Positions 1 to 64,000 of a stretch of DNA of 64,000 nucleotides are shown here, piece after piece (within the stretch, counting starts at the first letter, position 1; every line of letters begins with the position of its first letter). Below the pieces are notes generated by a model. The model was not told where the DNA came from. It ran no database searches and saw only the letters and a list, made by a program, of their open reading frames with translations. Where the stretch lies: positions 310 to 64,309 of the forward strand of contig CAYTPQ010000015.1 of NCBI GenBank assembly GCA_964439835.1. The letters are read 5' to 3'. A program made the position numbers and the translations under genes. The stretch is from an uncultured Ectothiorhodospiraceae bacterium (GTDB taxonomy: Bacteria > Pseudomonadota > Gammaproteobacteria > JAABTG01).

Positions 1-2
1 GG

Positions 3-3000
3 CGGGCGCTGCTCGTTCTCGTGCTGTTGCTGGCGGTCGTGGTGGGGTTGGCGGTCGGGACGGAGACGGGGCTGCGGCTCGCCTTGCGGGCGGCGACGGC
101 GGTGGCGCCGGGCGAGCTGGCGGTGGAGTCGGTGGAGGGGCGGCTGATGGGGCCGCTCGAGGTTCGGGGGCTCGCCTACCGCGACCCGGCCCTGACGGTA
201 GAGGTGGGGCGCTTCGCCTTCGACTGGCGGCCTTCGGAGCTCTTCTCGGCGCGGTTGCGGGTCCTGTACCTGGACCTGGAGGGGGTGCGGGTAGTGCCCG
301 GTGAGGCTGGGGAGGAGCCGCCGCCGGAGAAGGCGGGGCCGCCGGCGCTGCCGGAGATCCGGCTTCCGGTCGAGGTCGTGGTGGAGCGGGTGGAGGTGCG
401 GGACGCTCGGTTGGAGCGCCCGGGGGTGCCGCCGCTCGATCGGCTGCTGCTGCGGGCGCGCGCGGCCGGCCAGCGCCTGGAGCTGGGGGAGCTGGCGCTG
501 CGGACGCCGGACCTGAGCGCGGACGCCGGCGGGGAGGTCGGGCTCGGGCCCGATCTGCCCGCCGACCTCCGGCTGCGCTGGCAATGGTCCCCGCCCGGGC
601 GGGAGGCGCTCGCGGGCGAGGGGCGGGTTCAGGGGCCGATCCCGGCCTTGCGGGTCGATCATGTGGTCAGCGGGGCGGCGCAGGCGCGGCTGGAGGCCAC
701 GGTCGAGGGTCTGCCCGGGGCGCCGCGCTGGGACGCGCGCGTCGAGCTGGAGCGGGTGGAGCCGGCGCGGCTCGTCGCCGGGGCGCCACCGCTGTCGGTC
801 GCCGGCACTATTACGAGCCGCGGCACCCCCGAAGACCTGGAAGCGACCGGCCGCATCCGGGTGGAGGAGAAGGACCTCGGTCCCCTGGTCGCCGACCTGA
901 GGGCCACCCTCGCGGGCGGCGAGCGCCTGGCGGTGGAGCGGCTCGAGGTCGGCCGTGCGGACGCGCCGCCCGTGCTCTCCGCCACGGCGGACGCGCGACT
1001 CGCGGAGAAGCCCGAGTTCCGGGTGCGGGCCCGCTGGCAGGCCCTGCAGTGGCCGCTCTCGGGCGAGCCCGACGTGGCGAGTCCGGAGGGTAATCTGACG
1101 GCCGAGGGCAGCGTCGAGGCCTTCCGCTTCCAGGCCGAGACCCGCGTGCTTGCCCGCGAGGCCCCGGAGACCGCCGTGCGTCTGGACGGCACTGGCGATG
1201 CCCGGGGGGCGCGGGTGGAGCGTCTGCTGCTGGGGCTGCTGAACGGCCAGATCAGTGCCTCGGGCGACGTCGGCTGGGACCCGGAGCCCCGCTGGGACCT
1301 GAAGGTCGTCCTGGAGGGCATCGACCCGGGTGCGCGCTGGCCCGAGTGGGCAGGGCGGCTCGGCGGGGCGCTCGCCTCCCAGGGGCGGGTAGTCGCCGGC
1401 GGGCCGGAGGCCTCGCTGGAGGTGGACGCCATCGAGGGTGAGCTGCGGGGCTACCCCGTCCGGCTCCGGGCCGCGGTGGGCCTGCAGGGCACCCAGGTGG
1501 ACGTCCGCGAGCTCGGCCTGGGCTCGGGCGAGGCTCGGGTCGAGGCCCGGGGCCGTGTCGGCGAGGCGCTGGACCTCGCCTGGTCCCTGACCGCCCCCCG
1601 GCTCGAGGAATTGCTGCCGGGCGCGTCCGGATCGGTCCAGGGCGAGGGCCGGCTGTCCGGGAAGGTGGCCCGGCCGCAGGTGACGGCGCGCCTGACGGGG
1701 AACCGGGTCGCGTTTCAGGACAACGGGCTGGAGCGGCTCGCGGTCGACGTGGACCTGGCCCTCGCCGCGGACGCCCCCCTGAAGGTAGACCTGGAAGCGG
1801 CGGGGCTGCGCGCCGGGGGCAAGGCCGCCGGCGACCTGACCGTCAAGGGCTCCGGGTCCGGGCGTGACCACCGGGTCGCGCTCGACCTGACCGGAGGCGA
1901 GCTGGGTGTGGCGACCTCGCTCGCCCTGGCGGGCGGTCTGAAGGGCCAGACGGAGTGGGTGGGGCGCCTCGAGCGGGCGACGCTCGCGGCGGGTCCCTGG
2001 GGCGAGTGGCGGCTGCAGGCGCCGGCCAATCTGATCCTCGGCCCCGAGGCGCAGGCCAAGCCACTGTGCCTGGCGAGCGGCGAGGCCCGGATCTGCGCCT
2101 CCGGTGGGCGGTCGGCGAGCGGCGCCTGGAAGGGGGAGGGCTCGCTCAGCGCCGTGCCGCTGGGCCTGGCCCAGCCGTTTCTGCCCCCGGACGTCCAGCT
2201 CTCGGGGGCCGTCAACGCCACGGCCAGCGCATCGGGGACGGCCGCGGGGGGTCTCAAGGCGGAGGCCCGGGTGTCCCTGCCCGGCGCGGCCGTGACCCTC
2301 CCCATCGGCAAGGGCCGGCAGGCCCTGGACCTCTCCCGCAGCACCCTCACTGCCCGGGTCGACGGGGCCGGGGCCCTGGCCGAGGCCAAGCTGTTCCTGG
2401 GCGACCTGGCGAGCGTGGACGGGCGCCTCCAGGCGCCGAAATGGTCGCCGGCGGTGACGGACCTTTCCCGTCAGGCGGTGTCCGGGCGCCTGCAGGCCCG
2501 GGTGCCCGATCTAGGCTGGGTGCGGGGCTTCGCCCCGGACCTCGGCAAGGTCGAGGGACGCTTCGCCCTGGACGCAAGCGTCGCCGGTACCGTCGGCGCC
2601 CCGCGGCTCAACGTCGAGGGCGGCCTGGAGGGTGGTCGCGTCGAGGTCCCGGCGGCTGGCCTCGAGGTCCGGGACCTCCGCCTCGGGGTGCGCAGCCAGG
2701 GGAGCGAGCGGTTGGTCTACGACGGCGGCGCCCGCTCGGGCGAGGGGGCGCTGCAGGTGTCGGGCTTCACCCGCGTGGACCCGCAACTCGGCTGGCCGAC
2801 CGAGATCCGGGTGACCGGCCGCAACTTCTCGGTCGTGAGCGTCCCGGAGTACCGCGCGTCGATCTCGCCGGACCTGACCCTGCGCGCCGACGGGGCCGGC
2901 GCCGTGGTCGAGGGTCAGGTGCTGGTGCCCTCGGCCCGAATCAAGCCACGCTCGCTGCCGGAGGGCACGGTGGCGCCTTCCGCCGACCTCAAAGTGAAGG

Positions 3001-3728
3001 GGGATAAGCCGCGGGCCGTCGCCGCGCCGCTGCCCCTCAGCGTGCGGGTCGACCTGCGCTTCGGCGACCAGGTGCTGGTCGACGCCTTCGGCCTGCGGGG
3101 CCGCCTGTCGGGTCAAGTGGCGGTCGCCCAACAGCCGGGCAGGGACCCGCGAGGGACGGGCAGGGTGGGGGTCGTCGAGGGGGTCTACACCGGCCTCGGC
3201 CGGGACCTGACCATCGAGCGGGGTTGGCTCGTCTACGCGAGCAGCCCGCTCGACAACCCCGGCCTCGACATTCAGGCTGTGTCCAAGGGTAGTGAGGTGA
3301 CCGCGGGCGTGCGGGTCACCGGGCTCGCCAGGGAGCCTCGCCTGGAGTTCTTCTCCACACCCCCCCGGCCCCAGTCGGACGTCATCGGCTACCTGCTGCT
3401 GGGTCGGCCTCTCGACGCCTCGGCCTCCGAGGACGACCGCAAGGCAGTCAAGGGAGCGGCGGCGCTGGCCGGCGGGCGCCTGCTCGCGGGGGAGCTCGGC
3501 CGGCAGCTCGGCATCGACCGGCTGGGCGTGGAGGACGGTGGCGCCGCTGGCCCCTCCGTCGCCGTGGGCCAGTACCTGTCGCCACGGCTGTTCGTCGAGT
3601 ACCTGAGCGGCCTGCGGTCCTCGGTCAACCGGCTGCGCATGCGCTACGACCTGACCCGCCGGGTGCAGCTCCAGACCGAGACCGGCGACAGCCAGGGGGC
3701 GGACATCTTCTATACCATCGAGCGCTAG
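3..3728 (+). CDS. tamB: Translocation and assembly module subunit TamB (DUF490), 5'-truncated by the window edge
   Basis: Frame is open from position 3 (track start 21). Long beta-rich protein with the TamB-type C-terminus (GQYLSPRLFVEY...RYDLTRRVQLQTETGDSQGADIFYTIER). Confidence 0.9.
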   Translation, partial: RALLVLVLLLAVVVGLAVGTETGLRLALRAATAVAPGELAVESVEGRLMGPLEVRGLAYRDPALTVEVGRFAFDWRPSELFSARLRVLYLDLEGVRVVPGEAGEEPPPEKAGPPALPEIRLPVEVVVERVEVRDARLERPGVPPLDRLLLRARAAGQRLELGELALRTPDLSADAGGEVGLGPDLPADLRLRWQWSPPGREALAGEGRVQGPIPALRVDHVVSGAAQARLEATVEGLPGAPRWDARVELERVEPARLVAGAPPLSVAGTITSRGTPEDLEATGRIRVEEKDLGPLVADLRATLAGGERLAVERLEVGRADAPPVLSATADARLAEKPEFRVRARWQALQWPLSGEPDVASPEGNLTAEGSVEAFRFQAETRVLAREAPETAVRLDGTGDARGARVERLLLGLLNGQISASGDVGWDPEPRWDLKVVLEGIDPGARWPEWAGRLGGALASQGRVVAGGPEASLEVDAIEGELRGYPVRLRAAVGLQGTQVDVRELGLGSGEARVEARGRVGEALDLAWSLTAPRLEELLPGASGSVQGEGRLSGKVARPQVTARLTGNRVAFQDNGLERLAVDVDLALAADAPLKVDLEAAGLRAGGKAAGDLTVKGSGSGRDHRVALDLTGGELGVATSLALAGGLKGQTEWVGRLERATLAAGPWGEWRLQAPANLILGPEAQAKPLCLASGEARICASGGRSASGAWKGEGSLSAVPLGLAQPFLPPDVQLSGAVNATASASGTAAGGLKAEARVSLPGAAVTLPIGKGRQALDLSRSTLTARVDGAGALAEAKLFLGDLASVDGRLQAPKWSPAVTDLSRQAVSGRLQARVPDLGWVRGFAPDLGKVEGRFALDASVAGTVGAPRLNVEGGLEGGRVEVPAAGLEVRDLRLGVRSQGSERLVYDGGARSGEGALQVSGFTRVDPQLGWPTEIRVTGRNFSVVSVPEYRASISPDLTLRADGAGAVVEGQVLVPSARIKPRSLPEGTVAPSADLKVKGDKPRAVAAPLPLSVRVDLRFGDQVLVDAFGLRGRLSGQVAVAQQPGRDPRGTGRVGVVEGVYTGLGRDLTIERGWLVYASSPLDNPGLDIQAVSKGSEVTAGVRVTGLAREPRLEFFSTPPRPQSDVIGYLLLGRPLDASASEDDRKAVKGAAALAGGRLLAGELGRQLGIDRLGVEDGGAAGPSVAVGQYLSPRLFVEYLSGLRSSVNRLRMRYDLTRRVQLQTETGDSQGADIFYTIER

Positions 3729-3808
3729 GCGGATGCGCTCGCCGATCGAACGTGTTCGCACCGGAGGGTCTATAAGGTTATAAGGGGGGCCCGGGTGCTC
3801 TAAAGAAC

Positions 3809-5008
3809 ATGGAATCGCCGCGCGCTGACGACGGTCTCGCTCCGGTGGCGGAGGCTCGCCCGACGCGTCGTCGCGCCCGCCGAGCGGAGGGGAAAATGCC
3901 GACCCCAGGTGGCGCGGCGACCGCGGCCAGGCCTGCCGGGACCGCAGAGGCGGGTGGCGGCGCTCGGAAGGCCAGGGCGGACAGAGGGGGCAGGGTGGAC
4001 GAGATAAAGGTCGAGGGTGTGGACCACAAGAGAAAGCGTCGTGGGATCCGAATGGAGTCGGCCCTGGCGATGGGTGGATCGCGCCTGTCCCCCCCGGCCG
4101 CGGCCGCGACACAACTCCCGGATTCGCAGTCCAGTGCCCAGGACGCGGCAGCCGCCCCCGGGCCAAGCCCCGCGGTGCCGCCGGTCGCGCCCCGGCCCGA
4201 GGCCGAGCGTCCGCCGGTGCCTACGCCCGCGTCCGAGCGCCAGCCGACGGAGGCGGCCGCGGCGCGGCCGAGCCGGCCGGCCGTGGCCGAGCGCAAGCCG
4301 GGGACGGCGACTGCCCCGAAACGCCCACCGACGCCCACCGCCGGGCGACCCCCAGCCGCCGCCCTCAAGCGCGCGGTCAAGGCGATGGTGACCCCGAAGC
4401 GCAAGACCGGCGTCAAGGCCACGCCAGAGGCGCGGCCCAGCCGGGATAAGCGGCGGCGGGCCGAGCCCGCGACGTCCGCGGAAACGCCCATCCCCGCAGA
4501 ATCGCCCGTCGTCGCGTCCACCGAGCCGGTGCCCTTGTTCTGGGGCGAATGGGTTCGGCAGCAGCGCCGGTTGATCATCGCCGCCGCTGTGGGTTTCCTC
4601 GGTGGCCTGTTCGTCTACGCCCTGTTCGGTCCCGGTGAGCCGGCCCCCGGCGACCGGCCCGCGGTCACGACGCCGCGACGGGCCCCCGACCGGACGGTCA
4701 CCCCTCCGGCCGTGCCGTCGTCGCCGTCGGCCGGGCGTGCTGGCCTGGAGTCGGGCTACCGGCCGCCGTCGTCCGCCCCATCGTACCCGCCCTCGACGGC
4801 CTATCCGTCCGCGCCGACCTACCCCCCTGCGCAGACCTACCCCGGGGCGCCCTCTTACCCCGCAGGACGGGCATACCCGACCGAGGACTACCGGCCCTGG
4901 GGCCGCACGGACGGCCGGGATGAGCGGCCGCGCGAGGCCCCGCCCGGGACCCTTGGCGGCTACCCGTCGGCCCCGAGCCCTTACGTACCCTTCAGTCCCG
5001 GACGCTGA
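3809..5008 (+). CDS. Hypothetical Pro/Ala-rich single-pass membrane protein with Tyr-Pro hexapeptide repeats
   Basis: 399-aa ORF filling the gap between tamB and the regulator. One hydrophobic helix (LIIAAAVGFLGGLFVYALF) and C-terminal repeats APSYPP-STAYPS-APTYPP-AQTYPG-APSYPA-GRAYPT. Start codon uncertain. Confidence 0.55.
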   Translation: MESPRADDGLAPVAEARPTRRRARRAEGKMPTPGGAATAARPAGTAEAGGGARKARADRGGRVDEIKVEGVDHKRKRRGIRMESALAMGGSRLSPPAAAATQLPDSQSSAQDAAAAPGPSPAVPPVAPRPEAERPPVPTPASERQPTEAAAARPSRPAVAERKPGTATAPKRPPTPTAGRPPAAALKRAVKAMVTPKRKTGVKATPEARPSRDKRRRAEPATSAETPIPAESPVVASTEPVPLFWGEWVRQQRRLIIAAAVGFLGGLFVYALFGPGEPAPGDRPAVTTPRRAPDRTVTPPAVPSSPSAGRAGLESGYRPPSSAPSYPPSTAYPSAPTYPPAQTYPGAPSYPAGRAYPTEDYRPWGRTDGRDERPREAPPGTLGGYPSAPSPYVPFSPGR

Positions 5009-5066
5009 GCGCGCGGCAGGCCCCGTAACCCCTCGGCAGCGCCGCGCGAAGCGTCGTCGCGTCTTT

Positions 5067-6404
5067 TCAGCGTTCCACCCCCAGTCGGCGCATCCGCCGC
5101 CACAGGGTGCTGCGGTCGATCCCCAAGAGCTGTGCCGCCTCCGCCCGGTTGCCGCCAGTGCGCTCCAGGGCGTCGATGACCTCCCGGCGCTGGCGCTCCG
5201 TGGTGGGGGAGAGGGGGTCGGGGCGCGCGGGTGGCGGGGACTGCTCTCGCTGGAAGCGGCAGAGGTCCTGGGGCAGGCTCGCGAGGTTGACCACGCCGTT
5301 CTCGGCGCAGATGACGCTGTGCTCGACGGCGTTGGCGAGCTCCCGGACGTTGCCCGGCCAGGGGTAGTCCATCAGCAGCTTCATGGCCTCCCGGCTGAAG
5401 ATCACGCCGGAGGGGTAGCCGCGGGCGACCAGCTTGGATTGGAAGTGGTGCACCAACAGCGGGATGTCGCCCGGCCGCTCGCGCAGCGGTGGGACGTAGA
5501 TCGGGATGACCGCCAGCCGGTAGTAGAGATCCGGCCGGAACACCGCTGCGTCGACCGCGGCGCGCAGGTTGCAGTTCGAGGCGCTGACGACGCGCACGTC
5601 GACCGAGACGCTGTGGTCGGAGCCCACCGGCTCGAAACGGCCGTCCTGCAGCGCACCGAGCAGCTTGGGCTGCAGGTGCAGGGGGATCTCGGCGATCTCG
5701 TCCAGGAACAGGGTCCCACCGTCGGCGCTCTGGAAACGGCCGGCCCGGTCGCGGATGGCGCCGGTGAAGGCCCCCTTCACGTGCCCGAACAGCTCGGACT
5801 CGATCAGGCTGTCGGGGATAGCCGCGCAGTTGAGCTCGATGAGCGGACCGTCCTTGCGCCGGCTGATCTGGTGTAGGAAGCGCGCGAGCTCGCTCTTGCC
5901 GGTCCCCGACTCGCCCTGCAGCAGCACGAAGGCGTCGGTCGGGGCGATCTGCCGCAGCCGGGCCACGATCTGCAACATTTCCGGGTCCGCCGTCACCAGG
6001 CCGCACCCTGACTTGCCCTGGAACACGGCCTCCCACTGCCGGTGCTCCGTGCGGTCGCAGACAATCAGCACGACCACGTCTCGCCCGCTCACGGGCAGGC
6101 GCACCAGGCCCCGATGGAACTCGTAGAAGCGCGTGCCTTCCGGTCCCGTGAGCTCCTCCGCGAAGGTCTGCAGTCGAGCCTCCGGGAAGCTGGTGGACAC
6201 CGCCTTGCAGGCCGCGAGCACCGGCAGCGGGAGCACGGCCGCCAGGTCACCCAGCGCTTGGGGATGCGCCTCGGGGGCGACCCGCAACAGGGAGCGGGCC
6301 GTGTCGTTCAGGTACAGGAGGGTTCCGTCGGTTTCGGCGATCAGGATGCCGCTCTCGGTCTGGGCGGCCAACAGGTCCAGCACCGGCTCGATGTCTTGCA
6401 GCAT
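5067..6404 (-). CDS. Sigma54-dependent enhancer-binding transcriptional activator (PAS-like, AAA+, Fis-type HTH; no receiver domain)
   Basis: Walker A GESGTGKS, GAFTGA loop, GGTLFLDEI, YPWPGNVREL and C-terminal HTH (GGNRAEAAQLLGIDRSTLWRRM). GGAGG RBS upstream. Confidence 0.95.
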   Translation of the reverse strand: MLQDIEPVLDLLAAQTESGILIAETDGTLLYLNDTARSLLRVAPEAHPQALGDLAAVLPLPVLAACKAVSTSFPEARLQTFAEELTGPEGTRFYEFHRGLVRLPVSGRDVVVLIVCDRTEHRQWEAVFQGKSGCGLVTADPEMLQIVARLRQIAPTDAFVLLQGESGTGKSELARFLHQISRRKDGPLIELNCAAIPDSLIESELFGHVKGAFTGAIRDRAGRFQSADGGTLFLDEIAEIPLHLQPKLLGALQDGRFEPVGSDHSVSVDVRVVSASNCNLRAAVDAAVFRPDLYYRLAVIPIYVPPLRERPGDIPLLVHHFQSKLVARGYPSGVIFSREAMKLLMDYPWPGNVRELANAVEHSVICAENGVVNLASLPQDLCRFQREQSPPPARPDPLSPTTERQRREVIDALERTGGNRAEAAQLLGIDRSTLWRRMRRLGVER

Positions 6405-6587
6405 ACGACCTCCCGGTCGAATTCCCGAGCGTTTCCTTAATCGGCCCGCAACGCCGCAACCTGTCGCAACGAGTCACGCACCGAGGGGGGCCAGGTGGAC
6501 GCCCCGGCGCAGTCCCCGAAAGACGTGCACAATATTCCCACGGCGCTCTGCGGGGGCCCGACGCCTTGATCCAGGATAATCCAGAAT

Positions 6588-6604
6588 GTTGCGCCGTGCG
6601 CAAC
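6588..6604. promoter_or_regulatory. Palindromic candidate upstream activator sequence GTTGCGC-CGT-GCGCAAC
   Basis: Perfect 7-3-7 inverted repeat between the activator gene and the sigma54 promoter; three more CGCAAC half-sites at 6447-6470. Confidence 0.5.
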
Positions 6605-6629
6605 GTCGCGCCTCATCTGCTAGCCTATA

Positions 6630-6642
6630 AATCAGATAGTTA
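6630..6642 (+). promoter_or_regulatory. IHF binding site
   Basis: AATCAGATAGTTA matches WATCARNNNNTTR, in an AT-rich patch between the candidate UAS and the -24/-12 element. Confidence 0.7.
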
Positions 6643-6647
6643 TGTAG

Positions 6648-6663
6648 TGGCATGTCGATTGCT
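6648..6663 (+). promoter_or_regulatory. Sigma54 (RpoN) -24/-12 promoter
   Basis: TGGCATGTCGATTGCT matches TGGCAC-N5-TTGCW with exact GG/GC spacing (one C>T difference), about 95 nt upstream of the cytochrome ATG. Confidence 0.88.
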
Positions 6664-6756
6664 GCACATACAAGCGCAAAACATGCCATGCCGGACCGCC
6701 AGGGCCGGGAACCGGTCCCCGGGCGGAGCAATAAACCCAATGATGAGGAGAATGCT

Positions 6757-8214
6757 ATGAGAGGACGGGGCCTGGCCGCCGTAGCGGCCCTTGTTGCAGG
6801 TCTACCTGCTCTTGCCGGGGCGGAGGCCCCCGGCCCACAGGCGGGAATCAACCCGGACCAGCCTTTCCCGCCGTCGTACATCACGACCGACACGGGCAAG
6901 CCGATCAAGGTCGAGGATTTCCAGGATGCGACGCTGTGCATGGGCTGTCACCCGCGCCAGGCAGCGGGCTGGCAGGGCTCCATGCACTCGATCTCGTTCG
7001 TGGACCCGGTGTTCCAGAACCTCTGGGCGTTGGGTGACAAGGAGACGAAAGGGGCGACGATGAACCACTGCGGGGCCTGCCACACCGGCATCGGCATCGC
7101 CAGCGGCACCGTCAAGTTCGAGCCCGACAAGCCCGTGCACGGGGCCTTCACCGCGCCGGGCGTCGCCGCCAAGGGCGTGTCCTGCGACCTCTGCCACACC
7201 ATTTCGGGCTCGAACATCCTGAAGACCGCGGTGCTCGAGCACGGCAACGCCTCCTACGTGATGTCGCCCGGCCAGACCAAGCGGGGCCCGCTGCGTGACT
7301 CCAAGTCGCCGTTCCACCAGACGGCGTTCTCGGAGCTGCACACCAAGGCGGACTTCTGCGGCAACTGCCACAACATCTTCCACCCGACCAACAACTTCCC
7401 GGTCGAGCGGACCTACGACGAGTGGAAGTACTCGGTCTACGCCCAGAACGGCATCCAGTGTCAGGACTGTCACATGACGCCGGTGAAGACGGCGATCAAG
7501 GTCGCCGATGCCCTGAAGCCGGCCAAGGAGCTGGGTGACAAGGAGCTGGGTGGTGCCGCTGGCCTCGGCGGGCCGATGGACCGGGCGCTTGTGCACGACC
7601 ACGGCTTCGTCGGCGGCAACGCCGTCATCGCGCCGCTGCTCGGCGTTCAGGGTGGGGAGGAGCACAAGGCGATGGCGATCGAGCGGCTGCAAAACGTCGC
7701 CGAGCTCGAGGCCAAGGTGGAGCAGGTCAAGGACAGCCTGCACCTGTTGAAGGTGAAGGTGATCAACGCCCGCGCCGGCCATCACCTGCCGACCAGTCTG
7801 ACCGAGGTCCGTCAGGTCTGGGTCGAGGCGATCGTGACCGACGACAAGGGCCGCGAGCTGATGCGCTCCGGCACCATGACGGCCGAGAACGAGCTGCCCA
7901 AGGACGTGGTGATCTTCAACTCGCACGCGGTGGACAAGGACGGCAAGGACACGGTGAAGCCGTGGGAGGTCTCCCGGTTCACCGACACCACCACCATCCC
8001 GCCGAAGGGCTACAAGTACGCCAAGTATCCCTTCAACGTGCCGGCCGACGCGACCAAGCTGAAGGTCGAGGCGAAGCTGCACTATCGGTCCTTCGCGCAA
8101 GGTATTGCCGACCTGCTGGTGGGCAAGGGGACGGTGAAGGTGCCGTCAGTCGAGATGGAGTCCATCACGAAGGAGTTCCCGGTCAGCGCAGGGAAGGTGG
8201 CGCTGGCGCACTGA
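6757..8214 (+). CDS. Periplasmic pentaheme cytochrome c with C-terminal beta-sandwich domain
   Basis: GAGGAG RBS then ATG at 6757; signal peptide (MRGRGLAAVAALVAGLPALAGA); five CxxCH motifs (CMGCH, CGACH, CDLCH, CGNCH, CQDCH). Confidence 0.9.
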   Translation: MRGRGLAAVAALVAGLPALAGAEAPGPQAGINPDQPFPPSYITTDTGKPIKVEDFQDATLCMGCHPRQAAGWQGSMHSISFVDPVFQNLWALGDKETKGATMNHCGACHTGIGIASGTVKFEPDKPVHGAFTAPGVAAKGVSCDLCHTISGSNILKTAVLEHGNASYVMSPGQTKRGPLRDSKSPFHQTAFSELHTKADFCGNCHNIFHPTNNFPVERTYDEWKYSVYAQNGIQCQDCHMTPVKTAIKVADALKPAKELGDKELGGAAGLGGPMDRALVHDHGFVGGNAVIAPLLGVQGGEEHKAMAIERLQNVAELEAKVEQVKDSLHLLKVKVINARAGHHLPTSLTEVRQVWVEAIVTDDKGRELMRSGTMTAENELPKDVVIFNSHAVDKDGKDTVKPWEVSRFTDTTTIPPKGYKYAKYPFNVPADATKLKVEAKLHYRSFAQGIADLLVGKGTVKVPSVEMESITKEFPVSAGKVALAH

Positions 8215-8233
8215 CAGGAGGCTGAAAGGCCAG

Positions 8234-8319
8234 AGAAGGGGGCGCTGCGGATCCCCGGCAGCCGACCCGCGCGGCGCGGGCGGCGCGGAGCGAGCACCCG
8301 GCGGCCCCCTTCTTTTTTT
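8234..8319 (+). terminator. GC-rich stem with large structured loop followed by a T run (possible terminator or attenuator)
   Basis: AGAAGGGGGC (8234-8243) pairs with GCCCCCTTCT (8304-8313), followed by a T tract. The roughly 60-nt loop is atypical for an intrinsic terminator. Confidence 0.4.
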
Positions 8320-8347
8320 GCGGGCGAAACCATTGGAGGTCATCGAG

Positions 8348-8938
8348 ATGCACAACAAGAAACTGGGTGCGGTGCTGACTGCCGGGTTGCTGGCGGCCAG
8401 CGCCTCCGCGGTTGCTGCCGGTCCCAGCGCGGCGACGGTGGTTGGCCACACCTGTGCCGGCTGTCACGGCACGAACGGCGCGAGCAAGGGCCCTGCGCCG
8501 ATCCTCGGTGGGCTGTCCGAGATGTACCTGGCCTCGACCATGGCCGCCTACAAGGACGGCACGCGGTACTCGACCATCATGGGCCGGCTCGCCAAAGGCT
8601 ACGACCAGGGCGAGATCCTGGACATGTCCAAGTTCCTCGCGGGCCAGCCCTGGGTCTCCGGAACGCGACCGGTGGACGCGAAGCTGGCCGAGAAGGGTAA
8701 GCAGGTGCACAACGCCAACGGCTGCGCCGGCTGCCACGGAGCGAACGGGATTTCTCCGATGCCGACGGCGCCGCGCATGGCGGGGCAGTACGCGGACTAC
8801 CTGTACTTCCAGATGCAGGACTACAAGGACGCGAGCAAGGCCGTTCCGGCCAGCGCGATGGTCATGCGCAGCATGTTGACTCCGGTTAGCGACGACGACG
8901 TGAAGGCGCTCGCGGCCTTCTACGCCAGCGCGAAGTGA
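8348..8938 (+). CDS. fccA: Flavocytochrome c sulfide dehydrogenase, diheme cytochrome subunit
   Basis: GGAGGT RBS, signal peptide, two CAGCH motifs in a c4-like diheme layout, directly upstream of fccB. Confidence 0.88.
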   Translation: MHNKKLGAVLTAGLLAASASAVAAGPSAATVVGHTCAGCHGTNGASKGPAPILGGLSEMYLASTMAAYKDGTRYSTIMGRLAKGYDQGEILDMSKFLAGQPWVSGTRPVDAKLAEKGKQVHNANGCAGCHGANGISPMPTAPRMAGQYADYLYFQMQDYKDASKAVPASAMVMRSMLTPVSDDDVKALAAFYASAK

Positions 8939-8951
8939 GGAGGGAGACGCC

Positions 8952-10235
8952 ATGAGCAGCATCAATCGTCGCGAGTTCGTCAAGCTGGCCGGCGCCGCAA
9001 CCGCGCTTGGCACCATGGGGTTCCCCCTGATCAGCTTCGGCGCCCCGAAGGCGAAGGTGGTGGTCGTCGGTGGCGGCTACTCCGGCGCCATCGTCGCGAA
9101 GTACACGCGGATGTATTCACCGGACATCGAGGTGACGCTGATCGAGAAGGAGAAGGAGTACATCTCCTGCCCGTTCAGCAACGAGGTGATCGGCGGTGAG
9201 CGGGACATCAAGACGCTCACCTTCACCTACGCGGGCCTCGGCAAGCACGGGGTCAACGTGGTGACCGACGAGGTGGTGGAGATCGACACCGCGAAGAAGA
9301 CGGTGAAGACCAAGGGCGGGAAGAGCTTCCAGGCCGACTATCTGGTGGTGGCGCCAGGCGTCGACTTCAAGTGGGGGGCGATTGCTGGGTACGACCAGGC
9401 GGCCAGCGAGCTGGTTCCGCACGCCTGGAAGGCGGGACCGCAGACCCTGCTGCTGAAGAAGCAGGTCGACGCGATGAAGGACGGGGGGCTTGCGATCATC
9501 GTGGCGCCGGCCAACCCCTTCCGTTGCCCGCCCGGCCCCTACGAGCGGGCGGCGACGATGGCCTTCAACCTGACGCATCACGGCAAGAAGAAGTGCAAGG
9601 TGATGATCCTGGACGCCAAGGACGCGTTCTCCAAGCAGGGGTTGTTCACCGCCGGGTGGAAGCACAACTACGGCGACATGATCGAGTGGGTGGGTGCCTC
9701 GGCGGGCGGCAAGGTGGAGTCGATTGACGCCAAGACTCTGACGGTGAAGGGCGAGTTCGACGAGTACAAGCCCGACGTGCTGAACGTCATTCCGCCGCAG
9801 AAGGCGGGTGCGATTGCGGAGAAGGCGGGTCTCACGGACGAGAAGGGCTGGTGCCCAGTGCACGGGGCGACCTTCGAGTCCAAGAAGGCGTCCGGGGTGT
9901 ACGTGGTAGGTGACGCCTGCATTGCCGGGGCGATGCCGAAATCGGGCTACGCGGCGAACACGCAGGCGAAGGTGGCGGCGGCGAACATCGCGGCAGCGGT
10001 GCTGGGGGTGAAGATCGCGAAGCCGGCGTTGACGAACACCTGTTACAGCCTGATTGCGCCGGACTACGGGATCTCGGTGGCAGGGGTGTACGGCATCGGG
10101 CCGGACGGGAACATCGTGGACGTCCAGGGCGCGGGCGGGGTCTCACCGGCGGACGCCAGCCTGGAGGCGCGCAAGCGCGAGGCGGTTTACGGCACGAGTT
10201 GGTACGATAATATCGTGGCCGACACCTTCAGCTGA
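8952..10235 (+). CDS. fccB: Flavocytochrome c sulfide dehydrogenase, flavoprotein subunit
   Basis: Tat signal (NRREFVK), FAD motif GGGYSG, catalytic cysteine contexts RCPPGPYERA and TNTCYSL. Confidence 0.93.
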   Translation: MSSINRREFVKLAGAATALGTMGFPLISFGAPKAKVVVVGGGYSGAIVAKYTRMYSPDIEVTLIEKEKEYISCPFSNEVIGGERDIKTLTFTYAGLGKHGVNVVTDEVVEIDTAKKTVKTKGGKSFQADYLVVAPGVDFKWGAIAGYDQAASELVPHAWKAGPQTLLLKKQVDAMKDGGLAIIVAPANPFRCPPGPYERAATMAFNLTHHGKKKCKVMILDAKDAFSKQGLFTAGWKHNYGDMIEWVGASAGGKVESIDAKTLTVKGEFDEYKPDVLNVIPPQKAGAIAEKAGLTDEKGWCPVHGATFESKKASGVYVVGDACIAGAMPKSGYAANTQAKVAAANIAAAVLGVKIAKPALTNTCYSLIAPDYGISVAGVYGIGPDGNIVDVQGAGGVSPADASLEARKREAVYGTSWYDNIVADTFS

Positions 10236-10341
10236 GGTTTGGCGTAGTCACTCGGCCGGTGTCTCCGGCGGGCGTTGCACCGCCTCGCCGGAAGCACCGG
10301 CCACAATTTGCCGCAGTGAGTTGGCGACTGCCAGGGGAGTG

Positions 10342-10947
10342 ATGCCCGTGTCCGAAACGAAGGAAGGGGGAGCGTCCGGCCGTCCCCACCGCAATTCGAA
10401 TCCCGCGGAAGCACCCTCGCAGGAGACCTCACGGGCGGCCGGGGGCACCGGCAGCACCGTGGCAAAGGTCGGGTTGATCGGCGTTCTCCTGATCGCCGCG
10501 GCGGGCGCCTTTCTGGGGATGGGCCTGTTCATGTGGAACATGGGCCGGGACATGACGACCATGACCACGGCCGTGGTCCAGATGGGCAAGGACGTCACCA
10601 GCATGGCCAACGACATGACGGTGATGACCGCGCAGATGAAGGTGATGGCCAAGAGCATGGTCGACGGCCAGGCCGCCATGGGCGCCGATCTGAATGCGAT
10701 GCGAGGGGGCATGGACTACATCGCCGGGAACATCGGCAGCATGAGCAAGGACATGCACGCGCTCAACGAGAACATTGCGGCGATGACCGGCAACATCGGG
10801 GCCATGACCAACGCGATGAACCAGATGAACGCCTCGATGGCGACGATGAACGGGTCCATCGGCGTCATGACCGGCACGATGGGCCACATGGCGTACGACA
10901 TCAACAAGTTCACCCGACCCGAGAGCATCATGACGCCGTTCCGGTAG
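10342..10947 (+). CDS. Membrane-anchored methionine-rich coiled-coil protein, unknown function
   Basis: GGGGAG RBS then ATG at 10342; one TM helix followed by about 27 Met, largely in alternating 3/4 spacing. Confidence 0.8.
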   Translation: MPVSETKEGGASGRPHRNSNPAEAPSQETSRAAGGTGSTVAKVGLIGVLLIAAAGAFLGMGLFMWNMGRDMTTMTTAVVQMGKDVTSMANDMTVMTAQMKVMAKSMVDGQAAMGADLNAMRGGMDYIAGNIGSMSKDMHALNENIAAMTGNIGAMTNAMNQMNASMATMNGSIGVMTGTMGHMAYDINKFTRPESIMTPFR

Positions 10948-10979
10948 GTCACTGCCGGTTGAACGGGAGGAGTAGAGCG

Positions 10980-11624
10980 ATGAAACGAGCCACGCTGCTG
11001 ACCCTCACGGCGCTGCTGACGAGCGCTGCAGCGGCGCAGCCCGGCGGTGCGCCGGGCTCCGCCTACCCGCCGGCGCCCGGTTACGGTGCGCCCGGCTACG
11101 GAGACCCTGCCGCCGGAGCGCCCCAGGGCTACGGTGGGATGCCGGGCTACGGCGCCCCGTCCTATGGTGGGCCGCCTCCGGGCGCCCCGTACGGCGCACC
11201 GGGGGCCGCGCCGCCGGCTGGCTACCCCGGCGCGGGTGGCCCGCCGGTGCCTGGTGGGGCCGCGGCCGAGAAGAAAGGGCCCATGGACAAGATGATGCAG
11301 CCGGTGCAGAAGATGATGGAGCCCGCAGAGAAGATGATGGCGCCGGCCGGGAAGATGATGGGCCCGATGGAGAAGATGATGGGCTCGGAGAAGGGTGCGG
11401 CGCCTCAGGCGGGGCCGCCGTCCCAGGGGCCCTACGGCGCGGCACCCGGCTATCCGGGCGCGCCGGGATACGGAGGTCCGCCTCAGGGCTACGGTCCTGC
11501 GCAGGGGTATGGGGCGCCCCCGGGCTACGGTGCCCCGCAGGGCTACGGCGCACCTCCACCCGGGGCTTACGGCCCCGGCCAGGGCGGGTATCCGGGTTAC
11601 GCCCCGCCGCCGCCTGCCCAGTGA
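10980..11624 (+). CDS. Secreted Gly/Tyr/Pro-rich protein resembling sulfur globule envelope proteins (Sgp-like)
   Basis: GGAGGAG RBS; Sec signal MKRATLLTLTALLTSAAAA; many GYGAP/PGYG repeats flanking five KMM-containing heptads. Family assignment rests on composition only. Confidence 0.7.
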   Translation: MKRATLLTLTALLTSAAAAQPGGAPGSAYPPAPGYGAPGYGDPAAGAPQGYGGMPGYGAPSYGGPPPGAPYGAPGAAPPAGYPGAGGPPVPGGAAAEKKGPMDKMMQPVQKMMEPAEKMMAPAGKMMGPMEKMMGSEKGAAPQAGPPSQGPYGAAPGYPGAPGYGGPPQGYGPAQGYGAPPGYGAPQGYGAPPPGAYGPGQGGYPGYAPPPPAQ

Positions 11625-11643
11625 GGTCGGCCCCGGGCTGACC

Positions 11644-11683
11644 CCGCGGCCGGTGGCGGATGTCTGCCACCGGCCGCGGTTTT
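11644..11683 (+). terminator. Rho-independent terminator closing the cytochrome/fcc operon
   Basis: CCGCGGCCGGTGGCGGA-TG-TCTGCCACCGGCCGCGG stem followed by TTTT. Confidence 0.7.
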
Positions 11684-11856
11684 CCCGAATCCCTCTCCAA
11701 CAAGCGGGCCCGTGCCCGGGGGGTTGCGCAACGCCCCCGTGGGTTGCCGCGGTCACGCGTGGCGGCCGCCCGCGCAGTAGCCGGGATCGCTTGCGCCCGT
11801 GGCGCGCGGCTCCGAGAATGGGCTGACCCGCCTACACGCCAGGAGGGCTCACCGCC

Positions 11857-12057
11857 GTGACGGTCACCCAGTTCGAAGAGATCGCGCTCACCGTCGGCAT
11901 CGCGGCCCTCGTCGGCCTGATGTTCTTCATCGTCTACGACCTGGCGCGCAAGTCTCGCGCGGGCCGGCTGGGGACGATTGTCCTGTTCCTGGCCCTCGGG
12001 CTCGGCGTTCTAGGGTTCCTCGCGAAGACCCTGTTCCAGTTCACGCTCGGTCTCTGA
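11857..12057 (+). CDS. DUF2788-family small membrane protein
   Basis: 66 aa, two TM helices, family-like motif IVYDLARKSRAGRLGTIVLFLALGLG. Confidence 0.8.
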   Translation: MTVTQFEEIALTVGIAALVGLMFFIVYDLARKSRAGRLGTIVLFLALGLGVLGFLAKTLFQFTLGL

Positions 12058-12284
12058 GTGCGGATACCGGACTGCGCGTAGATCCGCCAAACTGAAGCAG
12101 ACCGAGTCGCGACGCCGCACAGGGGGCATCCGCGACAGGCCTTCCACAGACTTACCCACAGAAAATGTGGACAGGTCCGAATTCCGTCGGCGCCCCCGGA
12201 GCTTGCCCGCACTTCGGCAGGGCTCACCTGAGCTGCCGTGCCTAACTGACCCTTGGTGCCTGTCGTCGGGAGGCAGTCCGCGGC

Positions 12285-13736
12285 TCACTCCGGCGTTGAG
12301 AGCCGCCTCGCCACCTCGCGGATGACGGCCCCCGCCATCTGCACGTCGGCGCGGGTCGTCTGCGTCTGGCCAACCTGGAAGCGGATCACAAAGCGTCCTT
12401 CGTGTGTCGTCTGGCTCAGATAGATCCGCCCGTCGTCGTTGATCGCCTGTAGCAGGGCCGCGTTGTGCGCGTCGACGCGCTCGGGCTCGGCGCCCGCGAG
12501 GGCGGGTGGGAGGTGGCGGAAGGTGAACAGCGACAGCATCGGCGGGGTGACGACCTCGAACATCGGGTCCGCCGCGAGCTCGCGCGCCAGCTCTTGCGAC
12601 CAGGCAATGTGCGATCGGATCTTCTCGCGCAGCGCCTCGACACCGTAGCTGCGGATCACGAACCAGAGCTTGAGCGCCCGGAAGCGGCGTCCGAGCGGGA
12701 CCGACCACTCGTTGAAGTCCGTCACCCCAGGGACCGCGCCCTCGCCCTGGCCGAGCGTGCGCAGATAGGCGGGCTTGAGTCCCAGCGCGTCGGTGAGCGA
12801 GCGCGGGTCGCGCACGAAGTGCGCCGAACAGTCGAAGTTCGTGAACAGCCACTTGTGCGGATTGAAGACCAGGCTGTCGACCGCCTCTGCCCCCTGCATG
12901 AGGTGGCGGTGCTCGGGGCAGATCATCGCCGCCCCCGCCCAGGCGGCGTCCACGTGCACGTAAAGCCCATGGCGGCGGGCCACCGCAGCGACGGCGGAGA
13001 GGTCGTCGCAGGCGCCGATCGACGTGCCGCCGAGGCAGCCGACCACCGCAATCGGTAGCCGCCCCTGCTGCCGATCGGCGGTGATCGCGGCGTCGAGTCC
13101 GCCGACGTCCATGGCGAAGCGAGGACCGATCGCCGCGATCTTGACCAGATTCTCGCTGCCGATCCCGGCCATGCGGACGGCCTTCTCGACCGAGGAATGC
13201 GTCTGCGTCGAGGCGTAGACCCGGAGCACCGGCTGTCCCGCCAGCCCCGCGCGGTTGCCGGCCTGCCCTAGCGCCCTCTCCCGCGCAGCCAGGATCGCGG
13301 CGAAGGTGGCGGTAGTCGCCGAGTCCTGGATCACGCCGGAGAACTCGGCGGGCAGTCCGATCATCTGGCGCAGCCACTCGAGCACGCGGACCTCGAGCTC
13401 GGTGGCCGCCGGTGAGGTCTGCCAGAGCATGCACTGCGCTGCGAGGGTCGCGGTCAAGAACTCCGCGACGACGGAGGGCGGGCTGGAATTCGCGGGGAAG
13501 TAGGCGAAGAAGCGAGGATGTTGCCAGTGCGTCATCCCCGGGAGGATGGTCCGTTCGAAGTCGGCGAAGATCGCGGCCATCGGCTCTCCCTGCTCCGGCG
13601 GCGCGAGGGGTATCGCGGCGTGAATCGCACCGGGCTTCGTCTGGGCCCGCACGGGGAAGCCCGCGACCCGTTCCAGGTAATCCGCCGCCCAGTTCGCCGC
13701 TTGGGCCGCCCAGTGCCGGAACTCGGTCCGATCCAC
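12285..13736 (-). CDS. Group II PLP-dependent decarboxylase (aromatic-L-amino-acid decarboxylase-like)
   Basis: HWQHPRFFAYFP, TSPAATELE, HVDAAWAG and PLP-lysine motif FNPHKW. Likely start GTG at 13736 (track ORF starts 13853). Confidence 0.9.
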   Translation of the reverse strand: MDRTEFRHWAAQAANWAADYLERVAGFPVRAQTKPGAIHAAIPLAPPEQGEPMAAIFADFERTILPGMTHWQHPRFFAYFPANSSPPSVVAEFLTATLAAQCMLWQTSPAATELEVRVLEWLRQMIGLPAEFSGVIQDSATTATFAAILAARERALGQAGNRAGLAGQPVLRVYASTQTHSSVEKAVRMAGIGSENLVKIAAIGPRFAMDVGGLDAAITADRQQGRLPIAVVGCLGGTSIGACDDLSAVAAVARRHGLYVHVDAAWAGAAMICPEHRHLMQGAEAVDSLVFNPHKWLFTNFDCSAHFVRDPRSLTDALGLKPAYLRTLGQGEGAVPGVTDFNEWSVPLGRRFRALKLWFVIRSYGVEALREKIRSHIAWSQELARELAADPMFEVVTPPMLSLFTFRHLPPALAGAEPERVDAHNAALLQAINDDGRIYLSQTTHEGRFVIRFQVGQTQTTRADVQMAGAVIREVARRLSTPE

Positions 13737-13862
13737 CCGCCTGTTCCCACCTCGGGCTGGAGGCTGCTGGGACTTCGCGCGAAGACGCTGTTCCAGGCCG
13801 CTCTCGGTCGGCGCCTGGCGACGGCTCGTCAGGCGAGCCGCCGCCAGGCCCACGGGCCTGGG

Positions 13863-14894
13863 TCAGGTGTGGGGAGGGTGCTGGGGCGGCAACGCCGGCG
13901 CCAGCCCCCGTGACTGCAGCTCCGCGTACCACAGGTCGTGGTGCTGCTGGACCCAGCGGGCATCCGCATACCCGGTCTTCATAGTCTCGAAGGCCCCCTC
14001 CACGCCGACCGTCGCCAGATAGAGGTGGACGGTGAAGAAGGCGAGCACCACGATCGAGGCGACCGTGTGCAGCACGTGCGCCGCCTGCATCACCTCCCGC
14101 CCCTGGCCATAATTGGGGAAGTCGAGCACCAGGCCGGAGACGCTGAGCGCAATCCCCATGAAGACTGCGGTCCAGAACCACAGCTTCTGGCCGGCGTTGA
14201 CCTTCTCGGAGCTCGGGTGGGGCCCGCCGAGGTAGCCACCGGCCATCAGGAACCACTTCAGGTCGACCTTCAGATTGAACAGCGAGTCCCGCAGGTACTT
14301 GAAGAACATGATCGGGACCATGACGACGAAGAAGGGTCCTACGAAGTTGTGCACGTTCTTGCTCACGATCGCGATCGCGGAGAAGACCTCCGGGCCGAGG
14401 ACCGGCATCAGGATCCAGCGTCCGAACAGCAGCACCACACCTGTCAGGCCCAGGAGCACGAACGGGATCGCGACCAGCCAGTGCACGACCCGATCCATGC
14501 GCGTGTAGCGCTCTACCTGTACGCCGGAGCGTCCGCCTTCGATGCGCAGGCGGCCCCGGAACAAGAAGTACAGGACGAACACGCCGACCATGCCGCCGAG
14601 GACGAGGCCGCCGTACGGCACCAGATAGGACACCCGGTACTCCCGCCAGAGCTCGCCGGTCTCGGTGATCAGGACGCCGGTGTCGACACCTTGAACTTGA
14701 GTCGCGCCCACGCCGGCGTGGCGAGCCTCGCGCCAGAGATCGGCACCGGGGTTCGGCACCGAGATCGGGCCACTTCCCAGAGGGGGAGTCTGGGCGAGGA
14801 GGGGAAGGGCGAGCGTCAGGAGCAACACCGCAACGAATGCCCGGCCGAGGCGGGCCGGTGCTGCGCGAGGTGTTTCACTTTGCAGTCCGCTCAC
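13863..14894 (-). CDS. fdhI: Formate dehydrogenase gamma subunit (cytochrome b556) with periplasmic N-terminal extension
   Basis: Four TM helices with heme His residues (VVHW, VHNF, VLHT, TVHLY), KVNAGQK motif, downstream of fdhB. Start approximate. Confidence 0.88.
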   Translation of the reverse strand: MSGLQSETPRAAPARLGRAFVAVLLLTLALPLLAQTPPLGSGPISVPNPGADLWREARHAGVGATQVQGVDTGVLITETGELWREYRVSYLVPYGGLVLGGMVGVFVLYFLFRGRLRIEGGRSGVQVERYTRMDRVVHWLVAIPFVLLGLTGVVLLFGRWILMPVLGPEVFSAIAIVSKNVHNFVGPFFVVMVPIMFFKYLRDSLFNLKVDLKWFLMAGGYLGGPHPSSEKVNAGQKLWFWTAVFMGIALSVSGLVLDFPNYGQGREVMQAAHVLHTVASIVVLAFFTVHLYLATVGVEGAFETMKTGYADARWVQQHHDLWYAELQSRGLAPALPPQHPPHT

Positions 14895-15077
14895 GGAAGG
14901 TCCTCCCGCGGCACGGCCGTCGCTGCGGTGGCCGCCCGCTCGAACAGCGCCGGATCGGCTCCGCACCGCGCCTGTCCCGGGGGGTGTGGAGCCACCCGCT
15001 GCGCCCGATAGGTCCGCGGGAGCGGTGACCTACGCCGGTCTGCCGGCGCTGAGGCCGCCGCTCCCTCGGAGTAGCCT

Positions 15078-15150
15078 CATCCCTGGAGGCATGGAGCCCC
15101 CGGGCGGGCCGAGTCCAGCGCTCGCCCCGGGGCTCCATGCCTCTCGGATG
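15078..15150. repeat. Long intergenic hairpin between fdhB and fdhI
   Basis: GAGGCATGGAGCCCCCGGG (15086-15104) pairs almost perfectly with CCCCGGGGCTCCATGCCTC (15125-15143), extended by CATCC/GGATG. Confidence 0.6.
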
Positions 15151-15156
15151 GCATGG

Positions 15157-15741
15157 TCAGCCCTTCTTGCCGTAGGCAGCGCCCCAGCCGAAGGAGAAGC
15201 CGGCGGCGCCCCGGTAGGCCACCCGCTGCCGGAAGATGTCGGAGACCACGTCGCCGTCGCCAGCCAGGAGGGCCTTGGTGGAGCACATCTCCGCGCAGAG
15301 CGGGAGCTTCCCCTCGGATAGCCGATCGCGCCCGTACTGGCGCACACCGTCCGCCCCCTCGACCGGTCCGCCGGCGCAGAAGGTGCACTTGTCCATCTTG
15401 CCCCGGGAGCCGAAGGCGCCACCGGCCGGGAACTGCGGTGCCCCGAACGGGCAGGCGTAGAAGCAGTACCCGCAGCCGATGCAGATGTCCTTGTTGTGCA
15501 GTACCACGCCGTCGTCGGTCTGGTAGAAGCAGTCGACCGGGCAGACCGCCATGCACGGGGCATCCGAGCAGTGCATGCAGGCCACCGAGAGCGAGCGCTC
15601 GCCGGGCGAGCCGTCCTTGATGGTCACCACCCGGCGCCGGTTGACGCCCCAGGGGATCTCGTGCTCGTTCTTGCACGCCGTCACACACGCGTTGCACTCG
15701 ATGCAGCGCTCCGCGTCACACAGGAACTTCATGCGGGCCAT
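15157..15741 (-). CDS. fdhB: Formate dehydrogenase iron-sulfur (beta) subunit
   Basis: Four 4Fe-4S Cys groups (CIECNAC, CMHCSDAPC, CIGCGYC, KCTFC). Confidence 0.93.
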   Translation of the reverse strand: MARMKFLCDAERCIECNACVTACKNEHEIPWGVNRRRVVTIKDGSPGERSLSVACMHCSDAPCMAVCPVDCFYQTDDGVVLHNKDICIGCGYCFYACPFGAPQFPAGGAFGSRGKMDKCTFCAGGPVEGADGVRQYGRDRLSEGKLPLCAEMCSTKALLAGDGDVVSDIFRQRVAYRGAAGFSFGWGAAYGKKG

Positions 15742-15758
15742 GGCTCAATCCCCTCCTG

Positions 15759-18635
15759 TCAAGCGCGGCTGATCCGGCAGAGCGAGCACTTCGTCTCCTG
15801 CATCGCCGTCACCGAGTCGTAGCCGTAGGTGAAGGCGGTGTTGCAGGCCTCGCCCAGCACGTAGGGGTCGCTGCCCTTGGGGTACTTGTTCCGCAGGTCC
15901 TTGCCCTGGAAGTGGCCACCGAAGTGGTAGGGCATCCACACCACGCCGGGGGCCACGCCGTCCTGGGTGACCTTGGCCATGATCTTGATGCGTCCGCCCT
16001 CCGGCCCCTCGAGCCAGACCATGTCGCGGTCCCTGATGCCAATGTTGTTGGCGTCGACCTGGTTGATCTCGACGAACATGTGCTGCTGGAGCTCGGCGAG
16101 CCAGGGGTTGGAGCGGGTCTCGTCGCCGCCACCCTCGTACTCGCACAGGCGGCCGCTGCTCATGATCAGCGGGAACTCCTTGCTGTAGTCCTTGGCCTGG
16201 ATCGAGCCGTAGCGGGTCGGCAGGCGGAAGAAGGACTTGCGGTCCTGGTAGGTCGGATACTTCTCGACCAGGTCGCGGCGCGAGGTGTAGAGCGGCTCGC
16301 GGTGGATGGGCACCGGGTCCGGGAACTCCCAGGCGATGCAGCGGGCCTTGGCGTTGCCGAGCGGCGCGCAGCCGTGCTTGATCACGACGCGCTGGATCCC
16401 GCCCGAGAGGTCGGTCTTCCAGTTCTTGCCCTCGGCCTCCTTCTTCTCCGCTTCGGTCAGATCGTCCCACCAGCCCAGCTTCTTCAGCAGCGCCGCATCG
16501 AACTCGGGATAGCCGTCCTGGATCTCCGAGCCCTTGGTGTAGGAGCCGTCGGCGAGCAGGCTCACCCCCTCGCGCTCGACGCCGAACCGCGCGCGGAACG
16601 GTAGCCCCCCCTCCGCGACGGTCATGCTGGTGTCGTAGAGATTGGCCGTGCCCGGGTGCTTCATCTCGGGGGTGCCCCAGCAGGGCCACGGCAGGCCGTA
16701 GAACTCCCCGTCGGCGGGGCCGCCCTTGGCCCGCAGGGTGGTAAAGTCGAACGTATGCCAGTTCTGCTGGTGGGCCTGCAGGCGCTCCGGGCTCTGGCCC
16801 GTGTAGCCGATGGTCCACATGCCGCGGTTGTACTCGCGGACGATGTCCTCGATCAGCGGCTCCTCACCGTTCACCTTGGTGTTCTTGAAGAGCTGCTCGG
16901 CAAAGCCGAGCTTCTTCGCGAATTTGTTCATGATGGTGTGGTCGGGCAGCGACTCGAACAGCGGCTCGATCACCTTGTCCCGCCACTGCACCGAGCGGTT
17001 GGAGGCCGTGCAGGAGCCATAGGTCTCGTACTGGGTCGCGGCCGGCAGCAGGTAGACGCCGTCCTTGCGGTCGTTCATCACCGCCGTCACGGTCGGGTAG
17101 GGGTCAACGACGACGAGGAGATCCAGCTTCTCCATCGCCTTCTTCATCTCCGGCCCGCGCACCTGGCTGTTCGGCGCGTGGCCCCAGAAGATCATCGCGT
17201 GCAGGTTGTCCTTCTGCCCCATCAGGGCCTTGTCCTCGAGCACCCCGTCGATCCAGCGGGAGACCGGAATGCCCTTGGTGTTCATGGGCTTCAGCGGCTT
17301 CTCCTTGGTGCCCTCGTAGCTGCCCTGATCGAACCGTCCGGCGAGCCACTCGTAGTCCACCCCCCAGACCCGGGCCCAGTGCTTCCAGGAGCCCTCGGCG
17401 AGCCCGTAGTAGCCCGGCAGGTCGTCGCAGAGCACGCCGAAGTCGGTGGCGCCCTGCACGTTGTCATGGCCGCGGAAGATGTTCGTGCCGCCGCCGGCCA
17501 CGCCCATGTTGCCGAGCGCCAGCTGGAAGATGCTGTAGGCGCGGGTGTTGTTGTTGCCGATGGTGTGCTGGGTGCCGCCCATGCACCAGATGAACGTGCC
17601 CGGCCGGTTGTCGGCCATGGTCTTGGCGGCCCGCTTCACCTGCGCCTCGGGCACCCCGGTGACGCGCTCGACCTCGTCGGGCGTCCACTTGGCCACCTCG
17701 TCCCGCACCTTGTCCATCCCGTACACCCGCTGGCGGATGAACTCCTTGTCCTCCCAGCCGTTCTGGAAGATGTGCCAGAGCATGCCCCAGATGAGCGGCA
17801 CGTCGGTCCCCGGGCGGATCCGGATGTACTGGCTGGCGTGGGCCGCGGTACGGGTGAAGCGCGGGTCGATGACGATGAGCGGTGCGTGGTTGCGCTCGGT
17901 GGCCTCGAACACGTGCAGCAACGACACCGGGTGGGCCTCGGCGGGGTTGCCGCCGATGATCAGGATGGCCTTGGAGTTGTGGATGTCGTTGTAGCTGTTG
18001 GTCATCGCGCCGTAGCCCCAGGTGTTCGCGACACCGGCCACGGTGGTGGAGTGGCAGATGCGCGCCTGGTGGTCGACGTTGTTGGTGCCCCACATGGAGG
18101 CGAACTTCCGGAACAAGTAGGCCTGCTCGTTGTTGAACTTGGCCGAGCCGAGCCAGTACACCGAGTCGGGCCCCGACTGCTCGCGGATCTTGAGCAGCTG
18201 GTCGCCGATCTCATTGATGGCCTGGTCCCAGCTGATCCGGGTCCATTCCCCGTTCACGAGCTTGGTCGGGTACTTCAGCCGCCGCTCGCCGTGGCCGTGC
18301 TCGCGCACTGCCGCACCCTTCGCGCAGTGGCCGCCGCGGTTGAAGGGATGGTCGAAGGCCGGCTCCTGGCCGGTCCACACGCCGCTCTGGACCTCGGCGT
18401 AGATGCCGCAGCCGACCGAGCAGTGGGTACAGATGGTCCGCGCGATCCGCACCTTCTCGGCTGCGGCGGGTGCCGCGGCTGCGTCGGCCCGGCGAACCAT
18501 GCCCACCGGGAGGGAACCGGCGGCCGCCAGGCCACCGATGGCGAGACCGGACCGCTTGACGAAGGTGCGCCGATCGAGGGTGCCGCCCGGAGAGGAGGCG
18601 TTGCCGTCCGTCGGGTGCTTCTTGACAAGTTTCAT
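15759..18635 (-). CDS. fdhA: Formate dehydrogenase alpha subunit (bis-MGD, Cys-ligated, probably tungsten)
   Basis: Tat signal DRRTFVKRS; CTHCSVGC...C Fe-S motif; active site ARICHSTT with a TGC Cys codon; RGHDNVQG. Confidence 0.95.
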   Translation of the reverse strand: MKLVKKHPTDGNASSPGGTLDRRTFVKRSGLAIGGLAAAGSLPVGMVRRADAAAAPAAAEKVRIARTICTHCSVGCGIYAEVQSGVWTGQEPAFDHPFNRGGHCAKGAAVREHGHGERRLKYPTKLVNGEWTRISWDQAINEIGDQLLKIREQSGPDSVYWLGSAKFNNEQAYLFRKFASMWGTNNVDHQARICHSTTVAGVANTWGYGAMTNSYNDIHNSKAILIIGGNPAEAHPVSLLHVFEATERNHAPLIVIDPRFTRTAAHASQYIRIRPGTDVPLIWGMLWHIFQNGWEDKEFIRQRVYGMDKVRDEVAKWTPDEVERVTGVPEAQVKRAAKTMADNRPGTFIWCMGGTQHTIGNNNTRAYSIFQLALGNMGVAGGGTNIFRGHDNVQGATDFGVLCDDLPGYYGLAEGSWKHWARVWGVDYEWLAGRFDQGSYEGTKEKPLKPMNTKGIPVSRWIDGVLEDKALMGQKDNLHAMIFWGHAPNSQVRGPEMKKAMEKLDLLVVVDPYPTVTAVMNDRKDGVYLLPAATQYETYGSCTASNRSVQWRDKVIEPLFESLPDHTIMNKFAKKLGFAEQLFKNTKVNGEEPLIEDIVREYNRGMWTIGYTGQSPERLQAHQQNWHTFDFTTLRAKGGPADGEFYGLPWPCWGTPEMKHPGTANLYDTSMTVAEGGLPFRARFGVEREGVSLLADGSYTKGSEIQDGYPEFDAALLKKLGWWDDLTEAEKKEAEGKNWKTDLSGGIQRVVIKHGCAPLGNAKARCIAWEFPDPVPIHREPLYTSRRDLVEKYPTYQDRKSFFRLPTRYGSIQAKDYSKEFPLIMSSGRLCEYEGGGDETRSNPWLAELQQHMFVEINQVDANNIGIRDRDMVWLEGPEGGRIKIMAKVTQDGVAPGVVWMPYHFGGHFQGKDLRNKYPKGSDPYVLGEACNTAFTYGYDSVTAMQETKCSLCRISRA

Positions 18636-18692
18636 GGTGCAGGCTCCTGGCAGATCACCGCCGGGGGGCAGGTCGCAAGGACCGCCCCCGCC

Positions 18693-18899
18693 TCAGATCC
18701 GTGCAGATTCGTAGTAGGCGCGCACATGCGCCGTTTCCTGGTAACCCCGGCGTTTCTTGGGAGCCGGCTGACCCGGGTCCGGGGCCGCCGCGGAGGAGGC
18801 TGGCGGGAGGGCCACCGCCACCGCCGCGGCACCACCCGCTGTGGTCAGGGTCTTAAGAAAGTGCCTTCTGCTGGTATCGAGCGCTTGCGGGTTGCTCAT
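18693..18899 (-). CDS. Small Tat-signal protein of formate dehydrogenase regions
   Basis: SRRHFLK twin-arginine motif and C-terminal GYQETAHVRAYY typical of this family. Confidence 0.8.
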   Translation of the reverse strand: MSNPQALDTSRRHFLKTLTTAGGAAAVAVALPPASSAAAPDPGQPAPKKRRGYQETAHVRAYYESARI

Positions 18900-18944
18900 G
18901 CTGCCCTCCAGTGCGCCGGTCCTCCCGCCGGGAGGGGCCGCCCC

Positions 18945-19550
18945 TCAGACGGGAAGGTCGAAGTAGAGCCGCTCCAGCTCGAGGAAGCGGCGCCCCAGGC
19001 CGCCGACCGCCCGGTACAGACGCGCGGACTCGGCCTGCTCGAGGTCTTCGAAGAACCGCCCCATCCATGGCGCGACGTGCGCCTCGAAGAACGACTGCTG
19101 ATGCTCACGCGAAATGTCCCCTGTGAAATTGATCATTCGCATGATCTCGCACAGGGCCGCGGCATGGTCCTCCGGCTCGTACACCCCCTCCGACCGCGCA
19201 AACCCGAGCCGAGCGAGGTCCTCTCGCAGCGCCGCGAGCGGTTGCTCCATCAGGTATCCGGTGAGATACCAGGAAGCATAGGGGAGGACCTCGCCCCGTC
19301 CGAGCCCGATGAAGAGGTGGTAGTACTCCCGCTCCGCCTGCTCGGGGCTGCTTGCCAGCGCCGCCTCGCGCAAGGCGTGCCAGGCCGGTGCCAGGGGGCT
19401 GTCCGCTGCGTCGTCGGGGCTGAGGGCCGCCAGCGTGGCGAGGGTGGCCGCGTCCGGCGGACGGGCCAGGAGCGCTGCGAGCAGGCCGTAGACGTCGGCT
19501 CGCGGCTGGTCCGTTGACGACCTGGGGTCGAGGCGGTCCTCAGCGGTCAC
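18945..19550 (-). CDS. TorD/DmsD-family molybdoenzyme chaperone
   Basis: PYASWYLTG and EPEDHAAALCE motifs, inside the fdh operon. Confidence 0.88.
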   Translation of the reverse strand: MTAEDRLDPRSSTDQPRADVYGLLAALLARPPDAATLATLAALSPDDAADSPLAPAWHALREAALASSPEQAEREYYHLFIGLGRGEVLPYASWYLTGYLMEQPLAALREDLARLGFARSEGVYEPEDHAAALCEIMRMINFTGDISREHQQSFFEAHVAPWMGRFFEDLEQAESARLYRAVGGLGRRFLELERLYFDLPV

Positions 19551-21195
19551 GGCGCTCGTCCTCGGCTGTGGCCTGGGCTGCGAGCTCGGCCTCGTAGAGT
19601 GCCCGGACGCGGCAGTCCTCGCACATCTGCAGGCGCTCCAGCGCCGGGCCCAGGAACAGGGGGTGGTTGGCCAACCGGGCGGTCATGCGGTCGATCAGGC
19701 TGCGGGTCCCGAACGGCTTGCCGCAACGGATGCAGTGAAACGGCGGCTCCTCCTTCAGGACCCGCGGGGTTCGCCGGCGCACGGGGTCGAAGAGATACCG
19801 CGGAGACGGGCCGATGGCGTCCTCCGGGCAGGAACGGCCGCACAGGCCGCACTGCACGCAGTTGTCCTCGATGAAGCGCAGCTGCGGGCCCTCCTCGCCG
19901 CCCAGCAGGGCCTTGCCCGGGCACTGGGAGACGCAGGCCATGCAGAGCGTGCAGCGGGCCCCGTCGAGCCAGACCTCGCCGAAGGGGGCGCCGGCCGGCA
20001 GGCTGATCAGCGGCCGGCGCGCCGGCGCGTGCCGATGGAGGTGGTCGAGGGCGAGGCGTGCCACCGCGCGCTTGTCGTCCAGGCCCGCGAAGCCCGCGGG
20101 CTCCGCCGGCGGCGGCGCGGCGCTGGGCGCCCACGTCTGGCCGGCAAGGTCGGACACCACCGCCACGGCGTCCTCGGGATACCTCATCCCCTGGAGCAGC
20201 GCGGCGGCCAGGGTAACCTGCTCGTCGAGGACCCGGCGCGCCGAGGCCGGGGTCGCAGGCGGTGCCAGCAGGCGCACGGCCGCCGCGCCGTAGGCCAGGG
20301 CCGCGAGCCAGACTTCGAGCCCCGCGCTGCCGACCTCTTCCAACTCCACCGGGACCACCGCGTCCGGCAGGTCCGCCGCGCGCGCCTGGGTGCCGTCTTC
20401 TCGCCCGTGCAGGAGCAGGACCGGTGCCCCACCGCCGGCGCTGCGGTAGGCCCCCAGCAGGGCCTTGAGGGCCTCCAGGGTCTCGCCGGGTCTCGGGGTG
20501 GCGTACCGGATCGCACCCGTGGGGCAGGCCGTGGCGCAGACGCCGATGCCCTGGCACAGGCTCGGGTCCACGGCGATCCGCTCGCCGAGGGCAGTGATGG
20601 CCTCGGCGGGGCAGGCTTCGATGCAGCGCCGACAGCCCACGATGCCGCTGCGGGCGTGGGCGCAGACGTCGGGGTCGTAGCGAAAGTACTTCGGCTTCTC
20701 GAATTCCCCGACCAGGTCGGGGAGCTGGGCCAGGGCCGACGCCAGGGCCTCGGGGTCGGTGCCGGGGGCGAAGTAGCCGGGTGGCAAGACCTCGCGGCGC
20801 AGCAGCGGCGGGCTGCCCAGATCGAGGACCAGGTCGATGGCGTCGCCCGCCTCCGGGAGCAGCTCGCCCAGACCGACCGGCCCGGCGGCAGTCTGCACGG
20901 TGAGCCGGAAGGCGCCCAGGTGACCGGTCAGGGCCGCAGCCGGTGCCCGGACCGCGGGGACGTCCCCGTGCTCGATGCCGCCGGCGGCATCTGGGGGCAC
21001 GGGGATCAGGCGCAGGCAGGTGAGGGGGCCGGCCAGGTGCGTGACGGCGTCGCGCGCCGGGGCGTCGTCGCCGCCGACGATCAGCAGCCGGCCCCTGGAA
21101 CGGAACGAGACCGAGTCTCCCGCACTCCGGGTGACCTCGGAGAAGGCGCGCAGTGCCGCCTGGCGTGGCGATCCGTTCGGGTGGGTTGCACTCAC
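19540..21195 (-). CDS. Polyferredoxin (4Fe-4S binding) protein of fdh clusters
   Basis: Multiple ferredoxin-type Cys motifs (GCRRCIEACP, CQGIGVCATACP, CTLCMACVSQCP, CVQCGLCGRSCP, CIRCGKPF). Confidence 0.85.
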   Translation of the reverse strand: MSATHPNGSPRQAALRAFSEVTRSAGDSVSFRSRGRLLIVGGDDAPARDAVTHLAGPLTCLRLIPVPPDAAGGIEHGDVPAVRAPAAALTGHLGAFRLTVQTAAGPVGLGELLPEAGDAIDLVLDLGSPPLLRREVLPPGYFAPGTDPEALASALAQLPDLVGEFEKPKYFRYDPDVCAHARSGIVGCRRCIEACPAEAITALGERIAVDPSLCQGIGVCATACPTGAIRYATPRPGETLEALKALLGAYRSAGGGAPVLLLHGREDGTQARAADLPDAVVPVELEEVGSAGLEVWLAALAYGAAAVRLLAPPATPASARRVLDEQVTLAAALLQGMRYPEDAVAVVSDLAGQTWAPSAAPPPAEPAGFAGLDDKRAVARLALDHLHRHAPARRPLISLPAGAPFGEVWLDGARCTLCMACVSQCPGKALLGGEEGPQLRFIEDNCVQCGLCGRSCPEDAIGPSPRYLFDPVRRRTPRVLKEEPPFHCIRCGKPFGTRSLIDRMTARLANHPLFLGPALERLQMCEDCRVRALYEAELAAQATAEDERRDR

Positions 21196-21201
21196 CGCTG
21201 A

Positions 21202-21954
21202 TCAGCTCCCTGCATCCACGCGGGGCGCCGGGTCTGGCGCCCCTGCGAGGTCGATGGAGTCATCCCCGGTCTGCCCGCTCGGCTCGGGCTGACCGGGTTC
21301 GCCGCCCTGGGCTTCGCCGGGGCTCGGCTGCGGCTCGGGGCGGTGGGGCGCGCGTGCGGCGCTCGCGCCGGGGGCGGTGTGTGCCTGCGCCGACGCCTGA
21401 TCGCCTGGGGCCGTGTCGCCAGCCGCCTCCGTGAGGCGGCGCGCCTCGCGCTCGAGGGCGGCCCGCACCTCGTGGGGCACCAGGTCTCCCAGGGGCTCGA
21501 AGTGGGTATAGTCCTCCCAGTAGTCTGTCAGGCCGTCCCGCACGTTGCGCTCCGGCAGGTGGAATAGCTTGCGCAGCGCCTGCCGGCGCAGGGCGGGGTC
21601 GACCTCCGGCGCCAGGAAAGGCCGGAAGTCCGATTGGGCGTCCAGGGACTCCAGCGGGGGCAGCTCGACGGCCTCTGCCTGCGCCGGCGGAGGGGCGGGT
21701 GCAGCCGGCCGGTCCGGTCCGGCCGTCCCGCCCGCCCGCCGCGGGCCGTGATCCGGTGGTTGCGCCGGTGGCTGTGCTGGACCCGGGCGGGGGGGCGGTC
21801 CGTCGCTCACGGCCGACCCCGGCTCGGGACGGTGCGGAGCCCCGGTCACGGCGCCCGCCGCGCCACGGGCGGCCTGCTTCAGCCGCAGCCAGCGGCCGAG
21901 GAATCCCTCGCTCGCCGTTGGTGGCCCCTCCCGGCGCTCAGGACGGGCAGTCAC
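21202..21954 (-). CDS. DUF3306-family protein
   Basis: FLGRWLRLK, LRRQALRKLF and DGLTDYWEDY motifs; paired with DUF3305. Confidence 0.8.
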   Translation of the reverse strand: MTARPERREGPPTASEGFLGRWLRLKQAARGAAGAVTGAPHRPEPGSAVSDGPPPRPGPAQPPAQPPDHGPRRAGGTAGPDRPAAPAPPPAQAEAVELPPLESLDAQSDFRPFLAPEVDPALRRQALRKLFHLPERNVRDGLTDYWEDYTHFEPLGDLVPHEVRAALEREARRLTEAAGDTAPGDQASAQAHTAPGASAARAPHRPEPQPSPGEAQGGEPGQPEPSGQTGDDSIDLAGAPDPAPRVDAGS

Positions 21955-22450
21955 AGGATGGCCCTCCCTCGGCTCCCTCGTCGAGCTTGCGCTTGCGGCG
22001 CTTCTCCGGCACGTAATGCTCGATCACGTAGGCCTCGACCCAGCGATAGACCTCGGGCGGCATCGCGACCGGGAAGACCTGGCCGTCGCCCTGCATGTAG
22101 GCCTCTGCGGCGTCGTAGCTCGCTGTGGCATGGATCGTCTTCAACCCGCCGCCGTCCTGGGGCCGGCAGACGACGAACACCCGGGGCGCCGCGCTGGTCA
22201 GGTTGTGGTAGTAGCTCTCCACCTCGTCCCGGAACAGCGACAGCGTCAGCCCGGTATCGAGGAACTGGGTGGCGTCCGGCTCGCTGCGCGCAATGGTGCG
22301 CGTCGCGTGCCCGGCCGCCGCCTGGCCGGCGACCAGCCCGACGACTCGCCAGCGCTCGCTCTGCCACGGGTTGTCCCGCAACGCCTCCCGCGTCAGCAGG
22401 ACCGCGACGGGGAGGCTCTGGGGTGCGTCGTCGCTCGGGGCTGGGGTCAT
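21938..22450 (-). CDS. DUF3305-family protein
   Basis: NPWQSERW, LFRDEVESYYHNL and RRKRK motifs; likely ATG at 22450. Confidence 0.8.
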   Translation of the reverse strand: MTPAPSDDAPQSLPVAVLLTREALRDNPWQSERWRVVGLVAGQAAAGHATRTIARSEPDATQFLDTGLTLSLFRDEVESYYHNLTSAAPRVFVVCRPQDGGGLKTIHATASYDAAEAYMQGDGQVFPVAMPPEVYRWVEAYVIEHYVPEKRRKRKLDEGAEGGPSCDCPS

Positions 22451-22657
22451 CGGGCTGGAAAGCACGTGGCGGACGTTTATGATGCGAGTCAGAGGCGCTG
22501 GCGGACTGGCCCCTCGGCCAGCGGTGAGCACGCCGTACCCATGCGTACCGGCTCAGTACCGCAGCCAGGGTGAGCGGCTCCCGGCCGCCGACTATCGCCG
22601 CGGTCAGGACCCGATCAGGGTCTCCACACCGAGGACCAGAGCGGGCGAGCCTGATTC

Positions 22658-23560
22658 ATGCATGAGCTTAGCAAAGTCGAGGAGGAGGTGGACGCCCCCT
22701 ACCGGCCGACGATGACCCGGGCCGGGTTGGCGCCGACCCATGCCGTTACCGCCCTCGACGAGTACGGCGAGCCGCGCGAGGTGCACGTCGCGGGGGAGAT
22801 GCCGCTCACGCTCTACGTCGACGGCCGAGAGATCGTGACCCTGATGACGCTCGGCACCCATCCCGAGGCCCTGGCCCTCGGCTACCTGCGGACCCAGCGC
22901 TTCCTCGAGGCCATCGAGGACGTGCGGTCGGTCGAGATCCGGTGGGACACCGAGTCCGCCCGGGTGACGACCTGGCATGGGGTCGAGGGGTGGGACGAGA
23001 AGCTCAAGCGGCGCACGGTGACGACCGGCTGTGGGCAGGGCACGGTGTTCAGCTGCACCCTCGACAAGCTCTACAGCCTGCGCTTGCCCGACGCGACGGT
23101 GCGCCAGTCCACGCTCTACGGCCTGCTGCAGAGCCTCGCTCGAGCCAACGAGGTCTACCGCCGGGCGGGCGCGGTGCACGGCTGCGCCCTCTGCGTGGGC
23201 ACCGAGCCCCTGCTGTTCGTCGAGGACGTGGGTCGTCACAACGCCGCCGACGCGGTGGCGGGGTACATGTGGCTGGAACGCATCGCGGGCGACGACAAGG
23301 TCTTCTACACCACCGGCCGGCTCACCTCCGAGATCGTCATGAAGGTCGCCCTGATGGGTGTGCCGGTGCTGGTGTCCCGCTCCGGGGTCACTCACATGGG
23401 TCTGGAGCTTGCCCGCGAGGTGGGCATGACCATGATCGCGCGGGCCAAGGGCCGGCATTTCCTGGTCTACAACGGCGCCGAGCGGGTGGTCTTCGACGAG
23501 CCACCGGAGCTGCGGCACTCCACCGACTTCCGCCGTGGGGCCGACGAAGACCCGACCTAG
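22658..23560 (+). CDS. fdhD: Formate dehydrogenase accessory sulfurtransferase
   Basis: TTGCGQG, GAVHGCAL, EDVGRHNA and TTGRLTSE motifs. Confidence 0.92.
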   Translation: MHELSKVEEEVDAPYRPTMTRAGLAPTHAVTALDEYGEPREVHVAGEMPLTLYVDGREIVTLMTLGTHPEALALGYLRTQRFLEAIEDVRSVEIRWDTESARVTTWHGVEGWDEKLKRRTVTTGCGQGTVFSCTLDKLYSLRLPDATVRQSTLYGLLQSLARANEVYRRAGAVHGCALCVGTEPLLFVEDVGRHNAADAVAGYMWLERIAGDDKVFYTTGRLTSEIVMKVALMGVPVLVSRSGVTHMGLELAREVGMTMIARAKGRHFLVYNGAERVVFDEPPELRHSTDFRRGADEDPT

Positions 23561-23586
23561 CGCACGGCCCCGCCAGCACCCGCCCC

Positions 23587-23796
23587 CTATTCTTCCAGGG
23601 CGATCTCGCCGTCGATCGCCTGATCGAGGCCGAGCCCCGGGCAGGTGAGCCGCACGGACACCGGCAACCGCTCGTCACCTTTGACCCGGCCGGCGGCCAG
23701 CGCCTCCCGTACCGCACGTTCCACCTCGCGCTGGGAGGTGATGCCGACCCGCTTCAGGAACGTCCGGATAGACAGGTTGAGCACGTCCTCGTTCAT
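23587..23796 (-). CDS. Small conserved protein (DUF6494-like)
   Basis: 69 aa, MNEDVLNLSIRTFLKRVGITSQREVE...DGEIALE; GGAG-like RBS. Confidence 0.7.
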   Translation of the reverse strand: MNEDVLNLSIRTFLKRVGITSQREVERAVREALAAGRVKGDERLPVSVRLTCPGLGLDQAIDGEIALEE

Positions 23797-23895
23797 CGCT
23801 GATCCCCTCCTGGTTCGGGCCGTCGGTCTGGCTCAGGCCCGGGGCAAATCCAGTATAGTGGTGCGCAGCAGCGCTGCAGCCCCGGTCCCGAGTGG

Positions 23896-24798
23896 ATGAG
23901 TCCGCCTGCGTCCGCCCCCCTGCCCGAGTTCCTGACGACCCGCGAGGTCGCCGCGCTGCTGCGGGTGAAGGCGCGCAAAGTGTACGACTTGGCGGCCTCG
24001 TCGGAGATCCCGTGCCGGCGGTTGACGGGCAAGCTGTTGTTCCCACGGGTAGAGATCGAGGCCTGGCTGGCGCGACACCAGGGAACGGCCCGGCCGTTGG
24101 TCGATGAGCCCCAGCCCAATATTCTGGTGGGCAGCCACGACCCGCTGCTGGACTGGGCGCTGCGGGAATCCCGCAGCGGCATCGCCACGTTCCTGGACGG
24201 AAGCCTCGACGGACTGGCCCGGATGGGGCGGCACGAGGCAGGCGCAGCCGGGATCCACCTCTACGAGCCCGAACGTGACGACTGGAACCGGGGCCACGTC
24301 GAGGAGGCCCTGGGCCAGCAGCCGGTGGTGCTGCTGGAGTGGGCCTGGCGCGAGCGCGGTTTGATCCTTGCCCCGGGCAACCCGCACGGCGTCTCGGACC
24401 TCACCGGACTCCGGGGCCTGCGGGTGGTCCCCCGCCAGGCGGAGGCTGGCAGCCAGGTGCTCTTCACCCTGCTGCTGGAGCGGACCGGGCTGCGCCCGAG
24501 CGACCTTCAGGTGAACCGCTCCCCGGTCCGCAGTGAGGTCGACCTGGGTCTGGCCGTGGCGGACGGGAAGGCGGACGCCGGATTCGGGCTCGCGGCCGTT
24601 GCCCGGCAGCTGCGCCTCACCTTCGTGCCGGTCCTGCGCGAGCGCTACGACCTGCTGGTCTGGCGCCGGGCCTACTTCGAGCCCCCGATACAGCGCCTGT
24701 TGGAGTTCTGCCGCACCGAGGTCTTCCGTGTGCGCGCCGACGAGATGGGGGGCTACGACGTCGGCGGGCTCGGCACGGTGCACTACAACGGCCCCTGA
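23896..24798 (+). CDS. Transcriptional regulator: excisionase-like HTH plus molybdate/tungstate-type periplasmic-binding-protein-like domain
   Basis: N-terminal LTTREVAALLRVKARKVYDLA HTH, then GSHDPLLDW, GSLDGL and ERYDLLV motifs; adjacent to tupABC. Confidence 0.8.
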   Translation: MSPPASAPLPEFLTTREVAALLRVKARKVYDLAASSEIPCRRLTGKLLFPRVEIEAWLARHQGTARPLVDEPQPNILVGSHDPLLDWALRESRSGIATFLDGSLDGLARMGRHEAGAAGIHLYEPERDDWNRGHVEEALGQQPVVLLEWAWRERGLILAPGNPHGVSDLTGLRGLRVVPRQAEAGSQVLFTLLLERTGLRPSDLQVNRSPVRSEVDLGLAVADGKADAGFGLAAVARQLRLTFVPVLRERYDLLVWRRAYFEPPIQRLLEFCRTEVFRVRADEMGGYDVGGLGTVHYNGP

Positions 24799-24807
24799 AC
24801 CGACCGT

Positions 24808-25635
24808 CTACTGCTTCGCGTTCGGGAAGAAGAGTGGCTCCCCGTTCAGCTTGAAGCTGGCGATCGCCGCCTGACCCTCCGGTCCGACCAGCCAGTCGAC
24901 GAAGCGCTGGCCGAGATCGGCCTTGGCGCGGGGGTGACGCGCAGGGTTGACCAGGATGACCCCGTAGGGATTGAAGAGCTTCGGATCGCCCTCGACCAGC
25001 ACCTCCAGGTCACCTTTGTTCTTGAAGCTGACCCAGGTGCCCCGATCGGTCAGGGAGTAGGCGCCCATGCCCACGGCGGTGTTCAGGGTGGCCCCCATGC
25101 CGGAGCCGGTCTCTCGGTACCAGGTGCCGCTAGCGCCGGCGGCGTCGACCCCGGCCTCCCTCCAGAGGTCCCGCTCCATCTTGTGCGTGCCGCTGTCGTC
25201 CCCGCGTGAGGCGAACACGGCCTTCCTGGCGGCGATCTTGCCGAAGGCCGCCACGGCGTCCTGCATCCCGCGCACGCCGGCCGGGTCGGCGCGGGGACCG
25301 ACGACAACGAAGTCGTTGTACATCACGTCGTAACGCTTCACCCCCCAGCCCTCCGCGACGAACTTCTCCTCGTCCTTGCGCGCGTGCACGAGTAGCACGT
25401 CGCCGTCGCCGTTCTGGGCGTTCTTGATGGCCTGCCCGGTGCCGACGGCGATCACCCGGACCTCGATGCCGGTTTTCCCGGTGAAGTGGGGCAGGATGTG
25501 GCCAAACAGCCCGGAGTTCTCGGTGGATGTGGTCGACTGCACCACGATAAACGGGGCGTCGGCCGCGCTCTGGCCGGAGAGACTGGCGCCCAGCGCCGTG
25601 ACGCCGAGTAAGGTCTGGAGGGCACGCCGCAACAT
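24808..25635 (-). CDS. tupA: Tungstate ABC transporter substrate-binding protein
   Basis: Signal peptide, STTSTENSG (TTTS-like tungstate motif), GTGQA, SRGDDSGTH. Confidence 0.9.
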   Translation of the reverse strand: MLRRALQTLLGVTALGASLSGQSAADAPFIVVQSTTSTENSGLFGHILPHFTGKTGIEVRVIAVGTGQAIKNAQNGDGDVLLVHARKDEEKFVAEGWGVKRYDVMYNDFVVVGPRADPAGVRGMQDAVAAFGKIAARKAVFASRGDDSGTHKMERDLWREAGVDAAGASGTWYRETGSGMGATLNTAVGMGAYSLTDRGTWVSFKNKGDLEVLVEGDPKLFNPYGVILVNPARHPRAKADLGQRFVDWLVGPEGQAAIASFKLNGEPLFFPNAKQ

Positions 25636-25690
25636 GGTGAGGACTCCTTTCGGGTGGGTGGGGCATCCAAGCGGATCGCCTCCCCAGGTC

Positions 25691-26464
25691 TCAGAGGAGC
25701 AACCGCCCCTCGAGATAGGCCTGCGCCGCGTCTGAGGTCGGTTGGTCGAAGAAGCGGCTCGCCACGCTCTGCTCGAGGACCTTTCCGCGGTGCATGAACA
25801 GCACGTCTTGGGCGAGCCGTCGTGCCTGCCCGAGGTCGTGCGTGACGAGCACCAGCTTGGTGCCGCTTTGCCGGGCCCCCCGGATCAGATCCTCTACGGC
25901 CAGGGTAGAGGCGGGGTCGAGATTGGCGGTGGGCTCGTCCAGGAACAGCACCTGCGGGCGGATGCTGAGCGCACGCGCAATGACCAGCCGCTGCTGCTCA
26001 CCGCCTGAGAGCACGCGCGCGGGGCGTCGTGCGAGATGGGTCAGCCGTGCCGCGTCGAGTACCGCCGCCAGTCGCACCCGCCGCTCCGCCGCCGGGATAC
26101 CCTGCACGCGCATCGCATAGTTGACGTTGGCGGCCGCCGACCGACGCAGCAGGACCGGACGCTGGAACACCATGGCCTGGTGTCGTGTGACGTCGCGGCT
26201 GCCCGCCGGTCGCCCGGCCCAGGACACCTCGCCGGCCGTGGGCTCCAGCAGCCCGTGCAGCAGCCGCAGCAGCAGGCTCTTGCCGGCCCCGTTCGGGCCC
26301 ATGATGACGGTGCAGGGACCTTCGTCGAGCGTCAGGTCGATGCCGTCGATAAGGCGCTGTCCCGCTCGCTCGAACACGAGCCCACGGACCCGAAGCGGCA
26401 GGATGCCGGACGCCGCGTTCGCCGCCTCCAGGCCGCCCGTCACCGCCAGCGTCGCGTCATGCAT
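25691..26464 (-). CDS. tupC: Tungstate ABC transporter ATP-binding protein
   Basis: GPNGAGKS, LSGGEQQR, LFLDEPT. Confidence 0.88.
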   Translation of the reverse strand: MHDATLAVTGGLEAANAASGILPLRVRGLVFERAGQRLIDGIDLTLDEGPCTVIMGPNGAGKSLLLRLLHGLLEPTAGEVSWAGRPAGSRDVTRHQAMVFQRPVLLRRSAAANVNYAMRVQGIPAAERRVRLAAVLDAARLTHLARRPARVLSGGEQQRLVIARALSIRPQVLFLDEPTANLDPASTLAVEDLIRGARQSGTKLVLVTHDLGQARRLAQDVLFMHRGKVLEQSVASRFFDQPTSDAAQAYLEGRLLL

Positions 26465-27164
26465 AGGCAGCCCGCGCGGCCGTCGCCCGCAGGGCCATCA
26501 CCAGCGCGTTCACCGTCACGGCGATGGTCACCAGGATCAGCCCCAGGGCCAGCGCGAGGGCGAGGTCGCCTCGGGAGGTCTCGAGCGCGATGGTGGTCGT
26601 CATGACCCGGGTCACGTGGTTGATGTTGCCGCCCACGATGATTACGGCACCCACCTCCGCGATGGCCCGACCGAATCCGGCCAGGGTCACGGTCAGCAGG
26701 CTGTACCGGCCGTCCCACAGCAGCGTGCCCACCGCCTGCAGGCGGCCCACACCCAGGGACCGGAGCTGCTCGTCCATCTCCGTCTGCAGGTCCTCGACCA
26801 CCTGCCGGGTCAGGGCGGCGATGATCGGTGTTACCAGCACTGTCTGGGCGATGACCATGGCCGTGGGGGTGTAGAGCAGGCCGAGGAAGCCGAGGGGGCC
26901 AGCGTTGGAGACCAGCAGGTAGACCAGCAGCCCCACGACCACCGGCGGCAGGCCCATCAGGGCGTTCACCAGCACGACGACGGCAGTCCGGCCGGGAAAC
27001 CGCGATACGCCGAGTGCTGCCCCGAGGGGGAAGCCGATGGCGCAGGCAACCGCAACCGCCGTCAGGCTGACCAGGAGGGAGAGGCTGACGATCTCGCCGA
27101 GGGCTGCGTCTCCCGACGCGATCAGCTGAAACGCGAGCGAGAAGGCTGAGCCGAGGTCCTGCAA
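26457..27164 (-). CDS. tupB: Tungstate ABC transporter permease
   Basis: MGLPPVVVGL, GFGRAIAEVGA, GGNI...TRVMTT motifs; TTG start with AGGAGG RBS. Confidence 0.9.
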   Translation of the reverse strand: MQDLGSAFSLAFQLIASGDAALGEIVSLSLLVSLTAVAVACAIGFPLGAALGVSRFPGRTAVVVLVNALMGLPPVVVGLLVYLLVSNAGPLGFLGLLYTPTAMVIAQTVLVTPIIAALTRQVVEDLQTEMDEQLRSLGVGRLQAVGTLLWDGRYSLLTVTLAGFGRAIAEVGAVIIVGGNINHVTRVMTTTIALETSRGDLALALALGLILVTIAVTVNALVMALRATAARAAYA

Positions 27165-27297
27165 AGCACCCTCCTGCGGAAGGCCGTGGTCTTCGAGTGA
27201 CAGAACGCTGCATTATGTGCTTCTATTTACAGAGTACCGTAGAGAAAGACGAATTACACCCCTGGTGACCTGGCGCCCCGCGCGGGGGCAGAGGCTC

Positions 27298-27404
27298 AGG
27301 GAGGCCCTGCGGAAGTCGCCACCCCGGCGCAGGCCGGTGCCCATCTTTCACCTGGATTCCGGCTTTCGCCGGAACGACGAACGGGGACTTGCTCAGCGCT
27401 TCCT
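27298..27404. repeat. REP-doublet / MITE-like element, family A
   Basis: Core CTGGATTCCGGCTTTCGCCGGAACGAC (27352-27378) with a degenerate inverted partner (27315-27343), enclosed by imperfect inverted termini GGGAGGCCCTGCGGAAGTC / GACTTGCTCAGCGCTTCCT. Confidence 0.7.
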
Positions 27405-27428
27405 CGGGCAGGTCGCTGGCCGGCTCCC

Positions 27429-28178
27429 GTGGTGGCCGAGACCGTGGGTGCTTGCGGGCGCCGGCTCGCGATAGAATTCAGCGCCCCGCCCTTCGGGCTG
27501 TACGCGTGCCGAGTGTTCGCCGTGCGCTGGTTCCCCGCCGATCAGCCCGACCCCCCGGTAGAGCAGCCCCCGGACGCTCGGCCTCACGAGCGCAGCGCGA
27601 TCACCGCCGTGGTCCTGGCCGGTGGCCGGGCTCGGCGGATGGGCGGGGAGGACAAAGGTCTGCTGCCCCTTGCCGGGCGGCCGATGGTCGAGCACATCGT
27701 GCGGGCACTCGAGCCGCAGGTGGGTGCGATCCTGATCAACGCCAACCGCAACCTGGAGCGTTACGAGACGCTGGGGCTGCCGGTGGTGCGCGACCGGATG
27801 GGGGATTTTTTCGGCCCGCTGGTCGGCATGGCGAGCGCGATGGAGCGGGCCTTGACGCCTTATCTGCTCACGGTTCCCTGCGACTCGCCCTTCGTGCCGG
27901 CCGACCTGGCGTCCAGGCTGTACTGGGCCCTGACGGACGCCGGCGCGGAATTGAGTGTTGCCCACGACGGCGAGCGCATGCAGCCGGTCTTCGCGCTGGT
28001 CGACTGTGCGCTCCTCCCGAGCCTGCTCGCCTACCTGGAGGCCGGGGGGCGCAAGATCGACACCTGGTACGCCCAGCACCGGGTGGCGCTCGCCGACTTC
28101 TCGGGTCGGGCGGAGGCGTTCCTCAACGTCAACACACCCGAGGACCAGGCCGAGGTGGAGCGTCGCCTCGTGCCGTAG
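27429..28178 (+). CDS. mobA: Molybdenum cofactor guanylyltransferase
   Basis: LAGGRARRMGGEDKG, GPLVGM, VPCDSPF, NVNTPED. True start probably downstream of 27429. Confidence 0.92.
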   Translation: MVAETVGACGRRLAIEFSAPPFGLYACRVFAVRWFPADQPDPPVEQPPDARPHERSAITAVVLAGGRARRMGGEDKGLLPLAGRPMVEHIVRALEPQVGAILINANRNLERYETLGLPVVRDRMGDFFGPLVGMASAMERALTPYLLTVPCDSPFVPADLASRLYWALTDAGAELSVAHDGERMQPVFALVDCALLPSLLAYLEAGGRKIDTWYAQHRVALADFSGRAEAFLNVNTPEDQAEVERRLVP

Positions 28179-28190
28179 GGGTGCGGAAAC

Positions 28191-28760
28191 TTGCCAGACC
28201 GCCCAGTCGCCATCGACGTCCCCGTGCTCGGCATCGCCGCCTGGAGCGGCACCGGGAAGACCACGCTGCTGGTGCGCCTGCTTCCCCTCTTGCGTCAGCG
28301 GGGGCTGCGGGTGGGGTTGGTCAAGCACGCGCACCACACCTTCGACGTCGATACCCCCGGCAAGGACAGCTACGAGCTGCGCGCGGCCGGCGCCTCGCCG
28401 GTGCTGGTGGCCTCGCGTCGGCGCTGGGCGCTGATGGCCGAGACCCCCGCGGAGGCCGACCCGGTGCTCTCGGATCTGTTGGCCCGCTTCGACGTGCGCG
28501 AGGTGGACCTGATCCTGGTCGAGGGCTTCAAGCACGAGGCCTTCCCCAAGCTGGAGCTGTATCGGGCCACCGTGGGTCGGCCACCGATGTACCCGGAAGA
28601 CCCTGACGTGCTGGCCGTGGCCACCGACGGCCCACTCGACATTCCCCCCGGGGTGCCGGTCCTGGACCTGAACCGGCCCCAGGAGATCGTGGAGTTCATC
28701 GCCGGCTTCATGGCCCTCTGGCGCGCGCGGCGGGCGGGATCGAGAGGGGTCCCGCGTTGA
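28191..28760 (+). CDS. mobB: Molybdopterin-guanine dinucleotide biosynthesis protein B
   Basis: AWSGTGKTTL, KHAHH, GKDSY, LVEGFK. Confidence 0.92.
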   Translation: MPDRPVAIDVPVLGIAAWSGTGKTTLLVRLLPLLRQRGLRVGLVKHAHHTFDVDTPGKDSYELRAAGASPVLVASRRRWALMAETPAEADPVLSDLLARFDVREVDLILVEGFKHEAFPKLELYRATVGRPPMYPEDPDVLAVATDGPLDIPPGVPVLDLNRPQEIVEFIAGFMALWRARRAGSRGVPR

Positions 28761-29995
28761 GCGCAATCGCGGCCGGCGATAGGCCGCTGCCGGTGGTCGA
28801 GGCGTGGCGTCGCATCGACGAGCGACTCGTGCCGCTCGCGGGGCGCGAGCGCCTGGCTCTGCGCTCCGCCCTCGGCCGGACGCTGGCAGAGGGCGTCGTC
28901 TCGCCTTTCAACGTCCCCGCCCACACCAACGCCGCGATGGACGGCTACGCCCTGCGTGCGGCGGACCTGCCCGAGAGCGGCACGGTTCGGCTGGCCGTCG
29001 TCGGTACGGCGTTGGCCGGGCGGCCCTTCGCGGGCGAGGTCCGAGCGGGGCAGTGCGTGCGGATCATGACCGGTGCGGTGCTCCCTGCCGGCGCCGATGC
29101 GGTGGTCATGCAGGAGCGGGTCACGGTGGCTGCCGAGGGGGTCGAGGTGGCGGCGGGCCTGCGCGCGGGCGAAAACGTCCGGCGGGCGGGCGAGGACCTG
29201 CGGGCGGGCGAGGACGCGGTCGCCGCAGGGCGGGTGCTGGGTCCTGCCGAGCTGGGTCTGCTGGCCTCCCTCGGGGTCACCGAGGTGACGGTCACGCGCC
29301 GCCCCCGGGTGGCCTTCTTCTCGACCGGCGACGAGCTGCGCTCGCCCGGCGAGCCGCTCGGCGAGGGTCAGATCTACGACAGCAACCGCTACACCCTCTT
29401 CGGCATGCTCACCCGGCTCGGCGCCGAGCCCGTCGACCTGGGGGTGGTGCGCGACACCCCGCAGGCCCTGCGGGCGGCGCTGGAGGAGGCCTCCGCCGCA
29501 GCCGACGTGGTGGTCACCAGCGGGGGGGTGTCGGTCGGCGAGGCGGACTTCGTGAAGGCGGTGCTCGCGGACCTCGGCGAGGTGAGCCTGTGGAAGGTGG
29601 CAATCAAGCCGGGCCGCCCCCTCGCCTTCGGCCGCCTCGGCTCCGCCTGGTTCTTCGGCCTGCCCGGCAACCCGGTGGCGGTGATGGTGACCTTCTACGC
29701 CTTCGTCCAGCCGGCCCTGCAGCGTCTGATGGGGCAGTCCGGCCCGCTCCCGCAGCGGTTCACGGTGCCGTGTCTCTCGCGCCTCGCCAAGCGCCCGGGG
29801 CGTACCGAGTACCAGCGCGGCATCCTGCGGCGGGACGCAGACGGGCGCCTCGCCGTGGAGAAGACCGGTGCCCAGGGCTCGGGGATCCTCAGCTCCATGA
29901 GCGCCGCCGACTGCTTCATCGTCCTGCCGCCCGAGCAGGGGACGGTCGAGCCCGGGGACCTGGTCGAGGTCGTGCCGTTCCACGGGCTGATCTGA
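28757..29995 (+). CDS. moeA: Molybdopterin molybdo-/tungstotransferase
   Basis: AAMDGYA, RIMTGA, STGDEL, YDSNRY, TSGGVSVG, GLPGNP. Confidence 0.95.
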   Translation: MSAIAAGDRPLPVVEAWRRIDERLVPLAGRERLALRSALGRTLAEGVVSPFNVPAHTNAAMDGYALRAADLPESGTVRLAVVGTALAGRPFAGEVRAGQCVRIMTGAVLPAGADAVVMQERVTVAAEGVEVAAGLRAGENVRRAGEDLRAGEDAVAAGRVLGPAELGLLASLGVTEVTVTRRPRVAFFSTGDELRSPGEPLGEGQIYDSNRYTLFGMLTRLGAEPVDLGVVRDTPQALRAALEEASAAADVVVTSGGVSVGEADFVKAVLADLGEVSLWKVAIKPGRPLAFGRLGSAWFFGLPGNPVAVMVTFYAFVQPALQRLMGQSGPLPQRFTVPCLSRLAKRPGRTEYQRGILRRDADGRLAVEKTGAQGSGILSSMSAADCFIVLPPEQGTVEPGDLVEVVPFHGLI

Positions 29996-30203
29996 GCGGC
30001 CGCGCCGCCCACACCCCGCCCCGACCCCCCGGCGCGTCGCCAGGGGCGTTGATATCGCTTATCCTTTGCCGTCCGCGCTTGGGGGAAAGATATATGTGTC
30101 CCCGGGGATTCCCGGAGGCGCGAGGACATCTATCGGAGGGGCTGGAGCCGGAACGACACAGGCTCCGGCTCGCTTCGGCCCAGCTCAATCAGGAGACTCG
30201 ATA

Positions 30204-31301
30204 ATGGCAGTGATCGATTTTGGCGGCGTGAAGGAAGAGGTCATCACACGGGACGAGTTCCCGATGTCGAGGGCCCTGGAGGTCCTCAAGAACGAGACCA
30301 TCGCGATCATCGGCTACGGCGTGCAGGGGCCGGCGCAGGGGCTGAACATGCGCGACAACGGCTTCAACGTGATCGTCGGTCAGGCGAAGGAGTTCGAGCG
30401 CGACTGGAACCGTGCGATCGAGGACGGCTGGGTCCCCGGCAAGACGCTGTTCGACATCGAAGAGGCCGCGCGGCGCGCCACCGTCATCCAGATGCTCGTG
30501 TCGGACGCGGCGCAGCGGGCGATCTGGCCCACGATCAAGAAGTGCCTGAACCCGGGCGACGCGCTGTACTTCTCGCACGGGTTTTCGATCACCTACAAGG
30601 ACCAGACCGGGGTCATCCCGCCCGAGAACGTGGACGTGATCCTGGTCGCGCCGAAAGGGTCGGGCACCTCGGTGCGCCGCAACTTCCTCTCCGGCGCCGG
30701 CATCAACTCGAGCTTCGCGGTGGAGCAGGACTACACCGGCAAGGCGAGAGAGCGCTGCATCGCCCTCGGGATCGCGGTGGGCTCGGGCTATCTGTTCCCG
30801 ACCACCTTCCAGCACGAGGTGTTCAGCGACCTCACCGGCGAGCGCGGCGTGCTGATGGGGGCGCTGGCGGGCATCATGGAGGCCCAGTACGAGGTGCTGC
30901 GCGAGCACGGCCACTCCCCGAGCGAGGCCTTCAACGAGACCGTCGAGGAGCTCACCGAGAGCCTGATCAAGCTGGTGAGCGAGCGCGGCATGGACTGGAT
31001 GTACGCCAACTGCTCGGCCACGGCCCAGCGCGGCGCCCTGGACTGGAAGCCAAAGTTCCGCGCGGCGGTGCTGCCGGTGTTCAAGGAGCTCTACGAGCGG
31101 GTGGCGTCGGGCGCGGAGACCACGCGCGTGCTCGAGTCCTGCGGTGCGCCGGACTACCAGAAGGGGTTGGCCGCCGAATTGTCGGAGATCGGCAACTCCG
31201 AGATGTGGCTGGCCGGTAAGGCCACCCGGTCCCTGCGTCCCAAGGAGCCCGCCAAGGAGATCACGGCGGAAACCCGCGGCGTCGGAGGGCGGCAGTACTA
31301 G
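30204..31301 (+). CDS. ilvC: Ketol-acid reductoisomerase (Bacteroidetes/fungal Ilv5-like type)
   Basis: IGYGVQG, FSHGF, VAPKGSG, SDLTGERGVLMG, EAFNETVEE, CSATAQRGALDW; AGGAG RBS before ATG 30204. Confidence 0.95.
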   Translation: MAVIDFGGVKEEVITRDEFPMSRALEVLKNETIAIIGYGVQGPAQGLNMRDNGFNVIVGQAKEFERDWNRAIEDGWVPGKTLFDIEEAARRATVIQMLVSDAAQRAIWPTIKKCLNPGDALYFSHGFSITYKDQTGVIPPENVDVILVAPKGSGTSVRRNFLSGAGINSSFAVEQDYTGKARERCIALGIAVGSGYLFPTTFQHEVFSDLTGERGVLMGALAGIMEAQYEVLREHGHSPSEAFNETVEELTESLIKLVSERGMDWMYANCSATAQRGALDWKPKFRAAVLPVFKELYERVASGAETTRVLESCGAPDYQKGLAAELSEIGNSEMWLAGKATRSLRPKEPAKEITAETRGVGGRQY

Positions 31302-31326
31302 GCAGGCGCTCCACCCGTCCCGTGCC

Positions 31327-31391
31327 GTCATTCCGGCGAAGCTGGGCTCCAGGGTAATCTGCGGCCTGGACCCAGGCTTTGCCGGGGTGAC
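31327..31391. repeat. REP-doublet, family A
   Basis: GTCATTCCGGCGAAGCTGGGCTCCAG ... CTGGACCCAGGCTTTGCCGGGGTGAC downstream of ilvC. Confidence 0.65.
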
Positions 31392-31496
31392 GGTCACCCC
31401 CCTGGGGTCCCACCCGTCGCCTTTCCCGCGTCGTGGGGTCCTCTTCAGGATGTTGGGCTCGCCAACGCGGGCGCCCCTGCGCAGCCGAAGGCAAGA

Positions 31497-32645
31497 GTGC
31501 CAGCCCCGGATAAGGGTCCGGTTCACCGTGAATCAGGTGGGGACCGGCGGTGCCGCACCGATGCGGCGCCAGGCAAGCCCAACGACCCGCCCGTCAGTGC
31601 TACCCTCGCCAGCGTTCACGCCCGGAAATCCCTCCGGGGGTTCCTCGGGGAGTCCCGTGCAGTGGCTCTGTACTACGGATCGTCGCTGCAGCGCATCCTC
31701 GACCGCTTCCCCAGCCTGCGCTACCCGCTGTGGCTGCTGGAGACGCTCCCCCTGCTGGTGTTCTGGGGCGTGAGTGGCGCGGTCTCTCCGGAGCGCGCCA
31801 GCCGCATGGGCCGCTGGCTGCTGGAGCGGATCGGCCCGCGCCTGCGCAAGCAGCGGCACGTCCTGCGCAACCTCCGGGTCGCCTTTCCGGACCACCCCCG
31901 CGACTGGACCGAGGCGGTGGCCCGCCAAGCGTGGGGGACCCTCGGCGCCGTGATGGCCGAGTACCCCCACCTGCACACCATCTGCCAGGTCGAGGGAGCC
32001 GAACGGCTCGAGGTCGTGATCGACGAGGGGGTCCAGTCGATCCGCGCGCACAAGCCGATGGTCTTTGTGACGGCGCACGTCGGCAACTGGGAGATGGTCC
32101 CCGGGACCCTCGTCGCGCGGCTCGGGCTCTCGGGGGCCGTGGTCTACGGGCCGCAGGAGAATCCTGTCGCCGACCGTCTGGTCCAGCACTTCCGCAAGGG
32201 GCTCGGGTGCGCTCTGGTGGCCAAGGATGCCAGCATGCGGCAGCTCGTTCGGGAGCTGCGCGAGGGGCGCTCGCTGGGCTTTGCGGTGGACCAGCGGGTC
32301 GACGGCAGCCCACTCATCCCCTTCTTCGGTGTGCCCGCGGCGACCGCCCTCAGTCCCGCCCGCCTGGCCTTGCGGTTCGGCTGCGAGTTGGTTCCGGTCA
32401 GGGTCGAGCGTCTGCCCGCCACGCGTTTTCGCGTGACCCTTGCCCGCCCCATCGGTGTCCCGCCACAGGGCAGCGACGAGGAGAAGGCCCTGCAGATGAC
32501 GGGGACCCTGAACGCCCTGTTCGAGTCCTGGATCCGGGAACGCCCCGGCGAGTGGGTGTGCACAAAGCGGCGCTGGTCGCAGGCGGAGGTGCGACGCCAG
32601 AAGGCATCCGCCCAGTCCGTAGATGTGCCGGACTTGGGGCGTTGA
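31497..32645 (+). CDS. Lipid A biosynthesis acyltransferase (LpxL/HtrB family)
   Basis: TAHVGNWE catalytic motif, AVDQR, FFGVPA, PGEWVCTKRRW. Start uncertain. Confidence 0.85.
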   Translation: MPAPDKGPVHRESGGDRRCRTDAAPGKPNDPPVSATLASVHARKSLRGFLGESRAVALYYGSSLQRILDRFPSLRYPLWLLETLPLLVFWGVSGAVSPERASRMGRWLLERIGPRLRKQRHVLRNLRVAFPDHPRDWTEAVARQAWGTLGAVMAEYPHLHTICQVEGAERLEVVIDEGVQSIRAHKPMVFVTAHVGNWEMVPGTLVARLGLSGAVVYGPQENPVADRLVQHFRKGLGCALVAKDASMRQLVRELREGRSLGFAVDQRVDGSPLIPFFGVPAATALSPARLALRFGCELVPVRVERLPATRFRVTLARPIGVPPQGSDEEKALQMTGTLNALFESWIRERPGEWVCTKRRWSQAEVRRQKASAQSVDVPDLGR

Positions 32646-32760
32646 GGAGCTGTCGCCCTCAGCCGGGCCCGTTAAAGATCCCGCCCCATCCGGTCGCAAC
32701 ACAGCGTGCAACGTGAGGTCTGCGGCCTCCGTAACACTCTGACCCCATGGGAGATGGAAG

Positions 32761-33324
32761 ATGACGCGCATGTCGAAGAAGAGCCAGGTCCTCCTCACTA
32801 CCCTGCTGGTGATGGGCGCCATGGTCCTGCACAGCGTGCCGGCCCGGGCGGCGCCGCCGGCGGACGTCGAGGCCAGAGTGCAGGCCTACAAGCAGAAGCT
32901 GATGGAGTGGGCCACAGACCCGACCATCGTCAAGGCGGTGAAGGAGTCCAACGCGAGCGGCGGCACGATCCCGGGCATGAACAACGGCAAGTGGGACGAG
33001 CTCGCGGAGAGCGACCCCCAGATCACCGCGATCCTGAACACCCCCGCCAGCAAGCTGGTCAAGCAGTGGGAAGGCGACAAGGGCATCAACAAGCTGTTCG
33101 TGCGCGACGAGAAGGGCAACATGGTGGCCGGCAGCGGCAAGAGCGTGGTCTACAACGCGGCCGCCCGCCCGCCGTTCAAGGAGGCGATGAAGGGCAAGCC
33201 CTGGAACGCGGACGAGGTGAAGCCCGACCCCACCACCCAGATCAAGAGCGTCCACGTCTCCGCCCCGATCATGGACGGCGGCGCGGTGATCGGCGTCATC
33301 CACACCGCGGTGACGGCCGAGTAG
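32761..33324 (+). CDS. Stand-alone exported PDC/Cache-like sensor domain protein
   Basis: Signal peptide, then KLFVRDEKGNMVA and DEVKPDPTTQIKSVHVSAPIMDGGAVIGVI; no cytoplasmic output domain. Confidence 0.7.
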   Translation: MTRMSKKSQVLLTTLLVMGAMVLHSVPARAAPPADVEARVQAYKQKLMEWATDPTIVKAVKESNASGGTIPGMNNGKWDELAESDPQITAILNTPASKLVKQWEGDKGINKLFVRDEKGNMVAGSGKSVVYNAAARPPFKEAMKGKPWNADEVKPDPTTQIKSVHVSAPIMDGGAVIGVIHTAVTAE

Positions 33325-33427
33325 CGCAAGGGCGGGGCGCGATCGCGCCCCCTCGTCGACGGGACCTGGCGAAGGCCGGCCACGGGTACATTCCCGGGCC
33401 GGCCTCGCCGAACTCTGGAATTCACGC

Positions 33428-35059
33428 GTGAATCCTTTCAACCGCTTTGGTGTCGCCGCCCGACTGGGCCTGGGTTTCGGCGTCGTCATTGCCCTGATGC
33501 TGACGATGCTGCTCGCGGGCCTCAGCCGCATGGCCATGATGCAGGCCAACCTGGAAGGCATCGTGCGGGAGGACTACGCCAAGATCACGCTGCTGAACAA
33601 GATGCGCGACGCAGTGCGCTTCCGCGGCATTGCCATGCGTGACGTGGTGCTGCAGGACGAATTCGGGTTCAAGCGCGAGGAAAGCAAGCGCATGCGGGAG
33701 GCGCGCGAGGCGTACAAGGCCGCCGACGCCGCCCTGGCGGAGCTGGTCCGCGACCCGGAAGGTCAGGCGATGATCGAGGCCATTCGTGCGACCGAGACCA
33801 AGGCCGCCGACCTGATCGTCGAGGTGATGAACGCCGCCCTCTCCGAGGACACGGCGACAGCCCAGGCCCTGATCCGGGACTCTGTGCGCGGGCAACAGCG
33901 GGCGCTGGTCAGCCAGCTGGACGCTATGCTCGCGAAGCTGGAGGAGCAGAGCGTCGCCAGGGAGAAGCAGGCCAGCGAGGCCTTCGCCCTGGCCCGCATG
34001 GTGATGCTGGCCGTCGGCGGGCTCGCACTCCTGGCGGGGATTCTGGTGGCCTGGCGGATCAGCCGCGGCCTGACCAGCCGGCTGGCGCGGGCGGCCGCGC
34101 TCGCCCAACGGATCAGCGAGGGTGACCTCACCGGTGAGGTGATGGACCGCGGCGCCGACGAAGTGGCGCAGTTGCTGCGCTCTCTGAACCAGATGAATCG
34201 TGGCCTGGCGGGCATCATCAGCCAGACCGCCGAGGCGTCGCGCCAGGTTACCGGCTCGGCGGGAGAGCTGTTCCGCACGATTCAGGACGTGTCCCGGCTT
34301 ACCGACAGCCAGACCGAGCAGGTGGTGCAGATCAGCGCCGCAATGGAGGAGATGGGTACGTCGATCGCCCAGGTGGCAAGCGACGCCAGCTCGGTCGCCG
34401 GGGCTGCCAATCAGGCCCGCGAGGTGGCTCAGGAAGGCAACCGGAACATGCAGCAGAGCGTCGAGGCCACTGCACGTATCGAGGACAGCGTGAGCCGTTC
34501 CAGCGTCGCCATCGACGAGCTGCGAGCGGAGATCGTGCAGATCTCCCAGGTCACCAAGGTGATCCGCGAGATCGCCGATCAGACCAATCTGCTGGCCCTG
34601 AACGCGGCCATCGAGGCGGCCCGTGCCGGTGAGCAAGGCCGCGGCTTCGCGGTGGTGGCGGACGAGGTGCGCACGCTGGCCGAGCGCACGTCGTCGAGCA
34701 CCCTGACCATCACCGAGACGGTGAACAGCGTCGGTGCCAAGACCGCCCGGGTGGTCGAGGCGATGGCCCAGGTGCGGTCCGACGTCCGCGACAATGCCCA
34801 GGTCAGCGAGACCACCCGTAAGCTGCTCGGCGACATCGTCACCGCGGCGAGCGACGTGAACCGCCTGATCCAGCACATCGCCGACGCCACCCGCGAGCAG
34901 ACCAACGCCAGCCACAGCACGGCCATGGCGATGGAGAAGATCAGCCAGATCAGCGAGAGCAACAGCGCGCGCATGCACGACATCGAGCACGCCGCCAGCA
35001 GCCTGACCGGCACCTCCGACAACCTGCGCGAGCTGGTGGGGCGCTTCCGACTCGGCTAG
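33428..35059 (+). CDS. Methyl-accepting chemotaxis protein (four-helix-bundle sensor, HAMP)
   Basis: Two TM helices, HAMP, signalling hairpin IADQTNLLALNAAIEAARAGEQGRGFAVVADEVR. Confidence 0.95.
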   Translation: MNPFNRFGVAARLGLGFGVVIALMLTMLLAGLSRMAMMQANLEGIVREDYAKITLLNKMRDAVRFRGIAMRDVVLQDEFGFKREESKRMREAREAYKAADAALAELVRDPEGQAMIEAIRATETKAADLIVEVMNAALSEDTATAQALIRDSVRGQQRALVSQLDAMLAKLEEQSVAREKQASEAFALARMVMLAVGGLALLAGILVAWRISRGLTSRLARAAALAQRISEGDLTGEVMDRGADEVAQLLRSLNQMNRGLAGIISQTAEASRQVTGSAGELFRTIQDVSRLTDSQTEQVVQISAAMEEMGTSIAQVASDASSVAGAANQAREVAQEGNRNMQQSVEATARIEDSVSRSSVAIDELRAEIVQISQVTKVIREIADQTNLLALNAAIEAARAGEQGRGFAVVADEVRTLAERTSSSTLTITETVNSVGAKTARVVEAMAQVRSDVRDNAQVSETTRKLLGDIVTAASDVNRLIQHIADATREQTNASHSTAMAMEKISQISESNSARMHDIEHAASSLTGTSDNLRELVGRFRLG

Positions 35060-35345
35060 CGCCTCAGCCGCCGTCCCGCCCTGAACGGCGCCCCGCGGAA
35101 ACGCTCGGCAGGGGCGCTGAATCCGTCGCTCTCTACCGCTCCGACGAAACTCTGCAGCGCGTCGAGGCGGCTCGTCGTTCTCTTTCTGGCAACGACGTGT
35201 TCTCGGAAGCCTCCCTTGTCCGCCCAGTCGGAACCCCGCGCTGGGAACCCACGGGGACGCAGGCCCTCAGAGGTTAAAGCCCCAGGACGATCCGGGGTCG
35301 TTTACGACGAGGGGCTCAAAGCCTCACAGCTGAGAGGTGAGCGAC

Positions 35346-36311
35346 ATGAGAACGCTGGCGAAGACCGACCCGACGACTCACCCGGGCCTGCGCCCGGTGA
35401 CCCAGGTGCTGCAGGGCCAGGAGACCTCCGACGGCGCCGGGGTGCGCCTGGTGCGCCACATCGGCGGACCCGGGCTCTCCATGCTGGACCCGTTCCTGCT
35501 GCTGGACGCCTTCGGCTCGGACGACCCCGACGAATACATCGCGGGCTTCCCGGAGCACCCCCACCGGGGCTTCGAGACGGTGACCTACCTGCACGCGGGG
35601 CGGGTCCGGCACCGGGACAGCGCGGGCCACGCCGGCGTCATCGAGGCCGGCGGGGTGCAGTGGATGACCGCGGGCCGCGGCATCGTCCACGCCGAGATGC
35701 CCGAGCAGGACCACGGCCGCCTCGCCGGCGTCCAGCTCTGGGTCAACCTGCCCGCCGCCCACAAGATGATGGCGCCGCGCTACCAGGAGATCCCCGCCGA
35801 TGGGATCCCGGTGGAGCCCCGCGAGGGCGGCGTCGAGGTCCGCGTGATCGCGGGCACGGCGAAGGGCGGGACCCGCGGGCCGGTCCGCGACCTGCTGACC
35901 GACGTGTTGTACCTGGACGTCAGCGTGCCGGCGGGGGCGTCCTACGCCGAGCCGGTCCCGCCGAGCCACAACGCCTTTCTGCTCGTCAGCGAGGGCGCGG
36001 TCGAGGTCGACGCGGGTGACGCGCGAGGCATGCGCCGTGTTGCGGCGGGCGAGCTGGCCTTGCTGGGACCTGGCGACACGGTCTCGATCCGCGCGCCGAG
36101 CCCTGGCGAGGCCGATCGCGGGGCCGGCCGTCGCGATCCGGAGGCCCCTGCTCGCGGGGCGGTCACGGGCGCCCGTTTCCTGCTGGTCGCCGGCGCGCCG
36201 ATCGGGGAGCCAGTAGCCCGCATGGGGCCGTTCGTCATGAACACCCGCGAAGAGCTCGACCAGGCCTACCGCGACTACCAGAGCGGGCGGCTGGCGCGGG
36301 GTGACTCGTAG
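35346..36311 (+). CDS. Pirin-family protein
   Basis: DPFLLLD, HPHRGFETVTY, QWMTAGRGIVHAE, QLWVNLP, GPFVMNT. Confidence 0.93.
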   Translation: MRTLAKTDPTTHPGLRPVTQVLQGQETSDGAGVRLVRHIGGPGLSMLDPFLLLDAFGSDDPDEYIAGFPEHPHRGFETVTYLHAGRVRHRDSAGHAGVIEAGGVQWMTAGRGIVHAEMPEQDHGRLAGVQLWVNLPAAHKMMAPRYQEIPADGIPVEPREGGVEVRVIAGTAKGGTRGPVRDLLTDVLYLDVSVPAGASYAEPVPPSHNAFLLVSEGAVEVDAGDARGMRRVAAGELALLGPGDTVSIRAPSPGEADRGAGRRDPEAPARGAVTGARFLLVAGAPIGEPVARMGPFVMNTREELDQAYRDYQSGRLARGDS

Positions 36312-36313
36312 CT

Positions 36314-36862
36314 ATGCCGCTGTTGGACACGAGTGACCGCTACGGAGGGGTCTCGGTGCTGCTGCACTGGGCAACGGCGGCGCTGGTCGTGGGGCTGTTC
36401 GGGCTCGGTCTCTGGATGACGAGCCTGAGCTACTACGACCCCTGGTACCGGACCGGGCCGTGGCTGCACAAGGGCATTGGCGTGGTGCTGGTCGCGCTGC
36501 TGCTGCTCCGGCTCGTGTGGCGGGCGGTCAACCGCGGGCCGGCGCCGGAGCCGGGCCACTCGCGGCTCGAGCGCGTCGCGGCCCGCGTCGCGCACCTGGC
36601 GCTGTACGGGCTGCTGTTTGCGGTGGCGACCGCCGGCTACCTGATCTCGACCGCGGATGGCCGCCCGCTGGAGGTCTTCGGCTGGTTCGAGATCCCGGCC
36701 CTGGTGACGGGTATCCCGAACCAGGAGGACCTGGCGGGCGAGGTGCACTACTGGCTCGCGGTCGGGCTGGTCTCGCTCGCCGGCGTTCACGCCCTGGCCG
36801 CCCTCAAGCACCACTTCCTCGACCGCGACCGGACCCTGCGCCGGATGCTGGGGCGGGGCTAG
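36314..36862 (+). CDS. Cytochrome b561 (YceJ-like)
   Basis: Four TM helices with His residues (LLHW, LHKGIG, AHLALY, VHYW, VHALAALKHH); precedes yceI. Confidence 0.9.
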   Translation: MPLLDTSDRYGGVSVLLHWATAALVVGLFGLGLWMTSLSYYDPWYRTGPWLHKGIGVVLVALLLLRLVWRAVNRGPAPEPGHSRLERVAARVAHLALYGLLFAVATAGYLISTADGRPLEVFGWFEIPALVTGIPNQEDLAGEVHYWLAVGLVSLAGVHALAALKHHFLDRDRTLRRMLGRG

Positions 36863-36907
36863 CGGCAACCGCCCTGGCCCGACCTTGTCCTCTGCCATGA
36901 GCAACGA

Positions 36908-36979
36908 AACCGCAGAGGCGCAGAGACGCGGAGGGGAAGCACGTGTGACCCGTCTCTGTGCCTCAGCGCCTCTGCGGTT
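36908..36979. repeat. Palindromic intergenic element, family B
   Basis: Perfect 14-bp inverted repeat AACCGCAGAGGCGC / GCGCCTCTGCGGTT with internal GCAGAG tandem units. Confidence 0.65.
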
Positions 36980-37009
36980 CCTGATTCCTCAACGATCGGA
37001 GAATCAACG

Positions 37010-37585
37010 ATGAAGACTCGACTTGCCCCCGCTCTCGCCTTCGCCCTCGTCGCCGCCGCGGCGCCCGCTCAGGGCGCCGACTACGTCATCGACACCAAGG
37101 GCGCCCACGCCTTCATCCAGTTCAAGATCAGCCACCTTGGCTATAGCTGGCTGCTCGGGCGCTTCAACGACTTCGGCGGCACCTTCTCCTACGACGAGAA
37201 GAACCCGGCGGCCGCGAAGGTGGAGGTGACGATCAAGACCGCCAGCATCGACTCGAACCACGCCGAGCGCGACAAGCACTTGCGCGGCAAGGACTTCCTC
37301 GACGTGGAGAAGTACCCGACCGCGCGCTTCGTCAGCACCGCCTACGAGCCGAAGAGCGAGGGCAAGGCCGTGCTGAAGGGCGATCTGACCCTGCACGGCG
37401 TCACCAAGCCCGTCGCCATCGACGTCGAGCACATCGGCGCCGGCCCCGACCCCTGGGGCGGCCAGCGCCGCGGCTTCGCCGGCACCACCACACTGACGCT
37501 GAAGGACTTTGGCATCGACTACGACCTGGGCCCCGCCGCCCGCCAGGTCGAGCTGTTCCTGTCGGTGGAGGGGATACAGAAGTAG
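37010..37585 (+). CDS. yceI: YceI-family polyisoprenoid-binding periplasmic protein
   Basis: Signal peptide, [44 protein letters not shown]. Confidence 0.92.
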
Positions 37586-37657
37586 GTCGGATGGCCCAAG
37601 CGGTTCTGGGCCCCCGGATGTGCGATAGTACGGGGGCGCCGGACCGAGACCCGAGTC

Positions 37658-37810
37658 ATGAGCGAAGGTCGATGCCCCTTCAAAGCCAAGTGCCCCCACA
37701 GTGAGGCCTGCAAGGACCACACGTGGTTCTGCGTATGGGTCTTCTGGGCGGTACCGGTGGCCGCGCTGGCAGTGGTCACCTATCTGATGTGGCAGCTGGT
37801 CGCGGCTTGA
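37658..37810 (+). CDS. Small Cys-rich membrane peptide (50 aa), not in the ORF track
   Basis: Translated by hand: MSEGRCPFKAKCPHSEACKDHTWFCVWVFWAVPVAALAVVTYLMWQLVAA. No strong RBS. Confidence 0.5.
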   Translation: MSEGRCPFKAKCPHSEACKDHTWFCVWVFWAVPVAALAVVTYLMWQLVAA

Positions 37811-37842
37811 CCCCGGCTGGGTACGGATCGATCCCCCTCGTC

Positions 37843-37868
37843 GTCGTTCCGGCGAAGGCCGGAACCCA
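37843..37868. repeat. Single REP-like unit, family A
   Basis: GTCGTTCCGGCGAAGGCCGGAACCCA, the reverse-complement form of the family A core. Confidence 0.6.
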
Positions 37869-38125
37869 TTGAAGCCAGCAGCCGGCCCCTGTTGGAGCGT
37901 CCCGCCTCGGGGCAGGCGACCCCCAGCCTTGCCGGGGGACTCGCGTCGTCGCCACTCCCTGTCCGAATCCTTCGACCGGCCTGTAGGAGATTCTTGACGC
38001 ATGGCCCGGCTAGCTACTATTCGAAAAGATTCAATGGGTTGCTGATTGGGCCCCGGCTTGACCCCCGGGTGCCGCGGCGCTAGAAAGGCCTCCGAGACGG
38101 TGGCACGGCTTCCAGGGAGGGGACC

Positions 38126-40252
38126 GTGGATAGGGCAGAGGCGGGCGGGTTGGACCCCGCATTCCCGTGTGTCGCGCTGGTGGCCCGGTTGCACGGCGTG
38201 GTTGCCGACCCGGCGGCGCTGTCGCATGAGTTTCCCCTGCCGGATCGGCCGGCCGGTCCGGCGGAGGTGCTCCAGGCGCTGAAGTCCCTGGGGCTGCGGG
38301 CGCGGCGGTTCACCGCCGACCCCACGGCCCCTGGCCGGTTGCCGCTGCCCGCCATCGGCCTGTCGCGGGAGGGTAGCTGGTTCGTCCTCGCCCAGTCCGA
38401 CGGCGACCGCGTGCTGGTTCAGGACCCTGCCACGCCCGGACCCGAGGTCGTGGACACTGCCACCCTCGCCAACCGCTGGGACGGGCAGGTCATCCTGGTC
38501 ACCCGGCGCGCGGGGCTGACCGGCGAGCCGCTGCGCTTCGGCCTGCGCTGGTTCGTGCCCACGCTGCTGAAGTACCGCGGCCTGCTCGGCGAGGTGCTGG
38601 CGGCCTCGTTCTTCCTGCAGCTGTTGGCGTTGGCCACGCCGTTGTTCTTCCAGGTCGTGGTGGACAAGGTCCTGGCGCACCGGGGGCTGACGACCCTGGA
38701 CGTGCTAGCGGTGGGGCTGCTCGCCGCCTCGATCTTCGAGGCCCTGCTCGGCGGCCTGCGCACCTACCTCTTCGCCCACACCACCAGCCGTATCGACGCC
38801 GAGCTGGGTGCTCGGGTCTTCCGTCACCTGCTCGCCCTGCCCATGGCCTACTTCGACGCCCGGCGGGTCGGCGATTCGGTCGCGCGGGTGCGCGAGCTGG
38901 AGCCGGTGCGCGCGTTCCTCACGGGATCCTCCCTCACCCTGGTGCTGGACCTGCTGTTCACGGGCGTGTTCCTCGCGCTGATGTGGACCTACAGCGCGAC
39001 CCTGACCGGCGTTGTGTTCGCGAGTCTGCCGGCCTACGCCCTGCTCTCGGCGGGGATCACGCCGGCGCTCCGGGCCCGGGTCGAAGAGCGCTTCAGCCGC
39101 GGCGCCGAGAACCAGGCGTTCCTGGTCGAAGCGATGGCCGGAATGGAGACCCTGAAGGCCATGGCCGTCGAGCCCCACTTCCGCCGCCGGTGGGAGGATC
39201 AGCTCGCCGCCTACGTCCGGGCGTCGTTCCGGGCTGGGCAGCTCGGCAACCTGGCCGGCCAGGCGGCGGGGCTGGTGGGCAAGGTGGTGACCGTCGCGAC
39301 CCTGTGGCTCGGCGCGCGCCTGGTGCTGGACGGGGCGCTCAGCGTCGGCGAGCTGGTGGCCTTCAACATGCTGGCCGGGCGGGTGAGCGGGCCGGTCCTG
39401 CGGCTGGTGCAGCTCTGGCAGGACGTGCAGCAGGTGCGGGTGTCGGTCGAGCGGCTGGGGGACGTACTGAATGCCCCGGCGGAGGCCTCGGCAGGGGCGA
39501 CGGGCTCCCGTCCCCGCATTGCCGGCCGGGTCCAGCTCGACCACGTGGGCTTCCGCTACCGTCCCGACGGCCCCCTGGTGCTGGAGGACGTGAGCCTGGA
39601 GGTCGCGCCGGGCGAGGTGGTCGGCGTGGTTGGCCCCTCGGGCTCCGGCAAGAGCACGCTCGCGCGCCTGGTGCAGCGCCTGCACGTGCCGGAGCGCGGG
39701 CGGGTCCTGGTCGACGGCGTGGACCTGGCCCAGGTCGACCCGGCGTGGCTGCGCCGGCAGGTGGGGGTGGTTCTACAGGAGAACGTCCTCTTCAACCGAT
39801 CGGTGCGCGAGAACATCGCGCTGGCCGACCCCGGCATGCCGCTGGAGCGGGTGGTCCACGCCGCGCGCCTGGCGGGCGCCCACGAGTTCATCCTGGCGCT
39901 GCCCCGGGGCTACGACACGGTGGTCGCCGAGCAGGGGCGCTCACTGTCCGGCGGCCAGCGTCAGCGCATCGCCATCGCCCGGGCGCTCGCGACCGACCCC
40001 CGGATCCTGATCTTCGACGAGGCCACCAGCGCCCTCGACTACGAGAGCGAGCGGGTGATCCAGGCCAACATGAAGTTCATCGCCCGGGGCCGGACGGTGA
40101 TCGTGATCGCCCACCGGCTGAGCGCGGTGCGCCAGGCGGACCGCATCGTGGTGGTCGACCGGGGGCGGGTGGTCGAGGTGGGACCCCACGCGGAGCTGGT
40201 GCGGGCGGGGGGCCGCTACGCCAGCCTCTACGCCTACCAGACGGCGGGGTGA
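38126..40252 (+). CDS. hlyB: Type I secretion ABC transporter with C39-like domain (HlyB family)
   Basis: N-terminal C39-like domain, PLFFQVVVDKVL, GPSGSGKST, LSGGQRQR, IFDEATSALDYESE. Confidence 0.93.
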   Translation: MDRAEAGGLDPAFPCVALVARLHGVVADPAALSHEFPLPDRPAGPAEVLQALKSLGLRARRFTADPTAPGRLPLPAIGLSREGSWFVLAQSDGDRVLVQDPATPGPEVVDTATLANRWDGQVILVTRRAGLTGEPLRFGLRWFVPTLLKYRGLLGEVLAASFFLQLLALATPLFFQVVVDKVLAHRGLTTLDVLAVGLLAASIFEALLGGLRTYLFAHTTSRIDAELGARVFRHLLALPMAYFDARRVGDSVARVRELEPVRAFLTGSSLTLVLDLLFTGVFLALMWTYSATLTGVVFASLPAYALLSAGITPALRARVEERFSRGAENQAFLVEAMAGMETLKAMAVEPHFRRRWEDQLAAYVRASFRAGQLGNLAGQAAGLVGKVVTVATLWLGARLVLDGALSVGELVAFNMLAGRVSGPVLRLVQLWQDVQQVRVSVERLGDVLNAPAEASAGATGSRPRIAGRVQLDHVGFRYRPDGPLVLEDVSLEVAPGEVVGVVGPSGSGKSTLARLVQRLHVPERGRVLVDGVDLAQVDPAWLRRQVGVVLQENVLFNRSVRENIALADPGMPLERVVHAARLAGAHEFILALPRGYDTVVAEQGRSLSGGQRQRIAIARALATDPRILIFDEATSALDYESERVIQANMKFIARGRTVIVIAHRLSAVRQADRIVVVDRGRVVEVGPHAELVRAGGRYASLYAYQTAG

Positions 40253-40253
40253 C

Positions 40254-41564
40254 GTGAGACGGAACGGCACCGAGGCGTTCCTCCCGGCCCTGCTGGAGGT
40301 CGAGACCGCGCCGCCGCACCCGCTCGCGCGCGGGACGGCGCTCGCCATCGCACTGCTGCTGGTCGCGGCGGTGACCTGGGCGAGTGTCGGGCGGGTGGAC
40401 CAGGTGGCGGTGGCCCCGGGCAAGCTCGTCCCCAGGGGCGAGGTGAAGCCCGTGCAGGTCGCCGAGCAGGGCGTCGTCCGGGCGGTCCGGGTGGCGGAGG
40501 GGGAGCGGGTCCGGGAGGGGCAGGTCCTGCTGGAGCTCGACCCGACCGATGCGGAGGCGGACCGCGACCGGCTGGGCCACGAGCTCGCGAGCGCGCGGCG
40601 GGAGCGGGCGCGTCTCGCGGCGCTCTGGGGGCAGGTCGGCGGCGGGCCGCCGGCTGCGGTGCCAGGGATCGAGGCTGGGGGGCTCGACTACGCCCGGCTG
40701 GACAGCGAGATCGCCGCGCACCGGGCCGAGGTCCGGGTCCACGCCGAGGAGGCACGCCGGGCCCGGGCGGAGCGGGCGGCGCTGTCCGAACGGGTGGCGG
40801 GGCTGGAGGCGAGCGTCCCGCTGCTGGCGCGCCGGGTGGAGGCGACCCGCCGCCTGGCCGAGGGCAAGGTTGCCTCCGAGCACGCCTACCTGGAGATCGA
40901 GCAGGCGCGGGTCGAGTCCGAGGGGGAGCTGCGGGCCCAGCGGGCGCGCCTGGGGGAGCTGGAGGCGGCGGTGCGGCTGGCGGAGGAGCGCCAGGCGGCG
41001 CTGGAGGCGGGTTTCAGCCGTGACCTCCTGGCGCGGCTCCAAGAGGCGGACCGCCGGGCGTCGGGGCTCGAAGAGGAGTGGCGCAAGGCCGAGCACCGGC
41101 TGGGGCTGCGGACCGTGCGCGCGCCGGTGGGCGGCCTCGTGCAGCAGCTCGCCGTCTCCGGGCCGGGCGCGGTCGCCGCCCCGGCGCCGCCGGTGCTGGT
41201 GGTGGTGCCGGACGGCGTGGAGGTCGAGGTCGAGGCGCGGCTCGCCAACCGCGACGTGGGGTTCGTGCGCGAGGGGCAGGCGGCGGTGGTCAAGCTCGAG
41301 GCCTTTCCCTTCACCCGCTTCGGGACGATACAGGGCACGGTGACCCGAGTGTCCGCCGACGCGGTGGCCGACGAGCGTCAGGGGCTCACCTACGCCATGC
41401 GCGTCGCGCTGGGCGCCCAGCACCTGGACGTGGGTGGGGCGGCGGTGGCGCTTGCGCCCGGCATGGCCGCGGCGGTCGAGGTCAGGACCGGCGAGCGGCG
41501 GCTCATCTCTTTCTTCCTGGAGCCGCTCCTCCGGTACCGGGACGAGAGCCTGCGGGAGCGATGA
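40254..41564 (+). CDS. hlyD: Type I secretion membrane fusion protein (HlyD family)
   Basis: FLPALLEV, TM helix, coiled coil, VRAPVGG, DVGFV, KLEAFPFTRFG, EVRTGERRLISFF. Confidence 0.92.
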   Translation: MRRNGTEAFLPALLEVETAPPHPLARGTALAIALLLVAAVTWASVGRVDQVAVAPGKLVPRGEVKPVQVAEQGVVRAVRVAEGERVREGQVLLELDPTDAEADRDRLGHELASARRERARLAALWGQVGGGPPAAVPGIEAGGLDYARLDSEIAAHRAEVRVHAEEARRARAERAALSERVAGLEASVPLLARRVEATRRLAEGKVASEHAYLEIEQARVESEGELRAQRARLGELEAAVRLAEERQAALEAGFSRDLLARLQEADRRASGLEEEWRKAEHRLGLRTVRAPVGGLVQQLAVSGPGAVAAPAPPVLVVVPDGVEVEVEARLANRDVGFVREGQAAVVKLEAFPFTRFGTIQGTVTRVSADAVADERQGLTYAMRVALGAQHLDVGGAAVALAPGMAAAVEVRTGERRLISFFLEPLLRYRDESLRER

Positions 41565-41655
41565 GTGCCGGCAACCCATACCCCCCCATGCCGAGGGCTG
41601 GGGTCGGGCCTCCGCGGGGGGAACGCCGGTGCCCGGGTTAACCCGACGCAGGGTT

Positions 41656-41682
41656 CTGGGTTCCGGCTCTCGCCGGAGTGAC
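41656..41682. repeat. REP-like unit, family A
   Basis: CTGGGTTCCGGCTCTCGCCGGAGTGAC between hlyD and the next gene. Confidence 0.6.
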
Positions 41683-41725
41683 GACAGCGGTCTGTTCGGG
41701 CGTTCCGCCCGGTGAGTGCGCGCAC

Positions 41726-42982
41726 ATGCGGTCAGACGACAAGGACGGAAGCACGGAGGCTCGCGGCACGACCGGCCGGCCAGCCTCCCCCGGCAGGGCC
41801 GAGGAGATTGAGCGGGACCCGGTGCGGGGCTCGAGCGTCTGGCGGGATTCCCTGCGCGCGGTTCCGAAGAGCGTCTGGTTCAGCGTGGCCGTCCTCGCCA
41901 TCGCCGCCCTGGCGTTCGGCGTAAAGCGCTACCTCGACACCCGCGTCGCGTGGGGCTACACGCTGATTGATTCGAAGGTGCCGGCCGTGGATCGGCAGAT
42001 GTACTGGCTCGACAACGAGCGTGTGCTCTTTCTCGGTGGTGAACTGATTCGCGAGGGGCCGGACTTTGGAAAGTACCGAGGCGCGATGTTGATTTACGAC
42101 GTCCGAAAGCGCGAGACAACCGTCTACCGGCGTGACGTGCGAAGCCTCCTTTGCGTAGCAGACAAGCACGTGGCGTACACGGTGGACGAAGGCGGGGAAG
42201 AGAAGCGGTACGACGGGGAATTGGGGAAAGAGCTCCACATTCCCTGGAGGACCAAGCAGGAGGTGGCGGCGGCGCCAGACCTGCGGGCCAACCCGCTTAC
42301 GTGCAGACTTTTTGACCATGGCCCCTACAAGCGAGAAGGCAAAGCCGTGAAGCCGCTGCGGGACGGTGACGGTGTTCTGGAGCTAGGACCGCTCGTTCGC
42401 GAGGAGTGGTACCAGCAGAATCCCATTCGTCTGATTCGTGGTTCCGACGGGGCGGCCATCGAACTGCCCATCGAGCGGAGGCAGGCGTACCACGTGCACT
42501 ACGCGCCCTTTCGGGGCGAGTATCTCCTTATGCGTTCCCTGTATCAGCCGGCCACGATCGAGTGGAGCGGTAAGTCTTGTGAACCCATCTGGTGGCTTCG
42601 GCCGGACGGGAGCACCGAGAAGGAGTGCTTACCCTACCTACCGGTCTTGTCGCTCGGGTTCGGGCACGCGATACCATGGCGCCACGGGGTGGTTTTCTCC
42701 TATCACCGGGGTGCCGGACAGTTTGGCCCGGGGGACGGTGGACTTTACCTCTGGAGGCGCTACGGCCTCCCGCGCCGCGTTCTGCCGGGTGTCCTGAGCT
42801 ACGGAGTGCTCGGGCATCCGGTGGTATCTCCGGATGGTTGCAGAGTCGCCTTCGGTTACGCACAGAACATGAGTCAGAACAGGGTGCCGGAGCGTACCCT
42901 GAGGGTGCTGGAGCTGTGTCAAGGAGACCATGCGAATGGACAGGGAAGTCCTGAATCAGATCGCGTTACACGCAAGCCGTGA
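41726..42982 (+). CDS. Membrane-anchored protein of unknown function with a TolB/PD40-like motif; candidate immunity protein
   Basis: TM anchor VWFSVAVLAIAALAFGV, beta-rich domain ending PVVSPDGCRVAF; overlaps the RTX gene start; visibly more A/T-rich than its flanks. Confidence 0.65.
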   Translation: MRSDDKDGSTEARGTTGRPASPGRAEEIERDPVRGSSVWRDSLRAVPKSVWFSVAVLAIAALAFGVKRYLDTRVAWGYTLIDSKVPAVDRQMYWLDNERVLFLGGELIREGPDFGKYRGAMLIYDVRKRETTVYRRDVRSLLCVADKHVAYTVDEGGEEKRYDGELGKELHIPWRTKQEVAAAPDLRANPLTCRLFDHGPYKREGKAVKPLRDGDGVLELGPLVREEWYQQNPIRLIRGSDGAAIELPIERRQAYHVHYAPFRGEYLLMRSLYQPATIEWSGKSCEPIWWLRPDGSTEKECLPYLPVLSLGFGHAIPWRHGVVFSYHRGAGQFGPGDGGLYLWRRYGLPRRVLPGVLSYGVLGHPVVSPDGCRVAFGYAQNMSQNRVPERTLRVLELCQGDHANGQGSPESDRVTRKP

Positions 42983-45900
42983 GTCCTACGGACACGATAA
43001 CGATCTGTTGCCGGCTGAAGGATTCATCCGCCGGACGGATCTGAGCATCGTCGACAGTGGCACTGGCCTACGCGCCAGTGTGTATCAGCGCGAGCTTCGC
43101 GACGGCGAAGGCCGCCCTCTAGGGAAGTTCGATTACGTCGTCGCCTTCGCCGGAACCGAAGACTGGCAGGATGCGTACGCGGACATCCGGCTGGGTTGGG
43201 ACCAGTGGGGGATGAGCCGCGACGCGCTCCTCGACAAACTGGCCGGTCTATCTTCCTCAGGAACTATCCACTTCACCGGCCACTCCCTCGGTGGTGCGCT
43301 CGCCCAGTATGCGGCCTACGAGTTCAGCCACTCCCATCGAGAGTTCCTCAGGAGTCAGTTTCTGCCGGTTGTGCCTCCCGACATCACCCTCACCACCTTC
43401 AACGCCCTCGGCGGCATGGATGCGCTGGAGGAGCATTCTGGGGAGCTCGCGGGCGGCGCGCTTCCACACTACGACCCCGAGGTCTTCGCCGGCATCGACA
43501 CCGCGCACTTTTTCGTGCGCGGCGACCTGGTGGCGCGGCTCGGCGGCGGGCACGTGGGCGGCAACACCCAGGAGTTGGTGTTGGGCACGGAGTCCGCGCC
43601 CACGCTCGACTTCCTGACCGCCCACGCCCTCGACACGATCTACGCCGCGGCCTCGGGGCCTGACGGCTTGCCGGGGCTGTTCGCAAACGCCTGGCCGATT
43701 GCCCCCGCCTATCTCGACGTCTCCACCAGCCAGCGGCTGGCTGCGGCCCTGGGCGACCTGTTCAACGACAGCGACTTCCGGGGCCTGGAGCCCGGCCTCC
43801 GGCTTGCCGGCGGCGTGGTGCTCGCCCTGGCCATGGCGCCGGCCGCGGAGGTGGAGGGGCTGGCGAACGCCCTGGTCGAGAACTTCAAGCTCTCGGGCGG
43901 GTACGACGACCTGAGCTTCCGGTCGCGCTTCGGGCTGTTGGCGCTCTCCAACTGGGGGCGGGTGCAGGATGCGATCAGCCGGATCGGGGGCACCGTCGCG
44001 CAGGCGACGTTCGTCGGGGTGGGCGCGACCCTCGTTCTGGCCGCCGGCATCGCCGACCTGGTGGGCTCCGGTGACCGCGCGGCCACCGAGTCCCTGCTCA
44101 AGGTCCTGGCGATGGGGTTCCGACCGGACACCTCCTTCGACGAGGAGATCGCCGGTTTGGTCGCCGGCCCGCGCGGTGACCCGCTGCTGCGTACCGGGCT
44201 CTGGGTCGCGGCGGTCGAAGGGGCGTCCTCGGAGACCTTTGTCAGCCGGGTCGGCGCCGTGCTGCACGGTCTGGGGCTGGGCGAAGACGAGGCGGCGCGG
44301 CAGGCGCTGCACGAAAAGCTGGCGGTACCCGAGGACTGGCTGGACGGGTCCCTCCGGTTTCTCTACGACCGAGCCCGGGTCGTGGGACTGGACCCGCTGG
44401 TCTTCGGCCTCGACCTGGCCCGTGCGGCCGTGGAGGCGGCCCCAGCGTTCCTGGGTGATCGGGGCGCTGGGATGACGGCGGAGCTGTCCGAGACCCTCGG
44501 CCACCACGTGGTGGGCCTGGCGGCGGGCGTCGCCGACGGCGTGGCGGGGTATCGCATCGACGACCCGCGCAGCCTGCTGTCCCGTCCCGACGGCGTTACT
44601 GCGGCCGACGTGGACCGCTACCGCGACGTCATCACCCAGCATCTCGGCGCGCTCGGCGGAAGCGGCGAGTCCCTGCGTGGGGCGCTGGCCGACGCACGCG
44701 ACCTGCTGGAGCGGGCGGGGCAGGGCATCCAGGTCCGTCCGAGCACGGACGGCCAGGGCCTCGAAGGGGGGCTGGAGGCGCTGGCGGCCGCGGACCCGGC
44801 GCTGGTGGTGCCGTTCACCGTCACGTTGCGGTATGCCGCCCCGGCGGGCGGTCAGGCGATGCGGCTGACCCTGGACGGCGCCGCTGGCGAGCCGATCCAG
44901 CTGCTCGGCGCCTCGGTCGAGGCGCTCGCGGAAGGCGCCGGCGAGACGGGCAACCCCCAGTGGCTGCTGACCGTCGCCGAGGGCGCAACCAGCGCCACGG
45001 TCTTCGCCGTTTTCACCGGAGGCCTCGACCGCTTCCCCGTGCCCGCCTACAGCCTCGGCGCGGCGCTGACGACCGCCGCGGGCGTCCAGACCCACGACGG
45101 CGCCGTCCTCGGCGACGTCGCCGTGACGGGTCCTGCGGCCCCGGGCGCCGCGGTCTACCTGACGAGCGACGCCGAGGACTACGACCTGCAGCCGGCCGCA
45201 TTCGCCGGTACACCGGCGGTGTTCGCCGACGCCGGCGACGACCGCGTGAGCCTGTGGGGCCCGGCGCCGGCCGGAGCCGTGGTCCACGGGGGCTCGGGCG
45301 CCGACCTGATCGACGCGCGCTTCCTCCAGCTGACCGTGGCCGACGCAGGCGCCGAGCTCCAGGGCGGCACTCAGAACGACGTGCTCCAAGGCAGTCCGGG
45401 ACGGGACCGCCTGGACGGCGGCGCGGACCACGACGTGCTCTTCGGCTACGAAGGGGCGGACTGGCTCCAGGGTGGGGCGGGTAACGACTGGCTCGATGGC
45501 GGGGAGGGGGCCGACCTGGTCCTGGACCGGGACGGCGGCGACGTCCTCCTCGGCGGGGCCGGCGCCGACTGGGTGTCCGGTGGTCCGGGGGAAGACCGTA
45601 TCTTCGGCGACGCCACCGGGCTCTTCGGGCTCTGGGACGGCGCCACCCGCACCGTGCGGGCGCCAATCGCCGACGACCTCTTCGCCGCCGGCGACTACGG
45701 CATCGTGCTCGAGGCCGACTCTGCCGCCGCGGGTGCGGACGTGCTCGAAGGCGGCGACGGCCGGGACAGCCTGTTCGGCGGCCTGGGCGCGGACAGCCTG
45801 CGGGGCGGCGCCGACGCCGACCACCTGGAAGGGGAAGGCGGCGGCGACCGCCTCGACGGGGGCGACGGCGACGACGTCCTCTGGGGTGATCGCTCTCCGG

Positions 45901-48900
45901 CGACGGTGGCCGAGGACGGGCGTGTCCTCTACCGCGCCACAGTTGCCGGCGGCGAAGTCCGCTACCACTGGCGCAGCCACGCCGCGGGGGCCGACGTCGC
46001 CGGTAACGACACCCTGATGGGCGGCGAGGGGCGGGACGCCCTCTTCGGCCAGGAGGGCGACGACTCGCTGGACGGGGGCGGTGGGGACGACCGGCTCGAA
46101 GGCGGGCCGGGCAACGACGTGCTGACGGGAGGGCCCGGCGCCGACTACCTGACGGGGGGCGAGGGCGACGACGTCTACCGCTTCACGGCCGGTGACGGCG
46201 CCAACCTGGTCGAGGACGAGGGCGGCGTGGACGCCATCGCCTTTGCCGTAGGCCTCTCCTCGGACTCCGTCACCGCGACTTGGGTCGGAGAGGACCTGGC
46301 CCTCACGGACGCCGACGGCACCCTGCAGGTTCGGCTGCCGGGCTGGTTCTCCCAGGGGCCGTCGATCGAGCGGGTCGAGTGGGCCGACGGCACGCACTGG
46401 ACCGCGGAATTCCTGACCGCCCAGGCGTTGCGCCAGGCCGGCACCGACGCGGACGACGTGCTCGACGGCCACGACGGGCTGGGCGACGTCCTCGAGTCCG
46501 GTGCCGGCAACGACCGGCTGCGCGGGCGCGGCGGCGCCGACGTCCTGCGCGGGGGGGCTGGCGCGGATTGGCTGGACGGCGGCTCCGGCAACGACACGCT
46601 GGACGGGGGTGACGGCGCGGACCTCTACGTCCTCGGCGCCGGCGACGACCTGGTGGCCGACGCCGGCCCGACCGGCGAGGTGAACCGGATCCGGCTTGGC
46701 CCAGGGACCGTCTCGGCCGACCTGACCGCCACCCGCTCGGGCGAAGACCTGGTGCTGCGGTGGTCCGCGCCGGACGTGCCGGCGGGGGACGGCGATGGCG
46801 CGGACGCGGGCGAGGGGGCGGTGACGGTCCAGGGCTACTTCGCAGACCCGGGGCGGTGGGCCCTGGAGCTTGCGAGCGGTGCGCCGGTCTCCGTCGCCGA
46901 GCTGCTGGGCGAGCTGCCGGCGCCGAGTGACGCCCTGCGCCCGGTCTGGGAGACCTTCGAGCAGGCCCAGTACGCGCGGCTGACTCGCGAGGCGGACTAC
47001 GGCAACCGGGTAGGGGCGGGGATCGACGCGCCGCTCGACACCGAGGTGGCCATCGTCCACTACGCCTTCGAGACCCCGCCGTTCCAACGGTTTGAGACCG
47101 AAGACGGCTGGTACTTCCCCGACATGCCGGGGGCGTACGCCGGAAAGGGGTCCTACTGGAGCTGGACCGGCACACCGCCGGGTACCCGCTTCGAGTACCG
47201 GGTCGAGGTGGTGACTTCGCAGGTGGCCGCGCCGGGTGGGGAGGTCGAGCGCGCCCAGGCGGTGTCCTACGAGGAGTCCGAGCGCCGCGGCGAGCTGGTG
47301 CTGTCCTCCCGCGGCGGTTTCTGGACCGACCCCGACGGCTCCGGTGTGTCCTACCGCCAGGCGGTCGATGTTGCCTACGCAGGTGAGGGCTCGCGGGGCT
47401 CGGGTCTCGCCGTGGTCGTCCCCGTTTCTACCGAGACGGCCCGGCTGCAGCGGATCCTGGGCACCGACGGCGACGACCGGGTGCCCGCGGTCTACGGCAG
47501 TGCCCCGAGCCTGATCGACGGCCGCGGCGGGGACGACTTCCTCTCGGGGGGCGAGGGCGTGTCCGACCTGCTCCACGGCGGCGAAGGCCAGGACACATTG
47601 GAGGGCCTCGGTGGGGGCGACGTCCTCATCGGCGGCGCCGGCAGCGACCTGCTGCGTGGCGGGGAGGGGTCCGACACCTACCACTTCTTCGCCGGCCAGG
47701 CCGGGGTCGACGTGTTGGAAGACGACGGCCTGGCGGTCTCGCCGAGCGCGGTGAGCTGGATGCTGGAGGCGGGTCTGCCGAACGGCGAGTGGCGGGACTA
47801 CGAGGGGGTGCTCGACTACCTGCGCTGGTTGCCGGACGACCAGGCGGGCGCGCTGACGGAGTGGCTCTCTGCATGGGGACTGCCGGCCACGCCGCAGACC
47901 GATACCGTCCGGCTGGACGTCGCCGCGGATGCCGTACAGGTCGGGCGGACGGAGCACGACGGCCGTGCCGCGCTGGCGCTGCGCTGGGGGCCGGACCTGG
48001 GCGAGGGGCTGGTGGTGCCGCTGCGCGAGGTCGGCCGGGACCTGGTCGGATTCGGGGTGGAGAGCTTCGAGTTCCTGGACGCCAGCCGTTCGCTAAACGA
48101 GCTCCTGAGCGCCCTGTCGCCGCTGGCGGCCGAGTTCCCGCGCCCGGTCGGGTACTCGACGGCCTGGGTCGGAACGGTCTGGGACGACGAGGGCTGGGGC
48201 GACGCCGGCTCGGACTACCTAGCCGGGGCCGCCGGTCACGACACCCTTCGGGGCTACGACGGCGACGACTGGCTGGAGGGCGGCGACGGCAACGACCGCC
48301 TGCTGGGCGGATGGGGCAACGACGTGCTGGTCGGCGGCGAGGGGTCGGACCGGTTGATAGGCGGCCCGGGAGACGACACCTTCCTGGTCCGCGGTTTCAC
48401 GGGCGGCCGTGACCGCTTCGTCGGCGGCGCGGGGTTCGACCGCATCGTCGGCAGCCCCGATGACGATCGAATTCGCGTCAGCCGCTTTGGCCCAGAGGAT
48501 GGGATCGAGGAGATCGACGGGGCGGGGGGCGGCGATCTGCTGGCAGGCACCGCGGCCGACGACCTGATCGATCTCAGCGCCACCCGCCTGGTGGGCGGCT
48601 GGCGGGTGGACGCCGGGGCGGGGAACGACCGGCTGGTCGGCACGGCAGAGGCCGACGTCCTGATCGGAGGGGCGGGCGACGACACCCTGGCCGGAGGTCC
48701 CGGGGGAGACACCTACCGCTTCGCCCTGGGCCACGGCGCCGACGTCATCGACGAGTTGGGTGGGGGGGACGGCGTCGACCGGCTGATCCTGGGGATCGGC
48801 TTCCGGCCGGTGGACGTGGGGCTGCGCCGGGACGGCGGTGACCTCTCCCTGAGCTTCGGCGCCGGCGCGGACGGCGTGCGGGTGCTCGGCTGGTTCGACG

Positions 48901-49097
48901 ACCCCTCGCGGCGCCTGGAGCGGGTCGTGCTCGCTGACGGCGGCCGGTTGCTCGCGCGTCAGGTGGACGGCCTGATCCAGGCCATGGCCACCTTCACGGC
49001 CGGGCGCGGGGTCGACACCTGGCAGGCGGCGGCCGCACTCGCCCCCGACGATGCGGCAAGCCTGGTCGCCCCCTACTGGGGTACCGCGAGCGGTTGA
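42930..49097 (+). CDS. RTX calcium-binding T1SS substrate with N-terminal lipase/phospholipase (GxSxG) domain
   Basis: AAGGAG RBS; FAGTE, GHSLGG (43278-43295), GDLV and AHALD triad contexts; several blocks of GGxGxDxL nonapeptides; haemolysin-type C-terminal region (VDGLIQAMATF); no N-terminal signal peptide. Confidence 0.92.
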   Translation: MRMDREVLNQIALHASRESYGHDNDLLPAEGFIRRTDLSIVDSGTGLRASVYQRELRDGEGRPLGKFDYVVAFAGTEDWQDAYADIRLGWDQWGMSRDALLDKLAGLSSSGTIHFTGHSLGGALAQYAAYEFSHSHREFLRSQFLPVVPPDITLTTFNALGGMDALEEHSGELAGGALPHYDPEVFAGIDTAHFFVRGDLVARLGGGHVGGNTQELVLGTESAPTLDFLTAHALDTIYAAASGPDGLPGLFANAWPIAPAYLDVSTSQRLAAALGDLFNDSDFRGLEPGLRLAGGVVLALAMAPAAEVEGLANALVENFKLSGGYDDLSFRSRFGLLALSNWGRVQDAISRIGGTVAQATFVGVGATLVLAAGIADLVGSGDRAATESLLKVLAMGFRPDTSFDEEIAGLVAGPRGDPLLRTGLWVAAVEGASSETFVSRVGAVLHGLGLGEDEAARQALHEKLAVPEDWLDGSLRFLYDRARVVGLDPLVFGLDLARAAVEAAPAFLGDRGAGMTAELSETLGHHVVGLAAGVADGVAGYRIDDPRSLLSRPDGVTAADVDRYRDVITQHLGALGGSGESLRGALADARDLLERAGQGIQVRPSTDGQGLEGGLEALAAADPALVVPFTVTLRYAAPAGGQAMRLTLDGAAGEPIQLLGASVEALAEGAGETGNPQWLLTVAEGATSATVFAVFTGGLDRFPVPAYSLGAALTTAAGVQTHDGAVLGDVAVTGPAAPGAAVYLTSDAEDYDLQPAAFAGTPAVFADAGDDRVSLWGPAPAGAVVHGGSGADLIDARFLQLTVADAGAELQGGTQNDVLQGSPGRDRLDGGADHDVLFGYEGADWLQGGAGNDWLDGGEGADLVLDRDGGDVLLGGAGADWVSGGPGEDRIFGDATGLFGLWDGATRTVRAPIADDLFAAGDYGIVLEADSAAAGADVLEGGDGRDSLFGGLGADSLRGGADADHLEGEGGGDRLDGGDGDDVLWGDRSPATVAEDGRVLYRATVAGGEVRYHWRSHAAGADVAGNDTLMGGEGRDALFGQEGDDSLDGGGGDDRLEGGPGNDVLTGGPGADYLTGGEGDDVYRFTAGDGANLVEDEGGVDAIAFAVGLSSDSVTATWVGEDLALTDADGTLQVRLPGWFSQGPSIERVEWADGTHWTAEFLTAQALRQAGTDADDVLDGHDGLGDVLESGAGNDRLRGRGGADVLRGGAGADWLDGGSGNDTLDGGDGADLYVLGAGDDLVADAGPTGEVNRIRLGPGTVSADLTATRSGEDLVLRWSAPDVPAGDGDGADAGEGAVTVQGYFADPGRWALELASGAPVSVAELLGELPAPSDALRPVWETFEQAQYARLTREADYGNRVGAGIDAPLDTEVAIVHYAFETPPFQRFETEDGWYFPDMPGAYAGKGSYWSWTGTPPGTRFEYRVEVVTSQVAAPGGEVERAQAVSYEESERRGELVLSSRGGFWTDPDGSGVSYRQAVDVAYAGEGSRGSGLAVVVPVSTETARLQRILGTDGDDRVPAVYGSAPSLIDGRGGDDFLSGGEGVSDLLHGGEGQDTLEGLGGGDVLIGGAGSDLLRGGEGSDTYHFFAGQAGVDVLEDDGLAVSPSAVSWMLEAGLPNGEWRDYEGVLDYLRWLPDDQAGALTEWLSAWGLPATPQTDTVRLDVAADAVQVGRTEHDGRAALALRWGPDLGEGLVVPLREVGRDLVGFGVESFEFLDASRSLNELLSALSPLAAEFPRPVGYSTAWVGTVWDDEGWGDAGSDYLAGAAGHDTLRGYDGDDWLEGGDGNDRLLGGWGNDVLVGGEGSDRLIGGPGDDTFLVRGFTGGRDRFVGGAGFDRIVGSPDDDRIRVSRFGPEDGIEEIDGAGGGDLLAGTAADDLIDLSATRLVGGWRVDAGAGNDRLVGTAEADVLIGGAGDDTLAGGPGGDTYRFALGHGADVIDELGGGDGVDRLILGIGFRPVDVGLRRDGGDLSLSFGAGADGVRVLGWFDDPSRRLERVVLADGGRLLARQVDGLIQAMATFTAGRGVDTWQAAAALAPDDAASLVAPYWGTASG

Positions 49098-49294
49098 GGG
49101 TCCGGGCCGGGGCGGCGCGGACGCAGCCCCGGCCCTGGCCCGCGCCGCGCTTGCCCGGATCGCCGAGCCCTCGCGGCCGTTCGCGCCGCCCACCGACTAT
49201 CCTTTAGGCGTTGACGACCCCGTTCCGTGGCGGCGCCGCCGGTCGCGTGGGCTGACCGGGACGTGCGCCACGGCCCCACCCGGAGACGAGCGCG

Positions 49295-50398
49295 ATGAAG
49301 ATCACGTTGAGCGTCATCAAGGCCGACATCGGCTCGGTCGGCGGCCACATCTGCCCCTCGGAGGGCCTGCTCGAGTCGGTGCGGGCCTACGTGCACCGGC
49401 ACGGCGAGGGATTGCTCATCGACACCTACGTCAGCCACACCGGCGACGACATCGCCATCCTCATGACGCACACCCACGGCGCGGGCGACGAGCGGGTGCA
49501 CAAGCTCGCCTGGGGCGCCTTTCTGGAGGGCACCGCGGTGGCGAAGGCCGAGGGGCTCTACGGCGCCGGCCAGGACCTCCTGAAGGACGCCTTCTCCGGC
49601 AACGTCCGGGGGATGGGGCCGGCCGTGGCGGAACTCGAGTTCGAGGAGCGCCCGAGCGAGCCGTTCCTGTTCTTCGCCGGCGACAAGACCGACCCCGGGG
49701 CCTTCAACCTGCCGCTCTACCTGGCCTTCGTCGACCCGATGAACACCCCGGGGCTGATCCTGGCCCCGTCGATGGGCAAGGGATTCCGGTTCCTCATCAT
49801 GGACGTGGCGTATACGGAGGGCGACCGGGTCATCGAGCTGAACGCCCCGGAGGACCTCTACGCCATCGCCGCGCTGTTGCGCGACACCGAGCGCTACGTG
49901 GTCGAGTCGGTCTGGTCGCGGTCGACTGGCGAGCAGGCGGTGGTTGCCTCCACCTCGCGACTGCACAACATCGCCGGCAAGTACACCGGCAAGGACGACC
50001 CGGTGATGCTGGTGCGGGTGCAGAAGGACTTTCCCGCCACCGGCGAGATCCTGGCCCCCTACGCGCTCGGCCCCTACGTCGCCGGCTGCATGCGCGGCTC
50101 CCACCAGATGCCGCTGATGCCGGTGCCGCTCGCCTCGGGGATCAGCTACTTCGACGGCCCGCCGGTGATGAGCTGCGCCGCCTTCTCGATGCGCGACGGG
50201 CTGCTGACCGGCCCGGTGGACGCCTTTGCCCACCCGTTCTGGGACACGGTCCGCGAGCGGGTCTCCCACAAGGCCCTCGACATGCGCCGCCAGGGCTTCT
50301 TCGGCGCTGCCATGCTGCCCTGGTCCGAGCTGGAGTACACCGGGATCACCGAGAAGCTGGCTGCCCTGGATGCGCGATTCCAGGTTCGGTCTTCCTGA
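49295..50398 (+). CDS. fbp: Bifunctional fructose-1,6-bisphosphate aldolase/phosphatase (class V, archaeal type)
   Basis: IKADIGSVGGH, HTGDDI, FSGNVRGMGP, DKTDPGAFN, RLHNIAGKYTGKDDP (Tyr/Lys Schiff-base loop), MRGSH, YFDGPP. Confidence 0.93.
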   Translation: MKITLSVIKADIGSVGGHICPSEGLLESVRAYVHRHGEGLLIDTYVSHTGDDIAILMTHTHGAGDERVHKLAWGAFLEGTAVAKAEGLYGAGQDLLKDAFSGNVRGMGPAVAELEFEERPSEPFLFFAGDKTDPGAFNLPLYLAFVDPMNTPGLILAPSMGKGFRFLIMDVAYTEGDRVIELNAPEDLYAIAALLRDTERYVVESVWSRSTGEQAVVASTSRLHNIAGKYTGKDDPVMLVRVQKDFPATGEILAPYALGPYVAGCMRGSHQMPLMPVPLASGISYFDGPPVMSCAAFSMRDGLLTGPVDAFAHPFWDTVRERVSHKALDMRRQGFFGAAMLPWSELEYTGITEKLAALDARFQVRSS

Positions 50399-50561
50399 GC
50401 GGCACCCCGGGGCGCCGTGTAGCCGACCCCCGGCCCCGGTAGCTAGCGTCAGCCGGGACCGGGTTTCCTTCGGCAGGTGTGAACGTCTGCGACAGGGCAG
50501 ACGCGGATGCCGACCATCAGGGGGGCGCCAAGGGAGGCGGACAGCCCGTGGCGGACGCCGG

Positions 50562-50775
50562 TCATCCGCGCCGGTAGGTCCCCATCAGCTGGGCGCGACC
50601 GATCACGTGGCCCTCCATGGCCTTTTCCAGCTTCACCTTGGTCGGCTGGCGGAGGTCCGGCAGCACCACGTCCAGGGCGTAGAGCTTGTGGAAATAGCGG
50701 TGGCGCCCGACGGGGGGGGCCGCCGTACCCGGTGCGCTTCCAGTCGTTCACTCCCTCGCGGGTGCCGGAGGCCAC
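50562..50775 (-). pseudogene. Truncated and frameshifted YbhB/YbcL (PEBP/RKIP-like) gene
   Basis: One frame gives GVNDWKRTGYGGP; after a C8 run another frame gives PVGRHRYFHKLYALDVVLPDL...KAMEGHVIGRAQLMGTY. The GPCPP Cys and the N-terminal half are missing. Confidence 0.8.
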
Positions 50776-50815
50776 CGACTGCCTGCGCCGGGGCGGCGAC
50801 GTACGCCGCGCCTCC

Positions 50816-51232
50816 TCAGCGCAGGACCTCGGCCAGCCGGCGCACCGCCGTTCCCGGGTCGCCCTCCAGCCACTCGGCCATCGCCTCGGCGCCGGCGTCG
50901 TGGTCCGGCTGGCCCTCGGGCTCGGCCGCGCGCGTCATCGCCCGGCCGACCAGGTGGCTCACCTCCTGCTCCTGCATCTTCCGCGCTCCGCGCAGGTACA
51001 TGACCAGCACCGCCAGGGCCTCGGTCTCGCCGAGGCCGCGGCTCTCGGCCAGGGCGCCGGCCGCGCCCAGCAGGAAGGTCGCGTAGCGCTCGCGCTCGGC
51101 CGGGATGGTGAGGGTGCGGGTGTCCACCAGCGCCAGGGAGGGCCGGGTGAAGGACTCGAGCTTCGCCCGCAGCTTCTCCAGCTCCCGGGACAGGTCGGGC
51201 TTGCCGAACGTTCGCCTGAGCCAGCTCCGCAT
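50816..51232 (-). CDS. Hypothetical helical protein
   Basis: 138-aa ORF with ATG start and ordinary amino-acid composition; no motif recognised. Confidence 0.6.
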   Translation of the reverse strand: MRSWLRRTFGKPDLSRELEKLRAKLESFTRPSLALVDTRTLTIPAERERYATFLLGAAGALAESRGLGETEALAVLVMYLRGARKMQEQEVSHLVGRAMTRAAEPEGQPDHDAGAEAMAEWLEGDPGTAVRRLAEVLR

Positions 51233-51367
51233 GGATCGATACCTCGCCGGCGGTCGTGCAGGGGGGCCGCGCTTTCGTGGATACTGGGCGGGAAGTATCA
51301 GCGAAGGCGCCTTGGATCAAGGCTCGCGGGTCGGGGTATCGCGGGCATGCTGCGGGAGGAACTCGGT

Positions 51368-52090
51368 ATGGCGGCGACACAGCAGCAAGGCTTCTCGGTC
51401 GAGACCCTGGAGCTCGGCCCGATGGAGAACTTCGTCTACCTGATCCGCGACCACGCGACCGGGCGGGCGGCGGTGGTCGACCCGGCCTGGGAGCCGGAGG
51501 CGATCCTGCGGGCCGTGCGCGAGGCAGGGGTCACCCTGACCGACATCCTGCTGACCCACAGCCACCACGACCACGTGAACGGGATCGAGGCGGTGCTCGC
51601 GGCCTGCGACGCCCAGGTCCACCTGCTGAAGCCCGAGGCGCGCTTCTGGGGCTCCTACCAGGACCTGCCGACCCTGCACCACGGCGGCGACGTGATCCCG
51701 CTGGGCGAGACCGCCATCGAGGTCCTGCACACCCCGGGGCACACGCCGGGCTCGGCCTGCTATCGGGTCGGCAACGAGCTGATCGCCGGCGACACATTAT
51801 TTGTATTCGGCTGTGGGCGCTGCGACCTGCGCGGCGGCGACCCCGAGGCCATGTACGCGACCCTGAAGCGGCTGACCGAGGGCCTCCCCCCCGACACCTT
51901 GCTGCGGCCCGGGCACAACTACTCGGTGACGCCGACCACCACGCTGGCTGAGCAGCTCGCCGGCAACCCCTTCCTGCACTTCGACGACGTGCACCGCTTC
52001 GTCGCCTACCGTATGCACTACCACGACCGCCACCGCCACGAGCCCTACGGGCCGGTCGAGCGGGCAGCGGTCGACGCCCTGCGGCTCTGA
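51368..52090 (+). CDS. Metallo-beta-lactamase-fold hydrolase (glyoxalase II / persulfide dioxygenase-like superfamily)
   Basis: THSHHDH, HTPGHTPGS, GDTLF.GCGRCD, PGHNY; GGAGG RBS before ATG 51368. Confidence 0.88.
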   Translation: MAATQQQGFSVETLELGPMENFVYLIRDHATGRAAVVDPAWEPEAILRAVREAGVTLTDILLTHSHHDHVNGIEAVLAACDAQVHLLKPEARFWGSYQDLPTLHHGGDVIPLGETAIEVLHTPGHTPGSACYRVGNELIAGDTLFVFGCGRCDLRGGDPEAMYATLKRLTEGLPPDTLLRPGHNYSVTPTTTLAEQLAGNPFLHFDDVHRFVAYRMHYHDRHRHEPYGPVERAAVDALRL

Positions 52091-52187
52091 TGGGCGCTCA
52101 CGGGTGCGCTCGCCGTCCAAGCTCGAGCCGCCCGCCGGACCGCATTGCCTCGGGCACCGACCCTATCTGCGCGGTATCCTCCCGGCC

Positions 52188-52877
52188 ATGGACATCGAGG
52201 TGTTGCCGGATGCCGGGGCCGTCGCCCGCCGGGCGGCCGAGTTCATCGCCGGAGAGGCGCGGGCGGCGGTGGCCGCGCGCAGGCGCTTCGTGCTGGCGGT
52301 GAGCGGGGGTCAGACCCCATGGGTGATGCTGCGGACACTGGCCGGTCTGGACGTCCCCTGGGCGGACGTGCACCTGGTCCAGGTGGACGAGCGGGTCGCC
52401 CCGGTGGGGGATCCGGACCGGAATCTGACGCACCTGCGCGAGAGCCTGGTCGATCACGTGCCCCTGCCCCCGGAGCGGGTCCACGCCATGCCGGTGGAGT
52501 CGGCGGACCTGGAGGCAGGAGCGGCGGCCTACGCCGCGACGCTCCGTGAGATTGCCGGGGCGCCGCCCGTGCTCGACCTGGTGCACCTGGGCCTCGGGCC
52601 CGACGGCCACACCGCCTCGCTCGTTCCCGGCGACCCGGCCCTCGCCGTCACGCAGGCGGACGTCGGCGTCACCGCCCCCTACCGAGGCCGGCGCCGCATG
52701 ACCCTGACCTTCCCGGTCCTCGACCGCGCCCGCCGCGTCCTGTGGGTCGTCACCGGCGCCGAGAAGGCGGAGATGCTGGCGCGGTTGCTGGTGGGTGACC
52801 CGAGCATCCCGGCGGGCCGGGTGCGGCAGGACCGGGCCGTCGCGTTAGTGGACCGCGGGGCAGCCGGCTCGGGTTGA
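52188..52877 (+). CDS. pgl: 6-phosphogluconolactonase
   Basis: SGGQTP, VDERVAP, LGLGPDGHTASL, RMTLTFP, VTGAEKA. Confidence 0.88.
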   Translation: MDIEVLPDAGAVARRAAEFIAGEARAAVAARRRFVLAVSGGQTPWVMLRTLAGLDVPWADVHLVQVDERVAPVGDPDRNLTHLRESLVDHVPLPPERVHAMPVESADLEAGAAAYAATLREIAGAPPVLDLVHLGLGPDGHTASLVPGDPALAVTQADVGVTAPYRGRRRMTLTFPVLDRARRVLWVVTGAEKAEMLARLLVGDPSIPAGRVRQDRAVALVDRGAAGSG

Positions 52878-52912
52878 GTCTCCATCCCAGCATCCACTGA
52901 CCAGGAGGCAGC

Positions 52913-53233
52913 ATGCAGCTCACCACCACCCAGAGCATCGAAGGCAGGCGGATCGTGAAGTACTGCGGAGTCGTCGCCGGGGAGGCGATCCTCGGCGCCA
53001 ACCTCTTCAAGGACCTGTTCGCCGGGATCCGCGACCTGGTCGGCGGGCGCTCGGCGAGCTATGAGCGCGAGCTGCAGCGGGCGCGGGATATCGCGCTGGA
53101 GGAGCTGCAGGAGCGGGCGCAGGAACTCGGCGCCAACGCGGTGGTCGGCGTGGACCTCGACTACGAGGTGCTGGGGCAGAACAACAGCATGCTGATGGTC
53201 ACCGCCAGCGGCACGGCGGTGGTGGTGGAGTAG
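52913..53233 (+). CDS. YbjQ/UPF0145 family protein
   Basis: [42 protein letters not shown]. Confidence 0.93.
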
Positions 53234-53272
53234 CCGGGCGGCCGGGGACGGCCGCAACCGGCTCCGGAGGCG

Positions 53273-53851
53273 TCACCACCCCCAGGGCATCATCCGCCCG
53301 GCGCGGCCCATGGTGGAGTCCATGTTGGCCGCGATCACGCTCATCTTCGCGTTCATGCCGGCGACCTCGTTGGCGAGCACCGGCATGGCGTTCATCTTGG
53401 CGTTCATGGCCTGCATCTCGGCGTACATGCCGGGCATCGCGTCGATCGACTTGGCCATGCTGCTCAGGAACAGCGCCACCGCGGCGCCCGCGTCGAACTG
53501 CGGCGAGGAGCGCATGTACTGGCTGAGCCACCCTACCTTCTGCTCGAACTCCTCCAGGCGGGCGCGGTCAGCGGGCGGCAGCTGGGCCATCAACTGATCG
53601 CGGGTCGGACCCGGGGCGGCCAGGGGCGGTTGCGCCGCCGGCGCCGAGGTGCCCTGGGTCTGGGCGCCCGCCGGGGCGGCCACGTAGGCGCCGGCGCCGA
53701 ACCCCAGGGCCGCGGCGAGCGTGAGGCCGGCGAGCGGCCAGCGGCGCTCGCGGCTCAGGGCGGCGCAGCGGGCCTCCGATCGGGCGAGGTCCCGGGCAAG
53801 GGCCAGAACGGTGAGGTCCTGATCGGGCACGGCGACGTTAGTGTCTGTCAC
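53273..53851 (-). CDS. Membrane-anchored protein with a Met-rich C-terminal coiled coil
   Basis: GAGGAG RBS 7 nt before GTG at 53851; TM helix WPLAGLTLAAALGFGAGAYVAA; 13 Met in the last ~65 aa, ending MGRAGRMMPWGW. Confidence 0.75.
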   Translation of the reverse strand: MTDTNVAVPDQDLTVLALARDLARSEARCAALSRERRWPLAGLTLAAALGFGAGAYVAAPAGAQTQGTSAPAAQPPLAAPGPTRDQLMAQLPPADRARLEEFEQKVGWLSQYMRSSPQFDAGAAVALFLSSMAKSIDAMPGMYAEMQAMNAKMNAMPVLANEVAGMNAKMSVIAANMDSTMGRAGRMMPWGW

Positions 53852-54070
53852 GGGCGACTCCTCGGATGGGTGGCCAAACGGCGCCTTCACTGTACCAGCT
53901 GGGTCGGCAGGGTCACTGCTTGTTGCCAAATGCTGCCCCGCTCACCTGAGCACGGGGCGATCCCCCCGACCGTCGGGCATCCCGTGCATGCCTCAGGCGT
54001 AGGCCGGGTGTCCCGAACGGTCTCGTGGGCCCCGGCCTTCGTCCGGCCGACGCCCGGGCCCGGAGGCTGC

Positions 54071-54706
54071 TCAGGGCGCGTGCGCCCGTGCCGGCCCGAT
54101 GCGCGAGAAGCCTGGCAGGCGCAGGGCGAGGAGTGCCACTAGGACCCCGGTGTACACGAGCGGGTTCAGGGTGTCGGCCTTGACCAGCCAGAGGTAGTGC
54201 AAGCAGGCGAGCACAGCGATGACGTAGACCAGCTGGTGGATCTGCTTCCAGCGTCGGCCGCCCAGGCGCCGGACCATGCCGTCGGTGGAGGTCGCGGCGA
54301 GGGGGACCAGCAGGACCAGGGCGGTGAAGCCGACCGTGATGTAGGGGCGCTTGACCACGGACTCGGCGATCTCTGCCAGGTCCAGGCCCTGGTCGACCAC
54401 GACGAAGGTGAGGAAGTGCAGCAGCGCGTAGACGAACGCGGACACGCCAATCATCCGCCGGAACCGCAGCAGCCAGCCCCAGCCGGTCAGCCGGCGCAGC
54501 GGCGTGATGGCGAGCGTGACGAGCAGCAGCCGCAGGGCCCAGATCCCCGTCTCGTGCAGCACCGCTTCCACGGGGTTCGCGCCCAGGGCGTCTGCGAGGC
54601 CGCGCCAGACGAGCACCGCCAACGGTGTCGCGAGCAGGAGGAGGAGGGCGGTCTTCGCCGCCCACCAGGGGAACCGGCGGGGCCCGGCAGCCGGCGCGAG
54701 GCCCAC
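54071..54706 (-). CDS. msrQ: Protein-methionine-sulfoxide reductase heme-binding subunit
   Basis: ANPVEAVLHETG, RRMIG, YALLHF, KRPYITVG, WKQIHQLVY, LHYLWLVK. Confidence 0.93.
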   Translation of the reverse strand: MGLAPAAGPRRFPWWAAKTALLLLLATPLAVLVWRGLADALGANPVEAVLHETGIWALRLLLVTLAITPLRRLTGWGWLLRFRRMIGVSAFVYALLHFLTFVVVDQGLDLAEIAESVVKRPYITVGFTALVLLVPLAATSTDGMVRRLGGRRWKQIHQLVYVIAVLACLHYLWLVKADTLNPLVYTGVLVALLALRLPGFSRIGPARAHAP

Positions 54707-54710
54707 GGCG

Positions 54711-55673
54711 TCAGAAGTACCGCGTCAGGTCCATCCCCGAGTACAGCGAGGCGACCTCCTCGGCGTAGCCGTTGAAGGGCAGGGTGGGGATCTTGCCGGC
54801 GAGGAAACCGGCGCCGATCCGGCGCTCCTTCTTCTGGCTCCAGCGCGGGTGGTCGACCGCCGGGTTGACGTTGGCGTAGAAGCCGTACTCCTTCGGCGCC
54901 TCCAGGCTCCAGGAGGTCTTCGGCTCGGTCTCGGTGAACTCCACCCGCACGATCGACTTGATGCTCTTGAAGCCGTACTTCCAGGGCACGACGATGCGCA
55001 GTGGCGCGCCGTTCTGGTTCGGCAGCACCTCGCCGTAAAGACCGACCGCGAAGATCGAGAGCGGGTGCATGGCCTCGTCCATGCGCAGACCCTCCCGGTA
55101 CGGCCACTCCAGCACCGGCCGCCGGGTGCCCGGCATCTGGGCCGGGTCGTAGAGGGTCTGGAAGGCCACGTACTTGGCCTTCGAGGTCGGCTGGAAGCGC
55201 TTCAGCACCTCGCCCATGGGCACGCCGACCCATGGCACCACCATCGACCAGGCCTCCACGCAGCGCAGGCGGTAGACGCGCTCCTCGAGCGTGTGGCCCT
55301 TCAGGACGTCCTCCAGGGCGTAGGTGCCGGGCCGCTCGCAGTGGCCGGCGACGACCACGCTCCAGGGCTTCGTCTTCATCAGCCCTGCGTACTTGGCCGG
55401 GTCCTCCTTGTCCAGGCCGAACTCGTAGAAGTTGTTGTAGCGGGTGACGTCTTCGTAGCGGGTCAGCGTATCGTCCGTGCCGAAGGGGCCCTTGACCACC
55501 CCGGCGAGCTTCTCGCCCTTGCCCTGGGCCTGGACGGGATCAAGCCCCCCGAGCGCCGCCCCGGCAACGGCCGCCGCCGAGCCGACGAGGAAGCGGCGCC
55601 GTTCCCGGTAGACCTCCGGCGGGGTGATCTCGGACGACAGGACCGCACTCGCGCGGCGGACTCGGATCAGCAT
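54711..55673 (-). CDS. msrP: Protein-methionine-sulfoxide reductase catalytic subunit
   Basis: SEITP, Tat [42 protein letters not shown]; ATG at 55673. Confidence 0.95.
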
Positions 55674-55792
55674 GATGCAAGACTCCTTCGGAACGCTATC
55701 CAGTCGACCCGAAAGGCCGCCGGGGGTTCCTTGCCTGCCGCGGCAAGGACCGAACACTCCGGAAACGCCCGCCGGTGAGCCTGTGAGATGAT

Positions 55793-55863
55793 CACCGCAG
55801 GGACGCAGAGGACGCAAAGTCGGTCGATCGGGTTGCCGCGGTTGCCTTTGCGTCTTTGCGGTG
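55793..55863. repeat. Palindromic intergenic element, family B
   Basis: CACCGCAGGGACGCAGAGGACGCAAAG ... CTTTGCGTCTTTGCGGTG; same architecture as 36908-36979. Confidence 0.6.
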
Positions 55864-55944
55864 GATGTGCAGACCTTCCGCAAGGCGGTCGTTCGCGGAG
55901 GTCGGCATGTCGTTCAGACGTCTCCGCACCGGAGCCGCAACGCG

Positions 55945-57261
55945 ATGAGCACCAACCCCGGCCTCGGCCACGCCCTGCGGCTCGCGGCCTTTCCCCTCGG
56001 CTACGGCGTCACCGGGGCGCTGGCCGGCGGGACCTTGAACCGGATCATGGTGGCCGAAATGGGTCTGCCGGTGACCCTGGTGGGGATCCTGTTCGCCCTG
56101 CCGCTGCTCGAGGCGCCGCTGCGGGTCTGGCTCGGCTACCGCTCCGACGGCTACCCGATCTTCGGCCGCCGTCGGGAGCCCTACATCGTCGCCGGCTCGC
56201 TGCTGACCGGCCTGGGCCTCGCGGCCTCGGTGCTGCTCATGACCGCGGAGCCGGGCGGTCGGCTGCTCCTGATCGGCGGTCTGATCCTGATGTTCGTGGT
56301 CTACGGCTTCGGCCGCAACCTGGCCCACAACGCCTTCCAGGCCCTGGTGGCGGACCGCTTCGAGGGCTCGGCGCGCTCTCGGGCGCTGACGCTCTACGAG
56401 GTCGCGACCATGCTCGGCCTGGTGGCGGGTGCCGGCGGGCTCGGTGCGGCGTTGCGGGACTACAGCCCGGAGAAGCTCCTCGCCGCCAGCGTCGGTGCGG
56501 TGACCCTGGCGTTCGCCCTGACCCTGCTGGCGGCCCTCGGCCAGGAGCGGCGCTCGGACCAGGCGGAGCAGGCCGCGGCCCGGGCCCGTTCCACGCCGTT
56601 CCTGGAAGCCCTGCGCGGCTTCCTGCTGGGCGACCCGCAGGTGCGGCGGTTCTTCCTGCTGGTGGTCTGCACCTTCATCGGCACCCTGGCCCAGGACGTC
56701 CTGCTGGAGCCCTACGGGGCATTGGTGCTGGGGATGTCAGTCGGTGCGACCACCCAGCTCACGGCCTTCTGGGGGCTGGGGGTGCTGGCGTCCATGCTGC
56801 TGTCCGGCGCGTTCCTGCTGCGGGTCGCCGGGCACCTGCGGCTGCTGCGGATCGGCCTCGTCGCCACGGTGGCCGTGTTCGCGGGCGTCATCGTCACCGG
56901 CCTGCTCGGCAGCCCGGACGGCTTCCGCTGGCTGGTCGCCGTGATGGGCCTCGGCACCGGCCTCGCCGGGGCGGGGCTGCTGGGCGGCATCGCCACCTTC
57001 GCCACCGCCATCCGCGCCGGGCTGCTGATGGGCGTCTGGGGCATGGCCAGCCTGCTCGGCAAGGCCGCCGGCAGCGTGATGGGCGGCGCGGTGGTGGACG
57101 GCATGCTGCTCGCCACCGGCGGCGCCGCCTTCCTGGCCTACGCGACCGTCTTCGCCCTGGAAGCCGCGCTGCTCCTGGTGGCCCTGGCGCTGACCTACCG
57201 GCTACGGGTCGAGGCATCGCGGGCGAGCGTGGAGGCGGCGCACCCGTTGGGTGAGCCCTGA
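55945..57261 (+). CDS. BCD (PucC-like) family MFS transporter
   Basis: GTLNRIMVAE, PLRVWLGYRSD, GRRREPYI, QDVLLEPYG, MGVWG; about 12 TM helices. Confidence 0.85.
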   Translation: MSTNPGLGHALRLAAFPLGYGVTGALAGGTLNRIMVAEMGLPVTLVGILFALPLLEAPLRVWLGYRSDGYPIFGRRREPYIVAGSLLTGLGLAASVLLMTAEPGGRLLLIGGLILMFVVYGFGRNLAHNAFQALVADRFEGSARSRALTLYEVATMLGLVAGAGGLGAALRDYSPEKLLAASVGAVTLAFALTLLAALGQERRSDQAEQAAARARSTPFLEALRGFLLGDPQVRRFFLLVVCTFIGTLAQDVLLEPYGALVLGMSVGATTQLTAFWGLGVLASMLLSGAFLLRVAGHLRLLRIGLVATVAVFAGVIVTGLLGSPDGFRWLVAVMGLGTGLAGAGLLGGIATFATAIRAGLLMGVWGMASLLGKAAGSVMGGAVVDGMLLATGGAAFLAYATVFALEAALLLVALALTYRLRVEASRASVEAAHPLGEP

Positions 57262-57268
57262 AGAGCCT

Positions 57269-57336
57269 GTAACCCCGGCGCAAGCGGGGGTTACAGGTTG
57301 CTGATTCCCCCGGATTCCGGCTTTCGCCGGAATGAC
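57269..57336. repeat. REP-doublet, family A
   Basis: GTAACCCCGGCGCAAGCGGGGGTTAC followed by CGGATTCCGGCTTTCGCCGGAATGAC, between convergent genes. Confidence 0.7.
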
Positions 57337-57361
57337 GGGAGAGGGCCCTCCCGAAGTTTCG

Positions 57362-58177
57362 CTAGGCGACCGGGACGCCCATGCTCTGGTGGATCTGCCG
57401 CACCACGGCGGGTTGCAGCCCGCTGCGCTGGGCGAGGCGGGCGAGGTAGTCCCGCTCGGCCGGGGTGTCGACCTCCACCGCCAGCAGGGAGGCGGCGTAG
57501 ACCTCGGCGGCCAGCTCGGGGTTGGGAATGTCGGCCACCAGGGCGTCGAGGTCGAGCGGGCGGCTGAGCTCGCCGAGGACCCAGGCCTGGGCCTCGGCGT
57601 CCATGCCGGCGGCCTTGAGGCGCCCGACGATCCGCTGCATCTCTTGCTGATCGATGTCGCCGTCGGCCTTGGCGGCGCTGATCATCCCGCGCAGGAGGAG
57701 CTGGGCGTTGCGCTCCAGGGCTTGCCGCTCGGCAGGCCCCTCCGGGGCCTTGAGCCCGAGCGGAAGCGCCCCCGCGGAGTAGGCCCCGGCGCCGGTCTGC
57801 CCGCCGGAGAGCAGTGCCTTGACGGCGACCCCGGCGAGCATCGCGAGCGCCCCGCCGCCGATGGCGCCCTTGATCGAGTCGCCTCCGCCGCCGAGCAAGG
57901 CACCGGCCAGGGCACCGAGCCCGCCGGCCTTGACGGGATCGCGCGCGGCCTCGCCGAGGCCGCGCTGCGCCCCCTGCAGAAGGCTGCCGAGCAGCCCGCC
58001 GGCACCTCCGCCGGCGCCCCCGCCGAAGAGGTCCGCGAGCCCGCCTCCCGGAGCCCCGCCCGCTCCCGGTGCCGCCCCGCGCTGGAGGTCCTCGAGCGCC
58101 CGCCCCATCCGGCCCTGGCCCGACGGGGAGGAGGCGTTCTGCACAAAGGCACCAATCAAGTCGCTGAAATTCGCCAT
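57362..58177 (-). CDS. DUF533 / TerB-like (YebE) family protein
   Basis: Gly-rich N-terminus, GGALAMLAGVA, LLRGMISAAKADGDIDQQE, EVYAASLL, ERDYLARLA. Confidence 0.85.
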   Translation of the reverse strand: MANFSDLIGAFVQNASSPSGQGRMGRALEDLQRGAAPGAGGAPGGGLADLFGGGAGGGAGGLLGSLLQGAQRGLGEAARDPVKAGGLGALAGALLGGGGDSIKGAIGGGALAMLAGVAVKALLSGGQTGAGAYSAGALPLGLKAPEGPAERQALERNAQLLLRGMISAAKADGDIDQQEMQRIVGRLKAAGMDAEAQAWVLGELSRPLDLDALVADIPNPELAAEVYAASLLAVEVDTPAERDYLARLAQRSGLQPAVVRQIHQSMGVPVA

Positions 58178-58216
58178 GGCAAAGCTCCTGTGACCTGGGG
58201 AGGCTGTGCAGAGGTC

Positions 58217-58283
58217 GTCACGCCGGCGGAAGCCGGGGTCGAACTCGCGGATTGTCCTGGATTCCGGCTTTCGCCGGAAAGAC
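58217..58283. repeat. REP-doublet, family A
   Basis: GTCACGCCGGCGGAAGCCGGGGTC ... CTGGATTCCGGCTTTCGCCGGAAAGAC. Confidence 0.7.
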
Positions 58284-58358
58284 GGATGGACACTAGTGCA
58301 GAGCCTCTCTTGGCGACAACGTTCATCCCCTGGGGCAGCGTGCTGGCGGGGGAGGCGC

Positions 58359-58883
58359 CTACCACATAAGATCGTCGGGCACCCGGTACTGGGCGTAGGC
58401 CTCGTCCTCTTCCGAAGCGCTCGGCGGGGTCGGCGGCACCAGGAAGCCCTCGTCGCGGGCGCGAACCTTGTCAGCGGCCTCGAGCGGGAGCAGCTCGTAG
58501 CGCTGCCCCAGGCGCGCCACGGCGAGCTGGCCGGCAACGAGCTGGCGCTGCTGCTCGGCGGTGACGTAGATCCGCCGCACCATCTTGCCGTCGATGAAGT
58601 GGTAGGCGGTGTCGCCGGTGTCACGCGCGACCCGGTGGCTGCGGATGATCTCGACGACCTCGGCGGTCAGGGCCTTGCGCCGTGCCGCCTCCTCGCGCTT
58701 GCGGTTCAGCTCGCGGTCGCGCTCGGCCTTCTCGGCCTGGGCCTTCTGCGCCGCCGCCCGATTGGCGTCCGCGCCGCCGCCGGGCTGGCGGCCCTGCTTG
58801 CGCTTCTCGGTTCGGGTCTGACGGGCCTTCTGCTCGCTGACCAGCCCGGCCTTCAGCAACTGCTCCTGCAGGGAACTGCCCAT
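58359..58883 (-). CDS. DUF2058 family protein (YaiL-like)
   Basis: SLQEQLLKAGLV, AYHFIDG, LVAGQLAV, EDEAYAQYRVPDDLMW. Confidence 0.9.
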   Translation of the reverse strand: MGSSLQEQLLKAGLVSEQKARQTRTEKRKQGRQPGGGADANRAAAQKAQAEKAERDRELNRKREEAARRKALTAEVVEIIRSHRVARDTGDTAYHFIDGKMVRRIYVTAEQQRQLVAGQLAVARLGQRYELLPLEAADKVRARDEGFLVPPTPPSASEEDEAYAQYRVPDDLMW

Positions 58884-59173
58884 CGCCTCGCTCCTGAAGG
58901 GCCGGCGCGCCCCGACGGCGACGCCTGCACCGGGCCTCTCGCCCGGGAATCCTACGACGGCGCGCCCCCGGGAGGAAACGGCCGGGGCCTTGCCTCCGCC
59001 GCCCGGAGCGACAACACTCCCCGCGCGGTCGCTGACAATCGGCGCGGGGCGTGCCTCCAACAGTCCGTCCGGGGTGGGCGCATCGGCCGCCGATGCCAGG
59101 AATCGGCGCGGGGCGTGCCGCTCACGATCATGAATTGCGATGCGGGCACGGCCCGCGACGGGGGATTACCGGG

Positions 59174-62100
59174 ATGAAGCTCACCCTGTGGGAGCGGCGC
59201 CTCGCCGCGACGGCCGACGGCGCGGCGCGCGCCCCCTTGCACCGCACGGGATCGTCCTGGCTCCTCGTCCTCGCGCTGATCGTGCCCGTGCTCGCTGTTG
59301 CCCCGCCCGCCCTGGCCCAGTACGACGAGGCGGTGGAAGACGAGGCGCCCCAGAGCGGCTTCGAGCCCGCGGGCCTCGCGGCCTCGGCCGCCGGCTACCG
59401 CTCGGTGCTGGTGGCGAAGCGACCGCCCCAGCCGTCCGCGGCGGCCGCCGACGCGGCGCTCAAGGCCGCTGCCCAGGCCCTCGCGGCCAAGCGCTTCGAC
59501 GCGGCCCTTCCCCAGCTCGAAACCGCGGTCACCCAGGGCCGGGAGACCGCGGCGGTGTACCTGCAGCTGAGCGAGGTCTGGCTGTCGGTCCCGAAGCCCG
59601 ACCCGAACCGGGCCCTGCAGGCGGCCTGGCTCGCCTTCCGGGCGGCCTCGTCGACTGCCGACCGTCACCGGGCCCTGGAGCGGATGGCGGACCTCCTGGA
59701 GAACCGGCTCGACCTGCCTCGGGACGCCCTGGCCGCGCTCCGGACCCTGCGCGCCGAGGGCAGCACCGATCCCGGTTTGCCCGGGCGGCTGGAGGCCCTG
59801 CGCCAGAAGGTCGGGCTGGAGTGGCTGTCGGTGCGGGTGGAGGCCGACGGTGAGGAGCCGCGGGCCTGCCTGGTGCTCTCCAGCCCGCTCAAGCAGGGCC
59901 GCGGCCTGCGCTGGGACGACTACGTGCGGGTGGAGCCGGCCGTGCCGGTCACGGTCGACGCCTCGGGGCGCGAGATCTGCGTCAGCGGGCTGGCCCACGC
60001 GCACCGCTACCGGCTGAGCCTGCGCGAAGGGGTCGCGAGCGCGGACGGGCTGGTACTCAAGCGCACCGAGACCCGCGAGGTCGCGATCGGCGACCGGGCC
60101 CCGCTCGCGGCCTTCCGCGGCAACGCCTTCATCCTGCCGCGCACGGGCCCCGACGGGGTGCCGCTGGTGACGGTGAACACCGACGCGGTGAGCCTGCGCG
60201 TCTACCGTATTAACGATCGCAACCTGGTCGCCCGCATGGGCCAGGGCGCGCTCGGCAGCCTGGACAGCTACGAGGCGGACGAGATCGCGCAGGAGCAGGG
60301 CGAGAAGGTGTGGGAGGGGCGGATGACGGTGCGCCTGGAGCGCAACGTCTCGGTGGTCACGGCGGTGCCCGTGCGCCAGCTGGTGCCGGCGCCCAAGCCC
60401 GGCCTCTACGTGATCACGGCGATGCCGGTGGACCTGCCGGAGAGCGAGCTGCAGGGCGTGGCGGGCACCCAGTGGCTGGTGGTCACCGACCTCGGCCTGA
60501 CGACCCTGCGGGGCGCCGACGGGGTCGACGTCTTCGTGCGCTCGCTCTCGACCGCGAAGCCGCTCGCCGGGGCCACCGTCGCCCTGCTGGCGCGTAACAA
60601 CGCCGAGCTCGCCCGCCTGACCACCGACGCCGACGGCCGCGCCCACTTTCCGGACGCGAGCCCCCGCGGCAGCGGCAACGATCCCCTGTTGGTGGTGGCC
60701 TACGGCGCCGAGGGCGACTTCGCGGTCCTGAACCTGCGCCGCCCGGCGCTCGACCTCAGCGACCGCGGGGTCGGCGGGCGCCGCTCGCCCGGCCCGCTCG
60801 ACGCCTTCCTCTATGCGGACCGCGGCGTCTATCGGCCCGGCGAGCGGGTCAACCTGACCGCCCTGCTGCGCGACGACCGCGGCGACGCAGTCGAGGGCTT
60901 CCCGCTGACGCTGCGGGTGCTGCGCCCCAACGGTACCGTGTTCCGCTCCGGGGTCGTGCAGTCGAGCGCGGCGGGCGCCCACGTCCTGCCGTTCTACCTG
61001 ACCGCGACCGCGCCGCTCGGGACCTGGACCGTGCAGGCCCTGTCGGACCCGAAGGCCGACCCCATCGGGACGCTCCGCCTGCAGGTGGACGAGTTCGTGC
61101 CCGAGCGCCTCGCGGTCGAGGCCGAGGGCTCCTCGCCGGCCATCGACCCCGCGCGCCCATTCGAGCTCCTGGTTCGGGCTCGCTTCCTCTACGGTCCCCC
61201 CGCCGCGGGGCTCACCGGCGCGGCCGAGGTCTCCGTGGCCCCCGACCCCGAGCCCTTCCCGGCCTACAAGGGCTTCCGCTTCGGCCTGGTCCAGGAGTCG
61301 CCCACCGCCCGCACCGAGGCGTTGACGTTCCCGGCGACCGGCCCCGACGGGGTCTCCCGGGTGGCGGTCAAGCTCCCGGCGTTGCCGGACACCACCCGGC
61401 CGCTGCGGGCCCAGTTCAAGGTGGAGGTCGCCGAGCCGGGCGGGCGGCCGTCCCGGCAGACCCTGACGGTGCCGGTGCGCGCCCAGCCGCTCGCCATCGG
61501 CATCCGGACCCAGTTCACGGGCGATCGCGTGGCGGAGGGCGGCCAGGCCGCCTTCGAGGTGGTGGCGCTCGACGCCGAGGGCAAGCCCCTGGCCCGCCCG
61601 GGGCTCAAGGTGGAGCTGTTCCGCGAGCGCGTGCGCTTCCTCTGGTACAACGAGGACGGGCGCTACGCCTACCGCACCACGGTGCAGGCCGAGAGCCTGC
61701 GCCGGGAGCGCCTGGACCTGACCGCCGAGCGCTTCGGCGCGCCCTCGTTCGGACCCCTGGAGTACGGCCGCTACCGGCTCGAGGTGAGCGACGAGGCGAC
61801 CGGAGTGGCCTCCTCGGTGCGCTTCAGCGCCGGGTGGCAGGTGGCCCTCGACGCCGGCGAGACCCCCGACCGGGTCGAGGTGACCGTCGACCGGCCGGCC
61901 TACGCCCCGGGCGAGCGGGCCCGCGTGCGGGTGGTCCCGCCCTTCGCCGGTGAGGTGCAGCTGACGGTCGCGACCGACCGGGTGCGCGCGGTGCAGCAGC
62001 ACCACGTCCCCGCCGAGGGCGCGACCTTCGAGGTGCCGGTGGGCGCCGACTGGGGGGCGGGGGCCTACGTCCTCGCCACGGTCGTCCGCCCGCCGGTGGC

Positions 62101-64000
62101 CGACCGCGACCACGTGCCGGTGCGCGCCATCGGCGTCGCCTGGCTGGGGGTGGACCCGGCGCCGCGAACCCTGACGGTACGCCTGGAGGCACCCGCGGTC
62201 GCCCGCCCCGGCCAGCGGCTCGAGGTGCCGGTCCGGGTGACCGGCTCGGACGGCACGCCGGCCGCCGGCGCCTGGGTGACCCTGGCGGCGGTGGACGAGG
62301 GGATCCTGCGCCTGACCGACTTCGCCTCGCCGGACCCGGTCCGCCACTACCTGGGCAAGCGGCTGCTGGGTCTCGACGTGCTGGACGACTACGGGCGGCT
62401 GATTGCGGCCATCTCGGGGCCGGCCGGTGCCCTGCGCCAGGGTGGTGACGCGGGCGGGCTCGGGTCGAGCCTGCCGGTGGTGCCGCTCACCATCGTGTCC
62501 CTGTTCCGGGGGCCGGTGCCGGTCGCTGCCGACGGCACCGCCCGGGTCCCGCTCGACCTGCCGGAGTTCGACGGCGAGCTCCGGCTGATGGCGGTCGCCT
62601 TCGACGCCCGCCGGATCGGGGCCTCCGCGGCGCCGCTGCCCTTGCGCGGGCCGCTGGTCGCCCAGCTCACCCTGCCGCGGTTCCTGGCGCCTGGGGACGA
62701 GAGCCGGGCGACGATCGCCTTGCACAATGTGGAGGCCGAGCCGGGCACCTACCGCCTGGCCCTAGCGGGCGGCGGTGCGGTGTCGGTCGACGGCGTGCCC
62801 GCGACCGTGGACCTCGCCCGCGACGCCCGGCTCTCGATCCCGGCGACCCTGCGCGGTGTCTCGGCGGGGATTGGCACCGTCAGCCTGACCCTGGAGGGGC
62901 CCGGCGGTGCCAAGCTGCGCCGGGATCTCTCGATCACGGTCCGGCCCTCGCGCGCGGTGGAGACCGCCTTCACCCAGCGCCGGCTGCCCGCCGGCGCGAC
63001 CACCGAGATCGGCGCCAGGGCAGTGGCGGGCTTCGTCCCCGGTACCGGGGGGTTGCGGCTGACCTACGCCTCCCGCGCGCCCTTCGACGTGGCCGGGATC
63101 CTGGCGGCCCTGGAGCGCTACCCCTACGGTTGCCTGGAGCAGGTGGTGAGCCGGGCGCTGCCGCTGGTCGGCACCGAGGCCCTGGAGTCGGCGAAGGCCC
63201 TGGCCTCGCCCGAGACCCGCGACGCGCGGGTCGACGCGGCCGTCGGCCAGGTGCTGGACAAGCAGCGCTACGACGGTGGCTTCGGGGTCTGGAGCGCCTT
63301 CGGGGAGGAGTCGGCCTGGCTCACGGCCTACGCCACGGAGCTCCTGGCGCGGGCTCGGGCCGCCGGCCGGCCGGTGGCCGAGGGGCCGTACACGGCCGCC
63401 CTGGAGTGGCTGCGCCGACACGCGATCGACGGCGGGAACGAGAAGGAGGAGCTGGCGAGCCGGGCCTATGCCGTGTACGTGCTGGCGCTGGCTGGGGTCG
63501 CCACACCCGGGCCCGCGCGGTATCTGCACGACGCGTTTCTGGCGAAGCTCCCCACGCCCCTGGCCCGGGCCCAGCTCGCTGCGGCCCTGGCCCGGCAGGG
63601 TGATGGCGAGCGGGCGCGGGCGGCGGCCGCCGCGGCGACGGAGAACCTGAGTCGGGACGACTGGTCGGTCGACTACGGCTCGGTGGTGCGGGACGCCGCC
63701 GCCATGGTCAGCGTGCTGGGCGAGGCGGGTCTGCTCGGGGACGCCCTGCCGAAGCTCCTGGACCGCCTGCCCGCGAGCGCCCTGGACACCGGGCGCCTGA
63801 GCACCCAGGAGCAGGCCTGGGTGGTGCGGGCGGCCGGGGCCCTGATGGCGGGGAAGGGCCCGCTCGCGCTCAAGGGCGAGGGCGTCGCCCTGCCGTCCGG
63901 GGACCCGGTGCTGCTGGCGCCGACGCCGGAGCAGGTGGCCGCCGGCCTGCGGGTGACGAACGCGGGTACGAGCGAGGTCTGGGAGGCTACGACGCTCACC
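59174..64000 (+). CDS. Bacterial alpha-2-macroglobulin family protein, 3'-truncated; absent from the ORF track because it has no stop in the window
   Basis: Read by hand from ATG 59174: QWLVVTDLGLT, DRGVYRPGE, TLAAVDEGIL, LRLMAVA, LPRFLAPGDE, and the in-frame thioester YPYGCLEQ (GCLEQ at 63128-63142). Confidence 0.92.
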   Translation, partial: MKLTLWERRLAATADGAARAPLHRTGSSWLLVLALIVPVLAVAPPALAQYDEAVEDEAPQSGFEPAGLAASAAGYRSVLVAKRPPQPSAAAADAALKAAAQALAAKRFDAALPQLETAVTQGRETAAVYLQLSEVWLSVPKPDPNRALQAAWLAFRAASSTADRHRALERMADLLENRLDLPRDALAALRTLRAEGSTDPGLPGRLEALRQKVGLEWLSVRVEADGEEPRACLVLSSPLKQGRGLRWDDYVRVEPAVPVTVDASGREICVSGLAHAHRYRLSLREGVASADGLVLKRTETREVAIGDRAPLAAFRGNAFILPRTGPDGVPLVTVNTDAVSLRVYRINDRNLVARMGQGALGSLDSYEADEIAQEQGEKVWEGRMTVRLERNVSVVTAVPVRQLVPAPKPGLYVITAMPVDLPESELQGVAGTQWLVVTDLGLTTLRGADGVDVFVRSLSTAKPLAGATVALLARNNAELARLTTDADGRAHFPDASPRGSGNDPLLVVAYGAEGDFAVLNLRRPALDLSDRGVGGRRSPGPLDAFLYADRGVYRPGERVNLTALLRDDRGDAVEGFPLTLRVLRPNGTVFRSGVVQSSAAGAHVLPFYLTATAPLGTWTVQALSDPKADPIGTLRLQVDEFVPERLAVEAEGSSPAIDPARPFELLVRARFLYGPPAAGLTGAAEVSVAPDPEPFPAYKGFRFGLVQESPTARTEALTFPATGPDGVSRVAVKLPALPDTTRPLRAQFKVEVAEPGGRPSRQTLTVPVRAQPLAIGIRTQFTGDRVAEGGQAAFEVVALDAEGKPLARPGLKVELFRERVRFLWYNEDGRYAYRTTVQAESLRRERLDLTAERFGAPSFGPLEYGRYRLEVSDEATGVASSVRFSAGWQVALDAGETPDRVEVTVDRPAYAPGERARVRVVPPFAGEVQLTVATDRVRAVQQHHVPAEGATFEVPVGADWGAGAYVLATVVRPPVADRDHVPVRAIGVAWLGVDPAPRTLTVRLEAPAVARPGQRLEVPVRVTGSDGTPAAGAWVTLAAVDEGILRLTDFASPDPVRHYLGKRLLGLDVLDDYGRLIAAISGPAGALRQGGDAGGLGSSLPVVPLTIVSLFRGPVPVAADGTARVPLDLPEFDGELRLMAVAFDARRIGASAAPLPLRGPLVAQLTLPRFLAPGDESRATIALHNVEAEPGTYRLALAGGGAVSVDGVPATVDLARDARLSIPATLRGVSAGIGTVSLTLEGPGGAKLRRDLSITVRPSRAVETAFTQRRLPAGATTEIGARAVAGFVPGTGGLRLTYASRAPFDVAGILAALERYPYGCLEQVVSRALPLVGTEALESAKALASPETRDARVDAAVGQVLDKQRYDGGFGVWSAFGEESAWLTAYATELLARARAAGRPVAEGPYTAALEWLRRHAIDGGNEKEELASRAYAVYVLALAGVATPGPARYLHDAFLAKLPTPLARAQLAAALARQGDGERARAAAAAATENLSRDDWSVDYGSVVRDAAAMVSVLGEAGLLGDALPKLLDRLPASALDTGRLSTQEQAWVVRAAGALMAGKGPLALKGEGVALPSGDPVLLAPTPEQVAAGLRVTNAGTSEVWEATTLT

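Follow-up and report, generated by a model that had tools for sequence, protein, structure and literature searches.

MetZip, a predicted membrane-anchored periplasmic rod with a methionine-filled heptad core, encoded beside flavocytochrome c genes in an uncultured gammaproteobacterium

Sulfur-globule proteins (Sgps) are described as signal-peptide-bearing, proline-spaced, keratin-like proteins without recognisable domains (PMC7356093; PMC10386293). SgpA-D of Allochromatium vinosum and Beggiatoa are periplasmic and linked to sulfide oxidation genes and an RND-type exporter, and SgpD was proposed to contain long helices (PMC10386293; PMC7356093). Another periplasmic protein of unusual composition is MrpX of Azospira suillum, a small, soluble, methionine-rich hypochlorite scavenger (20% Met, 44% charged residues), whose gene is co-transcribed with yedYZ (msrPQ) under SigF (PMC4436054). 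Proteins of the DUF948/YoxC group (PF06103, COG4768; function unknown) pass from an N-terminal transmembrane (TM) helix straight into a coiled coil, and Lpp, adhesin stalks, reovirus sigma-1 and fibritin are fibrous heptad-repeat rods with small polar surface residues. Copper is stored by Csp1 and Csp3 in Cys-lined four-helix bundles, while CusA, CusB and Ctr1 possess Met3 Cu(I) sites, and in the periplasm, an oxidising compartment, Cu(I) sites are normally built from Met alone.

Here, these systems are compared with MetZip (“methionine-heptad protein”), which is encoded in a window of 64,000 nucleotides (contig CAYTPQ010000015.1) from an uncultured Ectothiorhodospiraceae bacterium known only from sludge and wetland metagenomes (Table 1). 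The reading frame contains no internal stops, and both frame and start are considered correct because GC3 is 0.92 in this frame versus 0.84 in an overlapping antisense ORF and because the N-terminus (xxVSETKE) is common to the closest homologue. Transcript fragments in wetland metatranscriptomes span the gene, with contigs that do not cover the 107 bp between the end of the upstream fccB and the start of MetZip. A scan of positions 6300-12300 found neither a sigma-70 promoter nor an intrinsic terminator. A sigma-54 site directly before MetZip was considered and rejected, as by eye the spacer has only GG-N9-GC, one base short; the promoter-like site before the cytochrome genes belongs to a set of sigma-54-type matches whose total in the whole window is no higher than chance.

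Table 1. Features of the MetZip locus; positions refer to the window.
Feature	Position	Strand	Basis or remark
Divergent sigma-54 enhancer-binding protein	5067..6404	-	Kept with the cytochrome/MetZip cluster in L001, L031, L034 and L035
Sigma-54-type promoter-like site TGGCATGTCGATTGCT, before cytochrome genes	6648..6663	+	Consensus match only, 1 mismatch
Pentahaem c-type cytochrome	6754..8214	+	Five CXXCH; no curated family
fccA-like dihaem cytochrome c	8348..8938	+	ORF listed from 8318
fccB, flavocytochrome c sulfide dehydrogenase flavoprotein, Tat signal	8952..10235	+	Pfam FCSD_central 3.4e-46, FCSD-flav_bind 1.2e-27
MetZip, whole ORF	10342..10947	+	201 aa plus stop
MetZip residues 1-42, variable low-confidence N-terminal tail, predicted cytoplasmic	10342..10467	+	AlphaFold2 (AF2), alignment A3, positive-inside count
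MetZip residues 43-66, single TM helix, predicted signal anchor	10468..10539	+	AF2, alignment A3, positive-inside count
MetZip residues 67-106, heptad segment CC1	10540..10659	+	Periodicity, family alignment
MetZip residues 107-123, conserved non-heptad insert, site of register shift	10660..10710	+	Alignment, AF2
MetZip residues 124-190, heptad segment CC2	10711..10911	+	Alignment
MetZip residues 186-201, conserved C-terminal motif D-I-N-K-F-T-R-P-E-S-I-M-T-P-F-R	10897..10944	+	Alignments, hhalign
Secreted Gly/Pro/Tyr-rich partner, 214 aa, 3' of MetZip	10980..11624	+	

MetZip contains 28 Met including the initiator, 27 of which lie within residues 60-197. This agrees with the initial annotation, which had counted about 27 after the TM helix and had placed them at the heptad core with 3/4 spacing; the string it quoted (MGRD-MTT-MTTA-VVQ-MGKD...) is present as written. 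Of the last 142 residues, 19% are Met, whereas 20 other ORFs from the window average 1.66% (binomial P ~1e-20), and the Met-Met gaps past the TM helix are all 3, 4, 7, 10 or 14. The Fourier spectrum of the Met indicator has its maximum at exactly 3.50 residues, a power that none of 5000 shuffles reaches. The heptad register changes once, from a = 1 mod 7 up to residue 106 to a = 5 mod 7 from residue 124, and this shift spans the conserved insert. The protein has no Cys, three His, one Trp, six Pro and no Gly/Tyr repeats.

Among 45 unique relatives with a median identity of 56%, Met occupies 69% of the core positions, against 11% for Ile, 9% for Val and 2.5% for Leu; at 13 core positions, every sequence has Met. 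Family-wide, CC1 has 100% Met at d, 70% Met and 29% Val at a, Ala/Gly/Thr at e and Asp/Ser/Asn at g; the corresponding positions of CC2 are 78% Met (d), 55% Met and 36% Ile (a), Asn/Ser/Thr (e) and Asp/Asn/Ser (g). At non-core positions, Met is not among the 12 commonest residues, and the only indel among the aligned relatives is exactly one heptad (seven residues, in CC2). The core composition, the 13 fixed Met, the scarcity of Met outside the core and the heptad-length indel argue for selection on Met itself rather than on any hydrophobic residue, and the pattern is, judged from these alignments, under selection. A full-text literature search for “methionine zipper” yielded nothing comparable. 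We know of no earlier description of a natural coiled coil in which Met makes up about 70% of the a/d positions, Leu is nearly absent from them and this composition has stayed fixed over deep divergence.

Conservation extends to three non-heptad elements. The end of the TM helix, G-M-G-L-F-M-W, is highly conserved, with G59, M60, F63 and M64 invariant in alignment A3. The insert follows the consensus V-D/E-G-Q-A-x-M-x-x-D-(F/L)-x-x-V/M-R-x-G, in which G109 and R121 never vary and conservation reaches 91-98% at Q110, D116 and G123 (45 sequences). In the C-terminal motif, which takes the form D-x-N-K-F-x-x-P-x5-P-F among MetZip relatives, D186, P193 and P199 are invariant and F200 is 98% conserved (45 sequences); the motif is common to all three subfamilies that were recognised, with the family-wide form (D/N)-x-N-x-(M/F)-x-x-P-x3-5-(M/F)-x-(P)-F/W (alignments A2-A5).

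The MetZip family search returned 79 representative clusters at E<=1e-3 among 1.84 billion proteins. A sister subfamily gave 1008 matches, in Gammaproteobacteria and Magnetococcales. MetZip and this subfamily were matched by hhalign at 99.1% (E 8e-19) and a second subfamily comparison gave 98.8%, scores that coiled-coil, composition-biased profiles can inflate. MetZip and the two sister subfamilies are, by sequence comparison, one homologous and undescribed family, defined by a single N-in TM helix, a rod of 100 or more residues in which Met recurs every seven, and the C-terminal motif, all of which MetZip possesses. Known sulfur oxidisers are found in the lineages to which the source names of relatives point: Chromatiales, Ectothiorhodospiraceae, Sedimenticolaceae, Ca. 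Kentrum and Magnetococcales. Scans of MetZip and its relatives against Pfam and NCBIfam found no family above threshold, the sub-threshold coiled-coil noise being DUF1664, DUF948, IcmG/DotF, SlaB and MakE. Some sources name relatives as methyl-accepting chemotaxis proteins. This name was rejected, as MCPsignal (PF00015) found no match in MetZip at E up to 1 and the likeness to the structures of such proteins is that of a generic coiled coil.

AlphaFold2 predicts one continuous helix over residues 38-191 (pLDDT 76-95), in which the insert is still helical; pLDDT falls below 50 at residues 8-34 of the tail. The hydrophobic segment is most readily interpreted as a signal anchor and not a cleaved signal peptide, because it starts only at residue 43 after a 42-residue tail and because its conserved GMGLFMW end is continuous with the helix. 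K or R immediately precedes the membrane helix in nearly all relatives listed. On average, the N-flank carries 2.4 K/R versus 1.1 in the C-flank, with N exceeding C in 28 of 37 unique relatives and the reverse in none. By the positive-inside rule, MetZip is thus assigned as bitopic, with its N-terminus inside and its C-terminus in the periplasm, as the initial annotation had supposed; the long stalk it envisaged likewise agrees with the uninterrupted predicted helix and the strict heptad pattern. The periplasmic rod, of about 125 residues, is predicted to be some 18.6 nm long. Most of this architecture can be regarded as established, namely an inner-membrane protein that crosses the membrane once, with a short N-tail in the cytoplasm and an uninterrupted heptad-repeat helix. 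We infer that copies of this helix associate in parallel as a coiled-coil rod, which is probably trimeric.

One of the closest described architectures is that of DUF948. PF06103 matched MetZip at residues 46-106 with 18.8 bits (E 0.0018), below the gathering cut-off of 37.2; remote relatives scored 16-25 bits, and many sister-subfamily members have precomputed matches. In contrast to DUF948, the MetZip family has a much longer rod, a Met-filled core and a conserved C-terminal P-x5-P-F motif. Weak profile matches were also obtained to Lpp, autotransporter adhesin stalks and sigma-1, with Pfam LPP (PF04728) at 13.3 bits (cut-off 29.1), and a profile search of the PDB returned generic, mostly trimeric fibrous coiled coils, Lpp among them. 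Unlike Lpp, MetZip is anchored by an inner-membrane TM helix rather than an outer-membrane lipid and its core is Met rather than Leu/Ile/Ala/Asn; it has no lipobox Cys and no C-terminal Lys, ending instead in R (VP or MR in relatives).

MetZip might be a plain structural envelope protein, a DUF948/YoxC-like membrane-anchored periplasmic spacer or strut with an Lpp-like role, whose Met core is a lineage-specific solution to coiled-coil packing without chemical function and whose gene neighbourhoods are incidental. The weak DUF948 and DUF1664 matches, the precomputed DUF948 matches in the sister subfamily, the generic and mostly trimeric PDB look-alikes, a conserved length with whole-heptad indels and varied contexts (16 of 36 loci show no recurring partner) all favour such a role. 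It would leave unexplained why Leu is so rare (2.5%) and Met invariant at 13 core positions among sequences only about 56% identical, and why two subfamilies repeatedly have secreted Gly/aromatic-rich proteins, cytochromes and one and the same RND exporter as neighbours; the missing lipobox and Lpp-type C-terminal Lys speak against it as well. We consider this explanation unlikely, though by no means far-fetched.

Loci of relatives were retrieved with the single MetZip protein and then with alignment A3 as queries. A dihaem, fccA-like cytochrome is the commonest gene class upstream of MetZip relatives, and pentahaem and dihaem cytochromes occur together with MetZip in 8 of 36 informative loci. 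The order fccA-fccB-MetZip is kept in four lineages at 65-81% identity (the window, L001/L018, L020 and L074/75). This adjacency holds only for the window's own subclade: FccB lies within 6 kb of MetZip in only 5 of the 36 loci, and 16 show none of the neighbour genes looked for. In nine loci, MetZip is preceded by genes for LysR, pirin and a small secreted protein that contains Cys; DegP and Hsp20 are encoded downstream in some of them. A neighbour of about 700 aa in these contexts was considered as the cyclase of a sister subfamily and rejected, as BLAST found no similarity; by sequence it resembles a PAS histidine kinase. The third homologous subfamily is located in adenylate/guanylate-cyclase (signalling) operons.

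Directly 3' of MetZip, five of 35 loci encode a secreted Gly/Pro/Tyr-rich protein with regularly spaced prolines. In the window, its 214 residues comprise 51 Gly (24%), 48 Pro (22%) and 18 Tyr (8%), with Pro gaps of mostly 4-7 and five central seven-residue K-M-M-x-P-x-x repeats; the equivalents are found in L025, L029, L033 and L042. In L076/77, L082 and L083, genes for secreted Gly/Trp/Tyr-rich proteins (100-135 aa) lie on either side of the sister-subfamily gene; in the Magnetococcales locus L078, such proteins are encoded upstream of it. L020 has members of both subfamilies around fccAB and, after them, an RND exporter that shares 64% identity with that of the L076-type clusters. Dihaem and pentahaem cytochromes, the Gly/Pro/Tyr- and Met-rich protein, a common RND exporter and Gly/aromatic-rich secreted proteins are the recurring wider neighbours.

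The repetitive partner in the window, with its regularly spaced prolines and keratin- or cell-wall-protein-like composition, fits the description of an Sgp, and the secreted Gly/aromatic-rich neighbours of the two subfamilies appear to resemble sulfur-globule proteins in a loose sense. The likeness is one of composition and architecture, since these neighbours match no model in Pfam or NCBIfam; exact-sequence look-ups found no names for them. The sgpD gene of A. vinosum likewise adjoins an RND-type exporter. It is the neighbours, and not MetZip, that the Sgp description fits: Sgps have cleavable signal peptides, are proline-spaced and Gly/aromatic-rich and lack a membrane anchor, whereas MetZip combines a conserved signal anchor with a Met-heptad rod, shows neither a cleavable signal peptide nor proline-spaced repeats and has no demonstrated sequence similarity to Sgps.

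The reading that we favour, tentatively and at rather less than even confidence, is that MetZip tethers or scaffolds the deposition of sulfur in the periplasm from its place in the membrane. As an accessory protein, it would assist sulfide oxidation and the handling of zero-valent sulfur in the periplasm of sulfur-oxidising Gammaproteobacteria. The a/d core of the rod is filled almost wholly by Met, and a conserved peptide with Pro and Phe sits at the rod's far end. Acting together, a thioether-rich, easily remodelled core or seam and this distal motif could keep deposits of hydrophobic sulfur, or the Gly/Pro/Tyr-rich protein coat around them, next to the inner membrane and in the vicinity of FccAB-type cytochromes and the associated RND exporter. 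Counted in favour were the fccAB order, the Gly/Pro/Tyr partner, the flanks of the sister subfamily, the L020 RND cluster and the sulfur-oxidiser lineages; counted against were the 16 of 36 partnerless loci, the rarity of FccB, the nosZ, LysR/pirin and cyclase contexts and the globule-like neighbours that match no model. A further idea, MetZip as a membrane anchor for FccAB, was suggested by the title of Kostanjevecki et al. 2000. It found no support, because the enzyme in question is reportedly anchored through lipidation of FccB.

The Met core also invites a copper function. In a trimer, the a/d layers would form three-thioether rings, and the rod could buffer, store or pass on periplasmic Cu(I)/Ag(I), for example to NosZ, with the neighbouring K-M-M-x-P-x-x repeat protein as a second Met-motif copper binder. 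Met-only sites are typical of Cu(I) binding in the periplasm, the strictly conserved positions of Met would suit sites of defined geometry, and Asp/Asn/Ser are conserved at g beside the core. Furthermore, MetZip and the Met-repeat, Gly/Pro/Tyr-rich protein lie directly upstream of clade II nosZ in L029, L033 and L042 (about two lineages), NosZ being a copper enzyme unrelated to sulfur storage. However, no cop, cus, pco, sil, nosL or nosD gene was recognised beside MetZip in the loci examined, most contexts contain haem or flavin enzymes rather than copper enzymes, and the L020 RND pump scores best as multidrug type (430 bits versus 236 bits for CusA/CzcA). Models of CusF, PcoE/SilE and CopC in Pfam and NCBIfam do not match MetZip, which besides lacking Cys has only three His and one Trp. 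Its likeness to Csps and Met3 sites is one of concept, a helical bundle core lined with sulfur ligands; unlike Csps, it has no Cys, and it shows no detectable sequence relation to these proteins and has no adjoining copper genes. A copper rod is in our view distinctly unlikely.

The Met-only core could also be a functional ligand array, in which the assembled oligomer provides stacked thioether rings, flanked by conserved Asp/Asn/Ser at g, for a soft, polarisable guest over the full length of the 18-nm rod. Zero-valent sulfur, as chains or rings, or else Cu(I) would be this guest, and the rod a novel type of protein “wire” or nucleation rail from the inner membrane to sulfur deposits. With the secreted Gly/Pro/Tyr- and Met-repeat protein and a dedicated RND exporter as partners, it would form a hitherto unrecognised sulfur-deposition module common to Gammaproteobacteria and Magnetococcales. 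We regard this as a speculative proposal of low probability. The channel proposed in the initial annotation, a hollow alpha-helical barrel of at least five helices with a thioether-lined pore carrying S8 or polysulfide across the periplasm like the PqiB needle, seems highly improbable: small e/g residues (Ala, Gly, Thr, Ser, Asn) would permit wide interfaces and an RND exporter is associated, but no measurement here points to an oligomer of five or more, g is mostly Asp/Asn/Ser, Met side chains, being long and flexible, would probably fill up any narrow lumen and the PDB look-alikes are mainly trimers.

MetZip could finally be a methionine-oxidation device, either an MrpX-like sacrificial oxidant sink, as the initial annotation had suggested among its options, or a sensor in which oxidation of core Met would dismantle the coiled coil. 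MetZip is periplasmic and at 19% Met close to MrpX with 20% (PMC4436054). The LysR/pirin/DegP/Hsp20 contexts and a Dps-like ORF recognised by eye in L031 look stress-related, sister members occur in signalling operons, and MsrPQ is encoded within the window (54071-55883), 43 kb from MetZip. In contrast to MrpX, which is soluble, highly charged and part of a yedYZ-mrpX operon, MetZip is membrane-anchored with positionally fixed core Met, and no msrP or msrQ match adjoins MetZip in any fetched family locus. A buried core under strict positional conservation is the opposite of what a disposable sponge needs. The sink idea is weakened by this positional conservation and by the missing msrPQ neighbours, and an oxidation device of either kind appears very unlikely.

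Taken as a whole, the interpretation given in the initial annotation is partly supported. Neither a cytoplasmic orientation, nor the lack of a coiled coil, nor a broad distribution unrelated to sulfur was found. Its link to sulfur holds as a recurrent genomic tie to sulfur oxidation, with fccA-fccB-MetZip in the window's own subclade and globule-like neighbours of two subfamilies; it is limited by FccB within 6 kb in only 5 of 36 loci, by the 16 partnerless loci and by the contexts with clade II NosZ or cyclases.

How bacteria organise hydrophobic zero-valent sulfur in the periplasm is a long-standing gap, which includes the site of globule nucleation, the attachment of globules to the membrane and the movement of sulfur among enzymes, the coat and the exporters. 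To our knowledge, the sulfur-globule components known are secreted coat proteins (Sgps) only, and no membrane component has been identified. The Met-core coiled coil is also of interest to protein science. Globule formation by a magnetococcus is noted in the literature, and the MetZip family occurs in lineages with such cultivable globule formers (Magnetococcus, with Sedimenticolaceae also among the source names). Widespread and searchable in genomes, the family is a concrete candidate for the missing membrane component of sulfur deposition.

The open reading frame (ORF) of the methionine-heptad protein MetZip reads cleanly through 201 residues and encodes 28 methionines, 27 of them within residues 60-197; Met accounts for 19% of that stretch, while the figure for 20 other ORFs in the window is 1.66% (binomial P ~1e-20). 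Past the membrane helix, successive methionines are separated by 3, 4, 7, 10 or 14 residues without exception, and the Fourier spectrum of their positions peaks at exactly 3.50 residues, with a power equalled in none of 5000 shuffles. These gaps and this period, together with a GC3 of 0.92 versus 0.84 in the overlapping antisense ORF and an N-terminus common to the closest homologue, bear out the initial annotation, which had described heptad core positions filled by Met. The antisense ORFs over MetZip and its downstream neighbour (GC3 0.84 and 0.80) were rejected as genes, since their GC3 is lower than that of MetZip and conservation across the region tracks the forward frame; they are artefacts of high G+C content. 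The neighbour's own frame has a GC3 of 0.81, level with theirs.

Coordinates of features in the window and in related loci (L handles)
Feature	Position (strand)	Remark
Divergent enhancer-binding protein	5067-6404 (-)	kept with cytochrome cluster in L001, L031, L034, L035
Sigma-54-type promoter-like site TGGCATGTCGATTGCT	6648-6663 (+)	1 mismatch
Pentahaem c-type cytochrome	6754-8214 (+)	five CXXCH; no curated family
Dihaem FccA-like cytochrome	8348-8938 (+)	paired with pentahaem cytochrome
Antisense ORF	10248-10712 (-)	rejected
MetZip	10342-10947 (+)
Antisense ORF	10716-11756 (-)	rejected
Secreted protein just downstream of MetZip	10980-11624 (+)	214 aa; no Pfam/NCBIfam match
PLP-dependent decarboxylase	12285-13853	beside formate-dehydrogenase-like cluster
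Formate-dehydrogenase-like cluster	13863-18635 (-)	large, ferredoxin-like, cytochrome b subunits; Pfam check: cytochrome b only
MsrQ and MsrP	54071-55883 (-)	Ferric_reduct, 1.2e-21; Oxidored_molyb, 5.7e-31; periplasmic methionine sulfoxide reductase pair
Secreted Cys-containing protein (example)	L008:7578-7976
Small secreted protein downstream of MetZip	L006:8565-8852 (+)
Small secreted protein downstream of MetZip	L036:1218-1499 (+)
Frameshifted MetZip homologue	L010:1456-1913
Gly/Trp/Tyr-rich low-complexity proteins	L076:5411-5719 (-), 6821-7228 (+)
Gly/Trp/Asn-rich secreted proteins	L078:4019-4985

MetZip changes register once: position a falls at 1 mod 7 as far as residue 106 and, from residue 124 onwards, at 5 mod 7. 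The two registers are separated by a conserved insert without heptads (residues 107-123, V-D/E-G-Q-A-x-M-x-x-D-F/L-x-x-V/M-R-x-G). Genome and metagenome scans identified 61 related loci, forming 53 unique groups including the window. A set of 45 unique sequences, sharing a median of 56% and no less than 43% identity with the window MetZip, has Met at 69% of its a/d positions, Ile at 11%, Val at 9% and Leu at just 2.5%; 13 core positions are 100% Met, while at non-core positions Met falls outside the 12 commonest residues. In the first segment (CC1, residues 67-106), a is 70% Met and 29% Val, d is 100% Met, e is Ala/Gly/Thr and g is Asp/Ser/Asn; in the second (CC2, residues 124-190), a is 55% Met and 36% Ile, d is 78% Met, e is Asn/Ser/Thr and g is Asp/Asn/Ser. 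The sole indel in the alignment is exactly seven residues long. Judged from sequence, the methionine core is unusual and the Met pattern of the family is under selection. Were MetZip a structural spacer, the exclusion of Leu would be left unexplained, as would its recurrent partner genes. A frameshift splits one homologue (L010) into two ORFs, reflecting either a pseudogene or an assembly error.

An AlphaFold2 prediction from a 25-sequence alignment gives a disordered tail (residues 1-37) followed by a single continuous helix without hairpin (residues 38-191), along which block-mean pLDDT falls from 95 to 76; residues 66-191 correspond to ~18.6 nm of helix. The hydrophobic segment (residues 43-66) ends in a highly conserved G-M-G-L-F-M-W. 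Across 37 unique relatives, the 15 residues before this segment carry on average 2.4 K/R versus 1.1 in the 15 after it (N-side higher in 28, equal in 9, lower in none), which points to an N-in topology with the rod in the periplasm. Past the helix lies a conserved tail, D-I-N-K-F-T-R-P-E-S-I-M-T-P-F-R; in the C-terminal region D186, P193 and P199 never vary, and conservation of F200 reaches 98%. Complementary e/g charges zip dimers. Register analysis of the relatives found no such charges in the MetZip heptads, and the small polar surface resembles that of trimeric fibrous proteins, so that we infer a trimeric rod. Profile matches in the PDB are otherwise generic and mostly trimeric fibrous proteins, including sigma-1, autotransporter adhesin stalks, Lpp, fibritin and viral fusion cores. 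A hollow barrel channelling S8 would have the small e/g residues in its favour and nothing specific beyond them.

No Pfam or NCBIfam model matched MetZip above threshold; the best sub-threshold Pfam match was DUF1664 (23.5 bits, cut-off 34.6), and DUF948 scored 18.8 bits (cut-off 37.2). A word-indexed search returned five relatives. Scanning 1.84 billion representatives exhaustively gave 79 at E<=1e-3, of which 18 reached E<=1e-10; the weaker matches of 180-210 aa have the full architecture, from the cytoplasmic head and single membrane helix through a Met at each seventh residue to the C-terminal motif. The near family, comprising MetZip and its closest relatives, aligns end to end with two sister subfamilies in profile-profile comparison (probabilities 99.1%, E 8e-19, and 98.8%, E 7.5e-17), scores that can be inflated for composition-biased coiled coils; membrane helix and C-terminal motif stay in register. 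The larger, ERFAK-type sister subfamily (motif ERFAKxFExSARRWELVVYPSLFAF; 1008 matches at E<=1e-6) occurs in Gammaproteobacteria, including Candidatus Kentrum, and in Magnetococcales; its members are named hypothetical, "YoxC" or, wrongly, "methyl-accepting chemotaxis protein" by their sources. A literature search for comparable "methionine zipper" coiled coils found nothing, and MetZip is the founding member of an undescribed family bordering DUF948/YoxC.

Neighbouring genes were counted within 6 kb of MetZip in the 36 unique loci whose upstream sequence extends 1.2 kb or more. A dihaem cytochrome c was present in 10, a pentahaem cytochrome in eight and FccB in five, and 12 had a small secreted Cys-containing protein without family, usually behind LysR and pirin; 16 had none of the tested genes. 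The order fccA-fccB-MetZip is confined to the window's subclade (L001/L018, 81% identity, then L020 and L074/75). MetZip is thus genuinely adjacent to FccB, though in this subclade only. The pentahaem/dihaem pair is kept in many related loci whether FccB is present or absent, sometimes with clade II nosZ downstream, and may represent an undescribed periplasmic electron-transfer module; resemblance of the pentahaem protein to ExtKL is restricted to its C-terminal third. A sigma-54-type site lies between the cytochrome/fccAB/MetZip genes and the divergent enhancer-binding protein, which appears to lack a receiver domain; total matches of this type in the window are no higher than chance. No sigma-70 promoter or terminator was found around MetZip in a scan of 6300-12300. 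The pentahaem gene, fccB and MetZip, but not the fccB-MetZip spacer, are matched by metatranscriptome contigs at 85-99% identity, one of which (204 nt) spans 10788-10991 with two differences. Transcription of MetZip, or of a relative very close to it, is therefore probable, DNA carry-over being another possible source of the contigs. The formate-dehydrogenase-like cluster, with a twin-arginine-like N-terminus on its large subunit, and the decarboxylase are ordinary genes unrelated to MetZip.

The secreted protein downstream of MetZip contains 51 Gly (24%), 48 Pro (22%), 39 Ala and 18 Tyr (8%), with five tandem 7-residue K-M-M-x-P-x-x repeats in its middle. Equivalents follow MetZip in L025, L029, L033 and L042 (5 of 35 loci including the window), and in the last three a Sec-type clade II nitrous-oxide reductase comes next (TIGR04246, E 1.5e-108, on a truncated fragment). 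This protein matches sulfur-globule proteins as they are loosely described in the literature, and it also resembles a Met-motif metal binder. MetZip could be read as a Cu(I)/Ag(I) rod, in which Met3 rings would stack with Asp, Asn or Ser beside them, with a Met-repeat partner and nosZ nearby; however, cop, cus and nos accessory genes are absent from the loci examined and the associated RND pump scores as multidrug type. The Cys-containing protein (~130 aa; ECRKEKDxSxC ... LCILW ... KPLCF, four conserved Cys) lies directly upstream of MetZip in its 12 loci (L004, L008, L009, L040, L044, L063, L068 and others), some with DegP and Hsp20 downstream, and is named hypothetical in Sedimenticolaceae and Chromatiaceae MAGs. 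In two unrelated loci, L006 and L036, the small secreted protein directly downstream of MetZip bears two EF-hand-like DxDxDG loops.

An oxidant sink, an option also raised initially and here likened to MrpX, is argued against by the core-buried, positionally fixed methionines, which ill suit a disposable sponge, and by msrPQ, which adjoins none of the family loci and lies 43 kb from the Met-rich proteins in the window. MrpX itself is a soluble protein with a high content of charged residues, and its gene accompanies yedYZ (PMC4436054).

In L076/77, L082 and L083, secreted Gly/Trp/Tyr-rich proteins (~100 and 133 aa) flank the ERFAK-type gene on both sides, near an RND exporter, an LTXXQ protein and a GDSL-like protein. 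The genes upstream of it in L078, a Magnetococcales locus, encode a ParA-like ATPase, an RND exporter and two secreted proteins rich in Gly, Trp and Asn. These Gly/Trp/Tyr(Asn)-rich neighbours are candidate sulfur-globule coat proteins. L020 unites both subfamilies: its ERFAK-type gene is oriented divergently to fccA-fccB-MetZip, after which come genes for a membrane-fusion protein and for an RND pump 64% identical to that of L076/77. The third subfamily (L011-L017, L069, L070, L072, L073) occurs as two paralogues of 183 and 184 aa, ~30% identical, arranged in tandem directly before the gene for a soluble class III cyclase (~680 aa), with a dCache-SpoIIE phosphatase nearby where flanks suffice; one lineage adds STAS, an Apyc1-like metallo-beta-lactamase-fold protein and a cNMP-binding transporter. 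This neighbourhood looks like a conserved signalling operon.

Sulfur-globule envelope proteins have cleavable signal peptides and regularly spaced prolines, without recognisable conserved domains (PMC10386293; PMC7356093), sgpD adjoins a hydrophobe/amphiphile exporter (PMC10386293), and intracellular sulfur globules were reported in a magnetococcus (PMC5088516). For both Met-heptad subfamilies, the secreted neighbours answer to this description, a likeness of composition and architecture only, because the Gly-rich ones match no curated Pfam or NCBIfam model. The periplasmic orientation, the fccAB link of the subclade, the shared RND exporter and these globule-protein-like neighbours point best to a part in the oxidation and deposition of sulfur in the periplasm, the single reading with the most support. 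The interpretation in the initial annotation is partly upheld. This reading stays inferential, because many loci lack the tested neighbours, other contexts (nosZ; LysR/pirin/DegP) point in different directions, and the source organism has been encountered only in metagenomes from sludge and wetland. The link to sulfur deposition, suggestive but unproven, would be accounted for most economically if MetZip acted as a membrane tether or scaffold in the periplasm.

Follow-up and report, generated by a model that had tools for sequence, protein, structure and literature searches.

A secreted methionine-heptad, Gly/Tyr/Pro-rich protein as candidate partner of a membrane-anchored methionine zipper in a flavocytochrome c operon

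Two open questions concern sulfur oxidisers: by what means they keep insoluble zero-valent sulfur both reactive and tethered in their periplasm, and how their copper enzymes, N2O reductase among them, mature despite sulfide. The answers matter for sulfur-driven denitrification and for the N2O released by wastewater systems, the very setting of the DNA considered here. In the window, by which we mean the whole 64,000-nucleotide stretch that was analysed, two adjacent genes provide a compact and testable candidate for such a role: one encodes a coiled coil with Met throughout its a and d positions (the zipper), and the other a secreted protein in which Met heptads are combined with Gly/Tyr/Pro-rich blocks (the GYP/KMM protein). 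The pair adjoins a conserved, transcribed and uncharacterised pentahaem cytochrome under a dedicated sigma-54 regulator. The preliminary description had taken the GYP/KMM protein for a new variant of the sulfur-globule coat, similar to the sulfur-globule proteins (Sgps). What kind of protein is it, and what might it do beside the zipper?

The GYP/KMM gene is the last of an operon that runs from the pentahaem cytochrome through FccA, FccB and a Met-rich membrane protein, the zipper, and is closed by a terminator. The features upstream of the GYP/KMM gene are the following:

5067..6404, minus strand: divergent sigma-54-dependent transcriptional activator with PAS, AAA+ and Fis-type HTH parts (Pfam Sigma54_activat 1e-64, AAA_lid_14, HTH_8, PAS_4)
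6648..6663, plus strand: sigma-54-type -24/-12 box TGGCATGTCGATTGCT (TGGCAT-N5-TTGCT), with one mismatch to TGGCAC-N5-TTGCW
6757..8214, plus strand: pentahaem c-type cytochrome with five CxxCH motifs and a signal peptide (weak Pfam Cytochrome_C554 and MtrC-domain matches)
8318..8938, plus strand: FccA, the dihaem cytochrome c subunit of flavocytochrome c sulfide dehydrogenase (best PDB match 1fcd_C, E 2e-24)
8952..10235, plus strand: FccB, the sulfide dehydrogenase flavoprotein subunit, with a Tat signal (Pfam FCSD_central 3e-46, FCSD-flav_bind 1e-27, TAT_signal)
10342..10947, plus strand: membrane-anchored methionine-zipper protein with an N-terminal TM helix, a coiled coil of about 130 residues and a conserved C-terminal DINKFTRPESIMTPFR (Met periodicity, AF2)

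To judge from its sequence, the operon is apparently driven by sigma-54. The putative promoter box precedes the probable true start (6757) of the cytochrome gene by about 95 nt; matches to such a box are not above chance in the window (two, with 1.1 expected), and this one appears credible because it is placed beside the divergent activator. No sequence relative of the pentahaem cytochrome was found in the PDB. FccA shares only about 27 % identity with the c4-type dihaem gene found in the same slot elsewhere, and a gap of 106 nt separates FccB from the zipper. Within the window we found no dsr, sox, sgp or nos genes, and neither nosZ nor other copper genes nor any cop, cus or pco context. The host DNA occurs in sludge and bioreactor metagenomes.

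The GYP/KMM reading frame, which extends on the plus strand from an ATG at 10980 to a TGA ending at 11624 and encodes 214 amino acids, is a real, previously unannotated gene. It begins 32 nt after the stop codon of the zipper, has a GC3 of 0.81, and is flanked by two signals of its own:

10964..10971, plus strand: Shine-Dalgarno sequence GGGAGGAG, with an 8-nt spacer to the ATG (read from the sequence)
11644..11683, plus strand: 16-bp GC-rich hairpin with UUUU behind it, probably an intrinsic terminator closing the operon (RNA folding)

The hairpin starts 20 nt past the stop codon and has a folding energy of -52.3 kcal/mol (z = -5.6), a value matched by none of 200 shuffles. A consensus promoter and terminator scan returned no matches in the window and missed the hairpin because its U-tract is short; Rfam also gave no match in the window. 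Codon-by-codon comparison of six homologous genes (15 pairs) yielded pN/pS values of 0.17-0.33, about 0.2, and between the homologues whole repeat units have been gained or lost in frame. The other frames of the same GC-rich stretch also contain several overlapping ORFs, as would be expected of a spurious ORF within repetitive GC-rich DNA. This explanation is scarcely credible against a Shine-Dalgarno sequence, a signal peptide, homologues that keep the architecture, the low pN/pS with only in-frame indels, and a terminator directly past the stop. Wetland metatranscriptome contigs attest transcription of the cytochrome and zipper genes in relatives, with coverage reaching position 10991 and none over the body of the GYP/KMM gene; since such contigs reveal presence and not absence, the missing coverage is uninformative for this gene.

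The encoded protein divides into four parts:

10980..11039, plus strand: signal peptide, residues 1-20 (inspection; conserved in homologues)
11040..11267, plus strand: N-terminal GYP/GYGAP low-complexity block, residues 21-96 (composition; AF2 pLDDT 41-46, predicted disordered)
11268..11399, plus strand: charged Met-rich core, residues 97-140, with five xxKMMxP heptads at 11283-11387 (Tandem Repeats Finder period 21; invariant columns; AF2)
11400..11624, plus strand: C-terminal GYP block, residues 141-214, ending in the family-conserved PPxAQ, with the stop codon (composition; family alignment)

This layout bears out what the preliminary description had reported, namely a signal peptide, two GYGAP blocks and a central repeat of five heptads encoded by 21-bp units. 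By inspection, residues 1-20 have the n/h/c layout and AxA cleavage site of a Sec-type signal peptide, with the cut falling after AAA, between MKRATLLTLTALLTSAAAA and QP, and the signal peptide is kept in the homologues. Each of the two blocks consists of 30-32 % Gly, 28-30 % Pro and 11-14 % Tyr; these G/P/A/Y stretches contain nine GYG, six YGAP and five PGYG motifs, and the C-terminus reads PPPPAQ. The heptads are MDKMMQP, VQKMMEP, AEKMMAP, AGKMMGP and MEKMMGS, and Tandem Repeats Finder reports a period of 21 over 11285-11382 (4.7 copies, 77 % matches, score 105). Only AAGATGATG, which encodes Lys-Met-Met, is invariant between the units, which indicates that the repeat is kept at the level of the protein and is not a recent DNA duplication. 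The mature protein has a mass of 18.3 kDa, is composed mainly of Gly (26 %), Pro (25 %), Ala (17 %), Tyr (9 %) and Met (7 %), and is devoid of Asn, Trp, Phe, His and Cys. The AF2 model has a mean pLDDT of 48, with values of 41-47 in the arms and a weak helix of 51-62 in the core, so that the protein is predicted to be largely disordered in the periplasm. The amphipathic core envisaged earlier is a weak idea, given a Pro every seven residues and a core pLDDT of only 51-62.

The GYP/KMM family is a tiny orphan: more than 10^9 proteins yielded about six lineages. Two relatives came from a word-indexed search (5.8 billion proteins), about five true clusters (P0009, P0010, P0011, P0014, P0015) from an exhaustive HMMER profile search (1.84 billion representatives), and two further loci from a metagenome scan. 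The other hits of the profile search (P0012, P0013, P0016-P0018) were unrelated tandem-repeat proteins and were discarded by eye. All true members have a signal peptide, GYP blocks, one or two Met-heptad blocks and a PPxAQ/PPR end. The number and order of the blocks vary freely, and the Met-heptad core is the only stretch of the family alignment with invariant columns. In the relatives the heptad is P-M-x-x-M-(M)-x, present as five to eight PMxxM(M) heptads, and in the window it is xxKMMxP. An exact-sequence look-up of the GYP/KMM protein returned no record, and a PDB sequence search with the family profile no match at E ≤ 10. In the literature, we found nothing on this family or on the zipper family, and nothing relevant on Met-rich proteins tied to nosZ or flavocytochrome c.

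Being Gly/Tyr-rich, exported and encoded near sulfur genes is insufficient ground for calling a protein an Sgp, and the label given earlier stands in part: a secreted, repetitive Gly/Tyr/Pro-rich protein is encoded in an fccAB operon, and its membership of the Sgp family is not sustained. Neither the GYP/KMM protein nor its homologue P0001 had any match in Pfam or NCBIfam (E ≤ 10, E ≤ 1), PF17228 included, against 43 bits, with a cut-off of 26.7, for the PF17228 control L018:2627-3178; the composition filters of HMMER can hide low-complexity matches, and two visibly Sgp-like proteins of locus L019 were likewise unmatched. BLASTP of the GYP/KMM protein against the control gave short compositional matches only, with E of at least 0.3. 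The control is rich in G/N/A/P/Y/W and the GYP/KMM protein in G/P/A/Y/M; Kyte-Doolittle hydropathy, at -1.05 and -0.63 respectively, is not discriminating. The G/N/W-rich stretches and the GSFNFG-type motif of the control and of the L019 proteins are missing, and the exhaustive profile search yielded no Sgp-like protein. A genuine but highly diverged member of the SgpA/B/C family would share with it the Sec signal, the G/Y-rich repeats with regular Pro and the gene context of sulfur oxidation. Such descent is very improbable, and it is effectively refuted at the sequence level.

SgpA, SgpB and SgpC (PF17228), from Allochromatium vinosum and other globule formers, resemble the GYP/KMM protein in being Sec-exported, periplasmic proteins with Gly/Tyr-rich repeats and regular Pro, in coming from sulfur-oxidising Proteobacteria, and in being plausibly structural rather than enzymatic. 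Published Sgps are Sec-exported and repetitive, with regularly spaced prolines (PMC10386293); the GYP/KMM protein has both the Sec signal and the Pro-spaced repeats, but these traits are unspecific and we therefore do not file it as an Sgp. It differs from them by a mature mass of 18 kDa, where SgpA-C are quoted at 11-13 kDa (PMC10386293), by the lack of detectable homology and of Asn, Trp and Phe, and by a charged Met-heptad core undescribed in Sgps. It is also operonic with cytochromes, whereas the A. vinosum sgp genes are described as separate transcription units (PMC10386293).

The Met-zipper neighbour that had been pointed out in the preliminary description is real, and it is the more remarkable object of the two. 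Its Met residues occupy heptad positions a and d (i, i+3) over 18 consecutive heptads with no break of register, and Fourier analysis gives a Met periodicity of 3.5 residues that none of 5000 shuffles matched. The protein is a true methionine zipper. In its AF2 model, residues 39-191 form one continuous helix with pLDDT values of 60-80; a helix of about 150 residues would measure roughly 20 nm, comparable to the width of the periplasm. As the first zipper alignment was too divergent for a genome scan, we used a tighter alignment of four sequences (A2); Met accounts for 20 of its 57 invariant columns, and the C-terminal DINKFTRPESIMTPFR is retained throughout. The zipper family is rare, with 6 clusters among 5.8e9 proteins and 13 genome loci, and the genome collection scanned with the zipper profile contained no near-identical locus. 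A PDB search with the same profile returned generic coiled-coil noise only.

By the labels of the genomes, the zipper family occurs mainly in sulfur-oxidising Gammaproteobacteria. Of the 13 loci, six bear the label Thiotrichales, Chromatiaceae, Ca. Thioglobus, Thiothrix, Cocleimonas or Ca. Parabeggiatoa, four come from unclassified Gammaproteobacteria, two are distant alphaproteobacterial homologues and the last carries the label Omnitrophota. Next to the zipper, the pentahaem cytochrome and the sigma-54 activator recur constantly (L001, L010, L011, L012, L013, L015, L025), and the other genes vary. The cytochrome is the most conserved gene of the module, with 58-62 % identity in L001, L010, L011, L013, L015 and L025, and orthologues of the activator, 47-55 % identical, flank the same module in L010, L011 and L012. 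The dihaem slot usually holds a c4-type cytochrome, and in the window FccA with FccB; fccAB adjoins the zipper in the window and L005, and in L013 it is no more than 3.5 kb away. In loci of the Thiotrichaceae type, the slot after the zipper is taken by a small secreted acidic protein ending in EP[DE]CD, which by analogy resembles a sulfur-carrier arm. Near the two distant alphaproteobacterial homologues, at 0.6-6 kb, are secreted G/Y/W-rich proteins, of which one is PF17228-positive.

Outside the window, one related clade alone (L001, L002, L023, L025) has a GYP/KMM gene behind the zipper. The coupling with the zipper proposed in the preliminary description is recovered in every informative homologous locus. 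Most zipper loci have no such gene, which argues that the GYP/KMM protein is dispensable for the role of the zipper, and it is best understood as a lineage-specific accessory of it. In the clade of L001, L002, L023 and L025, and also in L021 and L024, the next gene encodes a Sec-dependent N2O reductase, identified by its Pfam nos_propeller and COX2 matches. The nosZ gene lies directly downstream in L021, L023, L024 and L025, and the operon of that clade has no fccB; in L007, the zipper alone is directly upstream of nosZ. The closest named NosZ homologues are from Ca. Thiosymbion, Sedimenticola and Chromatiaceae, all sulfur-oxidising lineages, and a related complete nos cluster (L026-L028) has nosL and nosDFY without the zipper module. 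Since these nosZ-linked loci form one related clade, they amount to roughly one independent observation.

We consider it probable that the GYP/KMM protein is a physical partner of the zipper, as the two genes are translationally adjacent and co-occur, and as the Met heptads, the sole invariant part of the protein, match in the relatives the i/i+3 spacing of the zipper. The heptads would dock on the thioether-lined surface of the zipper or extend it. The zipper itself is an inner-membrane-anchored coiled coil, by prediction about 20 nm long, with almost only Met at its a and d positions, and the two Gly/Tyr/Pro arms of its partner would form a flexible, Tyr-rich fringe. Together they may constitute a thioether-rich periplasmic matrix, tethered to the membrane beside the cytochromes, that holds a soft, sulfur-affine cargo. 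The reading we prefer, and put forward tentatively, is that the GYP/KMM protein is a disordered periplasmic partner of the zipper in a matrix holding zero-valent sulfur, Sgp-like in function and not in ancestry. It might thus act as a coat or tether of sulfur globules without homology to SgpA-D.

The nature of the cargo is a separate matter. Zero-valent sulfur or polysulfide, here most likely that freed by FccAB, is a possible cargo that we hold with limited confidence. It is favoured by the presence of fccAB in the operon of the window and near other zippers, by the concentration of the zipper family in sulfur-oxidising lineages, by the fact that distant zippers are independently paired with Sgp-type genes, and by a mineral-type multihaem cytochrome as constant partner. 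Several findings speak against the sulfur matrix: the protein has no sequence relationship to any Sgp, its Met motifs are the classical set of Cu(I) ligands, most zipper loci have no GYP/KMM gene, the A. vinosum sgp genes are separate transcription units and this gene is operonic, and one related clade has the pair upstream of nosZ with no fccB in the operon. This last arrangement leaves the sulfur-globule reading as one of two live options. We also know of no precedent for Met-rich proteins that bind elemental sulfur.

The main rival to sulfur as cargo is copper. Clusters of MxxM/MxM motifs bind Cu(I) in Ctr1, in the inserts of CueO/PcoA/CopA, in CusF/CusB and in PcoE/SilE, and sulfide inhibits NosZ. 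The PMxxMM/xxKMMxP heptads could accordingly be Mets-motif Cu(I) sites of a periplasmic buffer or chaperone, with the Met-lined coil storing or conducting Cu(I), so that copper destined for the Sec-dependent (clade II) N2O reductase would be provided or shielded where sulfide scavenges free periplasmic copper. The position of the pair directly upstream of nosZ in L021, L023, L024 and L025, and of the zipper alone in L007, agrees with this, as do the sulfur-oxidising lineages of the closest NosZ homologues; Met motifs, as known Cu(I) ligands, also give it the better chemical precedent. With those proteins the GYP/KMM protein shares Met at i/i+3 or i/i+1, an exported flexible segment, an oxidation-tolerant thioether chemistry suited to the periplasm and, in its relatives, a gene adjoining that of a copper enzyme, nosZ. 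Nonetheless we regard the copper function as unlikely. It does not account for the operon of the window, which contains fccAB, is closed by a terminator and has neither nosZ nor another copper gene nearby and no cop, cus or pco context; the synteny comes from one related clade, most zipper loci have no copper enzyme, and the complete nos cluster with nosL and nosDFY lacks the module. The mature protein has neither His partners nor Cys, shows no homology to those binders and no match to a family of the CusF, PcoE or CopM type, and its GYP arms, which have no counterpart there, would be left unexplained.

A scaffold without cargo would do away with both ligands. Here the zipper would span the periplasm as a strut or post at which the pentahaem cytochrome docks with its redox partners (FccAB or NosZ); the GYP/KMM protein would be a disordered, Tyr-rich spacer or condensate former that concentrates or cushions the electron-transfer assembly, and Met no more than a flexible, oxidation-tolerant hydrophobic residue. 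The steadiest neighbours of the zipper, the pentahaem cytochrome and the sigma-54 activator, fit such a role, as do a helix whose estimated length is near the width of the periplasm and a predicted disordered partner whose blocks vary freely in number and order, as those of a spacer would. Against it, Met-only a/d positions over 18 heptads and conserved Met heptads in the partner suggest that the thioethers themselves matter, and we think this scaffold improbable. In its widest form, the proposal would make the zipper and the GYP/KMM protein an undescribed periplasmic structure, a membrane-anchored, thioether-lined coiled coil of roughly 20 nm decorated by a disordered Tyr/Gly/Pro protein. It would conduct or store a soft cargo between the inner membrane and periplasmic redox enzymes, either zero-valent sulfur chains passed to multihaem cytochromes or Cu(I) that stays available to N2O reductase despite sulfide. 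As a whole this composite picture is speculative and, in our estimate, rather doubtful.

Two further likenesses concern the form of the proteins. Elastomeric proteins (resilin with its YGAP repeats, Gly/Met-rich abductin and the glycine-rich wall proteins of plants) have YGAP/GYG motifs, disorder and variable repeats in common with the GYP/KMM protein; they are eukaryotic and extracellular, and the analogy is compositional only and implies no evolutionary or functional link. SgpD (Alvin_2515), the fourth globule protein of A. vinosum, is Sec-exported and repetitive, has predicted long helices and is found at the globules, and its family is reported to be almost restricted to Chromatiaceae (PMC10386293). 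Compared by description alone, it fits the zipper better than the GYP/KMM protein, although SgpD is soluble and secreted and the zipper is membrane-anchored. On the same descriptive basis, the helical zipper with its G/Y-rich partner echoes the combination of SgpD with SgpA-C.

The methionine zipper encoded directly upstream of the GYP/KMM gene (window 10342-10947, +) runs through 18 heptads without a break, with methionine at the a and d positions, and its predicted fold consists of a TM anchor followed by one 150-residue helix. A coiled-coil core made of methionine throughout belongs to no described family, and the zipper is arguably a more unusual find than the GYP/KMM protein itself. Distant alphaproteobacterial homologues of the zipper are adjoined by clusters of Sgp-like genes at two of the compared loci, L018 and L019:

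L018 2627-3178, (+), secreted G/Y/W/N-rich Sgp-like protein
L019 6709-7206, (-), the same type
L019 11971-12507, (-), the same type
L019 12617-13075, (-), the same type
L019 13198-14079, (-), the same type

Among these proteins, only that of L018 passes the threshold of the Pfam sulfur-globule model PF17228, and those of L019 were undetected by HMMER with this model. The L019 proteins nevertheless look related, as judged by eye from a GSFNFG motif. At other zipper loci, a gene for a small secreted acidic protein lies after or near the zipper gene:

L015 2381-2605
L016 1159-1374
L012 3200-3463

This protein, encoded in Thiothrix, Cocleimonas and related loci, has a conserved C-terminal EP[DE]CD, whose near-terminal cysteine recalls the swinging sulfur-carrier arm of SoxY.

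The operon ending in the zipper and GYP/KMM genes begins with a conserved pentahaem c-type cytochrome, about 490 aa long (window 6757-8214, +), which also occurs in L001, L010, L011, L013 and L025 with 58-62% identity between loci, in every case near a PAS/sigma-54 activator. All its Pfam matches are below threshold and it has no relative in the PDB. Transcripts of relatives are present in wetland metatranscriptomes.

Further genes in the window are as follows:

13863-23560, molybdopterin oxidoreductase cluster
21331-21420, (+), tRNA-Arg (gcg), 90 nt, called by ARAGORN
38126-49097, (+), type I secretion set with a C39-peptidase ABC exporter, a HlyD-like protein and a 434-aa ORF
49295-50398, (+), archaeal-type fructose-1,6-bisphosphate aldolase/phosphatase (PF01950, E 1.6e-158)
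54071-55883, (-), MsrQ/MsrP pair (Ferric_reduct and Oxidored_molyb)
55861-57261, (+), PucC-family protein

MsrQ/MsrP, the periplasmic methionine-sulfoxide repair system, could service very methionine-rich periplasmic proteins, but its genes are located 43 kb from the GYP/KMM gene. The PF01950 enzyme and the PucC-family protein may hint, though not decisively, at an autotrophic or phototroph-related ancestry of the host. The molybdopterin oxidoreductase cluster comprises a 958-aa catalytic subunit, Fe-S subunits, a cytochrome b, a NarJ-like chaperone, DUF3305 and DUF3306 proteins and FdhD; genes for a molybdate-type ABC transporter and for MobA/MoeA come after it. The tRNA-Arg call is antisense to the DUF3306 ORF (- strand) and, because of its unusual length, may be a false positive. 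In the type I secretion set, the 434-aa ORF has no Pfam match, and the 2055-aa ORF downstream, within the same interval and on the same strand, probably encodes a giant secreted repeat protein.

Follow-up and report, generated by a model that had tools for sequence, protein, structure and literature searches.

Why should an operon for type I secretion (T1SS) encode a membrane-anchored protein without family assignment directly ahead of the giant RTX protein that it exports? The question is raised by four genes, all on the + strand at positions 38126–49097 of a 64,000-nucleotide stretch of DNA (the window) from an uncultured Ectothiorhodospiraceae bacterium. The order hlyB, hlyD, unknown gene (here ORF3) and lipase-RTX gene had been predicted from the sequence and was borne out by family matches and gene positions (Table 1).

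Table 1: Features of the locus, in window coordinates.
Feature	Position	Strand	Basis
hlyB-type T1SS ABC permease/ATPase with N-terminal C39-like domain	38126..40252	+	TIGR01846, PF00664, PF00005, PF03412
hlyD-type T1SS periplasmic adaptor	40254..41564	+	TIGR01843, HlyD_3
ORF3, candidate immunity protein, 418 aa	41726..42982 (ATG 41726 likelier; ORF opens at GTG 41678)	+	
Predicted ORF3 membrane anchor, residues 48–70 of the 418-aa form, WFSVAVLAIAALAFGV core	41867..41935	+	AF2 model, sequence
Compositionally foreign cassette: ORF3 periplasmic domain and lipase codons 1–190	41936..43505	+	GC3, GC, locus pairs
Shine-Dalgarno-like AAGGAGA for the toxin gene, within the ORF3 3' end	42921..42927	+	read from sequence; 8 nt before ATG 42936
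Giant lipase-RTX T1SS substrate, 2053 aa	42936..49097 (alternative ATG 42930)	+	
Class-3 lipase/phospholipase-like domain, ~aa 1–260	42936..43715	+	PF01764, AF2 and Foldseek, family profile
Catalytic residues Ser117; Asp197; His230 (numbering from 42936)	43284–43286; 43524–43526; 43623–43625	+	
Helical linker, ~aa 261–780	43716..45275	+	low-confidence helices in model
Strongly hydrophobic segment in linker, aa 354–378	43995–44069	+	
Seven RTX nonapeptide-repeat blocks and two HCBP_related modules, aa 785–1951	45288..48788	+	PF00353, PF06594
C-terminal tail, presumed uncleaved T1SS secretion signal	48789..49097	+	position after last RTX block

Exporter, lipase-RTX giant and ORF3

The hlyB product scored 1018 bits against TIGR01846 (cut-off 725.6), which places it in the HlyB subfamily. 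Besides ABC_membrane and ABC_tran it carries an N-terminal C39-like domain (PF03412, E = 1.5e-11) that we infer only to be catalytically dead, the profile match beginning at position 16. The gene is 85% identical to its orthologues in three other loci (L001, L004 and L007) and its stop is separated by 1 nt from the start of hlyD, whose product matches TIGR01843 (354 bits, cut-off 208.7) as well as HlyD_3. A gene for an HlyD-type membrane fusion protein thus adjoins the ABC gene, as is required for calling a T1SS. Among the about 40 ORFs scanned, which represent part of the window, none matched an OEP (TolC-type) family; the TolC gene is often unlinked to a T1SS operon. A pore-forming RTX cytolysin of the HlyA/CyaA type was considered and rejected, as the RTX_toxin family model NF033943 (cut-off 1000) matched with 260 bits, through the repeats only, and no gene for an HlyC-type acyltransferase lies between 38126 and 49097.

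The exported protein is strongly acidic and contains no cysteine. At its N-terminus the Lipase_3 family (PF01764, cut-off 22) was matched marginally: the full-length protein scores 22.3 bits and the domain taken by itself 26.0 bits. The class-3 assignment is backed by a profile of the family, which found the Thermomyces lanuginosus lipase in the PDB at 4e-8, and by the predicted fold, for which Foldseek returned feruloyl esterase A, Rhizomucor lipase and plant PLA1 (E 7e-7, TMt 0.5). The same profile weakly matched a chain described as a T6SS lipase effector (7ubz_B, E = 0.057). As had been claimed, the Ser/Asp/His context is intact: Ser117 lies in GHSLGG (GxSxG), Ser117 and Asp197 are invariant in 23 aligned homologues, and His230 belongs to an 'AH' motif found in most of them. 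The linker that follows gave no family match, and a search with the post-lipase region returned one close fragment only. Two conserved linker motifs, LFND..F and LRLAGG, are found again in distant homologues. PF00353 was found in 15 stretches (E = 5e-82), with 30 GGxGxD-type motifs in the seven blocks, the last of which ends about 100 aa before the C-terminus. Given this position and established knowledge of T1SS substrates, we presume that the tail serves as the uncleaved secretion signal.

The toxin gene starts within ORF3, as the original prediction had stated with an overlap of 53 nt. This length applies to ATG 42930; the start is probably ATG 42936, giving 47 nt, since relatives begin with MDREVLNQ and AAGGAGA is better spaced for the later codon.

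ORF3 itself matched no Pfam or NCBIfam model. It is predicted to consist of an N-terminal cytoplasmic tail, a single transmembrane or signal-anchor helix and an exported beta-propeller with six cysteines. The AF2 model (pLDDT 78.8) shows residues 48–70 as the sole hydrophobic helix, followed by an all-beta region (79–396), and Foldseek aligned it to TolB-like propellers at E = 2e-6, although with TM scores of only 0.25–0.39; the matches shown were almost all beta-propellers, with those of TolB and S9 peptidases as the best. A search of PDB sequences added a weak match to the propeller of an acyl-peptide hydrolase (E = 0.007). The family is large (1227 clusters). In 142 of 157 relatives a cleavable-looking signal peptide or a lipobox takes the place of the anchor helix, and 55 of the 157 have a lipobox. 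In an alignment of 51 sequences four cysteines are conserved, one being invariant and three nearly so. By its model, ORF3 is therefore an exported protein with a beta-propeller fold. Two other identities were tried and rejected. Kinship with FrpD found no FrpD chain in the PDB sequence matches at E up to 1 and almost only propellers among the structural matches shown, and a lipase-specific foldase (Lif) is at odds with the missing Pfam match and with a model that is all-beta past the anchor helix, the Lif fold being helical.

Joint inheritance of ORF3 and the lipase N-terminus

We compared 66 distinct ORF3 copies. Six had too little DNA around them; 45 of the remaining 60 have this lipase directly downstream and 15 do not, a proportion that is biased upward for the whole 1227-cluster family, because the loci were found by patterns from lipase-linked members. 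Sampling from the lipase side gave the same picture, as three lipases (P0011, P0019 and P0030) each have an ORF3 homologue immediately upstream. The pairs occur in Nitrospira and in Alpha-, Beta- and Gammaproteobacteria, and the adjacency persists down to 24% identity; it is strict but not obligatory. Since, in addition, all four genes stand in the same order in seven loci of related Gammaproteobacteria, the arrangement is not a product of chance.

The original prediction had proposed a polymorphic RTX toxin with an N-terminal warhead, whose homologues should show swapped N-terminal domains and partners. No such swap was seen: the giant proteins beside ORF3 homologues all carry the same class-3 lipase, and no second N-terminal domain family or partner family appeared among them. 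What does vary is the allele, and so the proposal holds for alleles and fails for the type of warhead. An invariant gene pair had been named as refuting the toxin–immunity system; at the family level the pair is invariant, but as Tle–Tli pairs are invariant too we do not count this as a refutation.

The allelic variation is sharply confined. Loci L001 and L007 are 100% identical over hlyB, hlyD, toxin codons beyond about 200 and the downstream genes, whereas ORF3 and lipase codons 1–200 share 56–89% identity with dS values of 0.67–0.78. A pair from another clade (L050 and L073) has the same breakpoint and differs only in ORF3 and lipase codons 1–190. In the window the two parts of this segment have a GC3 of 72.4% and 75.3%, compared with 91–95% in the two exporter genes, the remainder of the toxin gene and the genes on either side of the locus, and GC drops to 59–65%; the same segment is a GC3 island also in L001, L004 and L007. 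Across 37 pairs the identity of ORF3 follows that of lipase aa 1–190 (rho 0.80) better than that of aa 191–315 (rho 0.51). Most of the loci come from metagenome assemblies, so that a mosaic of co-occurring strains might conceivably have arisen during assembly, but this reading is weakened because the same breakpoint occurs in two clades and the window has its GC3 island there. The computation thus shows that ORF3 and lipase codons 1–190 have been exchanged as one unit, with foreign codon usage.

ORF3 also occurs apart from a complete toxin. A metagenome-assembled genome of Azonexus carries four tandem paralogues amid housekeeping genes, diverged (27–73% identity) but intact, and solitary copies lie beside metabolic genes in Alphaproteobacteria; the status of all these copies as orphans was judged within 10 kb, a distance over which neither a lipase nor a T1SS was found near the Azonexus array. 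In four loci (L023, L028, L062 and L084) arrays of ORF3 with a truncated lipase precede the full toxin gene, and the ORF3 copies next to truncated lipase genes are intact. Purifying selection acts on every copy that was compared (dN/dS 0.19–0.39). Orphans, arrays, integrity beside truncated toxins, cassette exchange and purifying selection support the view that ORF3 evolves as immunity genes do.

Proposed function and competing explanations

From these sequence data we lean, with some confidence, towards a T1SS operon that encodes a cognate toxin–immunity pair. HlyB and HlyD, together with an unlinked TolC, would export the RTX protein with its C-terminus first, and its RTX blocks would fold on extracellular calcium after export. 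The N-terminus would act as an active class-3 Ser-Asp-His lipase or phospholipase that damages membranes. ORF3, translated from the shared mRNA just ahead of the toxin, would be anchored in the inner membrane as a disulphide-bonded propeller in the periplasm, where it may bind and block the N-terminal two-thirds of the lipase domain and thereby protect the producer and its kin from lipase reaching this compartment. Speculatively, the helical and hydrophobic region of aa 261–780 could be the part that inserts into a membrane or mediates translocation. According to the usual view, substrates of a T1SS pass through both membranes without stopping in the periplasm, so that the producer would need periplasmic protection only if the secreted toxin re-enters. 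No entry route into a bacterial periplasm is evident at this locus, and we know of none by which a 2053-aa RTX protein enters the Gram-negative periplasm. Of the predicted periplasmic partner protecting against the toxin of kin, what finds support is that it is cognate, faces the periplasm and shows the evolution of an immunity gene.

The orphans and arrays, the truncated-lipase arrays, the cassette swaps and the GC3 island favour a cognate partner of immunity type over adjacency by chance and over a role confined to secretion. That ORF3 is an unrelated periplasmic propeller, TolB-like in the envelope or associated with a peptidase, and a mere operon neighbour could be read from its best structural matches and from the hit to acyl-peptide hydrolase, but the TM scores are low, one particular lipase domain adjoins it in four bacterial groups and at very low identity, and it is co-exchanged with the N-terminal part of that lipase; these linkage statistics make it very improbable. 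A cognate accessory factor deserves more weight, although we still consider it unlikely. ORF3 could serve as a tether in the periplasm or at the surface, in the manner of FrpD with FrpC; it could act as a steric foldase, the part that Lif plays for lipases of type II secretion; or it could activate the lipase N-domain. It might also keep a toxin that has stalled in the T1SS channel attached to the cell surface by its N-terminus. Translational coupling and co-inheritance with the lipase N-terminus would fit any specific binding partner, frpD–frpC shares the gene order and a lipoprotein partner, and LapA-type adhesins are giant T1SS substrates that keep their N-terminus in the periplasm. The FrpD-like role that had been named as the alternative accounts in this way for the tight coupling, but not for four intact, diverged paralogues without a lipase within 10 kb, nor for solitary copies amid metabolic genes; intact ORF3 under purifying selection beside truncated lipase genes and the missing Lif and FrpD matches also speak against an accessory factor. 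Between such a factor and a toxin–immunity pair would lie a dual role as in Enterobacter cloacae, where Tli both activates and neutralises Tle (bioRxiv 10.1101/2023.03.28.534661; PMC10294624).

Less likely again than an accessory factor is a lipase aimed at eukaryotic grazers or extracellular lipids, for defence or nutrition, with ORF3 guarding the producer from self-damage and no interbacterial role. Because the hosts are free-living bacteria that nitrify or oxidise sulfur, a protist grazer would be an equally plausible target; judged by the organism names they live in biofilms and flocs, where protists graze on them, and the lack of an evident route into a bacterial periplasm would fit as well, as would the role of secreted family I.3 RTX lipases as ordinary exoenzymes (PMC3034196). 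On the other hand, neither family I.3 lipases nor host-directed RTX toxins are known to have such partner genes, and the PueAB model for polyurethane esterases, the sole model of family I.3-type RTX esterases and lipases that matched, reached 85 bits where the cut-off is 670. The exchange of allelic cassettes and the orphan arrays in toxin-less genomic regions further imply that cells encounter toxin from other producers.

If the toxin–immunity reading is extended to its full consequence, the locus might represent a previously undescribed class of interbacterial weapon, an RTX giant whose lipase warhead and propeller immunity gene form an exchangeable 5' cassette, arranged as a mirror image of CDI and Rhs systems, with modules stacked upstream and immunity arrays in non-producers. 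This we propose tentatively, with somewhat more doubt than trust. If true, such a weapon would be widely distributed among Nitrospira and other bacteria that nitrify, oxidise sulfur or live in wastewater, and a T1SS-secreted RTX protein could bring an enzyme into the periplasm of other Gram-negative cells.

Comparison with known systems

The T6SS Tle–Tli pairs (Tle1–4, for example of E. cloacae) resemble this locus in that a GxSxG alpha/beta-hydrolase lipase is encoded next to a partner that is periplasmic or a lipoprotein, in being fixed at the family level and in having immunity-type genes as orphans and arrays. Here, in contrast, delivery would be by a T1SS, the lipase forms the N-terminus of an RTX protein of 2053 aa, and the partner is a predicted propeller of about 330 aa outside Pfam and NCBIfam, encoded upstream and overlapping the toxin start. 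No T6SS family, such as VgrG, PAAR or Hcp, was found among the scanned neighbours in the window or in related loci. Membership of Tle1–4/Tli was rejected, the only trace being 7ubz_B, and ORF3 matched no Tli in Pfam, NCBIfam or the PDB sequences.

In Neisseria meningitidis, FrpD binds the N-terminal part of FrpC, the RTX protein encoded downstream, and the order of a membrane-attached partner followed by an RTX protein is shared; FrpC lacks a lipase domain, however, FrpD was absent from the profile search of PDB sequences, and ORF3 is a predicted beta-propeller. To our knowledge neither orphan arrays nor cassette exchange have been described for FrpD. Family I.3 RTX lipases (Pseudomonas TliA, Serratia LipA) and polyurethane esterases likewise join an N-terminal lipase to C-terminal RTX repeats beside an ABC/MFP exporter, but they have about 480–620 aa instead of 2053, the catalytic domain at this locus is of class 3 (PF01764), and we know of no partner gene of the ORF3 kind among them.

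Caulobacter CdzC/D–CdzI (PMC5380434) is a contact-dependent, T1SS-exported bacteriocin with a dedicated immunity gene in its cluster; unlike the proteins described here, the Cdz toxins are small glycine-zipper proteins and not RTX enzymes, and CdzI is an inner-membrane protein unrelated to the propeller. The RTX bacteriocins of rhizobia and plant pathogens (Rhizobium leguminosarum RzcA; PMC3034196) are giant T1SS-exported RTX proteins of free-living or plant-associated proteobacteria; the antibacterial activity is theirs, and their mode of action is called uncharacterised there. Neither the lipase domain nor ORF3 matched any of 72,556 plasmid records, and we draw an analogy to these bacteriocins only, with no evidence of homology.

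Similar in organisation are the polymorphic toxins (CDI CdiA-CT/CdiI and Rhs; PMC3482391), which share a large delivery body, a variable toxic tip with an adjacent cognate immunity gene, displaced or truncated modules stacked by the main gene, a sharp recombination breakpoint and foreign codon usage in the variable module. Among the features by which these toxins are defined (PMC3482391), a gene of putative immunity type exchanged together with the tip, as well as orphan modules, are present here, whereas different toxin domain families at the variable end were not seen in the giant proteins beside ORF3 homologues. The locus differs further in its T1SS export, in varying alleles of one toxin family and in its orientation, the variable tip being N-terminal with the putative immunity gene and the stacked modules upstream.

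Gene organisation of the operon and its lipase-tipped giant

Gene calls and family matches confirm the order that had been predicted for the operon, namely hlyB, hlyD, a TM-anchored protein of no assigned function and a lipase-RTX giant, and its features are collected in the table together with those of the surrounding DNA. The operon is a T1SS locus whose RTX substrate is tipped by a class-3 lipase with an intact triad. Its flanks are ordinary, with genes for an MCP, pirin, cytochrome b561 and YceI upstream and for FBPase_3, an MBL-fold protein and 6-phosphogluconolactonase downstream. A promoter and terminator scan of 37400–49500 gave nothing exceeding the shuffled expectation.

Features of the window and the matches on which they rest
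Feature	Position	Strand	Match or remark
TamB	21–3728
Flavocytochrome c sulfide dehydrogenase homologue	8952–10235
Molybdopterin oxidoreductase	15759–18635
Sigma-54 activator	within 1–21000
MtrC-like protein	within 1–21000		weak match, under the Pfam cut-off
Operon of four genes	38126–49097	+
HlyB-subfamily ABC exporter	gene 1	+	TIGR01846, 1018 bits vs cut-off 725.6; C39-like N-terminal domain
HlyD-type adaptor	gene 2, begins 1 base past the hlyB stop	+	TIGR01843, 354 bits vs 208.7
ORF3	gene 3, ATG 41726 or GTG 41678 to 42982; 113–161 nt past hlyD	+	no match in Pfam or NCBIfam
Giant lipase-RTX protein (toxin), 2053–2055 aa	gene 4, ends 49097	+	15 RTX stretches, two HCBP_related modules, Lipase_3
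Open frame of 1566 aa, antisense to the toxin gene	43257–47957	−	treated as artefact
FBPase_3 gene (fructose-1,6-bisphosphatase family PF01950) and gene for a 527-aa metallo-beta-lactamase-fold protein	49295–52090		between toxin and 6-phosphogluconolactonase

The class-3 lipase match at the N-terminus of the giant is weak but real and centred on GHSLGG. The putative catalytic residues, predicted to be intact, are indeed present as Ser117, Asp197 and His230 (numbered from ATG 42936), with Ser and Asp invariant in 23 homologues and His lying in a conserved 'AH'. In an AlphaFold model of residues 1–420 the catalytic core is confident, and the modelled lipase resembles feruloyl esterase A of Aspergillus, the lipase of Rhizomucor miehei and plant phospholipase A1 (best E 7e-7; target-normalised TM about 0.5); the family profile matched Thermomyces lanuginosus lipase at 4e-8. 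A PDB search with the single lipase-domain sequence returned only noise (VapC, kinases, E > 0.1), and the fold assignment needed profile and fold searches, a single sequence being insufficient. The giant as a whole contains no cysteine, is very acidic (330 Asp+Glu vs 134 Lys+Arg), carries seven RTX blocks within residues 785–1951 and has a single strongly hydrophobic stretch at 354–378. The antisense frame was set aside because such frames are expected in repeat-rich DNA of 75% G+C.

The overlap between ORF3 and the toxin gene is real, but the 53 nt originally given for it hold only from ATG 42930. The likely start is the second ATG at 42936, which shortens the overlap to 47 nt, as relatives begin with MDREVLNQ and the AAGGAGA at 42921–42927 is better spaced for this codon. 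The tail of ORF3 that is involved in the overlap follows the last of the conserved cysteines and is modelled as disordered.

Some details of the locus differ from its relatives. The spacer between hlyD and ORF3 (41565–41725) is only 34 nt long in the loci L001–L007, and a cytoplasmic N-terminal extension of ORF3 of about 46 residues is shared with the closest MAG relative, P0002, and absent from the other close relatives. In the syntenic L001–L007 the lactonase gene directly follows the toxin gene, and the FBPase_3 and MBL-fold genes of the window therefore represent an insertion or deletion difference. The nearest named relative is an Ectothiorhodospiraceae MAG (L015/L019), and judging from gene content and the closest MAGs the host would be a sulfur-oxidising gammaproteobacterium.

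The ORF3 family and its linkage to the lipase

The model of ORF3 (pLDDT 78.8, pTM 0.74) consists of one long helix (48–70) followed by an all-beta domain (79–396), for which TolB and S9 peptidase propellers are the closest solved folds. As the TM scores are low (0.25–0.39), ORF3 would be a generic beta-propeller rather than a TolB orthologue. Four of its six cysteines are conserved family-wide (C143, C193, C372 and C398), and in the broad alignment of 51 sequences C398 never varies and the remaining three hardly do. Distant members carry a short signal peptide or a lipobox instead of the anchor helix, and among 157 members the N-terminus holds a lipobox in 55, another hydrophobic segment in 87 and neither in 15, some of which are truncated. 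The anchor helix, signal peptides and lipoboxes thus predict an exported protein facing the periplasm. A word-indexed search had returned 10 proteins and suggested a rare family; this was overturned by an exhaustive profile search, which gave 1227 clusters at E ≤ 1e-3 (271 at E ≤ 1e-30), with lengths almost always of 340–400 aa.

All seven closely related loci, which come from gammaproteobacterial MAGs and metagenomes, show the order hlyB-hlyD-ORF3-toxin (7/7) with overlaps of 47–59 nt and ORF3 proteins that are 63–68% identical. Distant homologues (24–32% identical) are also encoded directly upstream of giant genes in Nitrospira, Nitrosomonas, Rhodocyclaceae and other groups, and the first 300 residues of these giants form the same lipase domain. 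Among 66 distinct ORF3 copies, counted after removal of near-duplicates, the lipase follows immediately in 45, does not in 15 and cannot be judged in 6 lying too near a contig end, a proportion that applies to this sample and not to the whole family, since the patterns for the locus scan came from an alignment of lipase-linked members. This alignment was chosen because the broad one has no sufficiently conserved stretch, and the sampling is therefore biased towards lipase-linked members. Sampled from the lipase side, each of the three homologues looked up (P0011, P0019 and P0030) is directly preceded by an ORF3 homologue, and none was found upstream of a distant stand-alone lipase (E 1e-4). 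On computational evidence, ORF3 is a beta-propeller of the disulphide type that is exported, and its gene directly precedes that of the toxin and is translationally linked to it.

In five distant loci (L028, L067, L071, L080 and L084) ORF3 directly follows an HlyB-type ABC gene and no hlyD intervenes, so the order of the T1SS genes varies by clade and the ORF3–lipase junction is kept. On contig CXWL01003618.1 (L013, the same contig as L047) the pair lies between two IS200-type Y1 transposase genes (4193–4861 and 7249–7917), of which the second interrupts the toxin gene after 408 codons, leaving the RTX remainder in separate ORFs (8119–10035 and 10058 onward). Another distant pair (L009, 1–8100) adjoins a complete CRISPR-Cas cluster (Cas6, Cas3, Cas8b, Cas5, a Cas4-Cas1 fusion and Cas2), which is probably a coincidence of neighbourhood.

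Cassette exchange, stacked modules and solitary copies

The loci L001 and L007 are 100% identical in hlyB, hlyD, the toxin gene from about codon 200 on and the downstream genes; over ORF3 and lipase codons 1–200 identity is only 56–89% with a dS of 0.67–0.78. The same pattern was seen in another clade (L050 vs L073), where identity jumps to 95–100% at about lipase codon 190. In the window, GC3 amounts to 72.4% in the periplasmic domain of ORF3 and 75.3% in lipase codons 1–190. In hlyB, hlyD, the remainder of the toxin gene and the genes on either flank it reaches 91–95%, and the same GC3 island is present in L001, L004 and L007. In a set of 37 distinct pairs, the Spearman coefficient between ORF3 identity and identity of lipase residues 1–190 was 0.80, vs 0.51 for residues 191–315; between these two parts of the lipase domain it was 0.59. 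On computational evidence, the propeller is inherited and exchanged as one unit with the first two-thirds of the lipase domain, and the codon usage of this unit is foreign.

Such allelic exchange is the part of the predicted polymorphic toxin that L001/L007 and L050/L073 support; the predicted swapping of warhead types is not supported. Among the giants of the scanned loci we found no different N-terminal domain family beside ORF3, only varying alleles. A search for homologues of the region behind the lipase (aa 261–780), intended to detect this body joined to different N-terminal domains, yielded one close fragment only; it says little about such swaps, as neither protein search returned any of the giants seen in the fetched loci.

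On one Nitrospira contig (L023) ORF3 and lipase codons 1–113 occur twice in succession before a third ORF3 and the full lipase. The lipase fragments are 93–95% identical to each other and the ORF3 copies 59–79%, with dS values of 0.2–0.4 vs 0.65–1.55; similar tandem pairs are present in L028, L062 and L084. Propeller genes also persist without a toxin nearby. An Azonexus MAG encodes four tandem paralogues (27–73% mutual identity) in a neighbourhood of genes for chemotaxis, transporters and regulators that contains neither lipase nor T1SS within 10 kb. Solitary copies in Alphaproteobacteria have a gene for an FAD oxidoreductase, catechol dioxygenase or thiolase as their neighbour. As dN/dS was 0.19–0.39 in every ORF3 pair compared, orphans included, the copies are working genes.

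In Nitrospira sp. RSF11 (L021, SWDH01000003.1, 9500–16400) an ORF3 homologue without lipase is followed by three unannotated ORFs (336, 551 and 350 aa), and the N-termini of two of these look like signal peptides or like those of lipoproteins. Leader segments of a similar kind recur at 9561–9920, 11370–11873 and 14708–15220, and a 550-aa RTX protein is encoded upstream on the opposite strand. This stretch may represent an island of genes of the immunity type.

Proposed function and comparison with known systems

Judged by sequence comparison, the orphans, stacked modules, selection, cassette exchange, GC3 and co-variation point to a cognate, immunity-like partner as originally predicted, albeit without swapped warheads, and we consider it rather probable that ORF3 is the immunity protein to the lipase. 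The propeller would bind the lipase domain in its N-terminal two-thirds and block it in the periplasm, thereby shielding the producing cell, kin cells and bystanders that lack the toxin from the lipase of their neighbours. The toxin itself would kill by hydrolysis of membrane lipids, and its conserved helical and hydrophobic region (261–780) may help the tip to reach its substrate. The main weakness of the immunity reading is that T1SS substrates are considered to pass the periplasm by and that no route is known for such a protein into the periplasm of another cell.

The coupling of ORF3 to the lipase would also be accounted for if ORF3 were a tether, foldase or activator, either FrpD-like, Lif-like or with a dual role such as that reported for Tli of Enterobacter cloacae (bioRxiv 10.1101/2023.03.28.534661, PMC10294624), but a helper leaves the ORF3 orphans unexplained and we give this explanation only a modest chance. 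A toxin aimed at protists or extracellular lipids, with ORF3 serving self-protection only, appears improbable, and a merely coincidental neighbourhood of ORF3 and lipase very unlikely indeed.

Only a handful of roles in antagonism between bacteria are established for T1SS. If ORF3 is indeed an immunity protein, this would give a function to a family that comprises 1227 or more protein clusters without a Pfam or NCBIfam match, and would show that toxin-immunity cassettes can be placed 5' in a gene. A role would likewise be suggested for the very large RTX genes of Nitrospira and other nitrogen- and sulfur-cycling bacteria of wastewater plants and sediments, habitats in which competition between strains is difficult to study. 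Alleles such as the L001 and L007 types of the cassette are ready-made cognate and non-cognate pairs for testing specificity.

We found no description of the ORF3–lipase pair in the literature. HlyA-type cytolysin, family I.3 lipase, FrpD homology and Lif foldase were considered and rejected, as membership could be established for none of them, and so was MARTX, as the giant matches no Pfam or NCBIfam model besides RTX repeats, HCBP_related and Lipase_3. A tblastn search of the lipase domain and ORF3 against 72,556 plasmids gave no match, and no link to plasmid-borne RTX bacteriocins was found. The giant is analogous to RTX bacteriocins, whose mode of action is listed as unknown (PMC3034196) and for which the pair, if it is a lipase toxin with its antidote, would supply a mechanism. 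In function the pair may resemble Tle-Tli, but T6SS linkage and a significant sequence match are both absent. The genetic logic is similar to that of polymorphic toxin systems (PMC3482391), here in mirror image and with allelic variation only.
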